Assembly: GCA_000993685.1 (NCBI GenBank)
Contig: LBWP01000001.1
Coordinates: forward strand, 9,739-73,738
Source of the DNA: Candidatus Woesebacteria bacterium GW2011_GWA1_39_21
GTDB lineage: Bacteria; Patescibacteriota; Microgenomatia; UBA8517
Length of the DNA: 64,000 nucleotides
Direction: 5' to 3'
The first letter of the stretch is position 1. Every line of letters begins with the position of its first letter. A model generated the notes under the pieces. That model made no database searches, was not told the origin of the DNA, and was given only the letters and a program-made list of their open reading frames with translations. The position numbers and the translations under genes were made by a program. Shown here in pieces: positions 1 to 64,000 of this stretch.

Positions 1-1
1 A

Positions 2-733
2 AATACCCAAGGATTAACCGTCCAGGAGGCAGTGAGTTTTATCCGTGGCGTGAAGGGGACAAGCGTCTTTCTTACGCTTGTCCGCGAGGGTGTGCAAAAA
101 CCTCTTGAGGTTGAACTCGTTCGCGATACGTTGGATGTTCCCAGTGTTGCGGTTGATTACGTTGGCGAAGACGGAAAGACAGCACACATTACACTCACCA
201 AATTCAGCGCGGATACGGAAACCGAGTGGAACAGTGCAATTACAGACCTTTTGACACACGATTTTAACGGGATAGTTCTTGATCTTCGCAACAACCCTGG
301 AGGTTACATGAAAGGAGCTATTGATCTGGGAGCTGATTTTATGGACCAGGGTAAAGTGGTTGTCGTTGAACAGACGGCGAAAGATAAAACTGAATACAAA
401 ATTGAGAAGTTGGGGAGGTTGAAAAACAGAAAACTTGTTGTCTTGATAAATGGCGGGTCTGCGTCTGCTTCGGAAATACTTTCGGGGGCACTACGTGACA
501 ATAACAAAACCCCGCTTGTTGGGGAAAAATCATTTGGAAAAGGAACAATACAGGAGCCGGAAGAAATTGAAAACGGTGTAGGGCTTCATATTACAATCGC
601 AAAGTGGTTAACTCCTAAAGGAAATTGGGTGAACGAAGTCGGGCTGAAACCAGACTATGAAGTTTCTGACAACTCGGATACGACCCAGGATGAACAGCTT
701 GAAAAAGCGATCTCGGTTTTACAGAGTTTGTAA
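2..733 (+). CDS. C-terminal processing peptidase (S41 family, CtpA/Prc-like), 5'-truncated by the window edge
   Basis: The reading frame is open from the window start. It carries the S41 motifs GGSASASEI (catalytic Ser) and KSFGKGT (catalytic Lys) and ends at TAA 731-733. Confidence 0.8.
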   Translation, partial: NTQGLTVQEAVSFIRGVKGTSVFLTLVREGVQKPLEVELVRDTLDVPSVAVDYVGEDGKTAHITLTKFSADTETEWNSAITDLLTHDFNGIVLDLRNNPGGYMKGAIDLGADFMDQGKVVVVEQTAKDKTEYKIEKLGRLKNRKLVVLINGGSASASEILSGALRDNNKTPLVGEKSFGKGTIQEPEEIENGVGLHITIAKWLTPKGNWVNEVGLKPDYEVSDNSDTTQDEQLEKAISVLQSL

Positions 734-787
734 ATTTAAAACAAAGCTTTCAGCTATTTTTAAGTTAGTATAATTATAAAGTAAAAT

Positions 788-1945
788 ATGAAATCGAAAT
801 TGAAGGGAGTTTTAATTTTAATCGTTGTTGTTGTGATTCTTTCAACTGCGGCTGTTGGCGGTGCAGTTGCTGATCGGGTTTTAAACATTAAAGTTTTTGA
901 TGCCATTATAACAAGAATAAATCCGTTAAAAACTTCGATAAACAGCGGCACAACGAAGGTGGTTTATGAAGAATCAATTGTCGTTGACGTTGCTAAAAAA
1001 GTTTCGCCGTCTGTTGTGACGGTTTCGGTGCAAACACCCCAAAGAAGAGTACTTCAATTTAATCCGTTTGGCGGAGGTTTTAGCCAAAGTATTCAGGGTG
1101 GAAAGCCACAAGATATTGGTACAGGTTTTATTGTCGCCTCAGATGGTTTGATTGTCACCAACAAGCATGTTGTTTCCGACACGACTGCGACTTACCAAGT
1201 AATCACCAGTAACGAGAAGACTTATGATGTTATTAATATTGCCAGAGACCCCTCAAATGACATTGCCGTCCTTAAAATTGACGCCAGTAGTTTACAGCCC
1301 GTGGAAATGGGGGATTCATCAAATCTAGAGGTCGGCCAGTTTGTGGTTGCTATTGGAACAGCTTTGGGTGAGTTTCGAAATACTGTAACGCAGGGTGTTG
1401 TTTCCGGCTTGGGAAGAGGGATAACGGCGGGAGACCAATACCAAGGATATGTCGAGCAGCTGGACAACGTTATTCAAACAGATGCCGCAATTAACCCCGG
1501 TAATTCAGGCGGTCCGCTTTTGAATTCCTCTGGTCAGGTCATTGGTATCAACGTTGCCGTGGCGTCTGGTGCACAAAATGTAGGTTTTGCAATTCCAATA
1601 AATATTGTTAAGGATGCATTGGCCCAATATAACCAAAACGGGGCCTTTATTGGAAAGGCTTATCTTGGTGTTGAATACCAGATGGTATCAAAGCAAGCGG
1701 CGGTGTTAAATGATGTTCCCGAAGGAGCGTATGTCGTTAACGTTGTTTCAGGTTCTCCGGCTGCCGATTCCGGATTAAAGGTTGACGATATTATTACCAA
1801 GATGGATGGAAAAGCGCTAAATGCTAATACCACCTTGGCTGATGTGATTAAGACAAAGAAGCCCGGGGACGAAGTCTCTCTGGAAGTTTATCGGGACGGA
1901 AATACGATGACTGTTCGTGCTACGTTGGGTTCTTCGGAAAGTTGA
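788..1945 (+). CDS. htrA: HtrA/DegP-family serine protease (S1C) with an N-terminal TM helix and a C-terminal PDZ domain
   Basis: Trypsin-like catalytic triad context is present: TNKHVV, DIAVLKID and GNSGGPLLN. A PDZ-like C-terminus and an N-terminal hydrophobic anchor are present. Confidence 0.85.
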   Translation: MKSKLKGVLILIVVVVILSTAAVGGAVADRVLNIKVFDAIITRINPLKTSINSGTTKVVYEESIVVDVAKKVSPSVVTVSVQTPQRRVLQFNPFGGGFSQSIQGGKPQDIGTGFIVASDGLIVTNKHVVSDTTATYQVITSNEKTYDVINIARDPSNDIAVLKIDASSLQPVEMGDSSNLEVGQFVVAIGTALGEFRNTVTQGVVSGLGRGITAGDQYQGYVEQLDNVIQTDAAINPGNSGGPLLNSSGQVIGINVAVASGAQNVGFAIPINIVKDALAQYNQNGAFIGKAYLGVEYQMVSKQAAVLNDVPEGAYVVNVVSGSPAADSGLKVDDIITKMDGKALNANTTLADVIKTKKPGDEVSLEVYRDGNTMTVRATLGSSES

Positions 1946-1999
1946 GCGTGGTTTTAGTATAGGTTGCCGATTATTAGTTTTACTTACTGACTTTGAAAA

Positions 2000-2752
2000 T
2001 TAGAAATCCGTATCTTTCAGAAGTGTAAGTATTTTTTCCAAATTTCCTTCCATGACAGCGTCTAAATTACCCCAGGATTTTCCAATCCTGTGGTCGGTAA
2101 GCCTGTTTTGAGGAAAGTTATAGGTTCTTATTTTTTCTGCGCGCATTCCACGACCGATGGCACTTCGATAGCCCGCAACGGTTTTTTCCTTTTCAAGTTC
2201 AGCTTTTTCCCAGAGGCGTGATCGGAGCATCGACATGGCAATCTCGCGATTTTGCCCCTGAAAACGTTCCTCACGAGCTGTGATGACAATTCCCGATGGT
2301 TTGTGAATTAGTCTTACCGCCGTTGAAACTTTATTGACGTTTTGACCGCCGTGTCCGCCTGCACGAAAAAATTGAAAATCAACGTCTGTAGGGTTGATTT
2401 TAATTTCGGAGTCGGTTACTTCCGGAAGAACTGCAACTGTTGCTGTCGATGTGTGGATGCGTCCGCGTTTTTCGGTCGATGGAACTCGCTGAACTCGGTG
2501 AACTCCGGATTCGTTTTTCAATAGGTCAAAAGCATTAAGTCCGGTAACTTGCAGTGTTAATTCGTCAATCATCACTGCTTTCCAATTTTTCTTGACCGCG
2601 TAGCGGTAGTACATTCGCAGAAGGTCCGACCCCCAAATTTTAGCCTCGTCCCCGCCGGTTGCTCCACGGATTTCAATATAGACCTTTTGCGGCTGATTTT
2701 GTTGAGCGGAACCATTTTGGTTGTAATTATCCATAGCTAATATATTAAACAA
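2000..2752 (-). CDS. prfA: Peptide chain release factor 1-like protein lacking N-terminal domain 1
   Basis: It carries GGQ ([14 protein letters not shown]) and an RF1-type tripeptide region, RVPSTE...[15 protein letters not shown]. It is only 250 aa because an in-frame stop lies 15 codons upstream of the Met. Confidence 0.8.
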
Positions 2753-2781
2753 GACAAAAAAATAAACAAAGAAGTATCAAC

Positions 2782-3120
2782 CTAATTTTTTGCTTTCTTT
2801 TTACTGACTTTCGCGAGTTTACGAAGCTCATCGAGCGTGTCGGGTCTTTCCAGCTCCTTTTCAAGCTGCTTTTGTTTTTTGACCCTTCTTTTTTCGGATT
2901 TTGAAAGATGTTTGGTCTGTGCTTTTGCTTGTTTTGATAAGAAAGCATCGACACGTCCGGCAGTGTCGACATATTTCATCTGCCCTGTATAAAAAGGATG
3001 GCAATTACTACAGACCTCGACTTGGATTTGTGGAACGCTGGCACCGATAGTGAAAGTATTGCCACAGGCACAACTCACTTGGCAGTCATCGTACCATTTT
3101 GGGTGAATATTTGTTTTCAT
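2782..3120 (-). CDS. rpmE: 50S ribosomal protein L31 with a lysine-rich C-terminal extension
   Basis: MKTNIHPKWY...CACGNTF...VEVCSNCHPFYTG is the L31 zinc-ribbon signature. Confidence 0.85.
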   Translation of the reverse strand: MKTNIHPKWYDDCQVSCACGNTFTIGASVPQIQVEVCSNCHPFYTGQMKYVDTAGRVDAFLSKQAKAQTKHLSKSEKRRVKKQKQLEKELERPDTLDELRKLAKVSKKKAKN

Positions 3121-3211
3121 AATATAAGAATTCCTTTAATGTATTATTTAAGTTTACTAGGGAATTATATCAAAACTGAATAAATTTACAAAGATCGAAA
3201 TAGAAAAAGTC

Positions 3212-3703
3212 CTATCCGAACAGTCGTCTCAGAAGATTCCTTCCTTTAGGGGCTTTACCAATTTCTTTATCAACACTTTTTTTGGCAGCTTCTGAGGCAG
3301 AATCTCTTGCCCTTCTCAAAGTATTTACGGGAATATTTTCAGAAAATACCCCATCAAGTCCAAGGGTATTGAACCAGGCGTAATAAGTATCATCATCAAC
3401 ATATCCTTTTAACCGGAGCTCTTCGGCGATCTTCTTTGCGTTTTTTTCATCCGTTAAAATTTCCGTGCCGCCCCGGCAAGGTTTAAAAGTTATGGGTGGC
3501 TCGTCACCCTGATGAATCGATCCTACTTGCTCTGCGGCTTCTAGAATATCATGAGCCTCACCAACGCTTGACTCCGGTTCGAGTCTTCTTCTTGTGTTCC
3601 CCATCACACCATCCGGGGTAATTTTATAAAAGCGAACGTTAATCGCAATCGCCGGTGGAAAAATTTCAAGGTTGTCAGGTGATTGTTCTTTAAATCTCGG
3701 CAT
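3212..3703 (-). CDS. hypothetical protein
   Basis: A 163-aa ORF with good coding compaction between neighbouring genes. No family was recognised. Confidence 0.4.
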   Translation of the reverse strand: MPRFKEQSPDNLEIFPPAIAINVRFYKITPDGVMGNTRRRLEPESSVGEAHDILEAAEQVGSIHQGDEPPITFKPCRGGTEILTDEKNAKKIAEELRLKGYVDDDTYYAWFNTLGLDGVFSENIPVNTLRRARDSASEAAKKSVDKEIGKAPKGRNLLRRLFG

Positions 3704-3735
3704 ACTGGGAAATTTAATATATCATTTTCTTGTGA

Positions 3736-4662
3736 TTATTCAATCCCCTTTTTTGTAACCTTTTTATATTCGGCAATGAATACGCCGATTGTGACAACTG
3801 CCGTGCCAATGATAAAGGGAACGCTAAGGGTTTCCTTCAGCCAGAATATTGCCAATGGGGCTGCAAAAAGGGGGGAGAGGTAACCAAACAATGTTGCTTC
3901 CGAAGCCTCGATTTTTCTTTGGCCTTCCTGGTATAAAAAGTAAGCCAGAGATCCTGACAGAACTGCCATATACCAAACACCCAAATGAGAAAGAAGCGGG
4001 GCAGCGGAGACCATAAGTAGAAGATTAACAGCGCCTTTTGTTTGCAAAAGCGCAAACGGTAGCGAAGTTAAAAAACCGATCAAGAATGTAAACGTTGTCA
4101 TCGTTAGGTTGTCGACACGGTGTTTGAGTTCGGTTTTAGTAATAATTACGTAAAAAACCCAGGCGATGTTGGCAGCGACAATTAGAAGGTTTCCTACTAT
4201 CGCTTGGGAGTTAAAAAGGTTGCCTTCAAAAAGAGGTTGGACAACAATAATCAGCGTTCCAAAGAATGTGACGATAATTCCGGCAAGTTCTTTTTTGGAA
4301 ATTTTTTCTTTTAAGAAATACATTCCTCCGATTACGACAAAGATCGGCGCAGTATTTCCAATTATGATGGCGTCAAGGACAGTTGTTTTTTCGATGCCTA
4401 AGAAAAGTAGTCCGAGGTTTAAGGTTGATCCTAAAAGCCCGGCTGCCGTGAGCATGACAATCTCCCTTTTGGAGTAAAGAAATTTCGGTTTAAAAACCCA
4501 GACGATTGGAAGCATTAAAAGCGTCGAAATGAAAAAACGGTAGGTTAAAAAAACCATCGGCGGAAAGTTGGGTAGCGTGTATTTGATTACAGGCCCGGCA
4601 ATACCCCAAATGGCTGCGACAACCAGAAGGAGTGTGTATGATTTAAGACGGTCTTTGCTCAC
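3736..4662 (-). CDS. EamA/DMT-family transporter (about 10 TM helices)
   Basis: A polytopic hydrophobic protein with the duplicated 5-TM architecture typical of EamA. Confidence 0.55.
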   Translation of the reverse strand: MSKDRLKSYTLLLVVAAIWGIAGPVIKYTLPNFPPMVFLTYRFFISTLLMLPIVWVFKPKFLYSKREIVMLTAAGLLGSTLNLGLLFLGIEKTTVLDAIIIGNTAPIFVVIGGMYFLKEKISKKELAGIIVTFFGTLIIVVQPLFEGNLFNSQAIVGNLLIVAANIAWVFYVIITKTELKHRVDNLTMTTFTFLIGFLTSLPFALLQTKGAVNLLLMVSAAPLLSHLGVWYMAVLSGSLAYFLYQEGQRKIEASEATLFGYLSPLFAAPLAIFWLKETLSVPFIIGTAVVTIGVFIAEYKKVTKKGIE

Positions 4663-4761
4663 AGTTAATTATTGCTTAGGCATGAGGTATAAGGCAAGAG
4701 GTAGAAAGAAAAAAGTAAGAATCTACATTGATCCATAATTTCTTAATCGAAATAATTAAAC

Positions 4762-5988
4762 CTATTTGTTTATAATTGAAGCTATTCCGTTACTGAAGAC
4801 TTTTTTTTGTGATTGAGTATTAAGGTTTTTTATTGTCACAGTATCTGATGCAACTTCTTCGGGACCCAGAATCGCAACATACGGAATTTCTTTTTTGTCG
4901 GCATATTTGAGTTGTTTTTCCAATTTTACTTGGGGGTCGGGATAGAGTTCACAGTTAATTCCTTGCGCCCTTATTTTAAGACTTAGGTTAAGTGAATTGT
5001 TATATAAATCGGGCGAAAACACTGTAACTAATATTTTTGTGATAGGTTCGAGATTGGGGATAAGCCCATTGAACTCAAGTGCCTCTAATGTTCTGTCAAA
5101 ACCGAAAGCGATTCCCGTTGCGAAGATTTTTTTGCCGGTGATTTTTTCTGCCATCGAATCATAGCGTTCGCCGCCCCCGACCGACCCGCCAAAAGAGGCG
5201 GTTGAATATTCTGGGACAGTCATTTCCCAGATGGGGCCTTGTGAGTAGGAAAATGATCTTGCCAAGGTAGGCTCGAATTTATAATTGTCTGAAGAAACCC
5301 CGGCGTTTTCTAAATACTCGAAGATAATTTTAAGCGTTTCGTCGGGTTTTAAATTTTCAACTTTATCAAAAAACCTTGCCGCTTCTTCTTTTTCAAAACC
5401 TTTTTGGACGATTTCTGTTATCACTCCGTCTTTTCCTATTTTTTTCATCTTGTCGATTGCTGCGATAACGGGGTAGGGAATTCCTTCCAACAGATCACGA
5501 TTATTGATAAGCGCAGCGGCGTTTTTAAACCCGAGAGATCTATAAAGTTCAATACTTAAGGCAATGCATTCGGCATCTGCCGTTGGTGATTCAATACCGA
5601 AGATGTCAACGTCGGCTTGCGTAAACTCACGGTAACGCCCTTTTTGCGGTTTCTCTGCTCTATATGCGTTTTGAATTTGATAGCGTCTGAATGGAAACGT
5701 CAGCTGGTCATAGTATTGTCCGACAACCCTGCATGTTGGGACCGTTTGATCGTAGCGCATGACAACTTCACGGTCACCCTGATCTTTGAATTTGTAGTAA
5801 AGTTTTTCGTCTTCGCCGATCTGTCCCTCAAAAAGTTCAATTGGCTCAAGTGTTGGGGTTTCTAATGGCTCGTAACCCCATTTTTCAAAAATTTTTATCA
5901 TCTCACTTTTGAGCCACGCGCGTTTTCTTGCCTCCGAAGGCAAGAAATCCCTAAATCCTTTTAGTGATTGTATTTTGTATTTTGTCAT
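4762..5988 (-). CDS. hisS: Histidine--tRNA ligase
   Basis: It has the class II HisRS motifs GFRDFLP, RYDQTVP and YREFTQADVDIFG, plus a C-terminal anticodon-binding domain. Confidence 0.92.
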   Translation of the reverse strand: MTKYKIQSLKGFRDFLPSEARKRAWLKSEMIKIFEKWGYEPLETPTLEPIELFEGQIGEDEKLYYKFKDQGDREVVMRYDQTVPTCRVVGQYYDQLTFPFRRYQIQNAYRAEKPQKGRYREFTQADVDIFGIESPTADAECIALSIELYRSLGFKNAAALINNRDLLEGIPYPVIAAIDKMKKIGKDGVITEIVQKGFEKEEAARFFDKVENLKPDETLKIIFEYLENAGVSSDNYKFEPTLARSFSYSQGPIWEMTVPEYSTASFGGSVGGGERYDSMAEKITGKKIFATGIAFGFDRTLEALEFNGLIPNLEPITKILVTVFSPDLYNNSLNLSLKIRAQGINCELYPDPQVKLEKQLKYADKKEIPYVAILGPEEVASDTVTIKNLNTQSQKKVFSNGIASIINK

Positions 5989-5992
5989 ATTG

Positions 5993-6691
5993 TTATTTTA
6001 CGATTTTTGCAGACGTTTTGATAGTAAAATATTTTGAGCCTGTCAAAATATTAATAAAGTCGCCGGAAGGTTGTAAGATTCTTTTGTGTCCTGTAAAAAT
6101 TGTGGCTGATAAGGATCCTGATCCGCAAGCATTTTCCCAAACTAGAGAGTCTGTTTTAACTACGTAGATACACGGTACTATTCTTGAATTTTCCAGATAA
6201 ATAATTCCAGCAGCATAGGATTTATATTTTATTGCAAGAGTTTTTAGATTGTTTTTCAGATAAAACTCATTGGTGTTGTTTATTTTGTTACGTATTTCAT
6301 AAACAATTCCTTTAAGAAGAAATACATTATTAATTTTTTTTATAAAAATACATTTGGGTAGCTTGACTGATACACTTCTTTGTGTTGCAATACCGCTTAC
6401 TACTTCGTTGATACCAGAAGTTCTAAGTTTTACGTTAGGATTTTTAGTCATTTCGGATGTCAGATAAATTCCAGCAAGAGTTCCGTTGATACTTAATTCA
6501 TTTCCCATCATTACAAGGGAGTAATATTTACTATTTGAATCTTTTTGTAAAAATGCCACTTGTTCAATTGACTTGTCTTCTGCCATTATTCTTTTCGCAC
6601 GTAATGACTGGGATTTTGGGTTTTTGGAATATAAAACTACTGCTGTTTTTTGTCCAGCAGTATCAATTATTTTGTAATTTACGTTTTCCAT
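5993..6691 (-). CDS. DapF/PhzF-fold epimerase-like protein (low-confidence family call)
   Basis: WENACGSGSLSA resembles the C-terminal active-site Cys region of diaminopimelate epimerase. The start was placed at the internal Met (MENVNYKIID) because the longer ORF would overlap tRNA-His. Confidence 0.35.
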   Translation of the reverse strand: MENVNYKIIDTAGQKTAVVLYSKNPKSQSLRAKRIMAEDKSIEQVAFLQKDSNSKYYSLVMMGNELSINGTLAGIYLTSEMTKNPNVKLRTSGINEVVSGIATQRSVSVKLPKCIFIKKINNVFLLKGIVYEIRNKINNTNEFYLKNNLKTLAIKYKSYAAGIIYLENSRIVPCIYVVKTDSLVWENACGSGSLSATIFTGHKRILQPSGDFINILTGSKYFTIKTSAKIVK

Positions 6692-6692
6692 A

Positions 6693-6766
6693 TGGGTAGG
6701 TGAAGGGAGTTGAACCTTCATCTTTGGTTTCACAGGCCAAAGCTTTAACCGTTAAGCTACACCCAC
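6693..6766 (-). tRNA. tRNA-His (anticodon GTG)
   Basis: The reverse complement folds as a cloverleaf. The acceptor is GTGGGTG/CACCTAC with a G3·U70 wobble, the D-stem is GCTT/AAGC, the anticodon loop is CTGTGAA (U33, GTG, A37) and the T-loop is TTCAACT. Position 73 is C and position -1 is A rather than G. The gene is adjacent to hisS. Confidence 0.75.
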
Positions 6767-6767
6767 T

Positions 6768-6797
6768 AAAAAACCCAGCCTTGGCTGGGTTATCGAG
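6768..6797 (-). terminator. Intrinsic terminator-like hairpin (CCCAGCC-AAG-GCTGGG plus T6) downstream of the 6906..7922 gene, abutting the tRNA-His 5' end
   Basis: The minus-strand sequence is AACCCAGCCAAGGCTGGGTTTTTT. Confidence 0.5.
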
Positions 6798-6905
6798 TCT
6801 GACCTTGTTGATTTTTTAAACTAAAAAACCACCGGTTTGGAGGGTTAACTTTTCTCACACAATATTATATTTATCGTTTAAAAGTCAAGTTTTTTCAATT
6901 TTGAT

Positions 6906-7922
6906 TTACGACTCAGGTGTTGGTGTGGGGGATGGGAGGATGTAAATCTTTCTTGCAGAATTAACGTCTTTTTCCGTTGTGTAAGTGCCGATTACGGTGT
7001 CGCCTTCGGAAACGTTTGTATAGCGGCTTTTTGTAGGGACAGAAACGTCTCCAGTATAGGTATTTGTGTTGTTGTTGATGTTAAGCGAAACCTTACCTGA
7101 ATCTTTTTCGTCAATTCCGAAATCGGCCTTGTTTTTCTCGATAACGGTTCCGTAGAAAATTTTTACTTCGAGTGGTGTTTGCGGTTGTGTTACAACAATT
7201 CTAACTGCTTCGAGCAGACTGTTTGCCTTGATATGCCCCATTGCAAGAATAAAATCTCCGATTGCAATGTCAACCGCGGAAATTTTTGAAGTTTTTACAC
7301 CAAACTTTGCGAAGCTTGTTGACGCGACAGAATAAGAAACCTGTTCAATGTCGCCATTTTTGTCTTTCAGTTGAACGCCGCTTTCAGTCAGGTCAGTAAC
7401 CGTTCCTTGGAAAAATTCAATCCTGTTTTGTGTTGCTTCTAGTTTTTGGTCTGCTGAATCTTTTGTGTCATTTACTTCTTGATCTTTATTAGGGTTTGCA
7501 ATTTCCGAAGAGTAGGCAACTTCAAGACTGGTTGAGACTCTTTGGTTGTCGGCGGTTACAGAAGTGATATTAAGATAGTTCACCGATGGGTCGATTTCGT
7601 AATCAAATTCAAACGAGCCATCAATTTTGCTTTTTTGAACAGTATCGCTTGTTCCACCGGTTGTGACAATGTAACTTTGGGCGTGGGTAATTCCAGAGAC
7701 CTGAATGATGTCACTGGCAACGGCTGAGTTATCGGCAGGTTTGAGAAGCGTGAGCGTTTTTAGATCGTTTGTCTTGGAAGAGCTGGTGTCTGCATTATTG
7801 GTGTCGGGGTTGGCCACAGAATCTTTACTCTTCATTGCCGAGTTGACGCGGAAAATACCGAATGCAAAAATCAATCCGATAAACAAACCGAAAAAAATTG
7901 CGAATAGCACCTCTTTACGCAT
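6906..7922 (-). CDS. Membrane-anchored Ser/Thr-rich hypothetical protein with a PSPTPTPES C-terminal tail
   Basis: It has an N-terminal TM helix and low-complexity S/T/N-rich extracellular regions. Confidence 0.5.
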   Translation of the reverse strand: MRKEVLFAIFFGLFIGLIFAFGIFRVNSAMKSKDSVANPDTNNADTSSSKTNDLKTLTLLKPADNSAVASDIIQVSGITHAQSYIVTTGGTSDTVQKSKIDGSFEFDYEIDPSVNYLNITSVTADNQRVSTSLEVAYSSEIANPNKDQEVNDTKDSADQKLEATQNRIEFFQGTVTDLTESGVQLKDKNGDIEQVSYSVASTSFAKFGVKTSKISAVDIAIGDFILAMGHIKANSLLEAVRIVVTQPQTPLEVKIFYGTVIEKNKADFGIDEKDSGKVSLNINNNTNTYTGDVSVPTKSRYTNVSEGDTVIGTYTTEKDVNSARKIYILPSPTPTPES

Positions 7923-7944
7923 GATGTTTTATTGAATTCATCTG

Positions 7945-8028
7945 CGAAATCCACGGACTTTAGTCCGTGGATGAAGCAAGAATCCAATCTTGTCGACAAA
8001 ATACCATGGGCTTTAGCCCGTGGTATTT
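7945..8028. repeat. REP-like two-hairpin repeat, copy 1
   Basis: Two perfect hairpins, CCACGGACT-TT-AGTCCGTGG and TACCATGGGC-TTT-AGCCCGTGGTA, are joined by a conserved spacer. An inverted copy lies at 46289..46369. Confidence 0.8.
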
Positions 8029-8174
8029 TATTGCCACTTTGCCTAAAACCATGTCTATAGAGAAACTCATCCTATAGGAGGATGACTAGGACCTTGTCAA
8101 CTATATTTTACTGATTTGTCCTTGTCAAGTTTAACACCTTTTGCTAGGATGTCATTGATGCGATTCAGAACAAT

Positions 8175-8825
8175 ATGGATATAGTATATTTGGGCCATTC
8201 GTCGTTTAAACTAAAAGGGAAAAACACTTCTGTAATTACAGATCCTTTTGATCCGCAAATGCTTGGTCTTAAGTTTCCCAAAAATGAAGCCGATATCGTT
8301 ACCGTATCTCACAATCACAGCGATCATAATCACCTTGAACTAGTTAGCGGTGTCAAAATGGTTATCAACTCTCCCGGAGAGTATGAAGTTATGGACGTTT
8401 CGGTTATTGGAATTGAGGTTGATCATGATAGTGAGGGAGGAAAAGTAAGGGGTAAAAATACCGTTTTTGTATTTGAAATCGACGGAATCAGGCTTGCACA
8501 TTTAGGTGATTTGGGCCATAAACTGACCGATAAAGTTACAGAAACAATCAGTGACGTTGATGTCTTGATGCTTCCGGTTGGTGGTTTTTTTACCATCGGT
8601 GCCAAAGAGGCTTCCGAGATTGCAAAAGGGTTTGAATCGCCATTTATTATTCCAATGCATTATCGTGTCCCAGGAATGAAAGAAGAGATTGCCTCGAAGA
8701 TTGCTCCGGTTGACGATTTTTTAAAGGAATTTGGAGTTGAGGTTGACAAGACGGATAAGTTGAATATTAAAAAAGAGTTGATTAACTACGAGCAACAGAA
8801 AGTAATATTATTGGAGAAACGTTGA
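8175..8825 (+). CDS. MBL-fold metal-dependent hydrolase (UPF0173-like)
   Basis: It has the SHNHSDHNH metal-binding motif and the beta-lactamase-fold pattern. Confidence 0.75.
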   Translation: MDIVYLGHSSFKLKGKNTSVITDPFDPQMLGLKFPKNEADIVTVSHNHSDHNHLELVSGVKMVINSPGEYEVMDVSVIGIEVDHDSEGGKVRGKNTVFVFEIDGIRLAHLGDLGHKLTDKVTETISDVDVLMLPVGGFFTIGAKEASEIAKGFESPFIIPMHYRVPGMKEEIASKIAPVDDFLKEFGVEVDKTDKLNIKKELINYEQQKVILLEKR

Positions 8826-9027
8826 TGGGTTAACTTCTGATTTTAATATCTGATTAATCTATTCAATTCCCAATAATCAGGTGACCAATTTTGAAAGGAG
8901 TTGCCAACCTCTTCATCTTTTTAGTCATTTTGTTATTGAAAATTGTTTTAAAATTAGATATTAGTAAGTATAAATCAACAGTTTTGAAAAAAGCAGAGTT
9001 GCCTTCTTAGTTAATTAATTTAGTTAC

Positions 9028-10359
9028 ATGATATCTGATACTTCTAAAATCAACCCCAAAGTACCTCCGCATTCTGGTGAAGCTGAAACTTCCGTTTTAG
9101 GCGCGATGCTTTTGGATAAAGATGCAATTATCTCCGTCGCGGAGTTTTTGACATCGGGCGATTTTTATGAAGACCGCAACAAAAATGTTTATGAGGCTAT
9201 GGTCTCGTTGTACGAAGACCGCGTTCCGATTGACACGTTGACGGTGACGGAAAAGTTACGAAAGAGAAAAGTTCTTAAAAACATTGGTGGAGCTTCATAT
9301 CTTGCGGAGCTTACAGCCCAGGTTCCAACGGCGGCGCATGTTGAGCATTACGGGAGAATTGTCAAAAATCTGGCTACAAAAAGACAACTTTTGACCGCTT
9401 CATCCCGCCTTACTGAAATGTCGTTTGATGAAAGTGTTTCGGCTGAAGATTTATTAGACCGGGCGGAATCTGAAATATTTTCACTTTCGCAAAAACATTT
9501 GGCGAAATCGTTTACTTCTGTTCGTAGTGCTTTAGAAGAAAGTTTTGACAGACTTGATGAACTCCATAAACGTGCAGATGGATTGAGGGGGGTTCCTACA
9601 GGGTATAAGGATTTAGACGATAGTCTTGCGGGGTTTCAAGAATCTAATTTGATAATTTTAGCTGCAAGACCGGGTGTTGGAAAGACATCACTTGCTTTAA
9701 ATATTGCACAAAACGTTGCCGTCAAATATAAAAAAAATGTGGGTTTTTTCTCGCTTGAAATGAGCAAGGAAGAACTGGTAGATAGGCTTTTGGTTTCTCA
9801 AGCTGATATAGATGCATGGAAATTAAAAACAGGGAAACTTTCTGAAACGGATTTTACTTCGCTTTCTAACGCGATGGGTGTCTTGGCCGAAGCTCCAATT
9901 TATATTGACGACACTCCGGCACTATCGATTTTGGAGATGCGGACGAAGGCCAGAAGATTACAAGTTGAACACGGGCTCGATCTAATTATTGTCGACTATC
10001 TCCAGCTGGCCCGTTCAAGGCAATTGGAAAACCGAGTTCAAGAAGTCTCTGAAATATCACAAGGTCTTAAGAATTTGGCGAGAGAGCTTAAAGTACCCGT
10101 CCTGACCATATCACAGCTATCAAGAGCGGTGGAACAGCGTGGAGGACCCAAACGACCGCAACTGTCCGACCTTCGTGAATCGGGGTCGATTGAACAGGAT
10201 GCCGACGTTGTCATGTTTTTATGGCGTGAAGATGAAGACAATCTGGAAAATTTCCAGCTTGATATTGCAAAACACAGAAACGGCCCCATTGGAAACATAA
10301 AACTCTACTTTAAGGGTGACAGAATCAAATTCTACGGAAGAGATAGCAAGCACAGTTAG
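9028..10359 (+). CDS. dnaB: Replicative DNA helicase DnaB
   Basis: An N-terminal DnaB domain (SVLGAMLLD) precedes a RecA-like domain with Walker A (ARPGVGKTS) and the conserved LSDLRESGSIEQDAD motif. Confidence 0.95.
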   Translation: MISDTSKINPKVPPHSGEAETSVLGAMLLDKDAIISVAEFLTSGDFYEDRNKNVYEAMVSLYEDRVPIDTLTVTEKLRKRKVLKNIGGASYLAELTAQVPTAAHVEHYGRIVKNLATKRQLLTASSRLTEMSFDESVSAEDLLDRAESEIFSLSQKHLAKSFTSVRSALEESFDRLDELHKRADGLRGVPTGYKDLDDSLAGFQESNLIILAARPGVGKTSLALNIAQNVAVKYKKNVGFFSLEMSKEELVDRLLVSQADIDAWKLKTGKLSETDFTSLSNAMGVLAEAPIYIDDTPALSILEMRTKARRLQVEHGLDLIIVDYLQLARSRQLENRVQEVSEISQGLKNLARELKVPVLTISQLSRAVEQRGGPKRPQLSDLRESGSIEQDADVVMFLWREDEDNLENFQLDIAKHRNGPIGNIKLYFKGDRIKFYGRDSKHS

Positions 10360-10361
10360 GT

Positions 10362-10622
10362 TTATTTTTGTACGTCTGATTCATATACATCCTCGTCGTT
10401 TTCTACACGGAAAGTTTCCTTTGTATCCAAAGCTGTAATGACGTGAGAATGTTTTGTCGCGTTAACAATGCCGACGCGTACTCTTTTGTTGCCTAAATTG
10501 TATAGGTCAAGTCTAGTGCCCGACTTTACAACTAGATGCGAATAACTCATATCCTCAATATCGGCAGCGTCGTCAGCCAGGTCACGTCGGTTTTCAAAGA
10601 TTTGTTCCAATGATGGTGTCAT
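10362..10622 (-). CDS. hypothetical protein
   Basis: An 86-aa ORF tightly packed after dnaB. No family was recognised. Confidence 0.35.
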   Translation of the reverse strand: MTPSLEQIFENRRDLADDAADIEDMSYSHLVVKSGTRLDLYNLGNKRVRVGIVNATKHSHVITALDTKETFRVENDEDVYESDVQK

Positions 10623-10782
10623 AATTTGTTTAGACTAAAATTTAATCTATAAAAGGTATTGCCTGGTGTCGAGCACGATACAGTAGTCGACCTTTTCAAA
10701 TTGTTTAATGAGACGTCAGGTGAGGCTAAATTTCAAGTCTCGCAGCCTGAAATTCTTAATAACCACTCAGGTGAAAACTTAC

Positions 10783-11157
10783 CTATTGGGATATCATGAG
10801 CAGGGTTCCAGATATGACTACGAATACCAAAAGTGTCAAACCTCTTATGTAGTACCGCTTATTTATATATGAAGCAGATTTGATGCACAGAGCCAATGTA
10901 ATTATATTTGATAGTATTTGGTAAACAAGATAGGGCAAATTATTGAATTCGAGAGCGACTGAATACTTAACCGGTTTTTCTGCACAAGTTGGATATGGAC
11001 AAAAGGATGTAGGTACTAACTTAGCTACTACATGACCAGGGAAACCGAAATAATAATAATAATTTTTGTAAGAGTTGCTAGCAATATTTACCGAAGAAGA
11101 AGCAACTGCTAACAATAAATACAAAGTTAATCCAATAAATATCGACTTATACTTCAT
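10783..11157 (-). CDS. hypothetical small membrane protein (may be spurious)
   Basis: A hydrophobic 124-aa ORF in AT-rich sequence with low-complexity Tyr runs. Confidence 0.25.
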   Translation of the reverse strand: MKYKSIFIGLTLYLLLAVASSSVNIASNSYKNYYYYFGFPGHVVAKLVPTSFCPYPTCAEKPVKYSVALEFNNLPYLVYQILSNIITLALCIKSASYINKRYYIRGLTLLVFVVISGTLLMISQ

Positions 11158-11214
11158 TAATCTGTGTCAGACAATATCAAATTTGTACTTTGTGCTCTAC
11201 ATATATTCAAATTT

Positions 11215-11500
11215 GAACGTATTTCAAAGGAGCGGCGGTTGCCGCCATCCAACCGCCGCAATATCTTTAAGCTCGGCTTTCAGCCTCGCAAAAAGTCGGC
11301 TCGAACTTCTTACTGCAGAATAAACGGATTGAGTTTTGCTCGAATCCACCGCACAATGCGCTTGCCGCGCGGCCATTCGCGGCTCGCGCATACCCATCTG
11401 ATCTCCTTGTGTGCCGAGTACGGTACTATACTCGAACCTTTTCAACTACTTCAATGATACTTCAAATGAAGCCGAACTTCTATCTTCACGACTAACTTTA
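11215..11500 (+). ncRNA. rnpB: GC-rich structured RNA, candidate reduced RNase P RNA (rnpB)
   Basis: It is a GC-rich island in AT-rich intergenic DNA that contains only short shadow ORFs. Within it are a perfect 10-bp hairpin (GCGGCGGTTG...CAACCGCCGC) and a second GC hairpin. There is a CR-I-like AAAAAGTCGGCTCG and a CR-V-like GAAGCCGAACTTCTATC whose UCGGCU/AGCCGA segments can pair as a P4-like helix. There is also a P18-like GTACGGTACTATACTCGAACC. Confidence 0.4.
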
Positions 11501-11522
11501 TTAAATAACCACCTTGCAGAGA

Positions 11523-12293
11523 TTAATTCGATATACACCCAGGGTTGACCTTTTTAACTTTTTGAGGATTATCAAACAGGATATCTTGATGAACTTCAGA
11601 TGGATACGAATTCCGTATAACGATAATTCCTTTATCAACCACATAACCAAAATCATTGGCTCGACCAGACCTTGAGTCGCCTATGACATAGAATGGAAGT
11701 TTTTGTGACTTAGTTTTAACCTCTGATGGACAATATATATCTTCTTTTGTTGCGTTTTCACCGGCTAGTTTGACAACCCACTTATTCGTTGCGTTATCGT
11801 ATCTTAATGTTTCCGAAAAAGAGCCATTATTCATAAACCAATTGAATTTTGAGAAACTATCGAAAAAATACACTTCTAGTCCAACTTCGCCAGTACCCGT
11901 TTCATTAAAATTGCGTTTGGGCTCTATATCAGTTAAGAGTTCGCCATAATCAGTAGGATTATATTTAAACTCAAATCCAAATTCTTCGTTGCGGTATGTT
12001 TTAAGGTCAGAAGTGTAGTTTGACGCCTCCGAAGCTGTTTCTCTCGGTTGCCATGTTCCTATTTTCTTAGTGCACTCCCTCAAAAACTTTTCATTTGCTT
12101 TCGCTTCATTCTGGTTTTGTGCTACGCCAACCTGACATAAACCCTGAAAAAGATAGCATTGCTTTCCAGTTTTTTTCTCACATTCGTCTTTAGATGTGTA
12201 AGAACCTGATTTATTATCTCTCTTAGTAGAAATAAACAAAGCAACTACTACAGTTGTAAAAAGTAAGAGGCATATTAGTAGAATTTTCCTCAT
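11523..12293 (-). CDS. Secreted or membrane-anchored hypothetical protein with several cysteines
   Basis: It has an N-terminal signal/anchor (MRKILLICLLLFTTVVVALF). No family was recognised. Confidence 0.5.
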   Translation of the reverse strand: MRKILLICLLLFTTVVVALFISTKRDNKSGSYTSKDECEKKTGKQCYLFQGLCQVGVAQNQNEAKANEKFLRECTKKIGTWQPRETASEASNYTSDLKTYRNEEFGFEFKYNPTDYGELLTDIEPKRNFNETGTGEVGLEVYFFDSFSKFNWFMNNGSFSETLRYDNATNKWVVKLAGENATKEDIYCPSEVKTKSQKLPFYVIGDSRSGRANDFGYVVDKGIIVIRNSYPSEVHQDILFDNPQKVKKVNPGCISN

Positions 12294-12333
12294 AATCTAT
12301 CTTATATCAACTTACATCATCTTTGTCACTTTG

Positions 12334-12418
12334 TGCCGAGAAGAGGAGTCGAACCTCCACAAGCTGTTATGCTTACAGGTTTTTGAGACCTGCGCGTCTG
12401 CCATTCCGCCACCTCGGC
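12334..12418 (-). tRNA. tRNA-Leu (anticodon CAA), type II with a long variable arm
   Basis: The reverse complement has acceptor GCCGAGG/TCTCGGC, A73, a 3-bp D-stem, anticodon stem CAGGT/ACCTG with loop CTCAAAA, a variable arm AAGC-ATAACA-GCTT and T-arm GGAGG-TTCGACT-CCTCT. Confidence 0.9.
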
Positions 12419-12587
12419 GCGTCGAAACAAGTTTTGTTTTTTTGAATTGTTCGACTTACCTCACAATTCATAGCACTTCACTGTTTCTCCTTTCAAAAAT
12501 TCTTTGAATTTTTGTAGGTAGTTCCTATTTTACCAAATTCCACTGTATTTTTCTCGATATTCGAGATACTATACTCGATATACAAGT

Positions 12588-13664
12588 ATGGTCGATCCTC
12601 GGATACAAAAACAAGCCGATATTTTGGTTAATCACAGTGCAAAAGTTAAAAAAGGTGACAGTGTAATAATTTCGGGAGACATAATTTCAAAGCCGTTGAT
12701 CTTTGAAATCTACAAGTTGTGTATTAAAAACGGTGCCATTGATGTCGCGACAAAATTCGATGCTTACGAATTCGGCGAGTATTTTTTCAAAAACGCCAAT
12801 GACAACCAGCTTCATTTTTTTCCAAAGTTAGATTTCGAAGAGATTAAACAGACTGATTGCTACATTCGCATCGCAGCCCCCGTAAACACCAAGGCACTGT
12901 CAAACGTTGATGCAGATAAAATTTCGCAGCGGATCAAAGTGTTGGAGCCAATTTCTAATTACCGCGTTGAGCACACCCGTTGGGTGATTACCCGCTTTCC
13001 TACTGATGCGCAGGCACAAGAGGCGGACATGTCGCTTTCCGAATACGAGGATTTTGTCTTTGGTGCAATTAACGACGTTGATTGGAAGAAAAAATGGCTC
13101 GAGCAGGAAAAATTACGCAAACTTGTTGATGTTACTAAAACAGTGAGAATTGTTGGTCGACAAACTGATCTGACAATTTCAATAAAGGGTCGGAAGTCTG
13201 AAAATGCCGGCGGAGAATTTAATATGCCTGACGGTGAGGTCTTTACATCGGCTGTAGAAGATTCTGCAGAAGGCTACATTAGATATAGTTTTCCAGCCCT
13301 TTACATGGGACGTGAATTTCAAAATGTCAGCCTGGTATTTAAGAATGGCAAGGTTGTTAAAGCTACAGCCTCAAAAAACGAAAGCGATCTGAACAGAATT
13401 TTGAACATGGATCGGGGAGCTAGATATATTGGCGAGCTTGGAATTGGAAATAATTTTTCTATTACAAAGTTTACAAAAGATATTCTTTTTGACGAAAAAA
13501 TTGGCGGAACAATTCATATTGCCCTCGGTAGGGGATACAAAGAGACTTTAAGTAAAAATAAATCGAACCTGCACTGGGATATGATCTACGATCTGCGCAC
13601 CGACGGGCAATTATGGTTTGATCAAAGACTGGTCCAGAAAAATGGAAAGTGGCTTTCTCTTTAA
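12588..13664 (+). CDS. M29-family aminopeptidase (AmpS/PepS-like)
   Basis: The N-terminal pattern MVDPRIQKQADILVNHSAKVKKGDSVII and the overall length are typical of thermophilic metalloprotease M29. Confidence 0.7.
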   Translation: MVDPRIQKQADILVNHSAKVKKGDSVIISGDIISKPLIFEIYKLCIKNGAIDVATKFDAYEFGEYFFKNANDNQLHFFPKLDFEEIKQTDCYIRIAAPVNTKALSNVDADKISQRIKVLEPISNYRVEHTRWVITRFPTDAQAQEADMSLSEYEDFVFGAINDVDWKKKWLEQEKLRKLVDVTKTVRIVGRQTDLTISIKGRKSENAGGEFNMPDGEVFTSAVEDSAEGYIRYSFPALYMGREFQNVSLVFKNGKVVKATASKNESDLNRILNMDRGARYIGELGIGNNFSITKFTKDILFDEKIGGTIHIALGRGYKETLSKNKSNLHWDMIYDLRTDGQLWFDQRLVQKNGKWLSL

Positions 13665-13685
13665 CTGGAACGGCTCAAACAGGTG

Positions 13686-14174
13686 TTAGGCTGTTGTCAT
13701 CCACAAGATAGAAGCTACAATTACTACAATTTGTGTTGCAAATCCAAGAAAGACGTTGGTGTTGAATTGATGATTTTTTTGAAAGAATAATATTTTTTTC
13801 ATCCACGGCTTTTTGTAATTAAGGAAAATATAAGGCGCTTCAATCAGATCGGGCAGTACAGAGGCAAAGCAGCAAGCTAGAACAAGAATTGTTTGTTTGA
13901 CATTGGGCAGAAACGACGCTGCGATGATACTGCCTAAAACTAAGGCTAGGGTGGAATCGGCAATAATTATCTTTAAACTTTTTGAGTCGATAGTTTTAAC
14001 TTCCGCCTGTTGGTTTGTGATGTGTGGGTTCCAATGTGGAACCTCGTCTAAAACGAAATGGGAAAAGAAAGACAGCGATACTGCCAGAAAGGGATTTCCG
14101 GTTTTGACGGCAATTGCCGCCGCGACTATTACATGTGGTGTCTCGAGCACAAGTCTTATCATAGTAAATAACAC
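13686..14174 (-). CDS. Membrane-bound metal-dependent hydrolase-like protein (YdjM/DUF457-like)
   Basis: It is polytopic with a His/Asp-rich SHFVLDEVPHWNPH segment. Confidence 0.35.
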   Translation of the reverse strand: MLFTMIRLVLETPHVIVAAAIAVKTGNPFLAVSLSFFSHFVLDEVPHWNPHITNQQAEVKTIDSKSLKIIIADSTLALVLGSIIAASFLPNVKQTILVLACCFASVLPDLIEAPYIFLNYKKPWMKKILFFQKNHQFNTNVFLGFATQIVVIVASILWMTTA

Positions 14175-14232
14175 TTTATAATGTCAAACATAGGTAAATG
14201 TAAAGATCAATTGTGCTAATATCATAGATATT

Positions 14233-14832
14233 ATGGAAAGTGTACTTCTGACCGTTTTAGTTTCTGTTTTTTGCGGTTTGACCTTTCTTTTTATATTTTG
14301 GAAAAATCTCAAGGACGATTACATGCCGAGTCAAATTTTTTCTGTCGGCTTTATCGTACTCATTTCGTTTGCACTGGGCTTTTTCCTTTCGGGGTTTGCA
14401 AGCACTTATCGTTTTTGGATTCTTTTTATTGCGATCGTAATCGGTTATATTATAGGTTATTCAAAGTCGAAAATTAAATTTTACGAAGGACTTGATAGCT
14501 TAACAATTGCCTTGGCGATATCTCTGATTCCTTCTGCTTTATTTTTTATTAACGATTGGAGTCTTGACCTGTTTTTGTTTTATCTATCATTGGCGCTTTC
14601 ATGCCTGGTTTACTTTTCTGTCAGAAGATATTATAAAACATTTATTTGGTATAAGTCGGGCAAGAGAGGTTTTTCTGGCCTCTTTACCTTGGGCGTAGTC
14701 TTTTTGTTTCGTTCAGTTGTTTCGATTGTTAAACCCGATTATACTTTGTTTTTGACAGAATACGACATCTTTATTTCAGGATTGATTTCCTTTTCAGCAT
14801 TTCTTAATATATTCATATTGGGGGAAAAATAA
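14233..14832 (+). CDS. Polytopic membrane protein, hypothetical
   Basis: A 199-aa ORF with about 6 TM helices. Confidence 0.45.
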   Translation: MESVLLTVLVSVFCGLTFLFIFWKNLKDDYMPSQIFSVGFIVLISFALGFFLSGFASTYRFWILFIAIVIGYIIGYSKSKIKFYEGLDSLTIALAISLIPSALFFINDWSLDLFLFYLSLALSCLVYFSVRRYYKTFIWYKSGKRGFSGLFTLGVVFLFRSVVSIVKPDYTLFLTEYDIFISGLISFSAFLNIFILGEK

Positions 14833-15215
14833 TGAAGACTAAAGACAAAACTCAAACATTGCGCTTTCCATCAAATCTCGTTGCTCCTATTGGGAGGTTT
14901 TTAAGAACCAGCCTTAAGAAACTTGAGTCTCGTAAAAACGATATAGTGAGGGAGGATCCGTTTAGGAATAAGTCACGGCTTTTAGACAATGCTTCCCCGG
15001 ACGCAGATGCTGAAGAACAATTCGGACACGCACGTACATCGGCAATAAAGGAACAAATTGATCGACAGATTATACAAACCAGAAAAGCATTAACCCGGGT
15101 TAAGGTAGGGAAGTATGGTATCTGTGAGGACTGTGGGAATATGATTGATACCGAAAGGTTAATGGCATATCCCGAGGCAACACTTTGTACAAAATGTCAG
15201 GCTAAACGGGAATAG
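14832..15215 (+). CDS. DksA/TraR-family C4-type zinc-finger protein
   Basis: It has the C-terminal CEDCGNMID...CTKCQ four-Cys finger. Confidence 0.7.
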   Translation: MKTKDKTQTLRFPSNLVAPIGRFLRTSLKKLESRKNDIVREDPFRNKSRLLDNASPDADAEEQFGHARTSAIKEQIDRQIIQTRKALTRVKVGKYGICEDCGNMIDTERLMAYPEATLCTKCQAKRE

Positions 15216-15247
15216 CGGGAAATATACTTTCGCGTTAAACTATCTTC

Positions 15248-15964
15248 ATGGAAACCCCAAAGGTCATTTACCAAGACGACGACGTACTTGTTTTGGATAA
15301 ACCTTCCGGCTGGGTTGTCAATGATGCAAAGACGGCTCACGGAAACCCAATTCTGCAAAATTGGTTGAAAGAGAATTACAACTATCCGATTTCGCAGTCG
15401 ATCGAGAAAAGGTCTGGAATTGTCCACCGCTTGGATAAGGAAACGAGTGGGCTTTTGCTCATTGCAAAAAACGAAGCGGCTTTTGACGGCTTGCAAAGCC
15501 AATTTAAAGAGAGGTTAGTTAAAAAAACCTATTCTGCTTTGGTTCATGGTAAGTTTAATGATATGGAGGGGGTAATTTCTGAACCAGTCGGAAGACTTCC
15601 GTGGAACAGGGAAAGATTTGGTGTTTTACCTTCCGGTAAAGCTTCCTTGACAGAATACTGTGTTACTGCATCGTATTTAGATAAGCAAAAAAATATGTAT
15701 AGCTTATTAGAGCTTCTGCCAAAAACCGGTAGGACTCACCAGATTCGAGTACACTTAAAGTCAATTAACCACCCGATTGTTTCAGACCTATTTTATGCCG
15801 GGAGAAAAACATCTCGAAAGGATAGACTTTGGTGTCCAAGGCTTTTTCTCCATGCAGGGGTAATCGGGTTTAAAAATCCTGGAAGCGGTAAAGCGATGTC
15901 TTTAAATTCTTCGCTTCCAGCCGATTTAAATTCTGCTTTGGCGAAGCTTAGCCTCTTGATATAG
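15248..15964 (+). CDS. RluA-family pseudouridine synthase
   Basis: The motifs VLVLDKPSGWVV and HRLDKETSGLLLIAKN (catalytic Asp) are present. Confidence 0.85.
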   Translation: METPKVIYQDDDVLVLDKPSGWVVNDAKTAHGNPILQNWLKENYNYPISQSIEKRSGIVHRLDKETSGLLLIAKNEAAFDGLQSQFKERLVKKTYSALVHGKFNDMEGVISEPVGRLPWNRERFGVLPSGKASLTEYCVTASYLDKQKNMYSLLELLPKTGRTHQIRVHLKSINHPIVSDLFYAGRKTSRKDRLWCPRLFLHAGVIGFKNPGSGKAMSLNSSLPADLNSALAKLSLLI

Positions 15965-16006
15965 AGACTCTTTACTATCGTACTTCGTTTGCTTTAGACT
16001 GAAAAC

Positions 16007-16930
16007 GTGATCAGAGGCAGCCGGCGTCGGGCGAAAAAATTCAAAAGAGTTCGCAATTTTCAAAAATTTCCTTTAAAGAAAACCATTATTGGCTTCGGTA
16101 TTGGTTTATTTTTGGTTTTCATTGTCTTTGTGGTAACAATCGTTTTGAGTATTCGAAAAAGTGTCGGTATCGGTAAACCCATCAATACGGTTATCGTCTA
16201 CCGGGACGGGTTGGTTTTTGCAGGGTTTGACCCATCTGTTAATGATTTATTGTTAGTAAAAGTTCCTGGAAATTTGATGGTTAATACCGCAGGTGGGTAT
16301 GGAAAGTATCAACTAAAAAACGTGTACGACTTGGGAGAGAACGAAAAAAAAGCGGATGACTTAGTTAAAAAAACGATTATGAAAAATTTTCATATCCCGA
16401 TACATCTGGTGGTTGATTGTAGAAAGATTAGTTTTAACGGTGAAAGCGTTGGCACAAGTACTTTTTCGTGTCCGAAGCGACGGAATTTATTTTCGTTAGT
16501 AAATTTGTTATACGAGAGCATCAAAAGCGGCGGAAATACAAGCACAAAAGATTTGAAAGATTACCGGGCGATTGTTACTGATACAACTGACGATGGTTTT
16601 TTTGAATTATCGGATAGTATTTTTGACAAGTTGGAATTTGATTTTTCCCAAGATATGAGTCTTGACCAAATTGTTAATGTTAGGTTGGAAATAGGAAATA
16701 GTTCAGATCTGCCTGAATATTTGTACGACGTAATAAAAATCATGGGTGGAAGGGTAGTTGAGGGCACGTCTGGAAAAGATGTTGTTAGCAGTGGCTGTGC
16801 CGTTTTTGGCGATGATAAAAAGTTTATCGAAGATGTTGGAAGAGTGTTTGGTTGTCGGGTCGAATATGAGGAAATGGTTGCTAAAGAAGCACGGGTAAGT
16901 ATCTCCGAGAGCTACTTAAGATCACTTTAA
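16007..16930 (+). CDS. Membrane-anchored hypothetical protein (possibly LytR-CpsA-Psr-like)
   Basis: It has an N-terminal TM helix. A VKVPGNLMVNTAGGYGKY segment is weakly reminiscent of the LCP domain. Confidence 0.3.
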   Translation: MIRGSRRRAKKFKRVRNFQKFPLKKTIIGFGIGLFLVFIVFVVTIVLSIRKSVGIGKPINTVIVYRDGLVFAGFDPSVNDLLLVKVPGNLMVNTAGGYGKYQLKNVYDLGENEKKADDLVKKTIMKNFHIPIHLVVDCRKISFNGESVGTSTFSCPKRRNLFSLVNLLYESIKSGGNTSTKDLKDYRAIVTDTTDDGFFELSDSIFDKLEFDFSQDMSLDQIVNVRLEIGNSSDLPEYLYDVIKIMGGRVVEGTSGKDVVSSGCAVFGDDKKFIEDVGRVFGCRVEYEEMVAKEARVSISESYLRSL

Positions 16931-16934
16931 AGCG

Positions 16935-17672
16935 CTAGCTTTCAATTCCGTTACTAAACTGCTGGCTATCGCTACCTTGTGTTTCACTCTCGTCATCCTC
17001 GTTTGAGACAATGGTTGGTTTTTCATGAATTAATTCTGGGGCGGTGTAGGGGTTATAGTCGATTTTTTCTGAAGAAAATGAAGGTTGGTTTTGAAAATGT
17101 TCTGGGCGATCCGCTTCTCTGATAAAGACTTTGATTTCGTTATTCGAAACGGATTTAATCGAAAAAGTGTATTTATACCCAAGCCTTATTAGTTTTTTGA
17201 TGCGGATTGAAATGTCATCTGGGAGTTTTCCAATATATGTGTCCGAATCGGTAACGATGGAGATGCGTTGACCCTTGATGTTTTCGTAAACGATGTCACC
17301 ACAATCAAGTTTTGCGATCACCGGTTTGTCACAAGGATGAATTAATCGCACAATTTTGGTTTTCCCGGGTTCCTCCAAAAAAAGTTCTGCCGACATTTTT
17401 CCAGATGGATTTTTGTCAGCTTTTTTGACGTTTTTCCATTTCTCCCAACATTTAAGGGCAATTTGATTATAGGGATCAAGTTTCAAAGTTTTTTTAATTG
17501 AAGATTTTGCGGAGGAGATATTTCCAAGTTCAAAATATGCTTTGGATAGTCTATTGAGCGCTTCAATGTCATGTGGGGAATCCTGTAGGATCAACTTATT
17601 GGTGTCTCTGGCATTTTTCCAGTTGCCAAGTAGTGCAAAATTTACAGCTTTTTGGGCAAGGGATTGATTCAT
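16935..17672 (-). CDS. TPR-repeat protein with an uncharacterised C-terminal domain
   Basis: N-terminal TPR-like helices are present (AYFELGNISSAKSSIKKTLKLDPYNQIA). Confidence 0.5.
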   Translation of the reverse strand: MNQSLAQKAVNFALLGNWKNARDTNKLILQDSPHDIEALNRLSKAYFELGNISSAKSSIKKTLKLDPYNQIALKCWEKWKNVKKADKNPSGKMSAELFLEEPGKTKIVRLIHPCDKPVIAKLDCGDIVYENIKGQRISIVTDSDTYIGKLPDDISIRIKKLIRLGYKYTFSIKSVSNNEIKVFIREADRPEHFQNQPSFSSEKIDYNPYTAPELIHEKPTIVSNEDDESETQGSDSQQFSNGIES

Positions 17673-17876
17673 TAATTTTTATCTTACATGTAAGTATATT
17701 GTTCGAATTTTTCTTGTCAATAACTTATTGTTCGGCAAAAACCTTCGTGATTGATGTGCTAATTTGTAGTGACGATTAAATACGTATTAGTAAAACCAAG
17801 ACGCTCAATTTTCTAATTTTACCCTTTAAGTTAGTCAGATTAGCTAGTATAATTACACTCGAGGAATTATTTAATT

Positions 17877-18617
17877 ATGTCGGGCCACTCACATTTTGCA
17901 ACAATTAAAAGGGCCAAGGAGCTTAAGGATTCACAGAAAGGTAAGATCTTTTCTAAACACGCTAGGTCAATTTCGATGGCAGTAAAGGCAGGTGGAGGAA
18001 CCGATCCTACCGCAAATTACAAGCTGCGAATGGCTATCGAAGCTGCGCGGGCCGATAACCTTCCTAAAGAAAATATCGAGAGGGCAATTTCAAAAGCTTC
18101 AACCGAAGCCAGTAATTTAGAAGAATATGTCTACGAAGGTTATGGACCTTTCGGAGTTTCCTTTTTGATTGAAGCAACAACAGATAACAAAAACAGAACT
18201 GCTCAAGAAATTAAAAATATTTTTGAAAGGGGAGGGGGTAGCATGGCCGGTCCAGGTTCGGTATCTTTTAACTTTGAAAGTATAGGGATGATTAAGGTTA
18301 AAAAATCGGAAAGTCCAGAAACTCAACTTCTTGACCTGATTGACTTGGGAATAGACGACTACGAAGAAGTCGGTGATGAGTTGATTTTATACGTTCCTTT
18401 TGATAAGACGGCGCAATTAAAAGATGCGATTTCCTCTAAAGGATATTCTGTGGTTAGTACTCAACTAATTAAAAAAGCGAAAACTTTTTTAGACATCACA
18501 GAGATCGGAAAAGCAAAAAAGATTTTTGATTTGATAAAAAAAATGGAAGAACAAGATGACGTGCAAAATGTTTACACGAATGTTAATGTAAGTGGCGAGT
18601 TGTTGGCCACTTTGTAG
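17877..18617 (+). CDS. yebC: YebC/PmpR-family transcriptional regulator
   Basis: The N-terminus MSGHSHFATIKRAK...KAGGGTDPTANYKLR is diagnostic. Confidence 0.9.
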   Translation: MSGHSHFATIKRAKELKDSQKGKIFSKHARSISMAVKAGGGTDPTANYKLRMAIEAARADNLPKENIERAISKASTEASNLEEYVYEGYGPFGVSFLIEATTDNKNRTAQEIKNIFERGGGSMAGPGSVSFNFESIGMIKVKKSESPETQLLDLIDLGIDDYEEVGDELILYVPFDKTAQLKDAISSKGYSVVSTQLIKKAKTFLDITEIGKAKKIFDLIKKMEEQDDVQNVYTNVNVSGELLATL

Positions 18618-18638
18618 TATGAGAGAATATTTTTCTTT

Positions 18639-19415
18639 ATGGATAAAAGAAAACGCTTCATCATAAGCTCCGCAATTTTAACCGCGACCCTTATTACTGT
18701 ACAATTGTTGGAAAATCAGACATATAAATTTATTTGCATAGCTTTACTGGGAGTACTCTTGGTCATCCTTTTTTGGTGGTCGCTTCGAGAGGGATTAAAA
18801 AGCAAAATTTCATTTTTAATTTTAGTTCTTCCTTTGTACTACTCGATCGGTTCGGCTGTCTTTTGGTTTTTGCTTCCCAAATCGCTGTGGGTAACGACTT
18901 TCGTTTCAATCTTTTATGGCGTGTCGATATATGCGCTTTTTCTTACAGCAAATGTTTACTCGGTTTCATATTTGAAAACAATTGCACTTTATCGCGCCGC
19001 TAAAGGTGTCGGCTTTTTACTTACTTTGATTGCTTTTTTCTTGACTCTAGATGGGATTATTTCTCTAAGACTGTCTTATCTAATAATTGGCCCATTGGTT
19101 TTTGTTCTGACTTTTCCGTTATATCTTCAAGGTTTTTGGACGACTACTTTGGAAAGTAATATGAATCCAAAAGCCGTCAACATGGCATTAGTAGCGTCAC
19201 TATTACAAGCGCAAGTTTCAATTGTGCTGTTTTTTTGGCCGGTTAGTGTAATTGTCGGGTCGCTTTTCTTAACAATATTTTTTTATATCGTAATGGGTTT
19301 GGGACAAAGTGAAATTGAGGGGAGACTTTTTTCACAAACCGTTAGAGAATACCTTATGGTTGGCACGGTTGTGTTTATTGTAATGTTGCTATCTACAAGC
19401 TGGAGCGGATATTAA
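18639..19415 (+). CDS. Polytopic membrane protein, hypothetical
   Basis: A 258-aa ORF with about 8 TM helices. Confidence 0.45.
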   Translation: MDKRKRFIISSAILTATLITVQLLENQTYKFICIALLGVLLVILFWWSLREGLKSKISFLILVLPLYYSIGSAVFWFLLPKSLWVTTFVSIFYGVSIYALFLTANVYSVSYLKTIALYRAAKGVGFLLTLIAFFLTLDGIISLRLSYLIIGPLVFVLTFPLYLQGFWTTTLESNMNPKAVNMALVASLLQAQVSIVLFFWPVSVIVGSLFLTIFFYIVMGLGQSEIEGRLFSQTVREYLMVGTVVFIVMLLSTSWSGY

Positions 19416-19912
19416 AAAACATTTTTTGATTTGTTACGTTTAAAATTATACTGATACACCAAGGGAGGGGAGAGAGAAGAGACAACACTATTTTATTATA
19501 GGCTATTGTTTGAGCGGTACATTTTTCACGGATAATAAAAGTTATTTTCACATTATTATAAGATATGACAATCAATCGAAAATAACCTGAAGATCTTGCT
19601 CGCTTTTTTCTGACGATCACCTTGATAGAAGCTATATGTGATATAGTTTGATATACAAGGTTGTTTCTCTAAAGACGTGACTATCAAACCTAATTGTGGA
19701 TAACTTCATATTTAATTTTGCATAGATTGAGGACTCTTGAGGTAGAGTAAAGTGACTTTGTGTAATTAAACGTGTTGATGGGCTTGTTGTTTGTATTCTA
19801 GTAAGAGGCTTTGTCGGCGGAGAGTGACAGTAGAAATCCCTTACTACTTCTAACATCGGTCGTTATTTTTAGAAAGTGGATAAGTTTGTTAAGAAGAGCA
19901 GAAGGAACCCGC

Positions 19913-19940
19913 GTATATATAGTGTCGCACAATATAACTT
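19913..19940. repeat. Partial copy of the dif-like motif (ATATAGTGTCGCACAATATAAC)
   Basis: It shares ATATAGT..TGTCGCACAAT..ATA with the site at 21071..21103. Confidence 0.5.
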
Positions 19941-20264
19941 TTACGACGTAAATACGCATACATGGGGATAGAGTGTGTTTTTCCCGTCTTTTTCGCAAAG
20001 ATTATTTATTAATCTTTTATAACTTATTATTAAATTTAATTTTCTTCTCTACTTATGGTATGTCCTTCAAATATAAAAACCAAAAATAAGCCGAACAAAA
20101 TTTTAACAACCTTCGTCTCCCCCACTTTTTTATTTGATTTCGTGATATGTGCGGAAAATGCCGTAAATACGGCATATTATGCATAATAGTAAGATGATTA
20201 ATTGGTCGTCTTTAATAAATAACAGGCCTTAAAATCGATTTGGTGAAGCCGCTTTTTTGGCTAA

Positions 20265-21065
20265 TTGTTATTATTAATATTTAATTATAAAATCCAAAAA
20301 AATATAAAAATGAAAGTCGAAAGCTCTAGTTATTCGCATAAAGAAATAGAAATTATCGATAAGCTTACAGAAGTTAATCGCGTATTAAAGAAAAATGGTG
20401 TTTCAACAGATGTTGACAGTACAGATTTGCTTTCTGAAGTTACAGCATTGCGAATCTACAACAAAATTACAAATAGTAATAAAGTGTTATCCGATCTTAA
20501 AGACAGATATATTATGGTTCTTTGGTTCAAAGAGCTTGGTTATAAAGACCCTTTGGCGATGGCTATCAAATGCTGGAATGATCCAAATGAGATGCGTAAT
20601 TATCAGCCGTCTCCAGGTTCAGCTATTTTATCAATGTTTTTAAGCAGGTCGGAGGTAGATCTGCATAGAATTACGGCCAGACCGGGAAGCGACGAAATCG
20701 TTGAATCGACATTAGACTGTTATAAACAGCAGATGCCTTGGGTTGACGCGAGATTAATACATATGCAAAAAGGTAAAAAAATCAGTTCGCAGTACAAATA
20801 CGAAACTGTTCCAAAGTATTCAAAATATCATTTTGACGACGCTCAGGAAGAAACTGAAATATTGGCAAGTATGGGCATAATTTGCATATTATTTCCACAA
20901 CCTTGGAATGAAGGCTATGTTTCAAAACAGGATAATCTGCTTACTATTAATAGAGCTCAATCCAAAGGACTTGCTAATTTGGGTGTAAACAGTTCTGATT
21001 TTAAGAGCCAGCCTAAAATGGTTCAGGCATATTTCGTTTTGGCAGACCATATTTTAGGTAGATGA
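20265..21065 (+). CDS. ORFan hypothetical protein
   Basis: A 266-aa ORF with no recognisable family, preceded by about 850 bp of AT-rich non-coding DNA. The likely start is MKVESSSY at about 20310. Confidence 0.45.
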   Translation: MLLLIFNYKIQKNIKMKVESSSYSHKEIEIIDKLTEVNRVLKKNGVSTDVDSTDLLSEVTALRIYNKITNSNKVLSDLKDRYIMVLWFKELGYKDPLAMAIKCWNDPNEMRNYQPSPGSAILSMFLSRSEVDLHRITARPGSDEIVESTLDCYKQQMPWVDARLIHMQKGKKISSQYKYETVPKYSKYHFDDAQEETEILASMGIICILFPQPWNEGYVSKQDNLLTINRAQSKGLANLGVNSSDFKSQPKMVQAYFVLADHILGR

Positions 21066-21070
21066 AAAAT

Positions 21071-21103
21071 ATAGTAATGTCGCACAATGATATTGACACA
21101 CGC
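21071..21103. promoter_or_regulatory. Candidate dif-like Xer recombination site immediately upstream of xer
   Basis: AATGTCGCACAATGATATTGACACACGCC contains a palindromic core CAAT-GAT-ATTG. It lies 30 bp upstream of the xer start codon. Confidence 0.35.
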
Positions 21104-21130
21104 CTTCTTATATTTTAATATTTAACCAGA

Positions 21131-22087
21131 TTGATGCCTGCCGCCAAAAAATCATCAGAAATAGCCAACGAAGTTGAAAAATTTCTTGAATACCTTGAGG
21201 TCGAGAAGGGTTCCTCTCCCCTAACGATAAGAAATTATAAACATTACCTTAATAGATTTATTAATTGGCTTACAGAAGAGAAAATTAGAATGACTTTGAA
21301 AGATATTAACCCGGAAATTATTAGGCAATTTCGAGTTCACCTCTCAAGACTTCCTGGATACAAGGGACAAGGAACGATGAGCCGCAAAACCCAGGGATAC
21401 CATGCAATTGCCCTACGGTCGTTTTTACGATGGTTGACAAAAAATGATTTTGAGGTGATGGCGGCCGACAAGATAGAACTTCCGAAAATTACCGAGCGGC
21501 AGGTAAAGTTTTTAAATGGTGAACAAGTTGAGCGACTTTTGAACGCGCCGACTCTTTCAAACTTGGCCGGAAAGCGCGATAAGGCAATTCTTGAGCTTTT
21601 GTATTCGACAGGTTTGCGTGTCTCAGAACTTTGCAAGTTAAATCGAGATATGATCAGTCTCGACAGGCGTGAGTTTGGGGTTGTCGGAAAAGGCGGCCGT
21701 GGAAGAGTTGTGTTTTTATCAAGGCGTGCGGCTGATTGGATAGAACAGTATTTACAAGCGCGTCCTGATGATTATGCGCCACTTTTTATCAGACACCAGG
21801 GTGAACCAGATCCGACAACCCCCGATGAAAAAATGCGGCTTTCTGTCCGTTCAATTCAGCGGATGATTAAAAAATATGTCCGTAAGGTTCACTTGCCGGT
21901 TGATGCGACACCGCATGTTATGAGGCATAGTTTTGCGACAGATCTGCTTATGGCCGGTGCTGACATTAGATCGGTTCAGGAGATGTTAGGGCATAAAAAC
22001 ATCCAAACGACGCAAATTTATACTCATGTAACCCACAAGCACCTCAAAGATGTTTACGAAGCGTTTCACGGAAAGGGCGGAAATTAA
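21131..22087 (+). CDS. xerC: Tyrosine recombinase XerC/XerD family
   Basis: An N-terminal SAM-like domain precedes the C-terminal catalytic box RHSFATDLLMAGADIRSVQEMLGHKNIQTTQIYTHV. Confidence 0.85.
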   Translation: MMPAAKKSSEIANEVEKFLEYLEVEKGSSPLTIRNYKHYLNRFINWLTEEKIRMTLKDINPEIIRQFRVHLSRLPGYKGQGTMSRKTQGYHAIALRSFLRWLTKNDFEVMAADKIELPKITERQVKFLNGEQVERLLNAPTLSNLAGKRDKAILELLYSTGLRVSELCKLNRDMISLDRREFGVVGKGGRGRVVFLSRRAADWIEQYLQARPDDYAPLFIRHQGEPDPTTPDEKMRLSVRSIQRMIKKYVRKVHLPVDATPHVMRHSFATDLLMAGADIRSVQEMLGHKNIQTTQIYTHVTHKHLKDVYEAFHGKGGN

Positions 22088-22147
22088 CGTTTGACCCACA
22101 AATATAACAAATAAAATTGACGGCTTTTTGGTAAACCGCCACGGGAT

Positions 22148-24805
22148 TTAATCTGACAGTTTGTTTTTCTCTTTTTCTGGTACTTTTGAGGTCCTGCTTT
22201 CTTCTTCTTGCTCGCCATCTTTGGCCAGTGTGGCGATTGCTGCAACACCGTCAGATTTATCAGAGAAGCGCATCAAAATTACACCCTGCGTTGAACGGCC
22301 CATTTGTGGAATATTTTTAATTGGAAGTTTTATCACCTGTCCAAATTTCGAGGTAATTATAATTTGTTCGATTTTTTCGTTGACGATAACTTCGCCTGTC
22401 AGGTCTCCAGTTTTTGTGTTAACAACAGCCGCTTTGACACCCTTCCCTGCTCTTTTTTGAATGGGAAAAAGATGAAGTGGTGTTCTTTTACCTAGCCCGT
22501 TTTCCGAAACGGTTAAAAGATCTCTAAAAGATTTTTTGCGTTTGTCGTTATGCTCGGCGTGTTTTTCTGGAAAGATTTCCATTCCGATGACACGATCGTT
22601 TTGATCAAGTCTTATTCCACGCATTCCCGATGTCGCTCTTCCCATTGCCCGCGTGTTACTTTCCGGAAAACGAATTGATTTCCCCTTTTTAGTAATTAAT
22701 AGAATGTGGTCGTCGCCAGTTGTTTCTTTGACAGTAACAACTGAGTCATCGGAATCGAGTCGAATAGCGATAATTCCGGATGCTCTAATATTTTTAAATT
22801 CAGCTACTTCCGTCTTTTTAACAATACCCTTTGCAGAAGCAATAACCAGATTTTTCCCAACCTCACTAGTTGGTAAAAACGACATAACCTCTTCACCCTG
22901 TTCGATGTTCAGGATATTTACAATTGCCTGTCCTTTTGCCTGCCTACTCGCCTCCTGGACATCCCACACTTTGGTACCGTAGACCTTCCCTTTATTGGTG
23001 AAGAACAAGAGCGTATCGTGCGTCGAAGCGGAAACTAAATGTGAAATCTCGTCTTCTTCTTTTGTTGTCATTCCAACAACACCCTTACCGCCCCTGCGCT
23101 GTGCTTTGTAGGTGCTTCTTGGAACTCTTTTGATGTAACCAGTCTTGGTAATTGTAACCAGAGTTTCCTCTTTAGGAATCAGGTCTTCTTCTGAAAATTC
23201 GCCGATTTTTTGTTTGTAAATTTTTGTCATTCTTTTATCACCGAATTTTTCCCTTAGAGTTGTAAGCTCATCGGTAATAATGTCAAGGATCTTTTGTGGG
23301 TTTTTCAGAATTGCGATAAGTCTATCGATCAGTTTTTTAATTTCCTCGTATTCCTTTTCGATCTTCTCCCGTTCGAGTGCGGCCAGACGTCGCAGTTGCA
23401 TATCGAGAATTGCCGTTGCCTGAATTTCTGAAAGTTTAAAACGGGTGACGAGATTGTTTTTCGCATCTTCCTGGGTTTTGCTGCCTCTGATGGTTGCGAT
23501 GACCTCATCAAGATTGTCGAGAGCGATTTTTAATCCTTCTAAAATATGAGCTCTTCTTTTTGCTTCCGTCAGCTCAAAAATTGTTCGCCTTGTAATGACT
23601 TTTTGACGGTGTTTAATATACTCAACTAATATTTGTTTGAGATTTAAGGTGTGCGGGACTCCGTCAACAAGCGCAACGAAATTTGCCGGAAAAGACGACT
23701 GCAACTTTGTGTATTTATATAAATTATTGAGCACCGATTTGGGTTTTGCGTCGCGTTTGAGATCGACGACAACGCGCATTCCGTCCTTGTCTGATTCATC
23801 GCGCAAATCGGAGATTCCGACCAACTTTTTCTCTTTAACAAGGTCGGCAATCTTTCTTACCAGTTCTGATTTATTGGCCTGGTATGGGATTTGGCTAATT
23901 AAAATATGCGTTTTTCCGTCTTTGGCCTCCGTTATCTCGGCTACACCACGGACAACGATTCTTCCTCTTCCGGTTGAATAGACTTCTTTTAAGGACTCCC
24001 CGTCATAGATTGTTGCACCGGTTGGAAAGTCTGGCCCGGGGATAAATTTGATTAATTCTTCGATCGTGATATCACTATCGAAACTGATATTTGAAGGTGT
24101 AACATCATCGTTTGATAATTTCTTTTCCTCTCCGGCTGCGACAAGATTAATTTTTTTGATGACAAAATCCGTCTTTTCTTCGACACTGTTTGTGTCGCTA
24201 ACGACATGTCCTTTTTTAATGGTTTCAACAATCCCGTTGACAATTTCACTCAAGTTATGCGGAGGGATTTTTGTCGCCATTCCAACAGCAATTCCTTCTG
24301 ATCCCATTAGTAGTAAGTTAGGAAGAAGTGACGGTAGGAAGACGGGTTCCTTTAAGGTTGTATCAAAATTGTCGATTAACTCGACCGTATCTTTTTCGAT
24401 GTCTTTAAGCATCCATTCGGAGATTTGGGCGAGCTTAACTTCCGTGTAGCGCATTGCTGCGGCGGGATCTCCATCCACAGAGCCAAAGTTTCCTTGTCCT
24501 TTGATTAATGGGTAGCGGAGTGAAAATGTCTGCGCCATACGAACAAGTGCGTCGTAAACCGCAACGTCGCCGTGGGGGTGGTATTTACCCAAAACCTCAC
24601 CGACAACTTTGGCGCTTTTTGTAAAAGCTGAAGAGTGTGTTAAACCCATTTGCTGCATGGCGTATAAAATCCGTCGGTGGACTGGTTTTAATCCGTCGCG
24701 AACATCTGGAAGCGCTCTTTCGACGATTACGCTCATTGCATAATCAACGTATGATTTCGCCAGTTCGTCGGTGATTTCTACAGGTCTAATTTTTCCTATA
24801 TCCAT
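22148..24805 (-). CDS. gyrA: DNA gyrase subunit A
   Basis: It carries the active-site AAMRYTE, the GyrA box QRRGGKG and C-terminal beta-pinwheel repeats. Confidence 0.95.
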
Positions 24806-24911
24806 AAAATGAGTTTATATTCTCTTAACAAGAATTGCCTGCAACTATTAAATGCTTTGTCTGATTGTGTGGCACTTCACCACGACAATGATTGTACACA
24901 AGCTATTAATT

Positions 24912-25802
24912 TTAGCCAAGTTTAGCTTCAGTTACAAGTTGACTTTTCGTTTTTTTGTTGAAAATTACAATGCCTGATGTTAATGAAATTAAGCCAAAGA
25001 CGGTAAAAATATAGACGAGTGGTGTTGCGTACAATTGTACGAGCGTTCCTGCAAGGATTTCTGTCCAGCCGGTTTTAATAAATGCCGTTCCTTCGGTGAA
25101 GACGTTGTTGGCAGTAAATAGTATCCAGGCAATTAATAAAACTCCAATACCGATAAAGAATAACAATTTTCCCAGTACTTGGCTTCTGCCACCCTTTTTA
25201 TAAAGGACAACATAAATCACAATTAACAAAGTTTGCGAAACAATTGATGCGATTAGAGAAATAGTCAGATACGTATGGGTTTTGGCGAGTTTTTGAATAA
25301 CCGACAAATTTTGCGTTGTATCTGAGCCTCTTTGCTTAAGTATGTCTTTGGCGCTAACTTGACCGTTTTTGAGGTAGTCAGGAATTTGTGAAAGGGTTTG
25401 CTCCGATAACCCCCAATCTTTTATTGGTAGATAAAAGATTAACTCATTTTTATTACTACCAAGATAACTCAAGATACTGCCAATATTTTGCTGAAGAAAG
25501 TTTTTGACATTCGCCTCATTAATAAAGGAAGTGTAATTTTCGATTTGGCTATCGATTTGTTGTCTTTCGCCGACCGTTAATTTACTATAATCTTCAGATT
25601 GATTTACTTGATTAATTAAAGTCTCCCTTGCTGCTTCCTTTACCGCCTTTGTAAGGTTTTTATACGTATCGTTGCGTTGCAGGGAATAGACATAAAAAAC
25701 TTCGTTTAGGACGATAAATTTCACAAAAAAGATAAGCAATGTCGTTAGCGATAAAAGAAAAACCATAATGAAAGATATTATTTTTAATAGCGAAGAGATC
25801 AT
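24912..25802 (-). CDS. Membrane protein, hypothetical
   Basis: An N-terminal TM helix and a soluble domain are followed by C-terminal TM helices. Confidence 0.45.
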   Translation of the reverse strand: MISSLLKIISFIMVFLLSLTTLLIFFVKFIVLNEVFYVYSLQRNDTYKNLTKAVKEAARETLINQVNQSEDYSKLTVGERQQIDSQIENYTSFINEANVKNFLQQNIGSILSYLGSNKNELIFYLPIKDWGLSEQTLSQIPDYLKNGQVSAKDILKQRGSDTTQNLSVIQKLAKTHTYLTISLIASIVSQTLLIVIYVVLYKKGGRSQVLGKLLFFIGIGVLLIAWILFTANNVFTEGTAFIKTGWTEILAGTLVQLYATPLVYIFTVFGLISLTSGIVIFNKKTKSQLVTEAKLG

Positions 25803-25810
25803 ATTATTAG

Positions 25811-26470
25811 TTAATGGGTTTGTTCCCCGTGTGGAATTTTCAGCCCGATATATCGAATGAAAGTAGCATTTTCTGTTTCGTGTGTTTGCTCTGACGCATC
25901 GAGAACTACAGGTTTAAACAAACCATCGGTTTCCTTTTGCACTTCTTCAATTGTAAAAAACCTTTCGACGATTCCCTGTGGTGTTTGGTAGAAATTTTCA
26001 TCGAGTTTAAGGGAATTCAAAATCTCGGGATCTTCTTTTGATTTTAAAAGAGTCGCAAAGCTACCCCCGTCTTTGAGTACCCGATGTATTTCTCGAAAAA
26101 GTTGGTCAGTAATTTCATGGCTGAAGTAATGTAAAACTGCATGGGCGTAGCAAATATCAAACTGTTCGTTGGCGAAAGGGAGAGGTTTTTTAAGATCGAC
26201 GTTTTGGTAATCAATGTTCATCAGTTTTTGCATCGTCGATTCCCATTTGGAAATTTCCAAGGCTTTGTCGGCGAAATCGGTACTAACAACGAAGTATCCA
26301 TGTTGGGCGAAGTAGCGTGTATCTTTGCCAATCCCGGCGCCAAGTTCCAACACTCTTCCTTCTTTTGGATAATAGCTAATGGCAAACTGGGCAAAGATTG
26401 AAGGTGTATCTTCCCATCCATCGTCATCTATTTTCTGCCACCATTTTTCCCAGAATTCTTTTGTGTCCAT
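25811..26470 (-). CDS. Class I SAM-dependent methyltransferase
   Basis: Motif I is VLELGAGIGKD and there is an acidic residue after beta-2 (VVSTDFA). Confidence 0.75.
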   Translation of the reverse strand: MDTKEFWEKWWQKIDDDGWEDTPSIFAQFAISYYPKEGRVLELGAGIGKDTRYFAQHGYFVVSTDFADKALEISKWESTMQKLMNIDYQNVDLKKPLPFANEQFDICYAHAVLHYFSHEITDQLFREIHRVLKDGGSFATLLKSKEDPEILNSLKLDENFYQTPQGIVERFFTIEEVQKETDGLFKPVVLDASEQTHETENATFIRYIGLKIPHGEQTH

Positions 26471-26578
26471 TATTTTATATAATATGTATAATTGATTTTA
26501 CTAATTTTAGATACAACATCAATAGCGAATGTGTATTTTTCATCCTCCATACTTTACAAGTTATTTACAATTACAATT

Positions 26579-27304
26579 TTAACCCGATTCGAATTTCATA
26601 TGTCTGAATGTTGGATCAACAGAAGTCGGCACTTTTTTTCCGGTAATCGCAAACATCCGAATATCTTTATCTGAACCATCAATTCGGATGTCTTCCAACC
26701 ACTTCCCTTCGGATATGAGTTTATCTCTTGTTTTATTTAATAGAGCTATAACTTCAACACACTCTTTTTCTGAAGGAATGATACCGTCGGTATATAACGA
26801 TGAGTAAAAGTTTGTGGTTGAAAAATATGATGGAATTACAGGACATCCATTATTTCTAAGAAGTTCGTTGTGTATTAAACGCTCTGGTCCTGTGATATCA
26901 ATAAATTTCATATAAACTCCAGCTAGTAAGATGTCTTTGTGTTTAAAATACACTGCAGTGGAAAAATTAGCGTTATCCAATAATCGCAGCGGCTTTTTAA
27001 TACCCATAGAGTATTCAAGTAGTGTTTTCAGACCCTGTTGGTCGTCAATGAGTTTTGATTTTTCAGGTAAACAAATTTCAAAAGGATACCTCTTTTCAGT
27101 AAGGGTGTCTTTTACGAAAAGATTAGGTATTGATAAGATAGAATTTCCAAATTCATCTTTTAGCCACTCGTCGCTGATTAAAGCCTTGTTAATCCCGCCA
27201 GTCTGTAGTTCGCGTTTAATGTCAATTTTTCCAATCTGATCATAAAAAATCCAATCTCTCCAACTATTTGAAAATTGCTCGACTCGTTTTCTTTCTCTAA
27301 ACAT
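26579..27304 (-). CDS. hypothetical protein
   Basis: A 241-aa ORF with no recognised family, co-directional with hppA and the methyltransferase. Confidence 0.4.
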   Translation of the reverse strand: MFRERKRVEQFSNSWRDWIFYDQIGKIDIKRELQTGGINKALISDEWLKDEFGNSILSIPNLFVKDTLTEKRYPFEICLPEKSKLIDDQQGLKTLLEYSMGIKKPLRLLDNANFSTAVYFKHKDILLAGVYMKFIDITGPERLIHNELLRNNGCPVIPSYFSTTNFYSSLYTDGIIPSEKECVEVIALLNKTRDKLISEGKWLEDIRIDGSDKDIRMFAITGKKVPTSVDPTFRHMKFESG

Positions 27305-27444
27305 ACGGATTAAGTATTTTAACTATAAAAAGGGTAAAATTCTACTTTAATAGAGAATGTTTTTAAATATGTCTTGAAGAGTTCCTGCAAATATTGCGAA
27401 TCAATTAACCTTTAAAAAAAGCGGTTCAAAATTAAATTAAGATA

Positions 27445-29583
27445 TTACATTACAGATTTTTGTGATCTTGCCAGAGCGTAAAGAAGTACTCCGAAAGAGA
27501 GGATGATAAGTGTCCAATGGGTGGTTGTTAGTGTTTTTGTTGCAACAACCATGGGTGCAATAAGAAGAGCTACCAAATTCATAACTTTAATTAGCGGATT
27601 AACGGCCGGTCCGGCGGTGTCTTTGAGTGGATCACCGACTGTATCTCCGACAACGGTTGCTTTGTGCGCGTCCGAACCTTTACCTCCGAAAACTCCTTCT
27701 TCAATCATCTTTTTCGCATTATCCCATGCGCCGCCAGTGTTGGTCATAAAAACCGCTAAAAGTTGTCCTGTAAGAATTGTACCTGCCAAATAACCACCAA
27801 GAGCTTCAGCCTTAAGTAGAAATCCGACCAAAACTGGGACAATGATTGCAACAAGCGCAGGTGTCGCAAGAGCATCTAAGGCTGCTTTCGTTGTCAGATC
27901 AACAACCCTAGCATAATCTGGTTTTTGTGTCCCCTTCATAATTCCTGGCATCTCTTTGAACTGTCTTCTAACCTCGTTAATAACTGCAAAGCATGAATTT
28001 GAAACAGCTCTGATTGTCAGTGAGGAGAACAAAAATGGAATTGCGCCACCAATTAGGAATCCGACAAAGACAACGGGTAGCGAAATATTAATTCCCGTTA
28101 AATGAGTGTCTGTAAGGTATGATTCAAAAAGCGATACTGCGGCAACGACGGCAGAAGCAATCGCAAAACCTTTTGTCGTTGCTTTTGTTGTGTTTCCGAT
28201 CGAATCAAGTTTTGCCAAAATTCCTAATGCTTTTCCTTTGAGCCCCGCCAACTCAGAAAGGCCTTGAGCGTTATCCGCAATTGGTCCGTATGAATCCATT
28301 GAAACAATCAAACCTGTTGTCGTAAGCATTCCCATACCGGCTAAGGCCACACCGTAAGCGGCTGTTAATGGGTCGTTGAATAGAAGGTATGACAAAAGAA
28401 TCGTCAGTGCGATTGCAAGGATTTGCCATACTGTTGACGAGAATCCTGACACCAGCCCTGAAAGAATAACGGTTGCCGGACCCGTTTGTGACTGTTTGAC
28501 AATATCTTTTACGGGTGCGTGATTGCCCGTCGCGTGATCGGTCAAAAGGAAAATGACTACGGAAAGAATGATTCCGATTGTTGTTGCGATTGCGAGTTTC
28601 GGTTCATGGACCAAATAGTTTGAAAGAAAGAAGAAGCCAACTATTGAAATGACTGTAGAAATTCCGAAGGCTTTTAGAATAGCCATCATTCCTTCACCGA
28701 TTTGTGATTTGCCTTTTGCGTTGACGCTGTAAATTCCAATCACAGAAGTTACGACACCGAGAGCCCTAACGGCAAGTGGAAAGAGTACTCCGGGAAGTCC
28801 GAAGGTTGCCCCACCTAATATCATTGCGGCAACAAGTGTGACTTCGTAACTCTCAAAAAGATCTGCTGCCATTCCTGCACAATCTCCGACATTGTCACCG
28901 ACTAGGTCAGCAATAACAGCGGCGTTTCTGGGGTCGTCTTCAGGAATCCCTTTTTCAACTTTTCCAACTAGATCGGCACCAACGTCTGCAGCTTTTGTAT
29001 AAATTCCTCCTCCGACCCTCATAAAGAGTGCAATCAGTGATCCTCCGAAGCCAAATCCGATAAGGATTTCTGTTGCTAATTCTCGATAATGCCAGTAAAT
29101 AATTGTTGCACCCAAAAGTCCGAGCCCGACGGTTAACATACCTGTTGTCGCGCCAGCTTTAAAAGCCAAAGCCAAAGCTTCGCCAAAACCCTTTTTTGCT
29201 TCATTTGTAACCCTAACATTTGCTCTTGTTGCAATATTCATTCCTACTGTCCCAACGAGAGCTGAAAAGAATGCGCCCAGTAAAAATGCAACAGACCTTC
29301 CTATCGCCAACTCTGGGGTTTTACCTGTGAAATACAAAAAGAAGGAAAGAAGTAAAATGATTGGGACGATTGTTTTGAACTGTCGTTTAAGATATGCATT
29401 TGCTCCATTTTGAATTGCCAAGCCAACTTCTTGAACCTCTTTATCTCCTGTTGAGAATGACAAGACGTGTCTTGCAAGAAAGAAGGCTACACCGATGCCT
29501 GCGACAGATGTTAGAAGAACAACAGTCAAAAGCATGTTGATTTGTTGTATATCCATGTTTCTGATATAAAAAGACTCTTTCAA
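27445..29583 (-). CDS. hppA: Membrane-bound proton/sodium-translocating pyrophosphatase
   Basis: It has the GGG.[16 protein letters not shown] and [21 protein letters not shown] motifs within a 16-TM architecture. Confidence 0.95.
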   Translation of the reverse strand: [712 protein letters not shown]

Positions 29584-29676
29584 ATAGAGTCTAGGTGTAT
29601 TTTATTAGAGCTTTGTTAAATTATCAATATCTAATTGAATTCTTGTTAAAACAACCGGCTAAAATGTAAACAGATA

Positions 29677-29904
29677 TTATCTTCGGATATTTTCATTATA
29701 ATTCTTTAGCAACAACGAGATATGACGAACCCTATCGTTATAAGAATTGTGATTTTTCGTAAGTGATAGATGTTCTTCGCCACTGATGCAACTGTATAAA
29801 CCAAAAACAAAATATGTATCTTTTAGTTTTTTTCTTCCTCTAACGTTTTCCAAACACCATTGCATTTCCGCTTTTGTAACTTTGGATGCCGGATGTTCGA
29901 ACAA
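29677..29904 (-). CDS. Small ORF fragment (possible 3' piece of a disrupted gene)
   Basis: It overlaps the 29823..30092 ORF in a different frame. Confidence 0.2.
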   Translation of the reverse strand: MFEHPASKVTKAEMQWCLENVRGRKKLKDTYFVFGLYSCISGEEHLSLTKNHNSYNDRVRHISLLLKNYNENIRR

Positions 29905-30092
29905 GTTTTCGGAGACAAAAAAACAACTGGGTGGCCTTGCTGATGGATTATTTCCAAATATTTTCTAGTTTGTTCGATTATATCGTCCTTGGGTTGGGGT
30001 GCATCTGAAGAATAAAAATCTCGACCAAAGTCGTCGTAAATATCGCTTTTATAGACTAAACCATATTTATAACAGCGTTCAAGAAAACCCAA
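29823..30092 (-). CDS. Small hypothetical ORF that begins with TTG inside repeat copy A
   Basis: The 89-aa ORF's first codons are supplied by the repeat element, so it may be a remnant. Confidence 0.25.
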   Translation of the reverse strand: MGFLERCYKYGLVYKSDIYDDFGRDFYSSDAPQPKDDIIEQTRKYLEIIHQQGHPVVFLSPKTCSNIRHPKLQKRKCNGVWKTLEEEKN

Positions 30093-30208
30093 CCCTTCAG
30101 GGTGGGGATGACCCGCCTGCTTAGCTGCGCAAGCTAGCGGGCAGGATTCAACTCTGATATGTCATCCTCCTTGGGGAAACCCCGCCTTTTAAGGCGGGGA
30201 GGATGTCA
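30067..30208. repeat. Composite multi-hairpin repeat, copy A (with an extra internal GC hairpin insert)
   Basis: TTATAACAGCGTTCAAGAAAACCCAACCCTTCAGGGTGGGGATGA...CTCTGATATGTCATCCTCCTTGGGGAAACCCCGCCTTTTAAGGCGGGGAGGATGTCA matches the copies at 55187 and 57344. Confidence 0.85.
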
Positions 30209-30476
30209 TTAAAACCGTATTCCCAATTAATTTGTATAAATCTTTATCGTTGGTAATTCCCAGTGAATAACCGAGATATTTATCGTCGAACTTTGGTGCT
30301 TTGCCCATCTTTTGTTTGTTTAAATCAGAAAATTGTTCGATTGAAAAAATACCGGCGGAATATTTTTTTAGAGATTCAATGTCTTTGCGGTTCAGCCCGC
30401 TTTGCAGAATCTCCTGATCAAGATTTGTGGGGTTAAGGATGAATCTGTCTTGAGGAGTTTCTAAATACTCAAACAT
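30189..30476 (-). CDS. Small hypothetical protein (possible 5' piece of a gene interrupted by repeat copy A)
   Basis: The 95-aa ORF's stop codon lies inside the repeat element. Confidence 0.35.
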   Translation of the reverse strand: MFEYLETPQDRFILNPTNLDQEILQSGLNRKDIESLKKYSAGIFSIEQFSDLNKQKMGKAPKFDDKYLGYSLGITNDKDLYKLIGNTVLMTSSPP

Positions 30477-30484
30477 TTGTTAGA

Positions 30485-32473
<1,989 letters not shown>

Positions 32474-32480
32474 TTAAACT

Positions 32481-33086
32481 TCAATTGCTAATATTTTTTA
32501 AAAAGTGTAGGAAATGGAGATTGATGTTACCATTTCCGTTGATTGCTTTTCTTAGCAAAAGAGCATTTTTTGCGTATCTAATACCTTTTTCAAAGTTATC
32601 ACTTTTGATCTGCTCTGATGAAAACAATACCAGATTATCGCAAAAGTTCAAAATTTCGTTTCGCTCCTTCATCTTAGATAAGTATGCTGATTTTTCCAAA
32701 AGATCCATCTTAATAAAGGATGAAATTTCCGAAAGATCATTCTGTGTGTCAAAATTTCTGATTCTGACGATTTGACAACGTGATTTTATTGTTGGCAGTA
32801 CTAGATTCTCATTTTTGCTGTGGATGATAAAAATTAGATTTTCCTGAGGCTCCTCAATTTTTTTTAGTACGGCGTTTGCGCATTCCTCTGTCGCTTGGTG
32901 AAAATTTCTAACAACAATTGCAGTTTTTTCGGGAAGAGAAAGTTTGACAAAAGCGTTGAAATTTCTCGCATCTTCAATTTTTTGCAGCGCAAATTCCACA
33001 ATTTTGTAGCCCGTCAGATCAATCTGATTTTTGACTTCTTCCGTGAGTCTCGATTCGTCCTTTGTAACGATAAGGTACGCATGCAT
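32481..33086 (-). CDS. holB: DNA polymerase III delta-prime-like clamp-loader subunit (short form, no Walker A)
   Basis: It begins HAYLI and carries the VLKKIEEPQENLIFII and TIKSRCQ (SRC) motifs. Confidence 0.6.
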   Translation of the reverse strand: MHAYLIVTKDESRLTEEVKNQIDLTGYKIVEFALQKIEDARNFNAFVKLSLPEKTAIVVRNFHQATEECANAVLKKIEEPQENLIFIIHSKNENLVLPTIKSRCQIVRIRNFDTQNDLSEISSFIKMDLLEKSAYLSKMKERNEILNFCDNLVLFSSEQIKSDNFEKGIRYAKNALLLRKAINGNGNINLHFLHFLKNISN

Positions 33087-33176
33087 CTACTATATTTTAC
33101 TATTTTTGGCGCTCTTTCCCAAGCGTAATTTTATTTAATGTGTTATTTTGCTGTCCACCAGATGCTTGATGAGTGA

Positions 33177-34952
33177 TTGATATTAAGTCATAATAGTCAT
33201 AAATATATGCCTGCCCAACCATTAAATGCTCAGAATGACCAGAATTTTTCAAACGTAGTCAAAACGTTAGCCGACATTTTACTTCTTCAGGGTTCGATTT
33301 CCCAAGAGCAGTCAAGGCAAATAAAATTTACTGAAATTCAAACCGGCAAAACCCAAGAGGAAATTGTTTTGGAGCAAGGATTTGTCGCAGAAGCGGATCT
33401 GGTTCGTGCAAAATCTAATTTGTACAATATTCCCTTTTTGGATTTGGAGACGACACCAAGTTCGCCGGAAGCTCTGTCAATCCTCCCCCAACAGGTGGCA
33501 CAGCGGTTTAGGGTATTTCCCATTTCTATTGATAAGAACTCAAAAATTCTCAACTTAGCGATGGCTGACCCTCTTGACTTAACAGCAGTTGGCTTTATCG
33601 AGCAAAAAACCGGCTATCGTGTCAAGCCCTACGCTTCGCAGCCCACCAAAATCGACACGCAGGTTACGGCGGCGTATTCGAGCTCTTTAGCTAAAGAGGT
33701 TACGGAAGCGCTCAAAGAAGTTGCTCCAGAAAAAAGACTTATCCAGGTTGTTGATAGTGGTCGCACAAGTGTCGTCCGTGAAGAAAAAGTTTCGGAAATT
33801 GTCAAACAAATTTTGAGTTTTGCTGTGAAATCGCGTGCATCAGACATCCATATTGAACCGCAAGAAAAATCGACACGTGTTCGATATCGTATCGACGGAA
33901 TTTTGCAGGAGAAATTGACCACCCCCAAGGAGCTTCACGATGGGCTTGTCTCGAGAATCAAAATCCTGTCGGGGATGAAGATTGATGAAAAACGTGTTCC
34001 CCAGGATGGTAGATTTAATTTTTCCGCGGACAATGAAGAGGTTGACCTTCGTGTATCAACCCTGCCGACCACCTGGGGGGAGAAAATTGTGATCAGGCTT
34101 TTGAAGAAAACCGGAGGGATTCCTGATCTGACAGAACTTGGACTTCGTGGCCGGGCGATGAAACACCTTGAGGATGCGATTGTCAGACCGCATGGGATTA
34201 TTTTGATTACTGGTCCGACGGGTTCAGGTAAGACGACAACACTTTATTCAATTATCCAGAGGATTAACACTCCAAAGGTCAACATTATGACACTGGAGGA
34301 TCCGATTGAGTATAAAATTGCCGGCGTCAATCAGGTGCAGGTTAATCCGGGGGCTGGTTTGACATTTGCTTCAGGATTGCGATCTTTTTTGAGGCAGGAT
34401 CCTAACGTAATTCTTGTTGGTGAAATTCGTGATCAGGAAACAGCTGACCTTGCCGTTCAGGCATCGCTCACTGGTCATTTGGTATTTTCTACTCTTCACA
34501 CGACCGATGCCTCGGGCGCACTTCCGAGGATGTTAGATATGGGTGCGGAACCTTACCTTCTCGCCTCGTCGATTACCGCAATTATGGCACAGAGAGTCTT
34601 AAGAAAAATTCACACGGCCTGCAGGATTGATTACACACCCGATGAAAAAGTCGTAATGGAAATTAAAAAAACCTTAGGGAATTTATGGAAACCAGATACG
34701 GGTGTAAAATTCTATAAAGGTCAGGGTTGCAACGAATGTGGAAACTCCGGATATTATGGCCGTGTTGGAATTTTTGAGGTCTTGCCTGTTTCCGAAAAAA
34801 TTAGTAGGCTTATATTAGAGCGTTCTTCTTCGGCTGAAATTGAAAACACTGCCAAAGAAGAAGGTATGGTTACAATGAAGCAGGATGGTTATATGAAGGT
34901 TATTGATGGGATGACGAGTCTCGAAGAAGTTCTGCGCGTTGCGCAAGAATAA
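33177..34952 (+). CDS. pilB: Type IV pilus assembly ATPase PilB (GspE family)
   Basis: It has an N-terminal T2SSE_N domain, Walker A GPTGSGKTTT, Asp and His boxes and a tetracysteine CNECGNSGYYGR. Confidence 0.93.
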   Translation: MILSHNSHKYMPAQPLNAQNDQNFSNVVKTLADILLLQGSISQEQSRQIKFTEIQTGKTQEEIVLEQGFVAEADLVRAKSNLYNIPFLDLETTPSSPEALSILPQQVAQRFRVFPISIDKNSKILNLAMADPLDLTAVGFIEQKTGYRVKPYASQPTKIDTQVTAAYSSSLAKEVTEALKEVAPEKRLIQVVDSGRTSVVREEKVSEIVKQILSFAVKSRASDIHIEPQEKSTRVRYRIDGILQEKLTTPKELHDGLVSRIKILSGMKIDEKRVPQDGRFNFSADNEEVDLRVSTLPTTWGEKIVIRLLKKTGGIPDLTELGLRGRAMKHLEDAIVRPHGIILITGPTGSGKTTTLYSIIQRINTPKVNIMTLEDPIEYKIAGVNQVQVNPGAGLTFASGLRSFLRQDPNVILVGEIRDQETADLAVQASLTGHLVFSTLHTTDASGALPRMLDMGAEPYLLASSITAIMAQRVLRKIHTACRIDYTPDEKVVMEIKKTLGNLWKPDTGVKFYKGQGCNECGNSGYYGRVGIFEVLPVSEKISRLILERSSSAEIENTAKEEGMVTMKQDGYMKVIDGMTSLEEVLRVAQE

Positions 34953-34995
34953 TAAGTAAGTAGTTTTCAAGTTTGATTTTAAATATTTCATAATC

Positions 34996-36057
34996 ATGAG
35001 TATCAAAGATTTGTTGGAGTTGACAATCCAAAGGCGTGCATCTGACCTGCATATTATTTGCGGTTTACCACCATACTTGAGAATTGAGGGTGTTTTAGCT
35101 CCGGTGAATAGCGCCCCAATTGTTACGCAAGATGTTGTCGACAAATATCTGAGGGAGATCCTTTCAGCTGATAACCTTGAACGATTTTATGTCAACAAGG
35201 AGCTTGACTTTTCACTGGCGTTTTCGGCCAAGGCCAGGTTTAGAGTGAACGCTTATACACAAAAGAATCAATTTGCAATTTCATTCAGGATGATTCCAAT
35301 CGAGATCTCGGCGGTCGATGATTTGGGACTTCCGAAAATCGTCCACTCATTTGCAAATTTGCGGCAAGGATTCATTCTTATAACCGGTCCGACTGGACAT
35401 GGTAAGTCAACAACGCTTGCGGCAATTCTAAACGAGATTAACCAAATCAGGGCTTGTCATATCGTTACAATTGAAGACCCAATTGAATTTGTCTTCAGAC
35501 CGAGAAATTCAATTATTTCTCAAAGAGAAATGGGTTCAGATACACTTTCTTGGCAAGTTGCACTTCGAAGCGTGCTTAGGGAAGACCCTGACGTTGTTAT
35601 GGTGGGAGAAATGCGTGATTATGAAACGGTGTCCGCTGCTCTAACGATTGCAGAAACCGGGCATTTGGTTTTTGCTACTCTGCATACTAACTCTGCTGCG
35701 CAGACGATTGACAGGATTGTTGATGTTTTTCCCGATGAGCAGCAAAAGCAGGTAAAACTTCAAATGTCAAATGTTATCGAAGCTGTGTTTTCAATGCGCT
35801 TAATTCCTGCAGTGTCTGGCGACAGAGTTGTTGCATACGAAGTAATGTTGGGAACGTCAGCTGTTAAAAGTTCTATTAGGGAAGGCAAGACGCACCAAAT
35901 TGATAACATTCTACAAACTTCGACTGAAGTGGGAATGAATACACTTGAAATGTCTTTGGCGTCACTTGTAAAAACCGGAAAGGTGACTTTTGAGACGGCA
36001 CAATCCTTCTCGTTGAGACCTGAAGAGCTAACAAGACTTGTACGTTCGAGTAAGTGA
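34996..36057 (+). CDS. pilT: Type IV pilus retraction ATPase PilT
   Basis: It has Walker A GPTGHGKSTTL and REDPDVVMVGEMRD and is about 350 aa, which is typical of PilT. Confidence 0.9.
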   Translation: MSIKDLLELTIQRRASDLHIICGLPPYLRIEGVLAPVNSAPIVTQDVVDKYLREILSADNLERFYVNKELDFSLAFSAKARFRVNAYTQKNQFAISFRMIPIEISAVDDLGLPKIVHSFANLRQGFILITGPTGHGKSTTLAAILNEINQIRACHIVTIEDPIEFVFRPRNSIISQREMGSDTLSWQVALRSVLREDPDVVMVGEMRDYETVSAALTIAETGHLVFATLHTNSAAQTIDRIVDVFPDEQQKQVKLQMSNVIEAVFSMRLIPAVSGDRVVAYEVMLGTSAVKSSIREGKTHQIDNILQTSTEVGMNTLEMSLASLVKTGKVTFETAQSFSLRPEELTRLVRSSK

Positions 36058-36114
36058 ACCACTAACTCATTGAATCACTAACTCATCGGATCATTGAATT
36101 AGTGAGTCAATGGT

Positions 36115-37320
36115 ATGAAAAGATTCAAATACAGGGCAAGAACAACCACGGGCGAAGTTGTTAAAGGTGAAGTTGAAGCCACAAGCGACAAGATCGCCGC
36201 TAAACTTCTGAAAAGAAAAGGATACATCATCGTTTCCATTAAACCTAAAGCCGAGTTTATTATTGATATTACAAGAAAATTTAGAGACAGAGTAACTTCA
36301 AAGGATGTCGCAAATTTTACAAGACAGTTAGCAACGATGATGAATGCGGGACTTCCGATCACCGAGTCCTTGTTAATTTTAAGAAACCAATCAACGGGAA
36401 GGCTTCAAGTAATTTTAACCGAAATTCTAAATGATGTCGAAGGTGGACACTCTCTATCATCATCGCTTGAAAAGTATCCTTCGGTTTTCAATAAGACATA
36501 TGTTGCGCTTATTAAATCGGGCGAGATCGGCGGTGTTTTGGATGCAGTATTGGCAAAACTATCCGACAGTTTGGAAAAGCAACAGGAGTTTTCAGGTAGA
36601 GTGAAAGGTGCAATGGTTTACCCTTCAATAATCGTTATTGGAATGCTAATTGTGACCTTTATCATGCTTGTCTTTGTAATCCCACGTTTGACCTCGCTGT
36701 ATGACCAGTTTGATGCAGAGCTTCCGATAACGACAAAGTTGCTTCTTGCTGTTTCTGATGCGGTGAGTAAATACTGGTATTTGGTAATTGGAGCGGGTGT
36801 GGCGATATACTATATGTTTAAACTCTATATCAAAACGAAGACCGGAAGAAAAAAATTTGACGAATTTAAATTTAAAATCCCGCTTATTGGCAGTTTACAG
36901 AGGCAAGTGATTTTAACTGATTTGACGAGAACGATTTCGCTGATGGTTGGATCGCGCGTCTCGATTCTTGAAAGTTTGTACATTACCTCCGAAGTGGCAG
37001 ATAACTCGATTATTTCTGAAGCCTTAATTGATGCCGGAAAAATGGTTGAAAAAGGTTTTCCCGTCGCTTTCTCTTTTGCAAAACATCCGGAGGCGTTTCC
37101 GCCAATCCTCTCTCAAATGATCTCCGTTGGAGAAGAAACGGGAAAAATGGATGAGGTTTTGGATAAAATATCTCATGTTTTTGAAAGTGAGAGTGACCAG
37201 AAATTGAAGGCAATCACCGCGGCAATTGAACCAATTATTTTAATCTTTTTAGGTGTTGGCGTAGCATTTTTAGTCATTTCGGTGATCATGCCGATCTACA
37301 ATTTGACATCGCAAATTTAA
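36115..37320 (+). CDS. pilC: Type IV pilus inner-membrane platform protein PilC (GspF family)
   Basis: A duplicated T2SSF domain is present with three TM segments. Confidence 0.9.
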   Translation: MKRFKYRARTTTGEVVKGEVEATSDKIAAKLLKRKGYIIVSIKPKAEFIIDITRKFRDRVTSKDVANFTRQLATMMNAGLPITESLLILRNQSTGRLQVILTEILNDVEGGHSLSSSLEKYPSVFNKTYVALIKSGEIGGVLDAVLAKLSDSLEKQQEFSGRVKGAMVYPSIIVIGMLIVTFIMLVFVIPRLTSLYDQFDAELPITTKLLLAVSDAVSKYWYLVIGAGVAIYYMFKLYIKTKTGRKKFDEFKFKIPLIGSLQRQVILTDLTRTISLMVGSRVSILESLYITSEVADNSIISEALIDAGKMVEKGFPVAFSFAKHPEAFPPILSQMISVGEETGKMDEVLDKISHVFESESDQKLKAITAAIEPIILIFLGVGVAFLVISVIMPIYNLTSQI

Positions 37321-37403
37321 TCTAAAAACTTTGTCTATATTATTGCTGGCGCTTCATTAAAAATTTAAAATTGAAAATTGAAAATTGGTTTGCCCCTCTC
37401 CCC

Positions 37404-37430
37404 TTGACAGGCCATGTCCTTTTGTACAAT
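37404..37430 (+). promoter_or_regulatory. Sigma70-like promoter with an extended -10 (TTGACA, 15-nt spacer, TG-TACAAT) upstream of the first pilin gene
   Basis: CTTGACAGGCCATGTCCTTTTGTACAAT. The element is preceded by CCCCTCTCCCC and tandem AAATTGAAAATT repeats. The leader to the ATG at 37589 is about 160 nt. Confidence 0.5.
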
Positions 37431-37588
37431 ACTGAATATGGTTAATCAGACTTACGAAATTCGAAATATTGGATTTGAAGTTTGAATCGTTTCGACAACA
37501 TTTATGTTGGGTTCCAATTTCGAATCTAGTATTTTCAAAAATTAACCTACTGAGAGGGGGTGAAACTTACAAAGTTTTATAAACTATT

Positions 37589-38116
37589 ATGAAAAAGATA
37601 TATAAAGGCCTGACTACGCAGGCAGGTTTCACACTTATTGAGCTTCTGATTGTCATGGCAATTCTTGGTGTTTTAGCGGTTGTTGTCCTTGTTGCAATCA
37701 ATCCGGTTCAACAACTCGCAAGAACGCGTGATGCTGGAAGAAAAGCCGGTGTCGCCCAAATCGGTAGAGCATTGGAGGCTTACTATACTTCTCATAGTGG
37801 AAGCTATCTTCCTCTTTCGGACACGTTCTTAAATAGTCTTTCTACTTCGGGAGAGATTTCAACTCCTCCCAGTACGATATCATACAGAAGCGGATTTACA
37901 CCCCAAGCATGCATCAACAGTCAGAATGGGTGGTGTTATCTTATGGGTTCGGGAGAAGCCGTTTTATATACGGAATTGGAATCTGATTCGGAAAGAAGTA
38001 AATGTAGCGGTGTGGTCTCTTACTTTGTGTGGTCGACTGTTGACGGTCGTGGAGGATTGGTTTGTACAAATGTTGCAGCAGCTGGAACAGCTCAAACATG
38101 GAGCGCCCAGCAGTAA
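37589..38116 (+). CDS. pilA: Type IV pilin (prepilin with a G|FTLIELL class III signal), paralog 1
   Basis: MKKIYKGLTTQAG|FTLIELLIVMAILGVLAVVVLVAINP, with Glu at +5. The conserved C-terminal region contains LESDSERSKC...VWST.DGRGGLVC. Confidence 0.88.
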   Translation: MKKIYKGLTTQAGFTLIELLIVMAILGVLAVVVLVAINPVQQLARTRDAGRKAGVAQIGRALEAYYTSHSGSYLPLSDTFLNSLSTSGEISTPPSTISYRSGFTPQACINSQNGWCYLMGSGEAVLYTELESDSERSKCSGVVSYFVWSTVDGRGGLVCTNVAAAGTAQTWSAQQ

Positions 38117-38146
38117 CTTATTCTTAATTAGTTGAGAATAAAAATA

Positions 38147-38179
38147 ATGAGCCTGTGATAAAGCAGGCTCATTTATTTT
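38147..38179. terminator. Bidirectional intrinsic terminator between pilin 1 and the convergent GT-C gene
   Basis: ATGAGCCTG-TGATAAAG-CAGGCTCAT is followed by TTTATTTT, and by an A/T run on the other strand. Confidence 0.6.
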
Positions 38180-40037
38180 GTTCCCCAGGAGGAAGTGTCG
38201 AAAGGATGGGGTCGGTGAGGATGGATTTCACAAGGAATGACCCGTATAATTCTTCATCCTTATAATAATATTTCATAAAAAGTGCTATATTCTTGTATCC
38301 TATTGAGTAATATCTTTTCATATTTGTAAGACTGAAGCTGTAACCCACAACATCCTTGTAGGAATCATATTCTCCCAAAAGGAAATTATTGTAAATTTCA
38401 TCCTGGGCGGTTACGTAATCTTCTTTTTTGGGTACCGATTCGGCCCCAACAACAAAGTGATACACCAATCCGTGAGGTATTGTGCCCAATTTCTTATCCT
38501 GGTCATTCACGATGACCCTGGGTACAGTTGAATAAATGTTATACCCCCTTCTTATGAGATTGACGATGCAGGAATATAATGTTTCCTGATCGATCGTGTT
38601 TCTGTTTTTAATAAGATAAGTCTTTGCCTGATCGGGGTTCATGGTACCTGATTCTACAAGAAATTTCTCAAAACCGGTGTTTCTTCCGGGGATGGTGATA
38701 TCCGGTCGGAAATTTTCTTCAAGTTGGATATATAGAGTATTGAATGCAAATTCATCGTTATCAACGAATAGGAAACTTTTATTTTCCAATGGCCCCAGTA
38801 CGTCTTTTGCAAGGTTATTGCCGATGTAAATGTCGGATAGATCGGTCTTCGGGTAATTTGCAATGAAATATGATATCGGAACTAAAGCGAATGCGGCCAG
38901 CGTCAATGGATAAAATAAACGGTATAAAGGCCTCCTTTTGATGATTTTATTAAGTAATTTTGTTAATAACAAAATACCGGGACCGGAAAAAAGCAAAAGA
39001 AAAATTACGGAAGGAATGTAAAATCTTTCGATTGTTGAAATGTTAGCAAGGCTTTTGGTTTCAACTTTTGCGTAAAAAATATAAAAAGGACCGATAAAAA
39101 AAAGTGCAGTCAGTAAATAAAATAATAAAAGGCGTCTTTTTTGTTTTAGAAAATAGATTACGCCCAAAACGAAAGCAAAAGGAATAATCGGATTTAAATA
39201 CTCCTTCCAATATATGTAATAAGAATGAAAATCGTTTACAAACATGAATGGTCTGTTCTCCGTATCGATCCATCCATAGTCCTTTCGTAATATCAGATAG
39301 AGTAAATTTTTGGCCGTGACAGCCCGATCCCAGTTAACTATCGGATTTTGTGCTGCAGCTATAGGTATGTAAAGATACGGTAACAGACCCAGGATGAATA
39401 AAAATATGCAAGTCAATATTAATTTTAAATCTTTCAGGATTTTAATGTCTGTAAATAAGACCGAGAGTCCAACTGCAGGAAACATAAGCAAAACTGTCAT
39501 GTTATTTGTGAGCGATAAACCGAGGAAGAAAGACAGCGGGTACAAAAGTCTGTTTTCTTTGCTAATTATAAACTTGATTGTGATAAGTGAGATTAGAAGG
39601 ATAAAAAAAAAGTGGAGGGAAAAGACTTCTGCAACCTCTGCGTATATCCAAAAAGGATAGATAAAAGCAAGAATTAAACTTATAATAATCGATATTATTT
39701 TATTTTTTGTTAGTGTTAGTGAGATTAGATAAGTTAAGATAATGGAGAGCGATGCAAATAATGAAGATATCAATCCGACTCTCCAGGCTACTGTATGTCC
39801 CAATGGAAGTGAGTTAAAGGTAATCCCAAGAAGTATATAAAGTGGATATCCCGAAGGATGTGGAACGCCTTTTGAAATGATCGCTGAAAGAAAGTCTCCC
39901 GAATCGCCAGCAAACACGCCAGGACAAATTCCGTTAACGTATATCAAAAAAGTCGATAAAAACAAAAACAATACAATAAAATGCCCAGACAGAAACTTAA
40001 GAAGAATCTTTGTTTTACTTATTTTTTTTACTACCAT
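38169..40037 (-). CDS. DUF2723/TMEM260-like GT-C-fold membrane glycosyltransferase (putative protein O-glycosyltransferase)
   Basis: The 622-aa protein has more than 12 TM helices. The N-terminal loop GDSGDFLSAI...GVPHPSGYPLYILLG matches the WDSGEF...HPPGYPLY signature of DUF2723/GT117. Confidence 0.55.
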   Translation of the reverse strand: MVVKKISKTKILLKFLSGHFIVLFLFLSTFLIYVNGICPGVFAGDSGDFLSAIISKGVPHPSGYPLYILLGITFNSLPLGHTVAWRVGLISSLFASLSIILTYLISLTLTKNKIISIIISLILAFIYPFWIYAEVAEVFSLHFFFILLISLITIKFIISKENRLLYPLSFFLGLSLTNNMTVLLMFPAVGLSVLFTDIKILKDLKLILTCIFLFILGLLPYLYIPIAAAQNPIVNWDRAVTAKNLLYLILRKDYGWIDTENRPFMFVNDFHSYYIYWKEYLNPIIPFAFVLGVIYFLKQKRRLLLFYLLTALFFIGPFYIFYAKVETKSLANISTIERFYIPSVIFLLLFSGPGILLLTKLLNKIIKRRPLYRLFYPLTLAAFALVPISYFIANYPKTDLSDIYIGNNLAKDVLGPLENKSFLFVDNDEFAFNTLYIQLEENFRPDITIPGRNTGFEKFLVESGTMNPDQAKTYLIKNRNTIDQETLYSCIVNLIRRGYNIYSTVPRVIVNDQDKKLGTIPHGLVYHFVVGAESVPKKEDYVTAQDEIYNNFLLGEYDSYKDVVGYSFSLTNMKRYYSIGYKNIALFMKYYYKDEELYGSFLVKSILTDPILSTLPPGEQNK

Positions 40038-40816
40038 TTCTTAATGAGGAATAGGTTATTAATATATATCGATTTGGAAGAATAGTAGTTTTCTACAAGG
40101 ACGGCTAGATACGATAATAAAAGTAAGGGAATGTATAAAGGTAAAGTCAGAAAGTAGTATAGTTTGTTTTTTTGATTTAATTCAACCAAATAGTTCTCCA
40201 ATAAAGTTTCAATTGCAGATAATAAACCACCTTGTTTTTTATAATAGTGCAGCCGGCAATGGTGGAGTTTGATGAGCCGGTCAAATGTATAACGCGTAAA
40301 CCTGAAATGATCATTCGGTTCTTCATGAAGAGCCCAGAGAAAGGGTGCAGTTATTAATAAGTATCCATTTCTTTTTAATATTCTAACCATTTCATCAAAT
40401 AGTATAAACGGGTCAGTAACATGTTCAAATACCTGGAAAGCACAGACAATATCAAAGGTATTATCCTGGAAAGGGAGCTTTCCAACGAGTTTATAATTTT
40501 CAGGAAAGTATATGTTTGGTTCATCTTTAATATTTACACTTTTATTCGGTGAGAAATTGGGAAAATCAATACCTAGGTATTTTGTATTTTTAAATAAAAA
40601 TTTATATGGTTTTTCTCCGCAACCAACATCCAGTAATTTTCCTTTTAGTTTATATTTTTTAACAACATATCCGATGTCTTTGCGCAAGAAATATCTTTGT
40701 GAAAAATGAGGTATTGTATAAAAAAGAAATTCATCTGTGAGGCTTTTACTCATATAATGTTTGTGATGTAAATAGTTTACAGTTAAAATCAGATTAATGA
40801 AAATAGCATTTTTCAC
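40031..40816 (-). CDS. Class I SAM-dependent methyltransferase
   Basis: Motif I is LLDVGCGEKPY, followed by ILKRNGYLLITAP. Confidence 0.75.
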   Translation of the reverse strand: MKNAIFINLILTVNYLHHKHYMSKSLTDEFLFYTIPHFSQRYFLRKDIGYVVKKYKLKGKLLDVGCGEKPYKFLFKNTKYLGIDFPNFSPNKSVNIKDEPNIYFPENYKLVGKLPFQDNTFDIVCAFQVFEHVTDPFILFDEMVRILKRNGYLLITAPFLWALHEEPNDHFRFTRYTFDRLIKLHHCRLHYYKKQGGLLSAIETLLENYLVELNQKNKLYYFLTLPLYIPLLLLSYLAVLVENYYSSKSIYINNLFLIKKW

Positions 40817-41954
40817 TTATACCAGACTCGAATATGGAGGCGGTGTTGCAAAATACTATATCGAGACGGCCTCAGGTTTAGCGAAAAGATATAAGAATTT
40901 GAAGATCGATATTATTAGTTTTGAAAAAAAGACGTTAAGAAAATTTCTTTTATTATATTTTTTATATTTTTTCGGGAAGCAGGATATGGACCAAAAAGAT
41001 AAGGAAAATATTATTTCGATCAAGAAAAAATTGGGCTTCGCCGGTTACTATCAATACAATTTTAAAAGTTTACTTAAAAAACTTAAAGGTTACGATTTGA
41101 TTTATACGACTAACAATTTATTGGAGGTTATGCTATTTAAATATTTGATTGGTTACCGACATATACCGCCTATTGTTTATGGATTCCACATCCCCATGTA
41201 TTATGAGTTTACCAGTTCACTGCAATCGAAAATTCATAATTTACTATATCGATCGCCATTATATATTAAGGCTCTGAAGGGAGCTAAAGTACTTCATGTG
41301 ATGAATACCTTTGATGAAGATATTATTAAAGATAAGTTTAATATTCATAATGTCAAAAAGATCTATTATGCGTTTAATTTTGATCAATTCGCAAAAGTTG
41401 TCTTTGAATATAAACCTCCTTACAAATGGAATAAACTCCGAACAAATATTTTATGGACAGGAAGGTTGACCGAACAGAAAGGCATAGATAAACTTTTTGA
41501 GATAATCGAAGGTGTTAATGCCGGAAAATGCGGTAAAAAAATTATATGGAATATATTTGGCGACGGTGAGCTTAAAGACAGGGTTCGCGCATTTTCATTG
41601 AAGCATAAAAATGTCAGTTTTTTTGGATACGTGGAAAATCGTTTTATGGCAGACATTATGAACAAATGCGATTTTTTTATTTCAACAAGCAATTGGGAAA
41701 GCTTCCCGTATAATATCTTAGAAGCACAGGCTTTCGGACTCCCTGTTGTTTGTTTTGATATCAGTGGTTGCAATGATATTGTTAAGGATGGGGTAAATGG
41801 ATATCTGGTAACCGACACCGCCGAATTTAAAAAACGGATTAACGATATTGTTATAAAAAATAAGTTTAAAAAAGAGAAGATACGAAATTATATTGTTTCG
41901 CGATTTAATTTCGAGGATTTGTTTTCGAAAATGTATCGATTATTCACAGAATGA
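40797..41954 (+). CDS. Glycosyltransferase family 4 (GT-B, retaining)
   Basis: A C-terminal GT1/GT4 domain is present (GRLTEQKGIDKLFE). The E-x7-E region is FPYNILEAQAFGLPVVCFDISG. Confidence 0.85.
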   Translation: MKIAFFTYTRLEYGGGVAKYYIETASGLAKRYKNLKIDIISFEKKTLRKFLLLYFLYFFGKQDMDQKDKENIISIKKKLGFAGYYQYNFKSLLKKLKGYDLIYTTNNLLEVMLFKYLIGYRHIPPIVYGFHIPMYYEFTSSLQSKIHNLLYRSPLYIKALKGAKVLHVMNTFDEDIIKDKFNIHNVKKIYYAFNFDQFAKVVFEYKPPYKWNKLRTNILWTGRLTEQKGIDKLFEIIEGVNAGKCGKKIIWNIFGDGELKDRVRAFSLKHKNVSFFGYVENRFMADIMNKCDFFISTSNWESFPYNILEAQAFGLPVVCFDISGCNDIVKDGVNGYLVTDTAEFKKRINDIVIKNKFKKEKIRNYIVSRFNFEDLFSKMYRLFTE

Positions 41955-42457
41955 AAAAATATAATTTAGGTTGCGGTAAAAAGTATATCAAAGGTTACAT
42001 CAACGTAGATGTAACACGGTCTGTTAAGGCAGACCTCTATTTCAATTTAAATAAATTCCCTTACCCAATTAAAAAGAAATCGGCTGACGAGGTTTTGATG
42101 GATAACGTTCTTGAACACTTGGATGATGTAGTATTGGTTATGGAAGAAATATATCGGATTCTAAAGCCAGGTGGTATTGTTAAAATTTATTTGCCTTATG
42201 CGAAGTCGGACGGTGCTTTGCAGGACCCTACACATAAACATCTGTTTACAGAAAAAAGCATGGATTATTTTAGACAAGATGATAAATATAATTATTATAC
42301 AAATGCAAAATTTCGTATATTGGTGAGTAAACCTTTTAACGCAAATAAAACACTCTTAAGTAAAATGCGAGTCTTTATCCCATTCAAACCTGTTCTCAAA
42401 TATTTCTTATTAAATATTTACGATGGTTTATATTTCGAAATGAAAGCGGTTAAGTAA
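41951..42457 (+). CDS. Class I SAM-dependent methyltransferase (Methyltransf_11-like)
   Basis: KKYNLGCGKKYIKGYINVDV...LEHLDD...ILKPGGIV. Confidence 0.75.
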   Translation: MKKYNLGCGKKYIKGYINVDVTRSVKADLYFNLNKFPYPIKKKSADEVLMDNVLEHLDDVVLVMEEIYRILKPGGIVKIYLPYAKSDGALQDPTHKHLFTEKSMDYFRQDDKYNYYTNAKFRILVSKPFNANKTLLSKMRVFIPFKPVLKYFLLNIYDGLYFEMKAVK

Positions 42458-43367
42458 TTGTCGATTTTGGGTTTTTTGAAGAGGTAACAATCTTCCACAC
42501 ACTATGGTCACGAAGTTTGTAAGTTACATCAAGATAACCAAAAATTCTCGCAATAATTTCCAGAATAACAGTAAATGCAGAAAAGATAAGTTCTTTGGCG
42601 TTGAAATTTAGTGTTGATAAAAATACGGGTAATATTAAAAAGTTAGAGAAAGTTATCACCTCATAGCCGTAATGGAGTTTTGTTTCATAATGCCCGGCAA
42701 AGATTCTTCGCCTTTGGCTTAAGAGTTCCCTGATCGTTTTCGGACCGCTATTGTAAACAATGGCTTTCTCTTCATAAATAACTTTATAATCCTGGAGTTT
42801 GATTAACGGCTCAATACTTGCTTCGTCAACGGCGGTATTTGGGGGAATCCGTTTGAAAACCTTTTTAAATGCTATCAACTCACCTACTTTTGGCCGTTCC
42901 GGAAATTTGAGATTAACAAGATGATGAAGTTTCCACTTTAGTTGGTTTGCGAAACCGCAAAATGTGTCCGGATTATCTGTTGGAATCACTTTGCCGCCGA
43001 CCATTCCGACACTTTTGTTCTTTAATTTATTCAAGAGTAGGAAATAGCATTTTTTATCTAATATCGTGTCAGCGCTTTGGAGTATCAGATATTTAGATTT
43101 TGCATATTTGATGAACAAGTTGACTGCCTTGGCTTTTCCTTCTCTGTTTACCTGAATAATCAGTCTGATTTTTTTATTTTTCTTTTTAAGCTTCTTGATA
43201 ATACTTACGGTATTATCCGTGCACCCCGACGCAATAATTAAAATCTCTCTAATCGAAAATTCGCTACCCAGCTCTTGTTTAGTAATTGATTTTATTAAAT
43301 TAGTAATATTTTCTTCTTCATTATAGGCGCAAATACCGATACTGAAATGAATTTTTACTTTTTCCAT
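42450..43367 (-). CDS. Glycosyltransferase family 2 (GT-A)
   Basis: FSIGICAYNEEENI...ASGCTDNT plus a DxD-like QSADTILD. Confidence 0.85.
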   Translation of the reverse strand: MEKVKIHFSIGICAYNEEENITNLIKSITKQELGSEFSIREILIIASGCTDNTVSIIKKLKKKNKKIRLIIQVNREGKAKAVNLFIKYAKSKYLILQSADTILDKKCYFLLLNKLKNKSVGMVGGKVIPTDNPDTFCGFANQLKWKLHHLVNLKFPERPKVGELIAFKKVFKRIPPNTAVDEASIEPLIKLQDYKVIYEEKAIVYNSGPKTIRELLSQRRRIFAGHYETKLHYGYEVITFSNFLILPVFLSTLNFNAKELIFSAFTVILEIIARIFGYLDVTYKLRDHSVWKIVTSSKNPKSTIT

Positions 43368-43470
43368 AAAATTAAAACAATTCTAACATATAAATTTCGT
43401 GTATTGAGTTTTGAAAAAAATGTGTGTCATAATGAACATGTAGTCTTTTCTTTTGTAAGGGGGTGAAAGA

Positions 43471-44100
43471 ATGAATAAACGTTATATTAAAGGACCAGAG
43501 GCGGGCGGATTTACGCTAATAGAGCTTCTTATTGTCATGGCGATCCTCGGTGTTTTAGCGGTTGTTGTCCTTGTTGCAATCAATCCGGTTCAACAACTTG
43601 CAAGAACTCGTGATGCAGGAAGAAAATCCGGTGTTTCTCAAGTTGGACGTGCTTTAGAAGCATTTTATACTTCCCATGGGGGAAAATATTTGTATGGAAG
43701 GACAGCTGGTTCAAATCCTGGTACCAACTGTAACACAGACGGTAACCAAGTTTTTTCTGATGCTGACGACTGGCTAACATGTTTAGTAAATACAGGAGAA
43801 ATTTCAACAGAACCAGGATTGATTAATTACTCTGTAGCTGGAACTGGTGTATGTACAATAGGGGCTCAATATTCATCGGAACAAAATGGTCTATGTTATA
43901 CGGTTAGTTCAGCTGACGATGAAGCTGTTGTTTATGCCAGGCTCGAATCTGACTCCGAACGAAGTAAATGTCCAGACTCAGGTGGGCCTTTCCAACCATT
44001 TTTTGTTTGGTCGACACGTGATGGTAGAGGTGGGTTGGTTTGCATAGCAGGCATCAATGTTCCAGCCCCAGGTGCACAAAATTGGAACCCGCAACAATAA
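43471..44100 (+). CDS. Type IV pilin, paralog 2
   Basis: MNKRYIKGPEAGG|FTLIELLIVMAILGVLAVVVLVAINPVQQLARTRDAGRK. It has a 50-nt stretch of perfect DNA identity with paralog 1 (GGTGTTTTAGCGGTTGTTGTCCTTGTTGCAATCAATCCGGTTCAACAACT). The central region has diverged. Confidence 0.88.
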   Translation: MNKRYIKGPEAGGFTLIELLIVMAILGVLAVVVLVAINPVQQLARTRDAGRKSGVSQVGRALEAFYTSHGGKYLYGRTAGSNPGTNCNTDGNQVFSDADDWLTCLVNTGEISTEPGLINYSVAGTGVCTIGAQYSSEQNGLCYTVSSADDEAVVYARLESDSERSKCPDSGGPFQPFFVWSTRDGRGGLVCIAGINVPAPGAQNWNPQQ

Positions 44101-44102
44101 AA

Positions 44103-44633
44103 ATGCGCGATAACAAGAGAGGTTTTACTCTGATCGAGCTATTGATAGTCATCGCGATATTGGGAATACTTGCGGTGATTATATTAGTAGTCATGAATCC
44201 CGGCGAAAGACAGGCCCAAGCCCGGGATACGGGTAGGATTTCCTCAGTTACACAAATTGGAAGGGCGCTGCAAGCGTACTATACGACAGAATCGTCTTTC
44301 CCCGACGTTGCAAATTGGGCGAATGATTTGGTGACGTCGGGTGAATTATCAACGTTTCCGGCAGGGGTAGCCTACACTTATAATTCAGTTACTGCCTGTG
44401 AGAGTTATCTCCAGCCTCTGACCGATGGTACGTATTGTTATGATGAAGATCAAGCGAATAATAATGGGGCTTTAATCTTTGCAAAGGCGGAATCAACGAC
44501 TTATCGTAGCAAATGCACATCTCCAGAAGAAGCATATTTTGTTTACTCAACCGAGGATTCTCGAGGCGGGACGATTTGTAGTCTTGGTGACCCGGTGCCC
44601 TGGGCAGGCGGAAGCATGAGCTATCAGAATTGA
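44103..44633 (+). CDS. Type IV pilin, paralog 3
   Basis: MRDNKRG|FTLIELLIVIAILGILAVIILVV. The start is taken at the internal Met of the 44040 ORF, 2 nt after the paralog 2 stop. Confidence 0.8.
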   Translation: MRDNKRGFTLIELLIVIAILGILAVIILVVMNPGERQAQARDTGRISSVTQIGRALQAYYTTESSFPDVANWANDLVTSGELSTFPAGVAYTYNSVTACESYLQPLTDGTYCYDEDQANNNGALIFAKAESTTYRSKCTSPEEAYFVYSTEDSRGGTICSLGDPVPWAGGSMSYQN

Positions 44634-44697
44634 TATAGTCCTTCTGAATTATTGCAGGTTGTTCACAAGCAGCGAACGACTTGTGTATACTTAATTA

Positions 44698-45513
44698 ATG
44701 TCTGAAATCTTTCTGATAGTCTCCCTTGCTCTTTTTGGATTAGTTTTCGGCTCTTTTATCACAGCTCTATCTTATCGCAGTATACGCGGTGTAAGTATTT
44801 TTAAAGGAAGATCTCTCTGCCCTCTATGTAAAAAGAAAATTTCTTGGAGTGACAATATTCCAATCATTTCCTATTTGTCACTGAATGGTAAGTCGCGTTG
44901 TTGTGGAAAACCAATCTCTTGGCGCTACCCTTTGATCGAATTTTTTACAATGTTGACTTTTTTGTTAATCGGCCTCGTCTATACAAATTGCAGCACTGTA
45001 ACTCCGCCGTTATGCGTACTTAACAACACCTTTTCTTTTTTAGTTCTCCCCTATCTACTTCTGATTTCGCTTTTTTTAATTACCGTTTTTATAACTGACT
45101 TTGAGCACAAGATTATCCTTGACGAATTTATATTTATTCCTTACGGGCTCACACTACTGTTGTTGATTTTTTTTAACCCGGAGTTTTCGTACACTAATAT
45201 TTTCTTATCGTTTACTTGCGCAGCATTTCTTCTTTTGGTCCATTTAATTACTCGTGGAAAAGGGATGGGTCTTGGTGATGTCAAACTTGCACTTCTGCCG
45301 CCATTGATTCTCGGTTGGCCATTTACTTTGCCATGGCTATTTTTGTCTTTTATCATCGGCGCTTTGGTAGGTGTAATTTTGATGCTTATGAAAAAGGCAA
45401 AATTTGGAAAACAAATTCCATTCGGGCCGTTTTTGATTTTAGCCTTCTTTTTAGTATTATTCTGGGGTGATAAATTGATGTTTTTATTTGGTTTTTTGAC
45501 ACTCTCACCGTGA
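44698..45513 (+). CDS. pilD: Prepilin peptidase PilD (A24 family)
   Basis: An N-terminal tetracysteine (CPLCKKK...CCGKPISWRYPLIE) and a polytopic C-terminal A24 domain are present. Confidence 0.9.
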   Translation: MSEIFLIVSLALFGLVFGSFITALSYRSIRGVSIFKGRSLCPLCKKKISWSDNIPIISYLSLNGKSRCCGKPISWRYPLIEFFTMLTFLLIGLVYTNCSTVTPPLCVLNNTFSFLVLPYLLLISLFLITVFITDFEHKIILDEFIFIPYGLTLLLLIFFNPEFSYTNIFLSFTCAAFLLLVHLITRGKGMGLGDVKLALLPPLILGWPFTLPWLFLSFIIGALVGVILMLMKKAKFGKQIPFGPFLILAFFLVLFWGDKLMFLFGFLTLSP

Positions 45514-46133
45514 CTTATTTTATGAAGTTTTTTACGAAAAACGAAATCATTGGTGTTCTGGTAATTCTTTTACTGATCCTTGTTTTGACTGGATTTAACT
45601 TACGGATTTCTCTGCGTCGTTCGCGAGATGCGCAGCGGCGTGCTGATGTCAACGATATTGTGAATGCTTTGGATAAGTACCAAAAAGATTTTGGCTTTTT
45701 TCCACCTTCTTCGGATGACGGAAAGATTATTGCGTGCAAAGGTGCGAATTTTGGAACTATTCCGTCTGATATTAAGGACGAGAATAGGCGGGGATATTTT
45801 ATCAATATGCTTAGAGGCTGTGATTGGGGTGACGATTCGCTACGTGATGTTGGGGACGATACATATCAAGCCTATCTTAATCGAATTCCAAGGGATCCGA
45901 AAGCGGATGAAGGGTTGGCGTATTTTTACATTTCCGATATGAATACTTTTCAGCTGTATGCCTACCTAGAAGGTGGTAAAACGGAGGAAGGTTTCAGACG
46001 AGGAATTATTGAGCGGAATTTGCAGTGTGGCAACCGGGTTTGCAATTTTGGCAAGGCGTACGGTGAGACGCCGCTTGAAATATCTCTGCAAGAGTATGAG
46101 AATGAAGTCAGCAAAGGGAATGCACAAAAATAA
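45510..46133 (+). CDS. Pilin-like protein with non-canonical processing site (MKFF|TKNE...)
   Basis: A hydrophobic N-terminal helix is followed by the pilin alpha1-C pattern SRDAQRRADVNDIVNALDKY. Glu is at +5 only if cleavage follows Phe. Confidence 0.45.
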   Translation: MTYFMKFFTKNEIIGVLVILLLILVLTGFNLRISLRRSRDAQRRADVNDIVNALDKYQKDFGFFPPSSDDGKIIACKGANFGTIPSDIKDENRRGYFINMLRGCDWGDDSLRDVGDDTYQAYLNRIPRDPKADEGLAYFYISDMNTFQLYAYLEGGKTEEGFRRGIIERNLQCGNRVCNFGKAYGETPLEISLQEYENEVSKGNAQK

Positions 46134-46288
46134 ACAACTCATGCCTCTTAGGCATGAGTTTTCTCGCCTAACAGGTTCAAAGAGTCCTTCGACTGTACTC
46201 AGGATGATTGACATGGCGAACCATTTGTTCACCGCTTCGCTTCAGCACAGGGCTAAAAGCCCTGAGTTATCGCGAAGTTTGAATAAAC

Positions 46289-46369
46289 TACCACGGGCTA
46301 AAGCCCATGGTATTTTGTCGACAAGATTGGATTCTTGCTTCACCCACGGACTTAAGTCCGTGGGTTTCG
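46289..46369. repeat. REP-like two-hairpin repeat, copy 2 (inverted relative to copy 1)
   Basis: It is the reverse complement of 7945..8028, about 95% identical. It overlaps the likely GTG start (46360) of the next pilin-like gene. Confidence 0.8.
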
Positions 46370-46827
46370 AAGAGGAATTCAATAAATCAAAAAGATCTTT
46401 TACACTTATTGAGCTATTGCTTACAATGGTTATTTTGGGTGGCATTGCTTCGATTGTTATCATCAAATACCCATCGTCACTACAAAAGACGCGCGATGTC
46501 CAAAGAATGAATGATTTAAAAACCTATCAGACAGCACTTGAAGTATGGGCTGGAAAAAATAGCGGGATTTATCCTACAACTGCTCCTTCTACACCAATAA
46601 ATGTTACAACGCTTTGTTCTCAACTTGATATTTCATCAACTTCATGCCCGAGCGATCCCAAGGGTTGGATTTATTCGTATGAAACAGATTCTGCAGGAAT
46701 AAAGTATACAATTTCATCTCAGATGGAGAAAGAGGCGTCCAACTATGTTGTTTGTTCAAGTGGAAAATCGGGGAACACAACGTCTGCCCCCTCAGATGGA
46801 ACTTGCCCGACATTTGTTGTGGATTGA
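46360..46827 (+). CDS. Pilin-like protein (class III signal KRS|FTLIELL, Ser at -1)
   Basis: SFTLIELLLTMVILGGIASIVII followed by TRDVQRMNDLKTYQTALEVW. No in-frame ATG is close, so the start is assigned to the in-frame GTG inside the repeat. The long ORF 45973..46827 is read-through. Confidence 0.6.
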   Translation: MGFEEEFNKSKRSFTLIELLLTMVILGGIASIVIIKYPSSLQKTRDVQRMNDLKTYQTALEVWAGKNSGIYPTTAPSTPINVTTLCSQLDISSTSCPSDPKGWIYSYETDSAGIKYTISSQMEKEASNYVVCSSGKSGNTTSAPSDGTCPTFVVD

Positions 46828-46976
46828 TGCAGGGGCAACGGGGGGAATATGTTGGTAACAGAATGGATACTTGTTTTCCTTGAAGTGGAACTTGTGATAC
46901 TGCGATGGTTGCGGGGGGCATTTGATTGCCCTCCACAAATAAAATTTACATATTGCAGATGTAGTAAATAATAATT

Positions 46977-47516
46977 ATGCAGCTTTCTGTATTTAAAAAA
47001 TATATAAAAATTACCCGTGGTTTTTCCATGATCGAACTTTTAGTAGTGATGTCAATAATTGGACTTATGGCAACATTTGGTGTTATGACATACCCCGGTG
47101 TGCAAAAAAATTCCCGTGACACAAAAAGAAGGTCGGATTTAAAACAGTACCAGACTTCACTAGAGTCGTTTGCAAACAGCAAGGGTGGCTTTTATCCTTC
47201 AAGAACCTCTCAAACTTATGCTTCGGATATGTCAGGCAATGCAGGAGACCCAGATTTATGCACGGACATGGGTCTTTCCCAGTGTCCGGTTGACCCCAAA
47301 AAAAGTTACACAATCTGTGCCGGAGCAGGTGTTTGCGAATATTATTATTGGTCTAACGGAACAAATACTACACCTACGGCCACAAGCTATGTTTTGTATT
47401 CACGTTTGGAGAATAAGGTTAATGATAATTATGTTTTTTTTGTGATATGCGGTAGTGGCGTATCGGGCACGGTTGTATCTAGTAGCTGGACCCCAAGCGC
47501 GACGTGTCCTTTGTAA
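46977..47516 (+). CDS. Pilin-like protein (G|FSMIELLVV)
   Basis: It carries the prepilin N-terminal methylation motif and SRDTKRRSDLKQYQTSLESF. Confidence 0.8.
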   Translation: MQLSVFKKYIKITRGFSMIELLVVMSIIGLMATFGVMTYPGVQKNSRDTKRRSDLKQYQTSLESFANSKGGFYPSRTSQTYASDMSGNAGDPDLCTDMGLSQCPVDPKKSYTICAGAGVCEYYYWSNGTNTTPTATSYVLYSRLENKVNDNYVFFVICGSGVSGTVVSSSWTPSATCPL

Positions 47517-47545
47517 ATTTGATTTTAATAATCTATATTTAATAT

Positions 47546-48007
47546 ATGAACGCTCGAGTTATTAAAAATGGATTTACTTTGATAGAACTATTAGTAGTAG
47601 TGTCGATTATGGTAATTTTAATTGGTCTTTCGGCTTTTGGTCTGCAACAAGCCCGTGAGAGTGCGCGTGATGGACAGCGCAAAGCCAATCTTGAAACAAT
47701 CAGAACCGGACTTTCGTTTTATAAAGCCGATTGCAATGTTTATCCAACACCAAACGCCTCAACCACAACAAAACTGGGTACAAGTTTGATTGGAAACGCA
47801 ACTATCTGTGGCGGATCTGCCAACACATATATTCAAAAAATGCCAACAGATCCCGTTTCCGGCAGAAATTATTATTATTCGCAGAGTGGTTCAACGTATA
47901 AGATTTGCGCCGGACTTGAAGGAGAAACGTCAGCAGACGCAAACTGCGCATTTCCGATAAGTTGCGGTTCTGGAGTTACTTGCAGTTACTCGGTTGCCAA
48001 TCCTTAG
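47546..48007 (+). CDS. Pilin-like protein (G|FTLIELLVVV)
   Basis: MNARVIKNGFTLIELLVV followed by ARESARDGQRKANLETIRTGLSFY. Confidence 0.8.
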   Translation: MNARVIKNGFTLIELLVVVSIMVILIGLSAFGLQQARESARDGQRKANLETIRTGLSFYKADCNVYPTPNASTTTKLGTSLIGNATICGGSANTYIQKMPTDPVSGRNYYYSQSGSTYKICAGLEGETSADANCAFPISCGSGVTCSYSVANP

Positions 48008-48011
48008 ATGA

Positions 48012-48530
48012 ATGAAAATACACCTGCCGAAAAAGCGAGCTTCTGGTTATACAATAATTGAACTTATTATTTCAATCTTCATTTTGATTTTGATTTTTAC
48101 GGTCGCGCAGACTAATTATCGTGGGTATATTTTGAATAAAAGTCTGGATGCCGCCAGAAGCCAGATGATTTCCGACATCAGGCTTGCACAGGAATATGCT
48201 TTAGCCGGAAGAAAATCATTAACTTGCAGTGGACTTAATGGTTACACCTTTACTCTAAATGCTGCAAGTAATGCTACAAGCTATTTAGTGAGGGCGAGCT
48301 GCGGAGGCAGTTTTGAAACTGTGAAAAGTGTCTCTTTATCAAAAATTGCCACGAATGTGACTGCAAATTACAGCGGAAGTACTGGCACGACTAACGGGAT
48401 TCTTTTTAAAATTCTTGGTCAGGGAAACGACATCTCAACCACAAATACAAATGTGGTAATTACGCTTAGTCAAGAAACGTCGGGCTATTCACGCGCGATA
48501 ACGATTTCGCAAGGTGGAGAAATAAAATGA
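48012..48530 (+). CDS. Minor pilin / pseudopilin-like protein (G|YTIIELI, FimT/GspH-like)
   Basis: A prepilin-type N-terminus with Glu at +5. Confidence 0.6.
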   Translation: MKIHLPKKRASGYTIIELIISIFILILIFTVAQTNYRGYILNKSLDAARSQMISDIRLAQEYALAGRKSLTCSGLNGYTFTLNAASNATSYLVRASCGGSFETVKSVSLSKIATNVTANYSGSTGTTNGILFKILGQGNDISTTNTNVVITLSQETSGYSRAITISQGGEIK

Positions 48531-48991
48531 AAATAAACTCTATATCTGGGAACATCAAGTATTTTGGACAATCGTTATTCGAGGTAATTTTGGCCTTAGC
48601 AGTTGCAACCATTATAATTATGGCAATTGTTTCGCTAACATCAAAAACTGTTTCGACTTCCACCTATTCGAGCAATAAAGCACAGGCGGGTAGGTACCTT
48701 AGCGAGGCGATGGAATATTTGCGAAAGGAAAAACAGTTTGGCACTTGGAACACTTTAAAAACGAATATTACAGCTGGTGGCGGTGTGTGGTGCATGACAA
48801 ACCTTTCTTTGACGAAGAATTATGCCTGTAACCCTGCAACTTCAGGTGATTTTATACCTGGGACGATTTTCCAAAGGACAGTTACCGCATCCGCGACCGT
48901 ATCGACAGTCAATGTCGAAATTACCGTTACGTGGGTTGATGAGCAGGGATCGCATGCGGTGAATACAATTAGTGCAATAAGTAACTGGTAA
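48527..48991 (+). CDS. Minor pilin-like protein (G|QSLFEVILA)
   Basis: A prepilin-type N-terminus with Glu at +5 and a hydrophobic helix. Confidence 0.55.
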   Translation: MKINSISGNIKYFGQSLFEVILALAVATIIIMAIVSLTSKTVSTSTYSSNKAQAGRYLSEAMEYLRKEKQFGTWNTLKTNITAGGGVWCMTNLSLTKNYACNPATSGDFIPGTIFQRTVTASATVSTVNVEITVTWVDEQGSHAVNTISAISNW

Positions 48992-48992
48992 T

Positions 48993-49538
48993 ATGATGAA
49001 AAAAGGTTATTCAGTTGTCGAAATTTTGGTCGTCGTCGGTGTCTTTGCGGTTATCGGTGTAATTGCAACACAAGCAATCTCGTTAAGTCTAAGGTCGACA
49101 AAGAAGGGCGACTCGATAGTTTTAGTTAAACAGGAATTAAATTTTGTGTCCGAAAATATTGAAAGATTACTGCAGACGGCAAACGCGATCGATGTCCCGG
49201 GCTGTATCGATGCAAGCGTTGCAACTCCCTCAGTAGGTTTTATGGGTGCCGGTGGAAATCGAGGTGACGTTGCGTGTCTTGACATGACGGCCGGTTTTTA
49301 TGTTGTCAATAATGATAAAAGAGTAGCGTCTTCTTCAGCTGCATCGATTTCGTATACAAAGCGGATGACTTCGAGCGGGATAAACATTACCAACTGTAGT
49401 TTTACATGTACCAACCAATCCAATCAAAATTATATCGAATTTTTAATCTCGGCTTCGGCGAAAGGAGTTGATGCGGCGGAAGGTGCGGCAGTTACAACCT
49501 CAAGAAAGATACTCGTGCGTTCTAACTATAAAAAATAA
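48993..49538 (+). CDS. Minor pilin-like protein (G|YSVVEILVVV)
   Basis: A prepilin-type N-terminus with Glu at +5. Confidence 0.6.
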   Translation: MMKKGYSVVEILVVVGVFAVIGVIATQAISLSLRSTKKGDSIVLVKQELNFVSENIERLLQTANAIDVPGCIDASVATPSVGFMGAGGNRGDVACLDMTAGFYVVNNDKRVASSSAASISYTKRMTSSGINITNCSFTCTNQSNQNYIEFLISASAKGVDAAEGAAVTTSRKILVRSNYKK

Positions 49539-49544
49539 TAACAA

Positions 49545-50531
49545 TTGACCCCCAATGCCGTAAGTTGCTACACTAAGATGATGCGCAAACTGCCTGTTTT
49601 AGTGGTTAAAAGAGAAAGTGGGCAAGCACTTCTTTTAGTTCTTCTTGTTTTGTCTCTCGTTTTAACTTTGGTTCTTTCGTCGGTTTCAAGGTCTGTTACC
49701 GATGTTGAAATTTCTACATATGAGGATAATTCAATCCGTGCCTTTGATGCAGCGGAGGCGGGAATTGAAAAAACCGTTGTTGGCGAGGCGACATCGGGGA
49801 TTACTGTAAGTCTTGATGACAATGTTACTTTTACTCCCCAGACGACGACGAGTACGGGCACAGCTAACAGCTACGAGTATCCGTTAGACCTAATCTCTGG
49901 TGAATCGGCCGTTATTTCTTATATTGATTATAAAAAAAATACAAACGGTGATTACGTTTTTACATGCCCATCAAATAACTGTAAAAATAACGAACCGGCG
50001 CAAATACGGGTTTGTTGGGGAAAACCCGGCACTGCATCAAACTCCAGTAACACCCCGGCAATCTATCTGGAGTTTTATTATACAACGGACTCGGTAACAA
50101 CGTCGAAATTTGAAGATATGGTAAATTTATCCGACATTAAGGTGATTGCCTCTTCCGCGGACAGTCATACAACGAGGGCGATTACAAACCATTTTTCCGC
50201 AGCAGACACGGGTAGCGCAAGCCCTTTGCCGTGCACAATACCTTCATCTTTTTCGGTGCTATTTCAAAGGAGTGACGCAGGTTCCCCGTTGGATATTGTA
50301 GATTCAAGCGGAGGGTCGCTACTTTTTGTAAGAATTACGATGCTATACAATAATATTGCACAGCCTTTGAATATTCGCAGCGCATCCCCTCTCCCAAGTC
50401 AGGGTACACTGATTTCTTCAATAGGTCAGTCGGCGGATGTTTACCGAAAACTGGTTTTATTTCAGGGCTATCCGGAGCTTCCTTTTGAGGTAGGAAATGC
50501 TATTTATTCGAAAAGCGTTATAAATAAATAA
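49545..50531 (+). CDS. PilX-like large minor pilin
   Basis: The PilX_N-like segment SGQALLLVLLVLSLVL...AFDAAEAGIEKTV is present in a 300+ aa protein. The likely start is MMRKLP at about 49578. Confidence 0.55.
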   Translation: MTPNAVSCYTKMMRKLPVLVVKRESGQALLLVLLVLSLVLTLVLSSVSRSVTDVEISTYEDNSIRAFDAAEAGIEKTVVGEATSGITVSLDDNVTFTPQTTTSTGTANSYEYPLDLISGESAVISYIDYKKNTNGDYVFTCPSNNCKNNEPAQIRVCWGKPGTASNSSNTPAIYLEFYYTTDSVTTSKFEDMVNLSDIKVIASSADSHTTRAITNHFSAADTGSASPLPCTIPSSFSVLFQRSDAGSPLDIVDSSGGSLLFVRITMLYNNIAQPLNIRSASPLPSQGTLISSIGQSADVYRKLVLFQGYPELPFEVGNAIYSKSVINK

Positions 50532-50536
50532 AAACT

Positions 50537-51547
50537 ATGGTAGGACTTGATATTGGTTCCAAAACAATTAAGATTGTCGAGCTTGAGGAGACGCGCGGTA
50601 CTTACAGGCTAAGGGCCAGCGGAATTATTGGTTATAAAAGTAGCGCCAATGATAACTTAGTTGACGACAAGGAAGTTGCCGTACTTTCGGACATCATCAG
50701 AAAACTGCACAAAGAAGCAAAAATAGTTGGCAAAGACACCGTGGTTTCCATTCCCGAAACCCAGGTTTATACCCGAATGATTCATTTCCCTCTTTTGACC
50801 GATTCTGAAATAGCATCCGCGGTTAAATGGGAAGCCGAACAGTATATCCCCTTCCCCATCGACGAAGCTGTTATTGATTATCAGGTTGTTGATAAAAATG
50901 AAAATGCAACGCCACCCAATGTGCAAGTGCTTTTAATTGCCGCACCAAAGGTTTTGGTAAATAGATATATTAAGTTAATACAAATGAGCAAACTTGACCT
51001 TGTTGCTGTCGAGACTGAGTTGATGGCGATTTCCCGGTCGATTTGCCCTCTTGATCAAACAGTGATTGTTGCAGATTTCGGCGCCAGATCAACAAATATT
51101 GCGATTGTAAAAAATGCTAGTTTGATGATGTCAAGGAGTATTCCAACCGCAGGTGACGCTTTTACACGCGCTGTTGCACAGGGACTGGGAATTGAAAGCC
51201 AACAAGCAGAAGAGTATAAAAAAACTTACGGACTCTCCTCTTCCAATTTAGATGGAAAAATTAAATCGATACTTTATCCGGTTTTGAGGATGGTGTCCGA
51301 CGAAATAAAAAAAGCGATGCATTTTTATCAGTCGGAAGCTGAGGGGCAAGCGCCGAGATCTTTAATTTTGACCGGCGGTTCGTCGGGAATGCCGGAAGTT
51401 GCTTCAATGATGACTGAACTTTTGGGAATAGAAGTTTCGATTGGCAGCCCTTTCTCGAAAATTCAAATGGAAGCTGACGCGCTCAAAACTTTGTCTGGAT
51501 ATGCGCCGTTTTATGCAATTTCAGTTGGACTTGCGATGAGAACTTAA
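50537..51547 (+). CDS. pilM: Type IV pilus assembly protein PilM (actin-like ATPase fold)
   Basis: It begins MVGLDIGSKTIKIVELEE and has an FtsA/actin-like two-domain architecture. Confidence 0.85.
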   Translation: MVGLDIGSKTIKIVELEETRGTYRLRASGIIGYKSSANDNLVDDKEVAVLSDIIRKLHKEAKIVGKDTVVSIPETQVYTRMIHFPLLTDSEIASAVKWEAEQYIPFPIDEAVIDYQVVDKNENATPPNVQVLLIAAPKVLVNRYIKLIQMSKLDLVAVETELMAISRSICPLDQTVIVADFGARSTNIAIVKNASLMMSRSIPTAGDAFTRAVAQGLGIESQQAEEYKKTYGLSSSNLDGKIKSILYPVLRMVSDEIKKAMHFYQSEAEGQAPRSLILTGGSSGMPEVASMMTELLGIEVSIGSPFSKIQMEADALKTLSGYAPFYAISVGLAMRT

Positions 51548-51548
51548 T

Positions 51549-52076
51549 ATGAGACAAATTAATTTGCTTCCTACTGAGTTTAGGCCGGGAAGACAAGTGA
51601 ATTTAGCGGTTAAGAAAGCCGAGCGAGTGATTCTAGCGCTTTTGGGCATATATATTATCGTTGCCGTGGCTGCGTTGGCTGCGACTTACTATTTAGGCAA
51701 GAAACTCAAGACCATAAATGTCGAAAAACAAGCACTATCTGCCGAGTTAAAAGGTTTGTCATCGGTTGAAAATTCGACCGTTTACATCCGAGATAGGGTT
51801 ACAAAATATAAATTGATGGAGAATAAAGATATTGAGATGAAAAATTACGGTAAGTTCAACGAGTCACTTGCCTTTTTGCCCGCTGACGCGAAAATTACCG
51901 ATGTATCAATCAGCGGAAATTCAGTGACTTATAGCGTTGGTGTTGGATCGGTCCAGTCTTTTTCCTATGTCTTAAAACAACTGGCTGATTCGCAAATTTA
52001 TAAAGACATTCTTGTTTCGGGAATTAGTTATCGACAGAACGAGGGCTATGTTTTTAATCTCGCGATGAGTTTTTAA
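51549..52076 (+). CDS. pilN: Type IV pilus assembly protein PilN
   Basis: The INLLP motif is followed by a single TM helix and a periplasmic domain. The gene is coupled to pilM by a 1-nt gap. Confidence 0.8.
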   Translation: MRQINLLPTEFRPGRQVNLAVKKAERVILALLGIYIIVAVAALAATYYLGKKLKTINVEKQALSAELKGLSSVENSTVYIRDRVTKYKLMENKDIEMKNYGKFNESLAFLPADAKITDVSISGNSVTYSVGVGSVQSFSYVLKQLADSQIYKDILVSGISYRQNEGYVFNLAMSF

Positions 52077-52137
52077 AAATCAGTTAAGGTTTTATTTAAA
52101 TATAGTTTAAGTGTAAATTTTATAAGTATTAATCATC

Positions 52138-52878
52138 ATGTCACTGGAACTAAAAGGTGGTGTTTCGTTAGCTAATAGTAAGCCTTACCTAATTGTCTTT
52201 GCGGGGTTTGTCATTCTTTTCGCTCTGATTTATGCAACGGCAGGACGGATTTATAACGGAATGATAAAGACTATAAATGACAGTAAAGAAGTTGAGAAAG
52301 ATGTTGGCCTGCTTGACTCGAAAATAAATTCTCTGAAGACAATTAAGGTTGACTTGGGTAGCGATGATGTTAATTCTCTTAATGTTGCGTTTCCGGAAGA
52401 AGATAAAATGCTTTTTTTGTTTTCGCAACTGAAGGAATTAGCAAAAAATGATGGCGTGACACTAACAAATATTGATTTTACAACACCCTCCGTTCAAGAA
52501 GGCGATTTGTCAAGAAGCGTCATCAATTTGAGTATTAGTGGTGTTAAGACATCGGTTGAGAGTTTTATGTCGTCGGTCGCGGCGATTGCGCCGCTTTCCG
52601 GAATTGGACCTGTGAACTTTAGTAACGTTACTACCGAGGAAGGTCTTTTTGTGGTCAATGCATCCGTGGAAACTTATTTTTCCCCACTTCCAAAAAACCT
52701 GCCCAGCCAAAGTAGTTACATAAGCGTTTTAACTGATGATGAGAAGCAAACACTAAATACGCTTAAAAGTTTGAAAGTTCTGTCGGTTTACGTGAGTCAG
52801 GCTAAGCCGGCGGACGAAAGCGCAGTTAACCCATTTAATGAAGAAGAAACACAGCCTGTGCCCACACCGGCGCAGTAA
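52138..52878 (+). CDS. pilO: PilO-like pilus assembly protein
   Basis: A single N-terminal TM helix and a coiled-coil segment sit directly after pilMN. Confidence 0.5.
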   Translation: MSLELKGGVSLANSKPYLIVFAGFVILFALIYATAGRIYNGMIKTINDSKEVEKDVGLLDSKINSLKTIKVDLGSDDVNSLNVAFPEEDKMLFLFSQLKELAKNDGVTLTNIDFTTPSVQEGDLSRSVINLSISGVKTSVESFMSSVAAIAPLSGIGPVNFSNVTTEEGLFVVNASVETYFSPLPKNLPSQSSYISVLTDDEKQTLNTLKSLKVLSVYVSQAKPADESAVNPFNEEETQPVPTPAQ

Positions 52879-52880
52879 AT

Positions 52881-53126
52881 TTATTCGGTGGCTTTGTTTT
52901 CTTCGATCTCGAGAGTGAAGCCTATTCTTTCGAGGGTTGCCTTCGTTTTTAGAAGGGTGCGGATTGCTTTAATCATTCGCCCTTTTTTCCCGATAATTAT
53001 TCCCATATTTTCAGGTTTCGTGACGATTTTAAGTTTACTAAAACCTTCAGTTTGGTTATCCTCTTCAATTTTGAAATCTTTATTATCAAGGATTTCACTT
53101 ATGATGTGTTGTAGTAGGCTCTTCAT
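52881..53126 (-). CDS. khpA: KH-domain RNA-binding protein KhpA-like
   Basis: It has the GIIIGKKGRMIKAIRTLL (GxxG KH) motif. The start is taken at MKSLLQ, giving a 4-nt overlap with rpsP. Confidence 0.7.
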   Translation of the reverse strand: MKSLLQHIISEILDNKDFKIEEDNQTEGFSKLKIVTKPENMGIIIGKKGRMIKAIRTLLKTKATLERIGFTLEIEENKATE

Positions 53127-53344
53127 TTTGTTAATAGTTTTTTTAAAGAAGCCGATGCAATTGCACCCCGGCCAATCCATTTTTTGTAAGCATCATTGTC
53201 AATTTTGAACTCTTTTTTCGCGGGATTGAAAAACCCGATGTTTTCGATATACTTGCCGGTGTTTTTCTTTTCACCCTCAATAACAACAACTCTATAAAAG
53301 AGACTGTTTTTGCCTCCCCGTTTTGATAAGCGTATTTTTATCAT
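53123..53344 (-). CDS. rpsP: 30S ribosomal protein S16
   Basis: MIKIRLSKRGGKNSLFYRVVV...GFFNP. Confidence 0.9.
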   Translation of the reverse strand: MIKIRLSKRGGKNSLFYRVVVIEGEKKNTGKYIENIGFFNPAKKEFKIDNDAYKKWIGRGAIASASLKKLLTK

Positions 53345-53413
53345 ATAAATTTCAAGAAAACCGTCAATAAGTACTCGACGGAGGAATTGACAATGCAAAG
53401 CATTGGTTATTCA

Positions 53414-53470
53414 CTTGATATGTCATCCTCCCTCAAGTGGAATCGCCGATTAATTCGGCGAAGGATGACA
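53414..53470. repeat. Variant/partial copy D of the composite repeat
   Basis: It has the TGATATGTCATCCTCC...AAGGATGACATAAC outer stem with a different inner hairpin, TCGCCGA-TTAA-TTCGGCGA. It lies at the 3' end of rnc. Confidence 0.6.
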
Positions 53471-53504
53471 TAACATTAGTGATTTTAACGATTTTTGCTT
53501 CCGA

Positions 53505-54173
53505 TTACAAGTTTTTCTCGAGAGCATCTTTGGCGGCGTTCTGCGCGGCTTCACTTTTGCTTTTGCCGGTTCCTGTTCCCATGGTATTTCCGTCAACGGT
53601 TACATCAAGTGTAAATGTTTTATCATGGTCCGGGCCAACCTCTTTAATAACCTGATATTTAGGTGTAGAAAGACCCTTGGCTTGAACATATTCTTGAAAA
53701 AGGCTTTTTGGGTCTTTTAACGGCTCCTTACTGATTTCTTCGAGATTTGGAATGATTTTCTCTTTGATAAAATTTTTACAACTAACGAGTCCTTGGTCGA
53801 GATAAACGGCTCCAATGACCGCCTCGAGCGTGTCGGCTAAAAGTGAATGATTGGATCTTCCCCCAGTGTCCTCTTCACCTTTGCTCAGAAGCAAAAATTT
53901 ACCAAGGGCGAATTTTTCTGAGGCTTCGGATAGACTTTCGGTGTTTACTATCCGAGCGCGCAGCGCGGTTAGGAACCCCTCTTCTTTTTCTGGAAATTGG
54001 ACGTAGATCAGATCAGAAACGACGTATTCGAGGATTGCATCGCCAAGAAACTCCAATCTTTCATTTGAACGATTTTGGTTTTTATGTTCGTTGACCCACG
54101 AACGGTGAGTGAGTGCGGTGTTTAAAAGCTTTGCATCCTTAAAACTTTTTTTGAGTTCGTTAAACGATTTCAT
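53505..54173 (-). CDS. rnc: Ribonuclease III
   Basis: The signature ERLEFLGDAILEYVVSD is followed by a C-terminal dsRBD. Confidence 0.95.
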   Translation of the reverse strand: MKSFNELKKSFKDAKLLNTALTHRSWVNEHKNQNRSNERLEFLGDAILEYVVSDLIYVQFPEKEEGFLTALRARIVNTESLSEASEKFALGKFLLLSKGEEDTGGRSNHSLLADTLEAVIGAVYLDQGLVSCKNFIKEKIIPNLEEISKEPLKDPKSLFQEYVQAKGLSTPKYQVIKEVGPDHDKTFTLDVTVDGNTMGTGTGKSKSEAAQNAAKDALEKNL

Positions 54174-54178
54174 ATATT

Positions 54179-54433
54179 TTAAAATTCTTCATTTTCGACA
54201 ATTGTATCAATAATATCTGAAATGCACTGAATTTTTTGAATTTCGGAAAAATCCGTTTTTATTTCTTGCGTGGCGAGCAAGTTAAGAAAATCGGAGATTT
54301 CTGCCGGGCTCATATGCAGGTCCTCTTTTAGTGAGTCATCGGTGGCAATATCTTCGACATCAATACCAAGGTATTCTGACAACTTCCTTTTTATGATATT
54401 TTCAACTTTTGTGTGCTTGCCTTCTTCGTTCAT
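54179..54433 (-). CDS. Acyl carrier protein-like
   Basis: An 84-aa acidic protein with a DDSLKEDL segment resembling the ACP phosphopantetheine site. It is adjacent to rnc. Confidence 0.5.
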   Translation of the reverse strand: MNEEGKHTKVENIIKRKLSEYLGIDVEDIATDDSLKEDLHMSPAEISDFLNLLATQEIKTDFSEIQKIQCISDIIDTIVENEEF

Positions 54434-54783
54434 GTTTTGTTTTCGTATATTGTACCCAATACACCATTGATAAAGGAAGACGAACTTTCAGAGCCGTATT
54501 CTTTTGCGATTTCAACCGCTTCGTCGATAACTACTTTTTGGGGAACGGCCTTTTCCATAAGTTCGTAAACGGCAAAGCGCAAAATTGCAAGGTCGATTTT
54601 GTTGATTTTGTCTATCGGCCATGTCGGCGCCGCCTTTGTAATCTCTTCGTCAATTTTTGGAAGCAAAGCGAGAATTTTCTTAACATTTTTGGGAACATTT
54701 GTTTGATTTCCAAAACTTTTTGCAAAAAGATATTTGACGAGTTGTTTTCGATAGATATGTCTGGGGTCTTTCGCTGTTTTCAT
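54430..54783 (-). CDS. nusB: Transcription antitermination factor NusB
   Basis: It has a NusB-fold helical pattern and the ending NGVLGTI. The length of 117 aa fits. Confidence 0.8.
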   Translation of the reverse strand: MKTAKDPRHIYRKQLVKYLFAKSFGNQTNVPKNVKKILALLPKIDEEITKAAPTWPIDKINKIDLAILRFAVYELMEKAVPQKVVIDEAVEIAKEYGSESSSSFINGVLGTIYENKT

Positions 54784-54844
54784 ACATTAATACTAATCAA
54801 CGTCTATATCCAAATGCAATCGGTGAAAATACAAAAAGTTCAGC

Positions 54845-55000
54845 CTACTTGTAGAAGCCGCAATATTTACAGGCTTTGTGTGGTTCCCTGAGTCTTTTAC
54901 AAGATGGACATTTTGCCAGTGTTGGGAATTTTGCCGGATCAGAATTTCTTCTGATGTTGCTGCGCGAACGTGTGTGCTTCTTTTTTGGTAGAGGTGTCAT
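54845..55000 (-). CDS. rpmF: 50S ribosomal protein L32
   Basis: This 51-aa ORF is not in the ORF track. Its translation is MTPLPKKKHTRSRSNIRRNSDPAKFPTLAKCPSCKRLREPHKACKYCGFYK, which carries the L32 C-x2-C...C-x2-C signature. Confidence 0.8.
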   Translation of the reverse strand: MTPLPKKKHTRSRSNIRRNSDPAKFPTLAKCPSCKRLREPHKACKYCGFYK

Positions 55001-55186
55001 ACACGAGTGATTTTACAAAATAATCGCCGTTTATACAATTGGGGAAATGATTTTAGCGTGTAGTTTGTAAATATCGTGGACTTTCATCTCACCGATAACC
55101 TGCCTGTTTTTACGCAGGTAAACGCGGGTAGAAGTAAACGAGTGTACTTATTTAGCCCGTAAGGCCGAGAATACGGAGGGCCTGCC

Positions 55187-55307
55187 CTTAGGTAGTTTAT
55201 AACAGCGTTCAAGAAAACCCCACCCTTCAGGGTGGGGATGAATTGAACTCTGATATGTGTCATCCTCCTTGGGGAAACCCCGCCTTTTAAGGCGGGGAGG
55301 ATGTCAC
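55187..55307. repeat. Composite multi-hairpin repeat, copy B (abuts the recG stop codon)
   Basis: It is near-identical to copy C. Read on the minus strand it presents CCCCACCC-TGAA-GGGTGGGG followed by TTTTCTT, and CCCCGCCTT-AA-AAGGCGGGG followed by TTTCCCC. Both are terminator-like. Confidence 0.85.
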
Positions 55308-55310
55308 TTT

Positions 55311-57326
55311 TTAGTTTAATCCAATTTCTTCACCAAGTACGTGATTAAGTAATTTTTTGTATTTACTGCGGTTGACAATGATACGGTCGGCATATCCTTT
55401 TGCGAGTTTAATCAGTTTGGTATCTTCCCATGAGGCATTTTTCAACTCGTAGAATCCGTGTTGGGCTGTCCCAAAGATTTCTCCGGGACCCCTGATTTTC
55501 AGATCGATTTCGGCAAGTTCAAATCCCGAGTTGTGAGATTTTAATGCGGCCAATCTTTTTGAGACATAACGGTCGTATTTTGTTGGAAGCAGGAGGCAAT
55601 ATGACTTTTTGCTACCGCGCCCGACACGTCCTCGCAATTGATGTAGTTGTGCCAATCCGAATCTTTCCGCGGCTTCTACAATCATAATTGTGGCATTGGC
55701 AATATCGATACCGACTTCGACAACAGGAGTTGAGACAAGGATATCGCTTTTTCCTTCTTTAAAACGCTTGATAGCAAGGTCCTTTTCCGCCGGTTTCATT
55801 CTTCCATGCAGGATATCGACACGATAGCCCTTAAAAATTTTTTTGAGTGATTCGAATTCGGCGACGACTGCCCGTACCGATTTAAGTGTTTCGGCTTCCG
55901 ACTCTTCAATCAAAGGACAAATATTGAAAACCTGAATATGTTCATTCTTGATTTGTTTTTTGATCCAATCGTATGCAGGTGACCTTTTTTTTGACGGGAC
56001 AATCCAGGTGGTGACAGGTTTTCTTCCCACGGGTAGTTCGGTAAGAAGCGACAAATCAAGATCGCCGTAGATTGTCAGCGCAACAGTTCTTGGAATTGGT
56101 GTTGCTGTCATAGTTAAGACGTGTGGAATTTTGTTGCCACTCCCCGACTGTTTAATCAGGTGCGTCCTTTGTTCAACTCCGAAACGATGCTGTTCGTCGA
56201 TGACGATAATTCCAACTTGCTCGCTATCAATAATTCTGTGGATAAGTGCATGTGTTCCAACAAAAACGTCAGTTTTGCCAAGGTCACCCTTTTTTGTATT
56301 CGAAGTGATTAGTTTGACTCTGATTTTGTATTTTTCAAAAAGCTTGTTAAGGGTTTCGAAATGTTGGTTTGCCAGGATTTGTGTTGGCGCCATCACAATG
56401 GATTGATATCCGGCAAGAAATGTTGCAAAAATACCAATAGCCGCGACGACGGTTTTTCCGCTTCCAACATCACCTTCGAGAAGTCGATTCATCGGTGTTT
56501 CTTTCGTGAGGTCGGTTAATATTTCTTTGACGCTTTTTTCCTGTGACAATGTGAGCATAAAGGGAAGGTTTTTGATAAACGTGTCAATCTGACTACTATT
56601 GACCTTGATTTTGTAAAGAGCGATGTTTTCTTTCCAACGCTCTTTGCGATACGTGCTGCGAATTGTCAAAGTGAGAAGCTCATTAAACGCCAATCGTTTC
56701 TTAGCGTTTAGATACTCGTCTTCATTTTCAGGAAAGTGAAGCTTATGAATTGCAGCTTCGTAATCCATCAACGAATATTTTTGAAGATCGGTTACAGGTA
56801 TAAAGTCTACAATTTCCGGTTTTGAAACCTGCAGTGCGAAAGCAATTTTTGTACGGAGCCATTTTGACGACACGCCGTATGTTTCTGGATATATTGGAAT
56901 GAGTCGACCGGTGTGGATTGAACCAGCGCCGAGTTCATAATCTGGAGCAATAAAAGCTTTATCGGATCCAAAAAATTCGATCTTTCCTGCAAACCAATAT
57001 TCAATTTTTCGCTTCAGGCTCATCATCAGGTAGGGTTGGTTAAACCAAATGATTTTCATTTTCCCACTTGTGTCTTCGATTTCGGCTAATTGCATAACTT
57101 TTCCGGATTTGGTGTATTGGTTTCGTATGAAATTTAACTTGGCCTTCACAGATGCAATATCACCAATCCTTAGTTTCGCAATCGGTTTTGTTTTTCGGTA
57201 GTCAAGATATCTACTTGGGGGGTGTGTTAACAAATCGGAAATTTTTGCAATCCCCAGTTTTTCAAGTCTTTTTAAATAAACAGGGCCGATTTTTGGCAAT
57301 CTTGAGACTGGATTAGACAATTTCAT
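55311..57326 (-). CDS. recG: ATP-dependent DNA helicase RecG
   Basis: A wedge domain precedes a DEAH helicase core with GDVGSGKT, DEQHRFG and the QLRGRVGR motif VI. The start is taken at ATG (MKLSNPVSRLPKIGP). The ORF track extends it to a TTG inside repeat copy C. Confidence 0.9.
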   Translation of the reverse strand: MKLSNPVSRLPKIGPVYLKRLEKLGIAKISDLLTHPPSRYLDYRKTKPIAKLRIGDIASVKAKLNFIRNQYTKSGKVMQLAEIEDTSGKMKIIWFNQPYLMMSLKRKIEYWFAGKIEFFGSDKAFIAPDYELGAGSIHTGRLIPIYPETYGVSSKWLRTKIAFALQVSKPEIVDFIPVTDLQKYSLMDYEAAIHKLHFPENEDEYLNAKKRLAFNELLTLTIRSTYRKERWKENIALYKIKVNSSQIDTFIKNLPFMLTLSQEKSVKEILTDLTKETPMNRLLEGDVGSGKTVVAAIGIFATFLAGYQSIVMAPTQILANQHFETLNKLFEKYKIRVKLITSNTKKGDLGKTDVFVGTHALIHRIIDSEQVGIIVIDEQHRFGVEQRTHLIKQSGSGNKIPHVLTMTATPIPRTVALTIYGDLDLSLLTELPVGRKPVTTWIVPSKKRSPAYDWIKKQIKNEHIQVFNICPLIEESEAETLKSVRAVVAEFESLKKIFKGYRVDILHGRMKPAEKDLAIKRFKEGKSDILVSTPVVEVGIDIANATIMIVEAAERFGLAQLHQLRGRVGRGSKKSYCLLLPTKYDRYVSKRLAALKSHNSGFELAEIDLKIRGPGEIFGTAQHGFYELKNASWEDTKLIKLAKGYADRIIVNRSKYKKLLNHVLGEEIGLN

Positions 57327-57343
57327 TAAGATTATGATAACAC

Positions 57344-57451
57344 TTATAACAGCGTTCAAGAAAACCCCACCCTTCAGGGTGGGGATGAATTGAACTCTGA
57401 TATGTCATCCTCCTTGGGGAAACCCCGTCTTTTAAGGCGGGGAGGATGTCA
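57344..57451. repeat. Composite multi-hairpin repeat, copy C (16 nt upstream of the recG start)
   Basis: It has the same sequence as copy B with one substitution. Confidence 0.85.
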
Positions 57452-57607
57452 TTTTTAGCGCTCGTGGTTGATTTAATTTATCTAAACGATGTAGAAAAGC
57501 ATCGGAATGAAGGTGGTTAGAAGTAACGCAATTGTCGCGATAATTACAAGAATTCTAATTAAACTCTGTTGTTTTTTAGTTCTTAACATTATTTTGTAAT
57601 GTGGAGT

Positions 57608-58759
57608 TTACGTTATTTTTATAAAGACTTTCTCCCCAACTTTAATTTTATCACCGCTTTTCAATTTATATGATGGATCTGTGACTGTAGTACCATTGAT
57701 ATCAACCGACCCTTGGTTGATATATCTTTTGGCGTCCGAGGTGCTGCGAAGATTTGTAAACGGAGCGATTGTTTCCGCAAGATTGCTGGCAGGCGCAATT
57801 GGAGAGTATTCCGGTTCTTTCTCCTGAAACGTCCTTTCAAAAATGTCTTGAGCATTATTAGCGGCATCTTCTCCCCAAACCAGCTTTACAATTTCGTAAG
57901 CGAGGCGCTTTTTTTCTTGCATTGGGTTGTCCTTTATTTTTTCTGCAAGACCTTCTAAATCCACCTCCGTCAAAAGTTCAAATCCTTGATTGATAGTTTC
58001 ATCTGGGAAAGACATCACCCCACCATAAAAATCCGCAGGAGTTGAATCCAAAAAAAGTGCGTTGCCTGTGGTTTTGCCTACTTTTCTCCCCTCTTTATCG
58101 ACCAATAGTTTAGTTGTTAAACAGTACTTTTCTTTGTTTTTCATCGCTTTCATTAAAGTTCGTCCTGCAAGCAGATTGAACATTTGGTCGTTTCCTCCAA
58201 TTTCGAGATCAACATCCATTTCTACACAGTCAATTGAGACAGATAAAGGGTATAAAAATTCATGCAGGTATATCGGCTCATTCTTTTTTAGTCTCTCCTG
58301 AAACATATCGCGTTCGATCATTTGTTGGACGGTGTAATTTGAAGAAATCTCGATGAGATTTTTAAACGAAACTTTATCGAGCCACTGTGAATTGTATTTT
58401 ATCTCCACAGCATTTTCGCCTTCAAAGTCGAGTACGTTTTTGATTTGAGATTTCCAATTTTTGGCATTCTCCGTTACCTGTTCGCGGGTTAATTTTTTCC
58501 TGGCTGAAAGCTTATCAGTCGGGTCGCCGATCATTCCCGTAAAATCTCCAATTAAAAAGATGACTTTATGGCCTAATTTTTGGAATTGCCTTAGTTTCAT
58601 GACTCCAACCAAATTTCCCAAATGAAGCGACGGCATTGAAGGGTCGAATCCCTGGTAAAGGCTAATCTTTTTTTCTTGCATCAATTTTGCCAAACCGGCT
58701 TTGGTTGGTAGAATTTCAGCAACCCCTCGTGTTAGAACTTCGTCAATTGTAGTATTCAT
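57608..58759 (-). CDS. tyrS: Tyrosine--tRNA ligase
   Basis: The HIGH-class motif PSLHLGNLVG, a KMSKS-like RKVGKT and a C-terminal S4-like domain are present. Confidence 0.9.
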   Translation of the reverse strand: MNTTIDEVLTRGVAEILPTKAGLAKLMQEKKISLYQGFDPSMPSLHLGNLVGVMKLRQFQKLGHKVIFLIGDFTGMIGDPTDKLSARKKLTREQVTENAKNWKSQIKNVLDFEGENAVEIKYNSQWLDKVSFKNLIEISSNYTVQQMIERDMFQERLKKNEPIYLHEFLYPLSVSIDCVEMDVDLEIGGNDQMFNLLAGRTLMKAMKNKEKYCLTTKLLVDKEGRKVGKTTGNALFLDSTPADFYGGVMSFPDETINQGFELLTEVDLEGLAEKIKDNPMQEKKRLAYEIVKLVWGEDAANNAQDIFERTFQEKEPEYSPIAPASNLAETIAPFTNLRSTSDAKRYINQGSVDINGTTVTDPSYKLKSGDKIKVGEKVFIKIT

Positions 58760-58850
58760 ATACCTTAATTATAGCTTCTGTTTTTTTCTTTACAACATAC
58801 ATGCTTTTTGGAACTTAACGTTAAATGCTATCATTAAATAGTTTGCTAAA

Positions 58851-61550
58851 ATGAAAAAACTAAGTAGAATTAGAATACTTTCGCTGGGCAGCGGCGAAGA
58901 TGCTTTAATAAATATTAGTAGCTCGGAAGATGCTTTAAGTATGTGGAGAAGACGTTTTGAAAGGCAACGTGTGCCAAAGAGGAATTCGGGGTTTCGTAGT
59001 AAGGAAAACTTCTCTTCACTGCTTTTAAGAATTTCTAAATTTGCTTTTTTTGCGCTAATCGCGGCGGTTGTGGTTGGTGTTGCTATTTTGAGTTACATCG
59101 CATACGATCTTCCTTCCCCCGACAAAATTGTAAGAAGAGAGGGTTTTTCCACAAAAATTCTTGACCGTAGCGGCGAGGTTTTATACGATATTTACCAGGA
59201 TCAAAAAAGAGTTCCTGTAAAATTTGAGGACGTTCCTGACTATCTTAAGGAAGCGACAATTTCGATTGAGGATAAGAACTTTTATTCGCATGAGGGTTTT
59301 GATGTGCTTGGTATTGTCAGGGGTTTTACGAAAATCTTTACCAAAGGACGTGCGGAAGGTGGTTCAACGATGACACAACAGCTTGTAAAAAATGTTCTTC
59401 TAACTTCGGAAAGATCGGTACTCCGTAAGATCAAAGAGTTTGTTCTCGCTGTTCAGATTGAACGTAAATATACAAAAGACGAGATTCTTTTGATGTATCT
59501 TAACGAAGCTCCGTATGGTGGAACGGCGTGGGGTGTCGAGGCTGCATCAGAAGCTTATTTTGGAAAAAGCGTTAAAGACCTAAATCTTGTCGAATCTGCA
59601 GTTTTGGCTGGTTTGCCGCAACGACCTTCGTACTACTCACCGTATTCCGCCAATTCCGATGCGTATAAAGCGCGGACACGTGATGTTCTTAGACGAATGC
59701 GCGAGGATGGACATATCACTTCTGACCTGGAGGATGAGGCCATCCAGATGCTTGACGAGATAAAATTTGCCGGCAAGGGTGGGAACTTTAAAGCACCACA
59801 TTTTGTTTCTTATGTCGAGCAAATTTTGGAAGATAAGTACGGTTCTGCAATTTTGGAGCAAGGCGGGTACACGATCACAACGACGCTTGATTGGAAAATT
59901 CAGGAGGAGGCGCAAAAGATAGTCACTGACGAGGTTAATAAAGTTGAGGGTTTAAATATCACCAATGGTGCGTCGGTAGTTTTGGACTCGCAGACGGGTG
60001 AAATATTAGCGATGGTCGGCTCGAAAGATTTTAGTGCCAAGGATTATGATGGCCAGGTTAATGTAACAACTGCACTTCGTCAACCGGGTTCGGCATTCAA
60101 GCCATTTACCTACGTTACGGCTTTTAAAAAGTATTACACGCCTTCAACTCTGATTATGGATGTTCCGACGGAATTTCCAGGGGGAATTGGCCAACCGGTT
60201 TATAAACCGGTTGACTATGACGGTAAATATCGTGGTCCGATTCAACTACGTTATGCCTTAGCCAATTCGATAAACATTCCTGCTGTTAAGCTTCTGGCGA
60301 TGGTAGGTATCCGTGATGTTTTGCGAACAGCGTATGACCTTGGCATCAATTCGCTTAAACCAACGGATGAAACAATGTCGCGGGTTGGTTTATCACTTAC
60401 TTTGGGAGGCGGAGAAGTCAGGCTTTTAGAGTTGACCTCTGCATATAGTGCTTTTATGAATAAGGGCTATAGAGTCGATCCGGTTTCAATCTTAAAGATC
60501 GAAGATGCAAATGGTAAAGTGCTTGAAGAAAATAAGCCGGAGAAAGGCAAACAAGTTTTGTCGGAAGCAGAGGCGTTTTTAATCGCTAACATTTTGTCGG
60601 ATAACAGTGCTAGGGCAATGATTTTTGGTGAAAACTCGCTTTTGAATATTGCAGGAAAACAGATTGCTGTTAAGACAGGAACGACGAATGATAAAAGAGA
60701 TAACTGGGCAGTTGGTGGAAATCCCCAGGTGGTTGTCGGAACTTGGGTTGGTAATAACGATAATTCGCCGATGAAGCAAGTTGCCTCGGGTGTTTCTGGA
60801 GCTTCGCCGATTTGGCGTAAGATTTTACTTAAATCCCTGGACGGTAAACCGAACGCCACCTTTGAAATTCCGGAAAATGTCGTTACTAAGGAGGTGGATT
60901 CTGTTTCCGGTTACTCAGCACACGATGGTTTTCCATCAAGGCTGGAATATTTTATAAAAGGGACAGAACCCGGAAACGACCTAGTCCATATCAAATTAAA
61001 GATGTGTAAAAGTCAGGGGAAATTAGCTACTCCGTCGGACGTTTCCTCGGGGAATTATGAAGAGCGCGAGTACTTCGTGTTTAAGGAAGAAGATGTTACA
61101 GGCGGAATTGATGGGGTGAATAAATGGCAGGAAGGAATTCTTGCGTGGATTACTTCGCAAAATGATTCACGGTACAATCCACCTACCGATTATTGTGAAG
61201 GCTCAAACCCGATAAGTGTTGATTTTAATTCCCCACGCGACCACAATTCAAACCTTCCTGAAAAGTTTAACGTTGATATTAAGGTTGACTCGGTAAACGA
61301 TATTTCAGAGGTCGTTCTTGAAATTGATGGAGTGAAACTACGAACATTTACCGGAAAACCTTTCAGTCAAGATGTTGATCTTTCAAGCGGCGTACACCAG
61401 TTGAGAGCGGTTTCCAGAGATGTTAATGGAAAAGAATCTGATAAGACCATTACAATTGGAGTTGGTGTCCCTTGGGATTATTTCCCCTCACCTACTCCAA
61501 CGCCGACACCTGTGTCCACAAGTGCGCCAACTAACACACCCACACCTTGA
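58851..61550 (+). CDS. Penicillin-binding protein 1A (bifunctional transglycosylase/transpeptidase) with a Pro/Thr-rich C-terminal tail
   Basis: The GT51 motifs EDKNFYSHEGFD and GGSTMTQQLVKN are followed by the transpeptidase motifs SAFKPF (SxxK) and KTGTTND. The C-terminal tail is PSPTPTPTPVSTSAPTNTPTP. Confidence 0.9.
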   Translation: MKKLSRIRILSLGSGEDALINISSSEDALSMWRRRFERQRVPKRNSGFRSKENFSSLLLRISKFAFFALIAAVVVGVAILSYIAYDLPSPDKIVRREGFSTKILDRSGEVLYDIYQDQKRVPVKFEDVPDYLKEATISIEDKNFYSHEGFDVLGIVRGFTKIFTKGRAEGGSTMTQQLVKNVLLTSERSVLRKIKEFVLAVQIERKYTKDEILLMYLNEAPYGGTAWGVEAASEAYFGKSVKDLNLVESAVLAGLPQRPSYYSPYSANSDAYKARTRDVLRRMREDGHITSDLEDEAIQMLDEIKFAGKGGNFKAPHFVSYVEQILEDKYGSAILEQGGYTITTTLDWKIQEEAQKIVTDEVNKVEGLNITNGASVVLDSQTGEILAMVGSKDFSAKDYDGQVNVTTALRQPGSAFKPFTYVTAFKKYYTPSTLIMDVPTEFPGGIGQPVYKPVDYDGKYRGPIQLRYALANSINIPAVKLLAMVGIRDVLRTAYDLGINSLKPTDETMSRVGLSLTLGGGEVRLLELTSAYSAFMNKGYRVDPVSILKIEDANGKVLEENKPEKGKQVLSEAEAFLIANILSDNSARAMIFGENSLLNIAGKQIAVKTGTTNDKRDNWAVGGNPQVVVGTWVGNNDNSPMKQVASGVSGASPIWRKILLKSLDGKPNATFEIPENVVTKEVDSVSGYSAHDGFPSRLEYFIKGTEPGNDLVHIKLKMCKSQGKLATPSDVSSGNYEEREYFVFKEEDVTGGIDGVNKWQEGILAWITSQNDSRYNPPTDYCEGSNPISVDFNSPRDHNSNLPEKFNVDIKVDSVNDISEVVLEIDGVKLRTFTGKPFSQDVDLSSGVHQLRAVSRDVNGKESDKTITIGVGVPWDYFPSPTPTPTPVSTSAPTNTPTP

Positions 61551-61597
61551 CAGTGTGATATAATCCCCTTAATAGAATTTTGTATTAGCTATAAAGT

Positions 61598-62011
61598 ATG
61601 TCAGAAAGATTAGCAAAAGGAGACCGGACTCATATCCGTGATTTAAAAAGACAAAGACTTTTAGAGGAAGTGAGAGTTGTGAGAGCAATTGTGCTTCAAA
61701 AGCGTTTGGATCAAAGTTGGGAAGACGGTTTGAATGACAGTTTGAGGTCGCAGGGTTATAAAGATGGTGTGGGAACCCTTTCCCCAGACGAAAAAAGTGC
61801 AATTGGCGAGTATTATGAATTAACACAACGGTTGCGTAAACAACTATACGACGGAGAAATTGCGCGAAAAGATGTTGCGGAAAAGACACACGATTTTAAT
61901 GTTAAACACGCGCCGTTGTTTCCTGATGTTGAGGATAAAAACGGTGAAATGCAAACTCCATTTATTCTGTCTTTACGTTTTATAACTCAAAAATACCGCG
62001 GTGAAAAGTAA
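61598..62011 (+). CDS. hypothetical protein
   Basis: A 137-aa charged protein. No family was recognised. Confidence 0.4.
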   Translation: MSERLAKGDRTHIRDLKRQRLLEEVRVVRAIVLQKRLDQSWEDGLNDSLRSQGYKDGVGTLSPDEKSAIGEYYELTQRLRKQLYDGEIARKDVAEKTHDFNVKHAPLFPDVEDKNGEMQTPFILSLRFITQKYRGEK

Positions 62012-62022
62012 GTGGATGTGAA

Positions 62023-63960
62023 CTACTTAAACTCGAGGGAGTATTTTTCTTTAAGAACTCTGCGTATTTTATTTCTCTGACCGGCAACTTCATCATCCGT
62101 CAGGGTTTTTTCAGGATTTTGGTAAGTTACCCTAAACGTAAAAGAGTTTTTATAGGTACCGGAAAGTCCAATATCTGAAACCAAGTTACTGGCTGATTTA
62201 ATTGATTGCATTATTTTTGCAATTTCTACACCGGCGGGAACGTTGAGTGTTAAATCCTCGATCTGAGGCGGATGTTTAGGAATCGAAACAAAGCTACGGA
62301 GTGGTCGATACAATTTTTGTAGAGCCTGCGAATCAATTTCCGATACAATTATTCCGTCGTCCCGTTCGGTGAGGTATCCGATTGGTGTCTTTGCAGAGCT
62401 GATATTTATCTTTTCAGAAGGTGGGTCTTTTTCAAAGGAAACGGGAATGTTTAGTTGGTCGTTAAGAAGGGTTTCCAAAATTCCTTTCACCTGAACGTAT
62501 TTATAACCATCGAAACACATGCCCAGAAGCAATTTTTCTTCAGGCAAATCGCCCACTGTTTGAAGATAGACGTTAGCAAGTTCAAACATAAAAAGTGATT
62601 CATAATCACCTTTATTTTCTTTGAGTGCGGTAACCAATGAATGTACTAAATCACTTCGAAGGTATTTACTTTCCGGACCGATTGGGTTTTTAAGACTTAG
62701 TGCTTTTTCTGCGTCTAGATAATTGTTTGGAACCAGAGAAAGTGTGTAAACTTCGGTTCCTCCAAGCGCTTTGATAATGTTTTTTATTTTCCATTCAAGG
62801 GAAAATGGTGATTTATACAAGGGATCCGGAAGTTTTCCCTCCATCAATCTGCTTGGAAGGTTGAAATAACCATAAACCCGCGCAATTTCCTCGACGATAT
62901 CTTCAGGAATTTCAATATCTCTTGCTCTAAAACTGGGGACATGTACGCTCAGAGTCTCGGCCTTCCAAACTGGGGAGAATTCCAAGGAGGTTAGTATTTT
63001 TGTAATATCATCTTTCGCGATGTCGACTCCAAGGATTTTTTCGATAAAAGCTTTACTGGTAATAACTGTTTTTACAGCGGCAGGTTTGGGATAATCATCG
63101 TAAATTGCGCTTGCTACTTCTGCACGGCAAACTTTTTGATAAAGTTCGATTCCACGTAAAAGTGCTGATTTCCCAAGATCCGGGTCGACGCCTTTTTCGT
63201 TAATACTCGCCGCCATTGTCCTGATGGTGTATTTCATTGAAGTACCTCTGATGCGAGTGGGGTTATTATTGTCAATAAAAAGTAAAACTCTTTTTGTCTC
63301 GGGGCCAACGACCGAGTTTTTTGTTCCGATAATACCCGGGAGATCAATAATCTCACCATCCCCGTCATCAAAAACAATATCACCGCCTGTTAATTCATAT
63401 GTCTTTTCGTCAAAGCTTGTCACTTTTTCACCCTTTTTCGAGAGTCTGATAAAGAATTTCTTATATTTGATCTTATCGTAATCAAAAGCGTGGCAGGGGT
63501 GCCCGGTTTCGAGCATGACATAATTTGTGATGTCAACAATTGCATTAAGCGACCGGACACCACAAGCAAGTAATCTTTTTTGCATCCAATCTGGGGTTTT
63601 ACGGTTTTTAAAATTTGTTAGAACAACACCTAGTGTTCTGTACACAATTGATTCGTCGGAAACGACACTAAATGGAAGGTTGTCAATTTTGTTAATTTTG
63701 TTGTTAGGATTTAATTTTTTGAGTTTTGCAGGAATTTTGAAGCGTGGAAGGATGGCGGCAGCTTCGCGGGCAAAGCCGTAAACCCCGACGCAATCGATGC
63801 GGTTGGTTGTAATTTCAACATGATAAAGAATATCTCCGTCTTTCTCCTCAACTTTTTCGATTGAAGGACCACATAGGGATAGATATTCGGAAATTTGTTT
63901 TGGCGTTGCCTTTGTTTGTAAATACTCTCTGAGCCAGTTGTCCGAAATGGTAATATCCAT
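62023..63960 (-). CDS. pheT: Phenylalanine--tRNA ligase beta subunit (short form)
   Basis: It begins MDITISDNWLREYL like PheT. B3/B4 and B5 domains are followed by the C-terminal FDX-ACB-like end ...RVTYQNPEKTLTDDEV. Confidence 0.85.
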   Translation of the reverse strand: MDITISDNWLREYLQTKATPKQISEYLSLCGPSIEKVEEKDGDILYHVEITTNRIDCVGVYGFAREAAAILPRFKIPAKLKKLNPNNKINKIDNLPFSVVSDESIVYRTLGVVLTNFKNRKTPDWMQKRLLACGVRSLNAIVDITNYVMLETGHPCHAFDYDKIKYKKFFIRLSKKGEKVTSFDEKTYELTGGDIVFDDGDGEIIDLPGIIGTKNSVVGPETKRVLLFIDNNNPTRIRGTSMKYTIRTMAASINEKGVDPDLGKSALLRGIELYQKVCRAEVASAIYDDYPKPAAVKTVITSKAFIEKILGVDIAKDDITKILTSLEFSPVWKAETLSVHVPSFRARDIEIPEDIVEEIARVYGYFNLPSRLMEGKLPDPLYKSPFSLEWKIKNIIKALGGTEVYTLSLVPNNYLDAEKALSLKNPIGPESKYLRSDLVHSLVTALKENKGDYESLFMFELANVYLQTVGDLPEEKLLLGMCFDGYKYVQVKGILETLLNDQLNIPVSFEKDPPSEKINISSAKTPIGYLTERDDGIIVSEIDSQALQKLYRPLRSFVSIPKHPPQIEDLTLNVPAGVEIAKIMQSIKSASNLVSDIGLSGTYKNSFTFRVTYQNPEKTLTDDEVAGQRNKIRRVLKEKYSLEFK

Positions 63961-64000
63961 AATTCTAAATTCAAAATTCAGACATCAAAAATCAAAATTG

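What the first reader, a model, noticed from the sequence alone, without database searches (positions are those of the whole stretch)
55187..57451. recG is bracketed by two directly repeated ~110-nt multi-hairpin elements, one abutting its stop codon and one 16 nt upstream of its start
Copies B (55187..55307) and C (57344..57451) are about 98% identical and in the same orientation. Each has a GC hairpin CCCCACCC-TTCA-GGGTGGGG. That is followed by a long stem, CATCCTCC...GGAGGATG, which encloses two inner hairpins, GGGG-AAA-CCCC and GCCTT-TT-AAGGC. The outer stem pairs an anti-SD-like CCTCC with a GGAGGATG that resembles a Shine-Dalgarno plus ATG. Copy A (30067..30208) and a variant D (53414..53470) have the same orientation. 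All four copies lie at the 3' ends of minus-strand genes: a small ORF, recG, tyrS and rnc. Read on the minus strand they present two stem-plus-T-tract modules. That suggests a dispersed family of composite intrinsic terminators or 3'-UTR RNA elements. The direct repeats flanking recG also provide a substrate for RecA-independent deletion or amplification of this repair gene. The ORF track's TTG start for recG is supplied by the repeat itself.
Basis: seen in the sequence. Interest (0 to 1): 0.6.

Follow-up and report, generated by a model that had tools for sequence, protein, structure and literature searches.

The report
Small hairpin transposon family in Woesebacteria
The repeats around recG are copies of a roughly 108-base, gene-less mobile DNA element found across Woesebacteria (small-genome groundwater bacteria of the candidate phyla radiation); it folds into a conserved multi-hairpin shape and appears to spread the way single-strand IS200/IS605 transposons do, so it is not a dedicated terminator.

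Summary
The repeats are real. Copies sit at 30067-30209 (A), 55197-55307 (B) and 57344-57452 (C). Copy D is a full-length degenerate copy at 53341-53471. All lie on the + strand. The source is Ca. Woesebacteria GW2011_GWA1_39_21.

The family is large: 66 copies in about 20 Woesebacteria/Patescibacteria MAGs and at least 103 in groundwater metagenomes. None matched in viral contigs.

- **Structure:** there are four helices. 24 of 29 pairs show compensatory changes and 97.5% of cells are paired.
- **Ends:** both ends are sharp, with no terminal inverted repeats and no target duplication.
- **Insertion:** two filled/empty comparisons place the insertion immediately 3' of T(C/T)AT. Syntenic relatives lack B, C and D.
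- **Orientation:** it is random relative to neighbouring genes (p=0.35). It follows GC skew instead (53/66 copies, then 61/85 in an independent set).

I read this as a non-autonomous IS200/IS605-type (PATE-like) single-strand transposon. No TnpA or TnpB was found, so family membership is unproven. HgcC RNA (RF00062) is a recurrent Rfam match, below that family's gathering score.

On the minus strand hairpin 1 does look like a terminator. That is probably a side effect of the element, not its purpose.

The parts
57344..57452 (+). Copy C, full element: target-like TTAT at 57344-57347, then the 105-nt body AACAG...GTCAT. It lies between a 35-aa ORF downstream of tyrS and the recG start.
   Evidence: 122.1 bits with the family covariance model; sequence; absent at the same site in L057 and L059
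57350..57399 (+). 5' domain of copy C. P1 closing stem is 57350-57359 with 57390-57399. P2 (hairpin 1, CCCCACCC-TTCA-GGGTGGGG) is 57365-57384.
   Evidence: Folds; covariation in P2 (8 of 8 pairs) and in the P1 extension
57402..57452 (+). 3' domain of copy C. P3 outer stem ATGTCATCCT/AGGATGTCAT is 57402-57411 with 57443-57452. P4 (hairpin 2, CCCCGTC-TTTTAA-GGCGGGG) is 57423-57442.
   Evidence: P3 has compensatory changes in 6 of 9 pairs and P4 in 8 of 8, in the set where this domain was not part of the search pattern
55197..55307 (+). Copy B, full element with a 2-nt GT insertion. It ends 3 nt from the recG stop codon (55311-55313).
   Evidence: 114.7 bits; 97.3% identical to C; the syntenic relatives' loci L057 and L059 contain no copy of the element
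30067..30209 (+). Copy A, full element with a 34-nt extra hairpin inserted after hairpin 1 (30112-30145). It overlaps the end of an unannotated 95-aa ORF downstream of gyrB.
   Evidence: 86.1 bits
53341..53471 (+). Copy D, a degenerate full-length copy of the TCAT subtype. Its TCAT (53341-53344) is the reverse complement of the rpsP start ATGA.
   Evidence: 45.6 bits. Filled versus empty alignment with L057/L059: TATCAT|element|AAC... against TATCAT|AACTCC...
7929..8090 (+). Possible fifth copy, rearranged and decayed: two family-type hairpins plus a short CATCCT...GGAGGATGA stem.
   Evidence: 32.3 bits, E 8e-4; sequence and fold. Weak.
55311..57326 (-). recG (671 aa from the ATG at 57326), bracketed by B and C. 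It is not part of the element.
   Evidence: Pfam RecG_wedge, DEAD, Helicase_C and RecG_dom3_C; called as 671 aa in public assemblies

Best explanation
These are copies of a non-autonomous mobile element about 105 nt long. It behaves like a left-end/right-end fusion of an IS200/IS605-type insertion sequence (a PATE-like element).

The proposed mechanism is inferred, not shown. One strand, TTAT|AACAG...GTCAT, folds into two stem-closed domains, each topped by a G+C-rich hairpin. A transposase supplied in trans, of the HUH tyrosine type that recognises DNA structure, would cut 3' of a flanking T(C/T)AT and 3' of the terminal TCAT. It would move that strand as single-stranded DNA into the lagging-strand template at replication forks and insert it 3' of a new T(C/T)AT without duplicating the target.

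This accounts for three features: the sharp ends, the absence of inverted repeats and target duplications, and an orientation that follows replication rather than the neighbouring genes.

Bracketing of recG follows from several insertions in a 4-kb stretch (D, B, C). Read from the opposite strand, hairpin 1 plus TTTTCTT can act as a terminator, and TTGAAC/TGTTATAA can act as outward promoter parts. Those are side effects that may soften polar effects on neighbouring genes.

Shown here: family membership, structure and covariation, insertion polymorphism, target motif and orientation bias. Inferred: the enzyme and the single-strand mechanism.
For: 1. **Family size.** The element is a family, not a local oddity. 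A pattern scan plus the covariance model found 66 copies in about 20 Woesebacteria/Patescibacteria MAGs, at least 23 of them in one 1-Mb MAG.
2. **Ends.** Conservation starts abruptly at T[T/C]ATA[A/G]CAG and stops abruptly at GTCAT. Flanks are unrelated, with no terminal inverted repeat and no target duplication.
3. **Insertion polymorphism.** Syntenic tyrS-recG-nusB-acp-rnc-rpsP loci in relatives with 72-78% TyrS identity contain no copy.
4. **Insertion site.** Two filled/empty alignments place the insertion directly 3' of TCAT or TTAT, which is retained in the empty site.
5. **Target-derived first base.** The first base of the tetranucleotide switches T/C between otherwise near-identical copies in three subfamilies: L024 versus L010/L023, L033a versus L020, and L056 versus L014. 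That is expected if the tetranucleotide comes from the target.
6. **Orientation.**
   - GC skew of the flanks on the element strand is positive in 53 of 66 copies (p=7e-7).
   - An independent metagenome set gives 61 of 85 (p=7e-5).
   - Splitting by gene strand leaves a replication-like component of about +0.04.
   - The whole window has positive skew on the + strand, where all copies lie.
   - Orientation relative to genes is random.
   - IS608 inserts 3' of a specific tetranucleotide, mostly into the lagging strand (PMC5027513).
7. **Hairpins at both ends.** Each is preceded by GAAAA/GGAAA. Hairpin 2 ends 10 nt before the 3' end, and hairpin 1 starts 17 nt after the TTAT. This resembles the hairpin-plus-guide layout described for IS200/IS605 ends (PMC6006769). 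My recollection of 19 nt and 10 nt for IS608 is from memory.
8. **Selection on the fold.** 97.5% of cells are paired, 24 of 29 pairs have changes on both sides, and 0 of 500 shuffles reach this.
9. **Rfam.** HgcC (RF00062) is the recurrent best match below threshold: 24-31 bits on the sense strand, for copy C in the window and for 6 of 12 other copies tested. Gomes-Filho et al. linked HgcC to a right-end-like tetraloop shared with IS1341-type tnpB 3' transcripts and PATEs (PMC4615843).
Against: - No Y1 transposase or TnpB was found. Genes next to copies are ordinary housekeeping genes. That is only about one genome's worth of DNA spread over dozens of genomes.
- No full-length element with cargo between the two domains was seen.
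- Hairpin 1 is hypervariable and differs from hairpin 2, even within one genome. IS608's two hairpins are alike (from memory). Variable stems with conserved junction bases look more like a functional RNA.
- The long closing stems P1 and P3, and the extra hairpins at fixed sites, are not features I can attribute to known IS200/IS605 ends.
- The G-U over A-C excess on the top strand is modest: 39:17 and 50:30.
- The HgcC match is below Rfam's gathering score and was not reported at E<=1 for two copies in L033.
- Filled and empty sites come from genomes about 25-30% diverged at the DNA level, so junctions are resolved only to about 1 nt.
Confidence: 0.55

Rival explanations
1. The element is mainly a functional structured RNA. 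It would be an omega-RNA/HgcC-like scaffold transcribed from the top strand, possibly guiding a TnpB-like or other protein with the 3' flank acting as guide. Mobility would be secondary or historical.
For: - Variable stems with strict compensatory changes, next to invariant junction sequences: TTCAAGAAAAC, GATGAATTGAAC, CTGATATGTC, GAAAC.
- Extra hairpins sit at three fixed sites, like variable arms.
- HgcC is the recurrent best Rfam match, always on the sense strand.
- The sharp 3' end is followed by variable flank, as in omega-RNA (PMC8612924).
- There is a G-U over A-C excess on the top strand.
- A possible alternative pairing of CCTCN with a proximal NGAGG also covaries.
Against: - No conserved promoter lies upstream; flanks are unrelated.
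- With random orientation relative to genes, only about half the copies could be read in sense by read-through.
- No TnpB was found in 1.3 Mb.
- A G-U:A-C ratio near 2:1 is low for a selected RNA.
- HgcC scores stay below the family's gathering score.
- No expression data were available.
Confidence: 0.2
2. The element would be a composite intrinsic terminator or 3'-UTR module, kept because it ends or stabilises transcripts of the genes upstream of it on the opposite strand.
For: - On the minus strand, hairpin 1 is followed by the conserved GTTTTCTTGAA and is called terminator-like at C, B and D.
- In the window, B sits 3 nt after the recG stop, and the other copies follow minus-strand genes.
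Against: - The four orientation classes relative to flanking genes are 20/14/18/25 (p=0.35).
- Copies also abut start codons, as D does at rpsP.
- Relatives with the same operon lack them.
- Terminator function needs neither the 3' domain nor the sharply conserved TYAT and GTCAT ends.
- Orientation tracks GC skew instead.
Confidence: 0.08
3. It is a REP/RAYT-type element: hairpin repeats spread and maintained by a single domesticated Y1 transposase, with host functions.
For: - It is intergenic, multi-copy and G+C-rich, with hairpins preceded by a short conserved purine motif.
- Several subfamilies coexist in one genome.
- REPs also carry a guide tetranucleotide 5' of the hairpin (PMC6006769).
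Against: - The unit is a fixed two-domain element of about 105 nt with both hairpins in the same orientation. It is not a 20-40-nt palindrome arranged in inverted doublets (REPIN/BIME).
- No GTAG-type guide is present.
- No RAYT was found, and pairs of copies flank ordinary genes: an RRM protein, dnaA and a membrane protein.
Confidence: 0.1
4. It is an ordinary MITE moved by a DDE cut-and-paste transposase.
For: Small, non-coding, multi-copy, intergenic, with insertion polymorphism.
Against: - No terminal inverted repeats and no target-site duplication.
- Strong strand asymmetry relative to replication.
Confidence: 0.03

Closest known systems
PATEs (palindrome-associated transposable elements): left-end/right-end fusions of IS200/IS605 elements, described in haloarchaea
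   Same: Gene-less and about 100 nt. No inverted repeats and no target duplication. A hairpin near each end, many copies per genome, and transcribed in at least one case (VNG_R0052, PMC4615843).
   Different: No parent IS200/IS605 element or TnpA has been identified in the hosts. The two hairpins differ, and hairpin 1 is hypervariable. Each domain is closed by a long stem. The hosts are CPR bacteria.
IS608 / ISDra2 (IS200/IS605 family, single-strand 'peel and paste' transposition)
   Same: Insertion 3' of a specific tetranucleotide that stays in the flank. A terminal tetranucleotide at the right end. Subterminal hairpins preceded by a short purine 'guide'. Orientation tied to the replication strand (PMC5027513, PMC6006769).
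   Different: These carry tnpA, with or without tnpB; the element here carries nothing. Their target is TTAC or TTGAT rather than T(C/T)AT. The mechanism here is inferred only.
HgcC family RNA (Rfam RF00062), a high-GC non-coding RNA of AT-rich hyperthermophilic archaea, function unknown
   Same: Recurrent best Rfam match (24-31 bits) on the sense strand over the full 130-position model. Shared layout: hairpin, GAUGA..UGAAC, GGAA(A)C, CCCCGCC...GGCGGGG hairpin, then AGGAxGUCA.
   Different: Scores are below the gathering score of 50, and no match was reported at E<=1 for two copies in L033. HgcC is archaeal. I could not check its copy number or mobility.
TnpB omega-RNA / sotRNA (RNA from the 3' end of tnpB and the right end)
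   Same: A structured scaffold that ends exactly at the element's right boundary, followed by variable flank (PMC8612924, PMC4615843). Weak partial matches to sot0042.
   Different: No tnpB is adjacent or anywhere in the sampled DNA. The scaffold here spans the whole element, including the left end.
REP / REPIN elements with RAYT transposases
   Same: Intergenic G+C-rich hairpin repeats thought to be handled by a Y1 HUH enzyme acting in trans.
   Different: Those units are short palindromes, usually in inverted pairs with a GTAG-type guide. This unit is a fixed, asymmetric two-domain element.

Membership tests
IS200/IS605-derived non-autonomous element (PATE-like) | No terminal inverted repeats and no target-site duplication | tested here: met
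   Flank profiles of 60 copies and two filled/empty alignments
IS200/IS605-derived non-autonomous element (PATE-like) | Subterminal hairpins at both ends, each preceded by a short guide-like motif | tested here: met
   P2 and P4 covary in every pair. They are preceded by GAAAA and GGAAA. Whether these motifs act as guides was not tested.
IS200/IS605-derived non-autonomous element (PATE-like) | Left end always 3' of a specific tetra- or pentanucleotide that belongs to the target | tested here: met
   T[T/C]AT or CTAT lies at the left boundary in 58 of 60 copies. It is retained in the empty sites. Its first base varies independently of subfamily.
IS200/IS605-derived non-autonomous element (PATE-like) | Orientation biased with respect to replication (top strand in the lagging-strand template) | tested here: met
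   53 of 66 and 61 of 85 copies have positive flank GC skew on the element strand. All window copies lie on the positive-skew strand. Skew is a proxy; no origin was mapped.
IS200/IS605-derived non-autonomous element (PATE-like) | Ends match a full-length IS carrying a Y1 (HUH) tnpA in the same or a related genome | tested here: inconclusive
   None found in 1.3 Mb around about 190 copies. Whole genomes could not be scanned.
IS200/IS605-derived non-autonomous element (PATE-like) | Left and right hairpins similar to each other, bound by one TnpA | tested here: not met
   Hairpin 1 is hypervariable and unlike hairpin 2 in most copies. The feature itself is recalled from IS608 and may not hold for the whole family.
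HgcC RNA (RF00062) | Score at or above Rfam's gathering threshold (50 bits) | tested here: not met
   Best scores 24-31 bits; no match reported at E<=1 for L033 copies
Intrinsic terminator / 3'-UTR element | Consistent orientation downstream of genes, with hairpin plus U-tract on the coding strand | tested here: not met
   The hairpin plus T-tract is present on one strand, but orientation relative to genes is random
Classical TIR MITE | Terminal inverted repeats and target-site duplication | tested here: not met
REP/REPIN | Short palindromic unit, typically in inverted doublets, associated with a RAYT gene | tested here: not met
   The unit is an asymmetric two-domain element about 105 nt long. 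Nearby pairs are mostly direct and flank ordinary genes. The RAYT search was limited to the sampled DNA.

The most novel reading that the evidence does not exclude
The element may be a previously undescribed class of mobile structured nucleic acid, shared between CPR bacteria and, through HgcC, hyperthermophilic archaea. Its whole length would serve two roles at once: the transposition substrate and an omega-RNA-like scaffold whose 3' flank acts as a guide. Copies could then recruit an RNA-guided nuclease or an unknown HUH enzyme encoded elsewhere to maintain themselves. On this reading the conserved alternative pairing (CCTCN with either the proximal or the distal GAGG) would be a functional switch.
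Probability: 0.15. Interest if true: 0.85.

Novelty: new variant of a known kind. Interest (0 to 1): 0.55.

Why it matters
CPR bacteria have genomes of about 1 Mb and are usually described as poor in mobile DNA. Here one small element is present at up to about 23 copies per Mb. It sits next to essential genes (recG, rpsP, dnaA, tyrS) and supplies false start and stop codons that mislead gene callers; in this window recG and rpsP are affected.

If the single-strand model holds, the family gives three things:
- a ready-made orientation marker for replication direction in unculturable genomes;
- a natural test set of about 170 covarying copies showing what an HUH transposase needs from its DNA substrate;
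- a possible link between the long-unexplained archaeal HgcC RNAs and transposon ends.

It also gives a concrete hypothesis for recG instability: 108-nt direct repeats lie 2.1 kb apart on either side of the gene.

Tried and rejected
- **Rfam at gathering thresholds.** Only two tRNAs matched in the window. Below threshold, HgcC recurs but never reaches its cut-off. HEARO, sot0042 and anti-hemB matches are weak and partial.
- **Coding reading.** On the minus strand GGAGGATGACATATCAG looks like a Shine-Dalgarno site plus ATG and opens spurious ORFs beginning MTYQ or MTHI. There is no SD-ATG spacing, and hairpin length shifts the frame, so I rejected it.
- **Transposase next to copies.** Ten co-oriented upstream ORFs are housekeeping genes. 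ORFs between paired copies are an RRM protein, DnaA and a membrane protein.
- **Left-end or right-end motifs alone.** Occurrences outside full copies were a long copy, a locus-edge case or isolated short matches that I did not follow up. None was followed by cargo.
- **Exact empty site for copy C in metagenomes.** No match.
- **Viral contigs.** No match.
- **Guide/target code.** TCAT left ends go with AAGGAAAC and TTAT with AAGAAAAC, while the right end has GGAAAC with TCAT. It is suggestive, but it rests largely on one subfamily and has exceptions (L055, L093, L147), so I do not claim it.
- **G-U versus A-C strand test.** The bias is modest, and the alignments were fitted to the model.
- **Extending the source contig.** A look-up with PheT failed. 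The 137-aa neighbour gave 8 kb more, with one further weak + strand hit and no transposase domain among the called genes.
Full report
**1. Observation**

Two 45-54-nt probes from the element each hit exactly three places in the window, all on the + strand, and none is expected in shuffles.

- B and C are 97.3% identical over 110 nt.
- A has the same two halves, split by a 34-nt extra hairpin.
- True bounds are A 30067-30209, B 55197-55307 and C 57344-57452.
- A covariance model built later shows D to be a full-length, degenerate copy at 53341-53471.
- The same model flags a weak rearranged copy near 7929-8090.

Folding gives two domains, each closed by a long stem. P1 (CAGCGTTCAA/TTGAACTCTG) encloses hairpin 1. 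P3 (ATGTCATCCT/AGGATGTCAT) encloses hairpin 2. Fold z-scores are -4 to -7.5 as RNA and about -6 as DNA.

recG is 55311-57326 from its ATG. The listed TTG start at 57359 lies inside copy C.

**2. Source and family**

Exact-protein look-ups place the window in Rifle aquifer assemblies. TyrS is annotated as from Candidatus Woesebacteria bacterium GW2011_GWA1_39_21.

- A gapped pattern for the 3' domain found 55 matches in 52 stretches from about 20 Woesebacteria, Blackburnbacteria, Microgenomates and Patescibacteria MAGs.
- The unselected 5' half was conserved as well.
- A covariance model then found 66 good copies in the window plus those loci. One 1.03-Mb MAG (DATDRP01) holds at least 23.
- Viral contigs had none.

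**3. Structure**

In the set ascertained by the 3' domain, both hairpins covary strongly. In the set ascertained by the 5' domain, the outer stem P3 was free to vary. It shows compensatory changes in 6 of 9 pairs, for example GTCGTCC/GGACGTC and CATTCTC/GAGAATG.

Overall 97.5% of cells pair and 24 of 29 pairs change on both sides. No shuffle out of 500 reaches this, and sliding the partners collapses pairing to 37-48%. That alignment was fitted to the model, which favours the structure somewhat.

P1 extends to CAGN/NCTG with GC/AT and CG/AT/TA exchanges. Junction sequences are nearly invariant: TTCAAGAAAAC, GATGAATTGAAC, CTGATATGTC and GAAAC.

Extra hairpins occur at three fixed places: after GATGA, in the linker, and in the loop after CCTCC. 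A local pairing of CCTCN with a proximal NGAGG also covaries and overlaps the inner part of P3. I could not decide whether this is a three-way junction or a switch.

**4. Not tied to genes**

With crude ORF calls, the four orientation classes relative to the two nearest genes are 19/14/13/13 in the first set. Across both sets, among 77 non-redundant copies with close neighbours, they are 25/20/18/14, and chi-square p is 0.35.

Neighbours are unrelated housekeeping genes. The element is therefore not a leader, terminator or 3'-UTR module by design.

On the minus strand, hairpin 1 plus TTTTCTTGAA is called terminator-like at C, B and D. TTGAAC gives -35-like matches facing outward. These are plausible side effects for the minus-strand genes in this window.

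**5. It is an insertion**

Relatives with 72-78% identical TyrS keep the order PBP-tyrS-recG-nusB-acp-rnc-rpsP but have no copy anywhere.

Joining the two flanks of every copy and searching all loci gave four spanning matches. Three were aligned in detail and are shown below; the fourth, L115 against L013, is too divergent to read a junction.

| Case | Filled site | Empty site |
|---|---|---|
| Copy D | TATCAT\|ATAAATTTCAAG...GATGACAT\|AACATTAGTGATTTTAAC | L057: TATCAT\|AACTCCATGGATTTTAAC |
| L115 vs L109 | ...TTTAT\|AACAG...GTCAT\|TAGAATTTATTTG | ...TGTCAT\|TGGTATTTATTTG |
| Copy C | GATAACACTTAT\|...GTCAT\|TTTTAGCG... | L057: GATATCACTTAA\|TTATTG... (flank spacing preserved) |

In the copy D case, the TCAT is the reverse complement of the rpsP start.

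The body therefore runs AACAG...GTCAT. It lies 3' of a T(C/T)AT that belongs to the target, and nothing is duplicated. Flank profiles agree: conservation begins and ends abruptly, with only an A-rich preference after GTCAT. The first base of the tetranucleotide flips T/C between otherwise near-identical copies in three subfamilies.

**6. Orientation follows replication**

- GC skew of flanking DNA, read on the element strand, is positive for 53 of 66 copies (p=7e-7).
- For the independent set it is positive for 61 of 85 non-redundant copies (p=7e-5).
- Splitting flanks by gene strand gives +0.119 for co-oriented genes and -0.035 for anti-oriented genes. That leaves a strand component of about +0.04 beyond coding bias. 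58% of coding bases are co-oriented.
- The window has positive skew on the + strand in 14 of its 16 4-kb blocks (the other two are near zero), and its cumulative skew climbs across the whole window, whatever the gene direction. All copies are on +.
- On the DATDRP01 contigs, copies run in long same-orientation blocks with single switches.

IS608 inserts 3' of TTAC, mainly into the lagging-strand template. Its TnpA binds subterminal hairpins and finds cleavage sites through a tetranucleotide 5' of the hairpin foot (PMC5027513, PMC6006769).

**7. What I conclude**

The features, taken together, match the IS200/IS605 way of moving:
- no inverted repeats and no duplication;
- a target tetranucleotide on the left and a terminal TCAT on the right;
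- a hairpin near each end;
- orientation tied to replication;
- lineage-specific insertions.

The size matches a left-end/right-end fusion, as in PATEs. Folding also brings the two boundaries within about 3 nt of each other at the P1/P3 junction, which would suit precise excision; that point is my inference.

**8. What is missing**

I found no TnpA or TnpB. There is none beside copies and none between paired copies. There was no cargo after isolated left ends. That sample is about one genome's worth of DNA, so absence is weak evidence.

Hairpin 1 varies far more than I would expect for a protein-recognised end. The conserved junctions and fixed-site expansions look RNA-like. The G-U over A-C excess on the top strand is modest (39:17 and 50:30).

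HgcC (RF00062) is the best Rfam match for copy C and for 6 of 12 other copies, at 24-31 bits on the sense strand. It stays below the gathering score of 50 and was not reported at E<=1 for two L033 copies. HgcC has been tied to a right-end-like tetraloop shared with tnpB 3' transcripts and a PATE-derived RNA (PMC4615843). Its function is still called unresolved (PMC5732400). An RNA role, alone or in addition, therefore stays open.

**9. Verdict on the finding**

The terminator/3'-UTR interpretation is only partly right, as an incidental property in this window. The bracketing of recG is three insertions (D, B, C) within 4.1 kb on the leading-strand sequence. The deletion or amplification idea is reasonable for 108-nt direct repeats 2.1 kb apart, but it is untested. 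All recovered contigs of this population carry the same arrangement.

I know of no description of this family. It is not in Rfam 15, and the paper searches I ran returned nothing describing such an element in Woesebacteria or other CPR bacteria.

Noticed in passing
window 57482-57589 (-): A 35-aa ORF (MLRTKKQQSLIRILVIIATIALLLTTFIPMLFYIV) lies between tyrS and recG. It has a hydrophobic core, and similar sequence sits at the same place in relatives L057 and L059. It is probably a real small membrane protein that gene callers missed.
   Followed up: partly
window 53123-53398 (-) and 53341-53471: Copy D sits directly against the rpsP start codon, where the relative L057 has a GGAG-type ribosome-binding site. 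Public gene calls extend rpsP to 91 aa with a TTG start inside the element, against 73 aa in relatives. How rpsP is translated here is unclear.
   Followed up: partly
window 55084-55263 (-); L033 1565-1708 and 1963-2361 (-): The reverse complement of the element (AAGGAGGATGACATATCAG) mimics a ribosome-binding site plus ATG. It seeds spurious ORFs beginning MTHI or MTYQ. This is a systematic annotation artefact in these genomes.
   Followed up: partly
window 37625-46441 (+): Four genes start with a repeated stretch that would encode FTLIELLIVMAILG-like N-termini (my own reading of the DNA; not translated or profile-searched). This suggests a cluster of type IV pilin or pseudopilin genes. A PilO-like gene (faint Pfam hit) lies at 52138-52878.
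   Followed up: no
L011, L015, L018, L022, L026-L028, L032, L039, L042, L050, L051: Several GTDB representative MAGs titled 'uncultured Gammaproteobacteria' carry typical copies of this Woesebacteria element. The titles are probably wrong, and these look like Patescibacteria.
   Followed up: no
L030 351-462 (+) and 2343-2454 (-): Two copies in opposite orientation flank dnaA, with rpmH-like sequence next door. This may mark the replication origin, although their orientations are the reverse of what a switch at an origin lying between them would give.
   Followed up: no
window 30112-30145; L016, L019, L049, L055, L089, L109, L112, L135, L147, L163: Extra hairpins of 20-60 nt are inserted at three fixed points of the element. 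Some insert types recur in different copies, for example ...GCCAAGCTnnGCTTATATG in the linker. They could be nested mini-elements or variable arms.
   Followed up: no
L073 4752-4833, L084 560-644, L086 717-801: Short variants in which the whole 3' domain is reduced to a single stem (for example ATATCATCATTTCGAGGATGATGTCAT) but the terminal GTCAT is kept. Hairpin 2 may therefore be dispensable.
   Followed up: no
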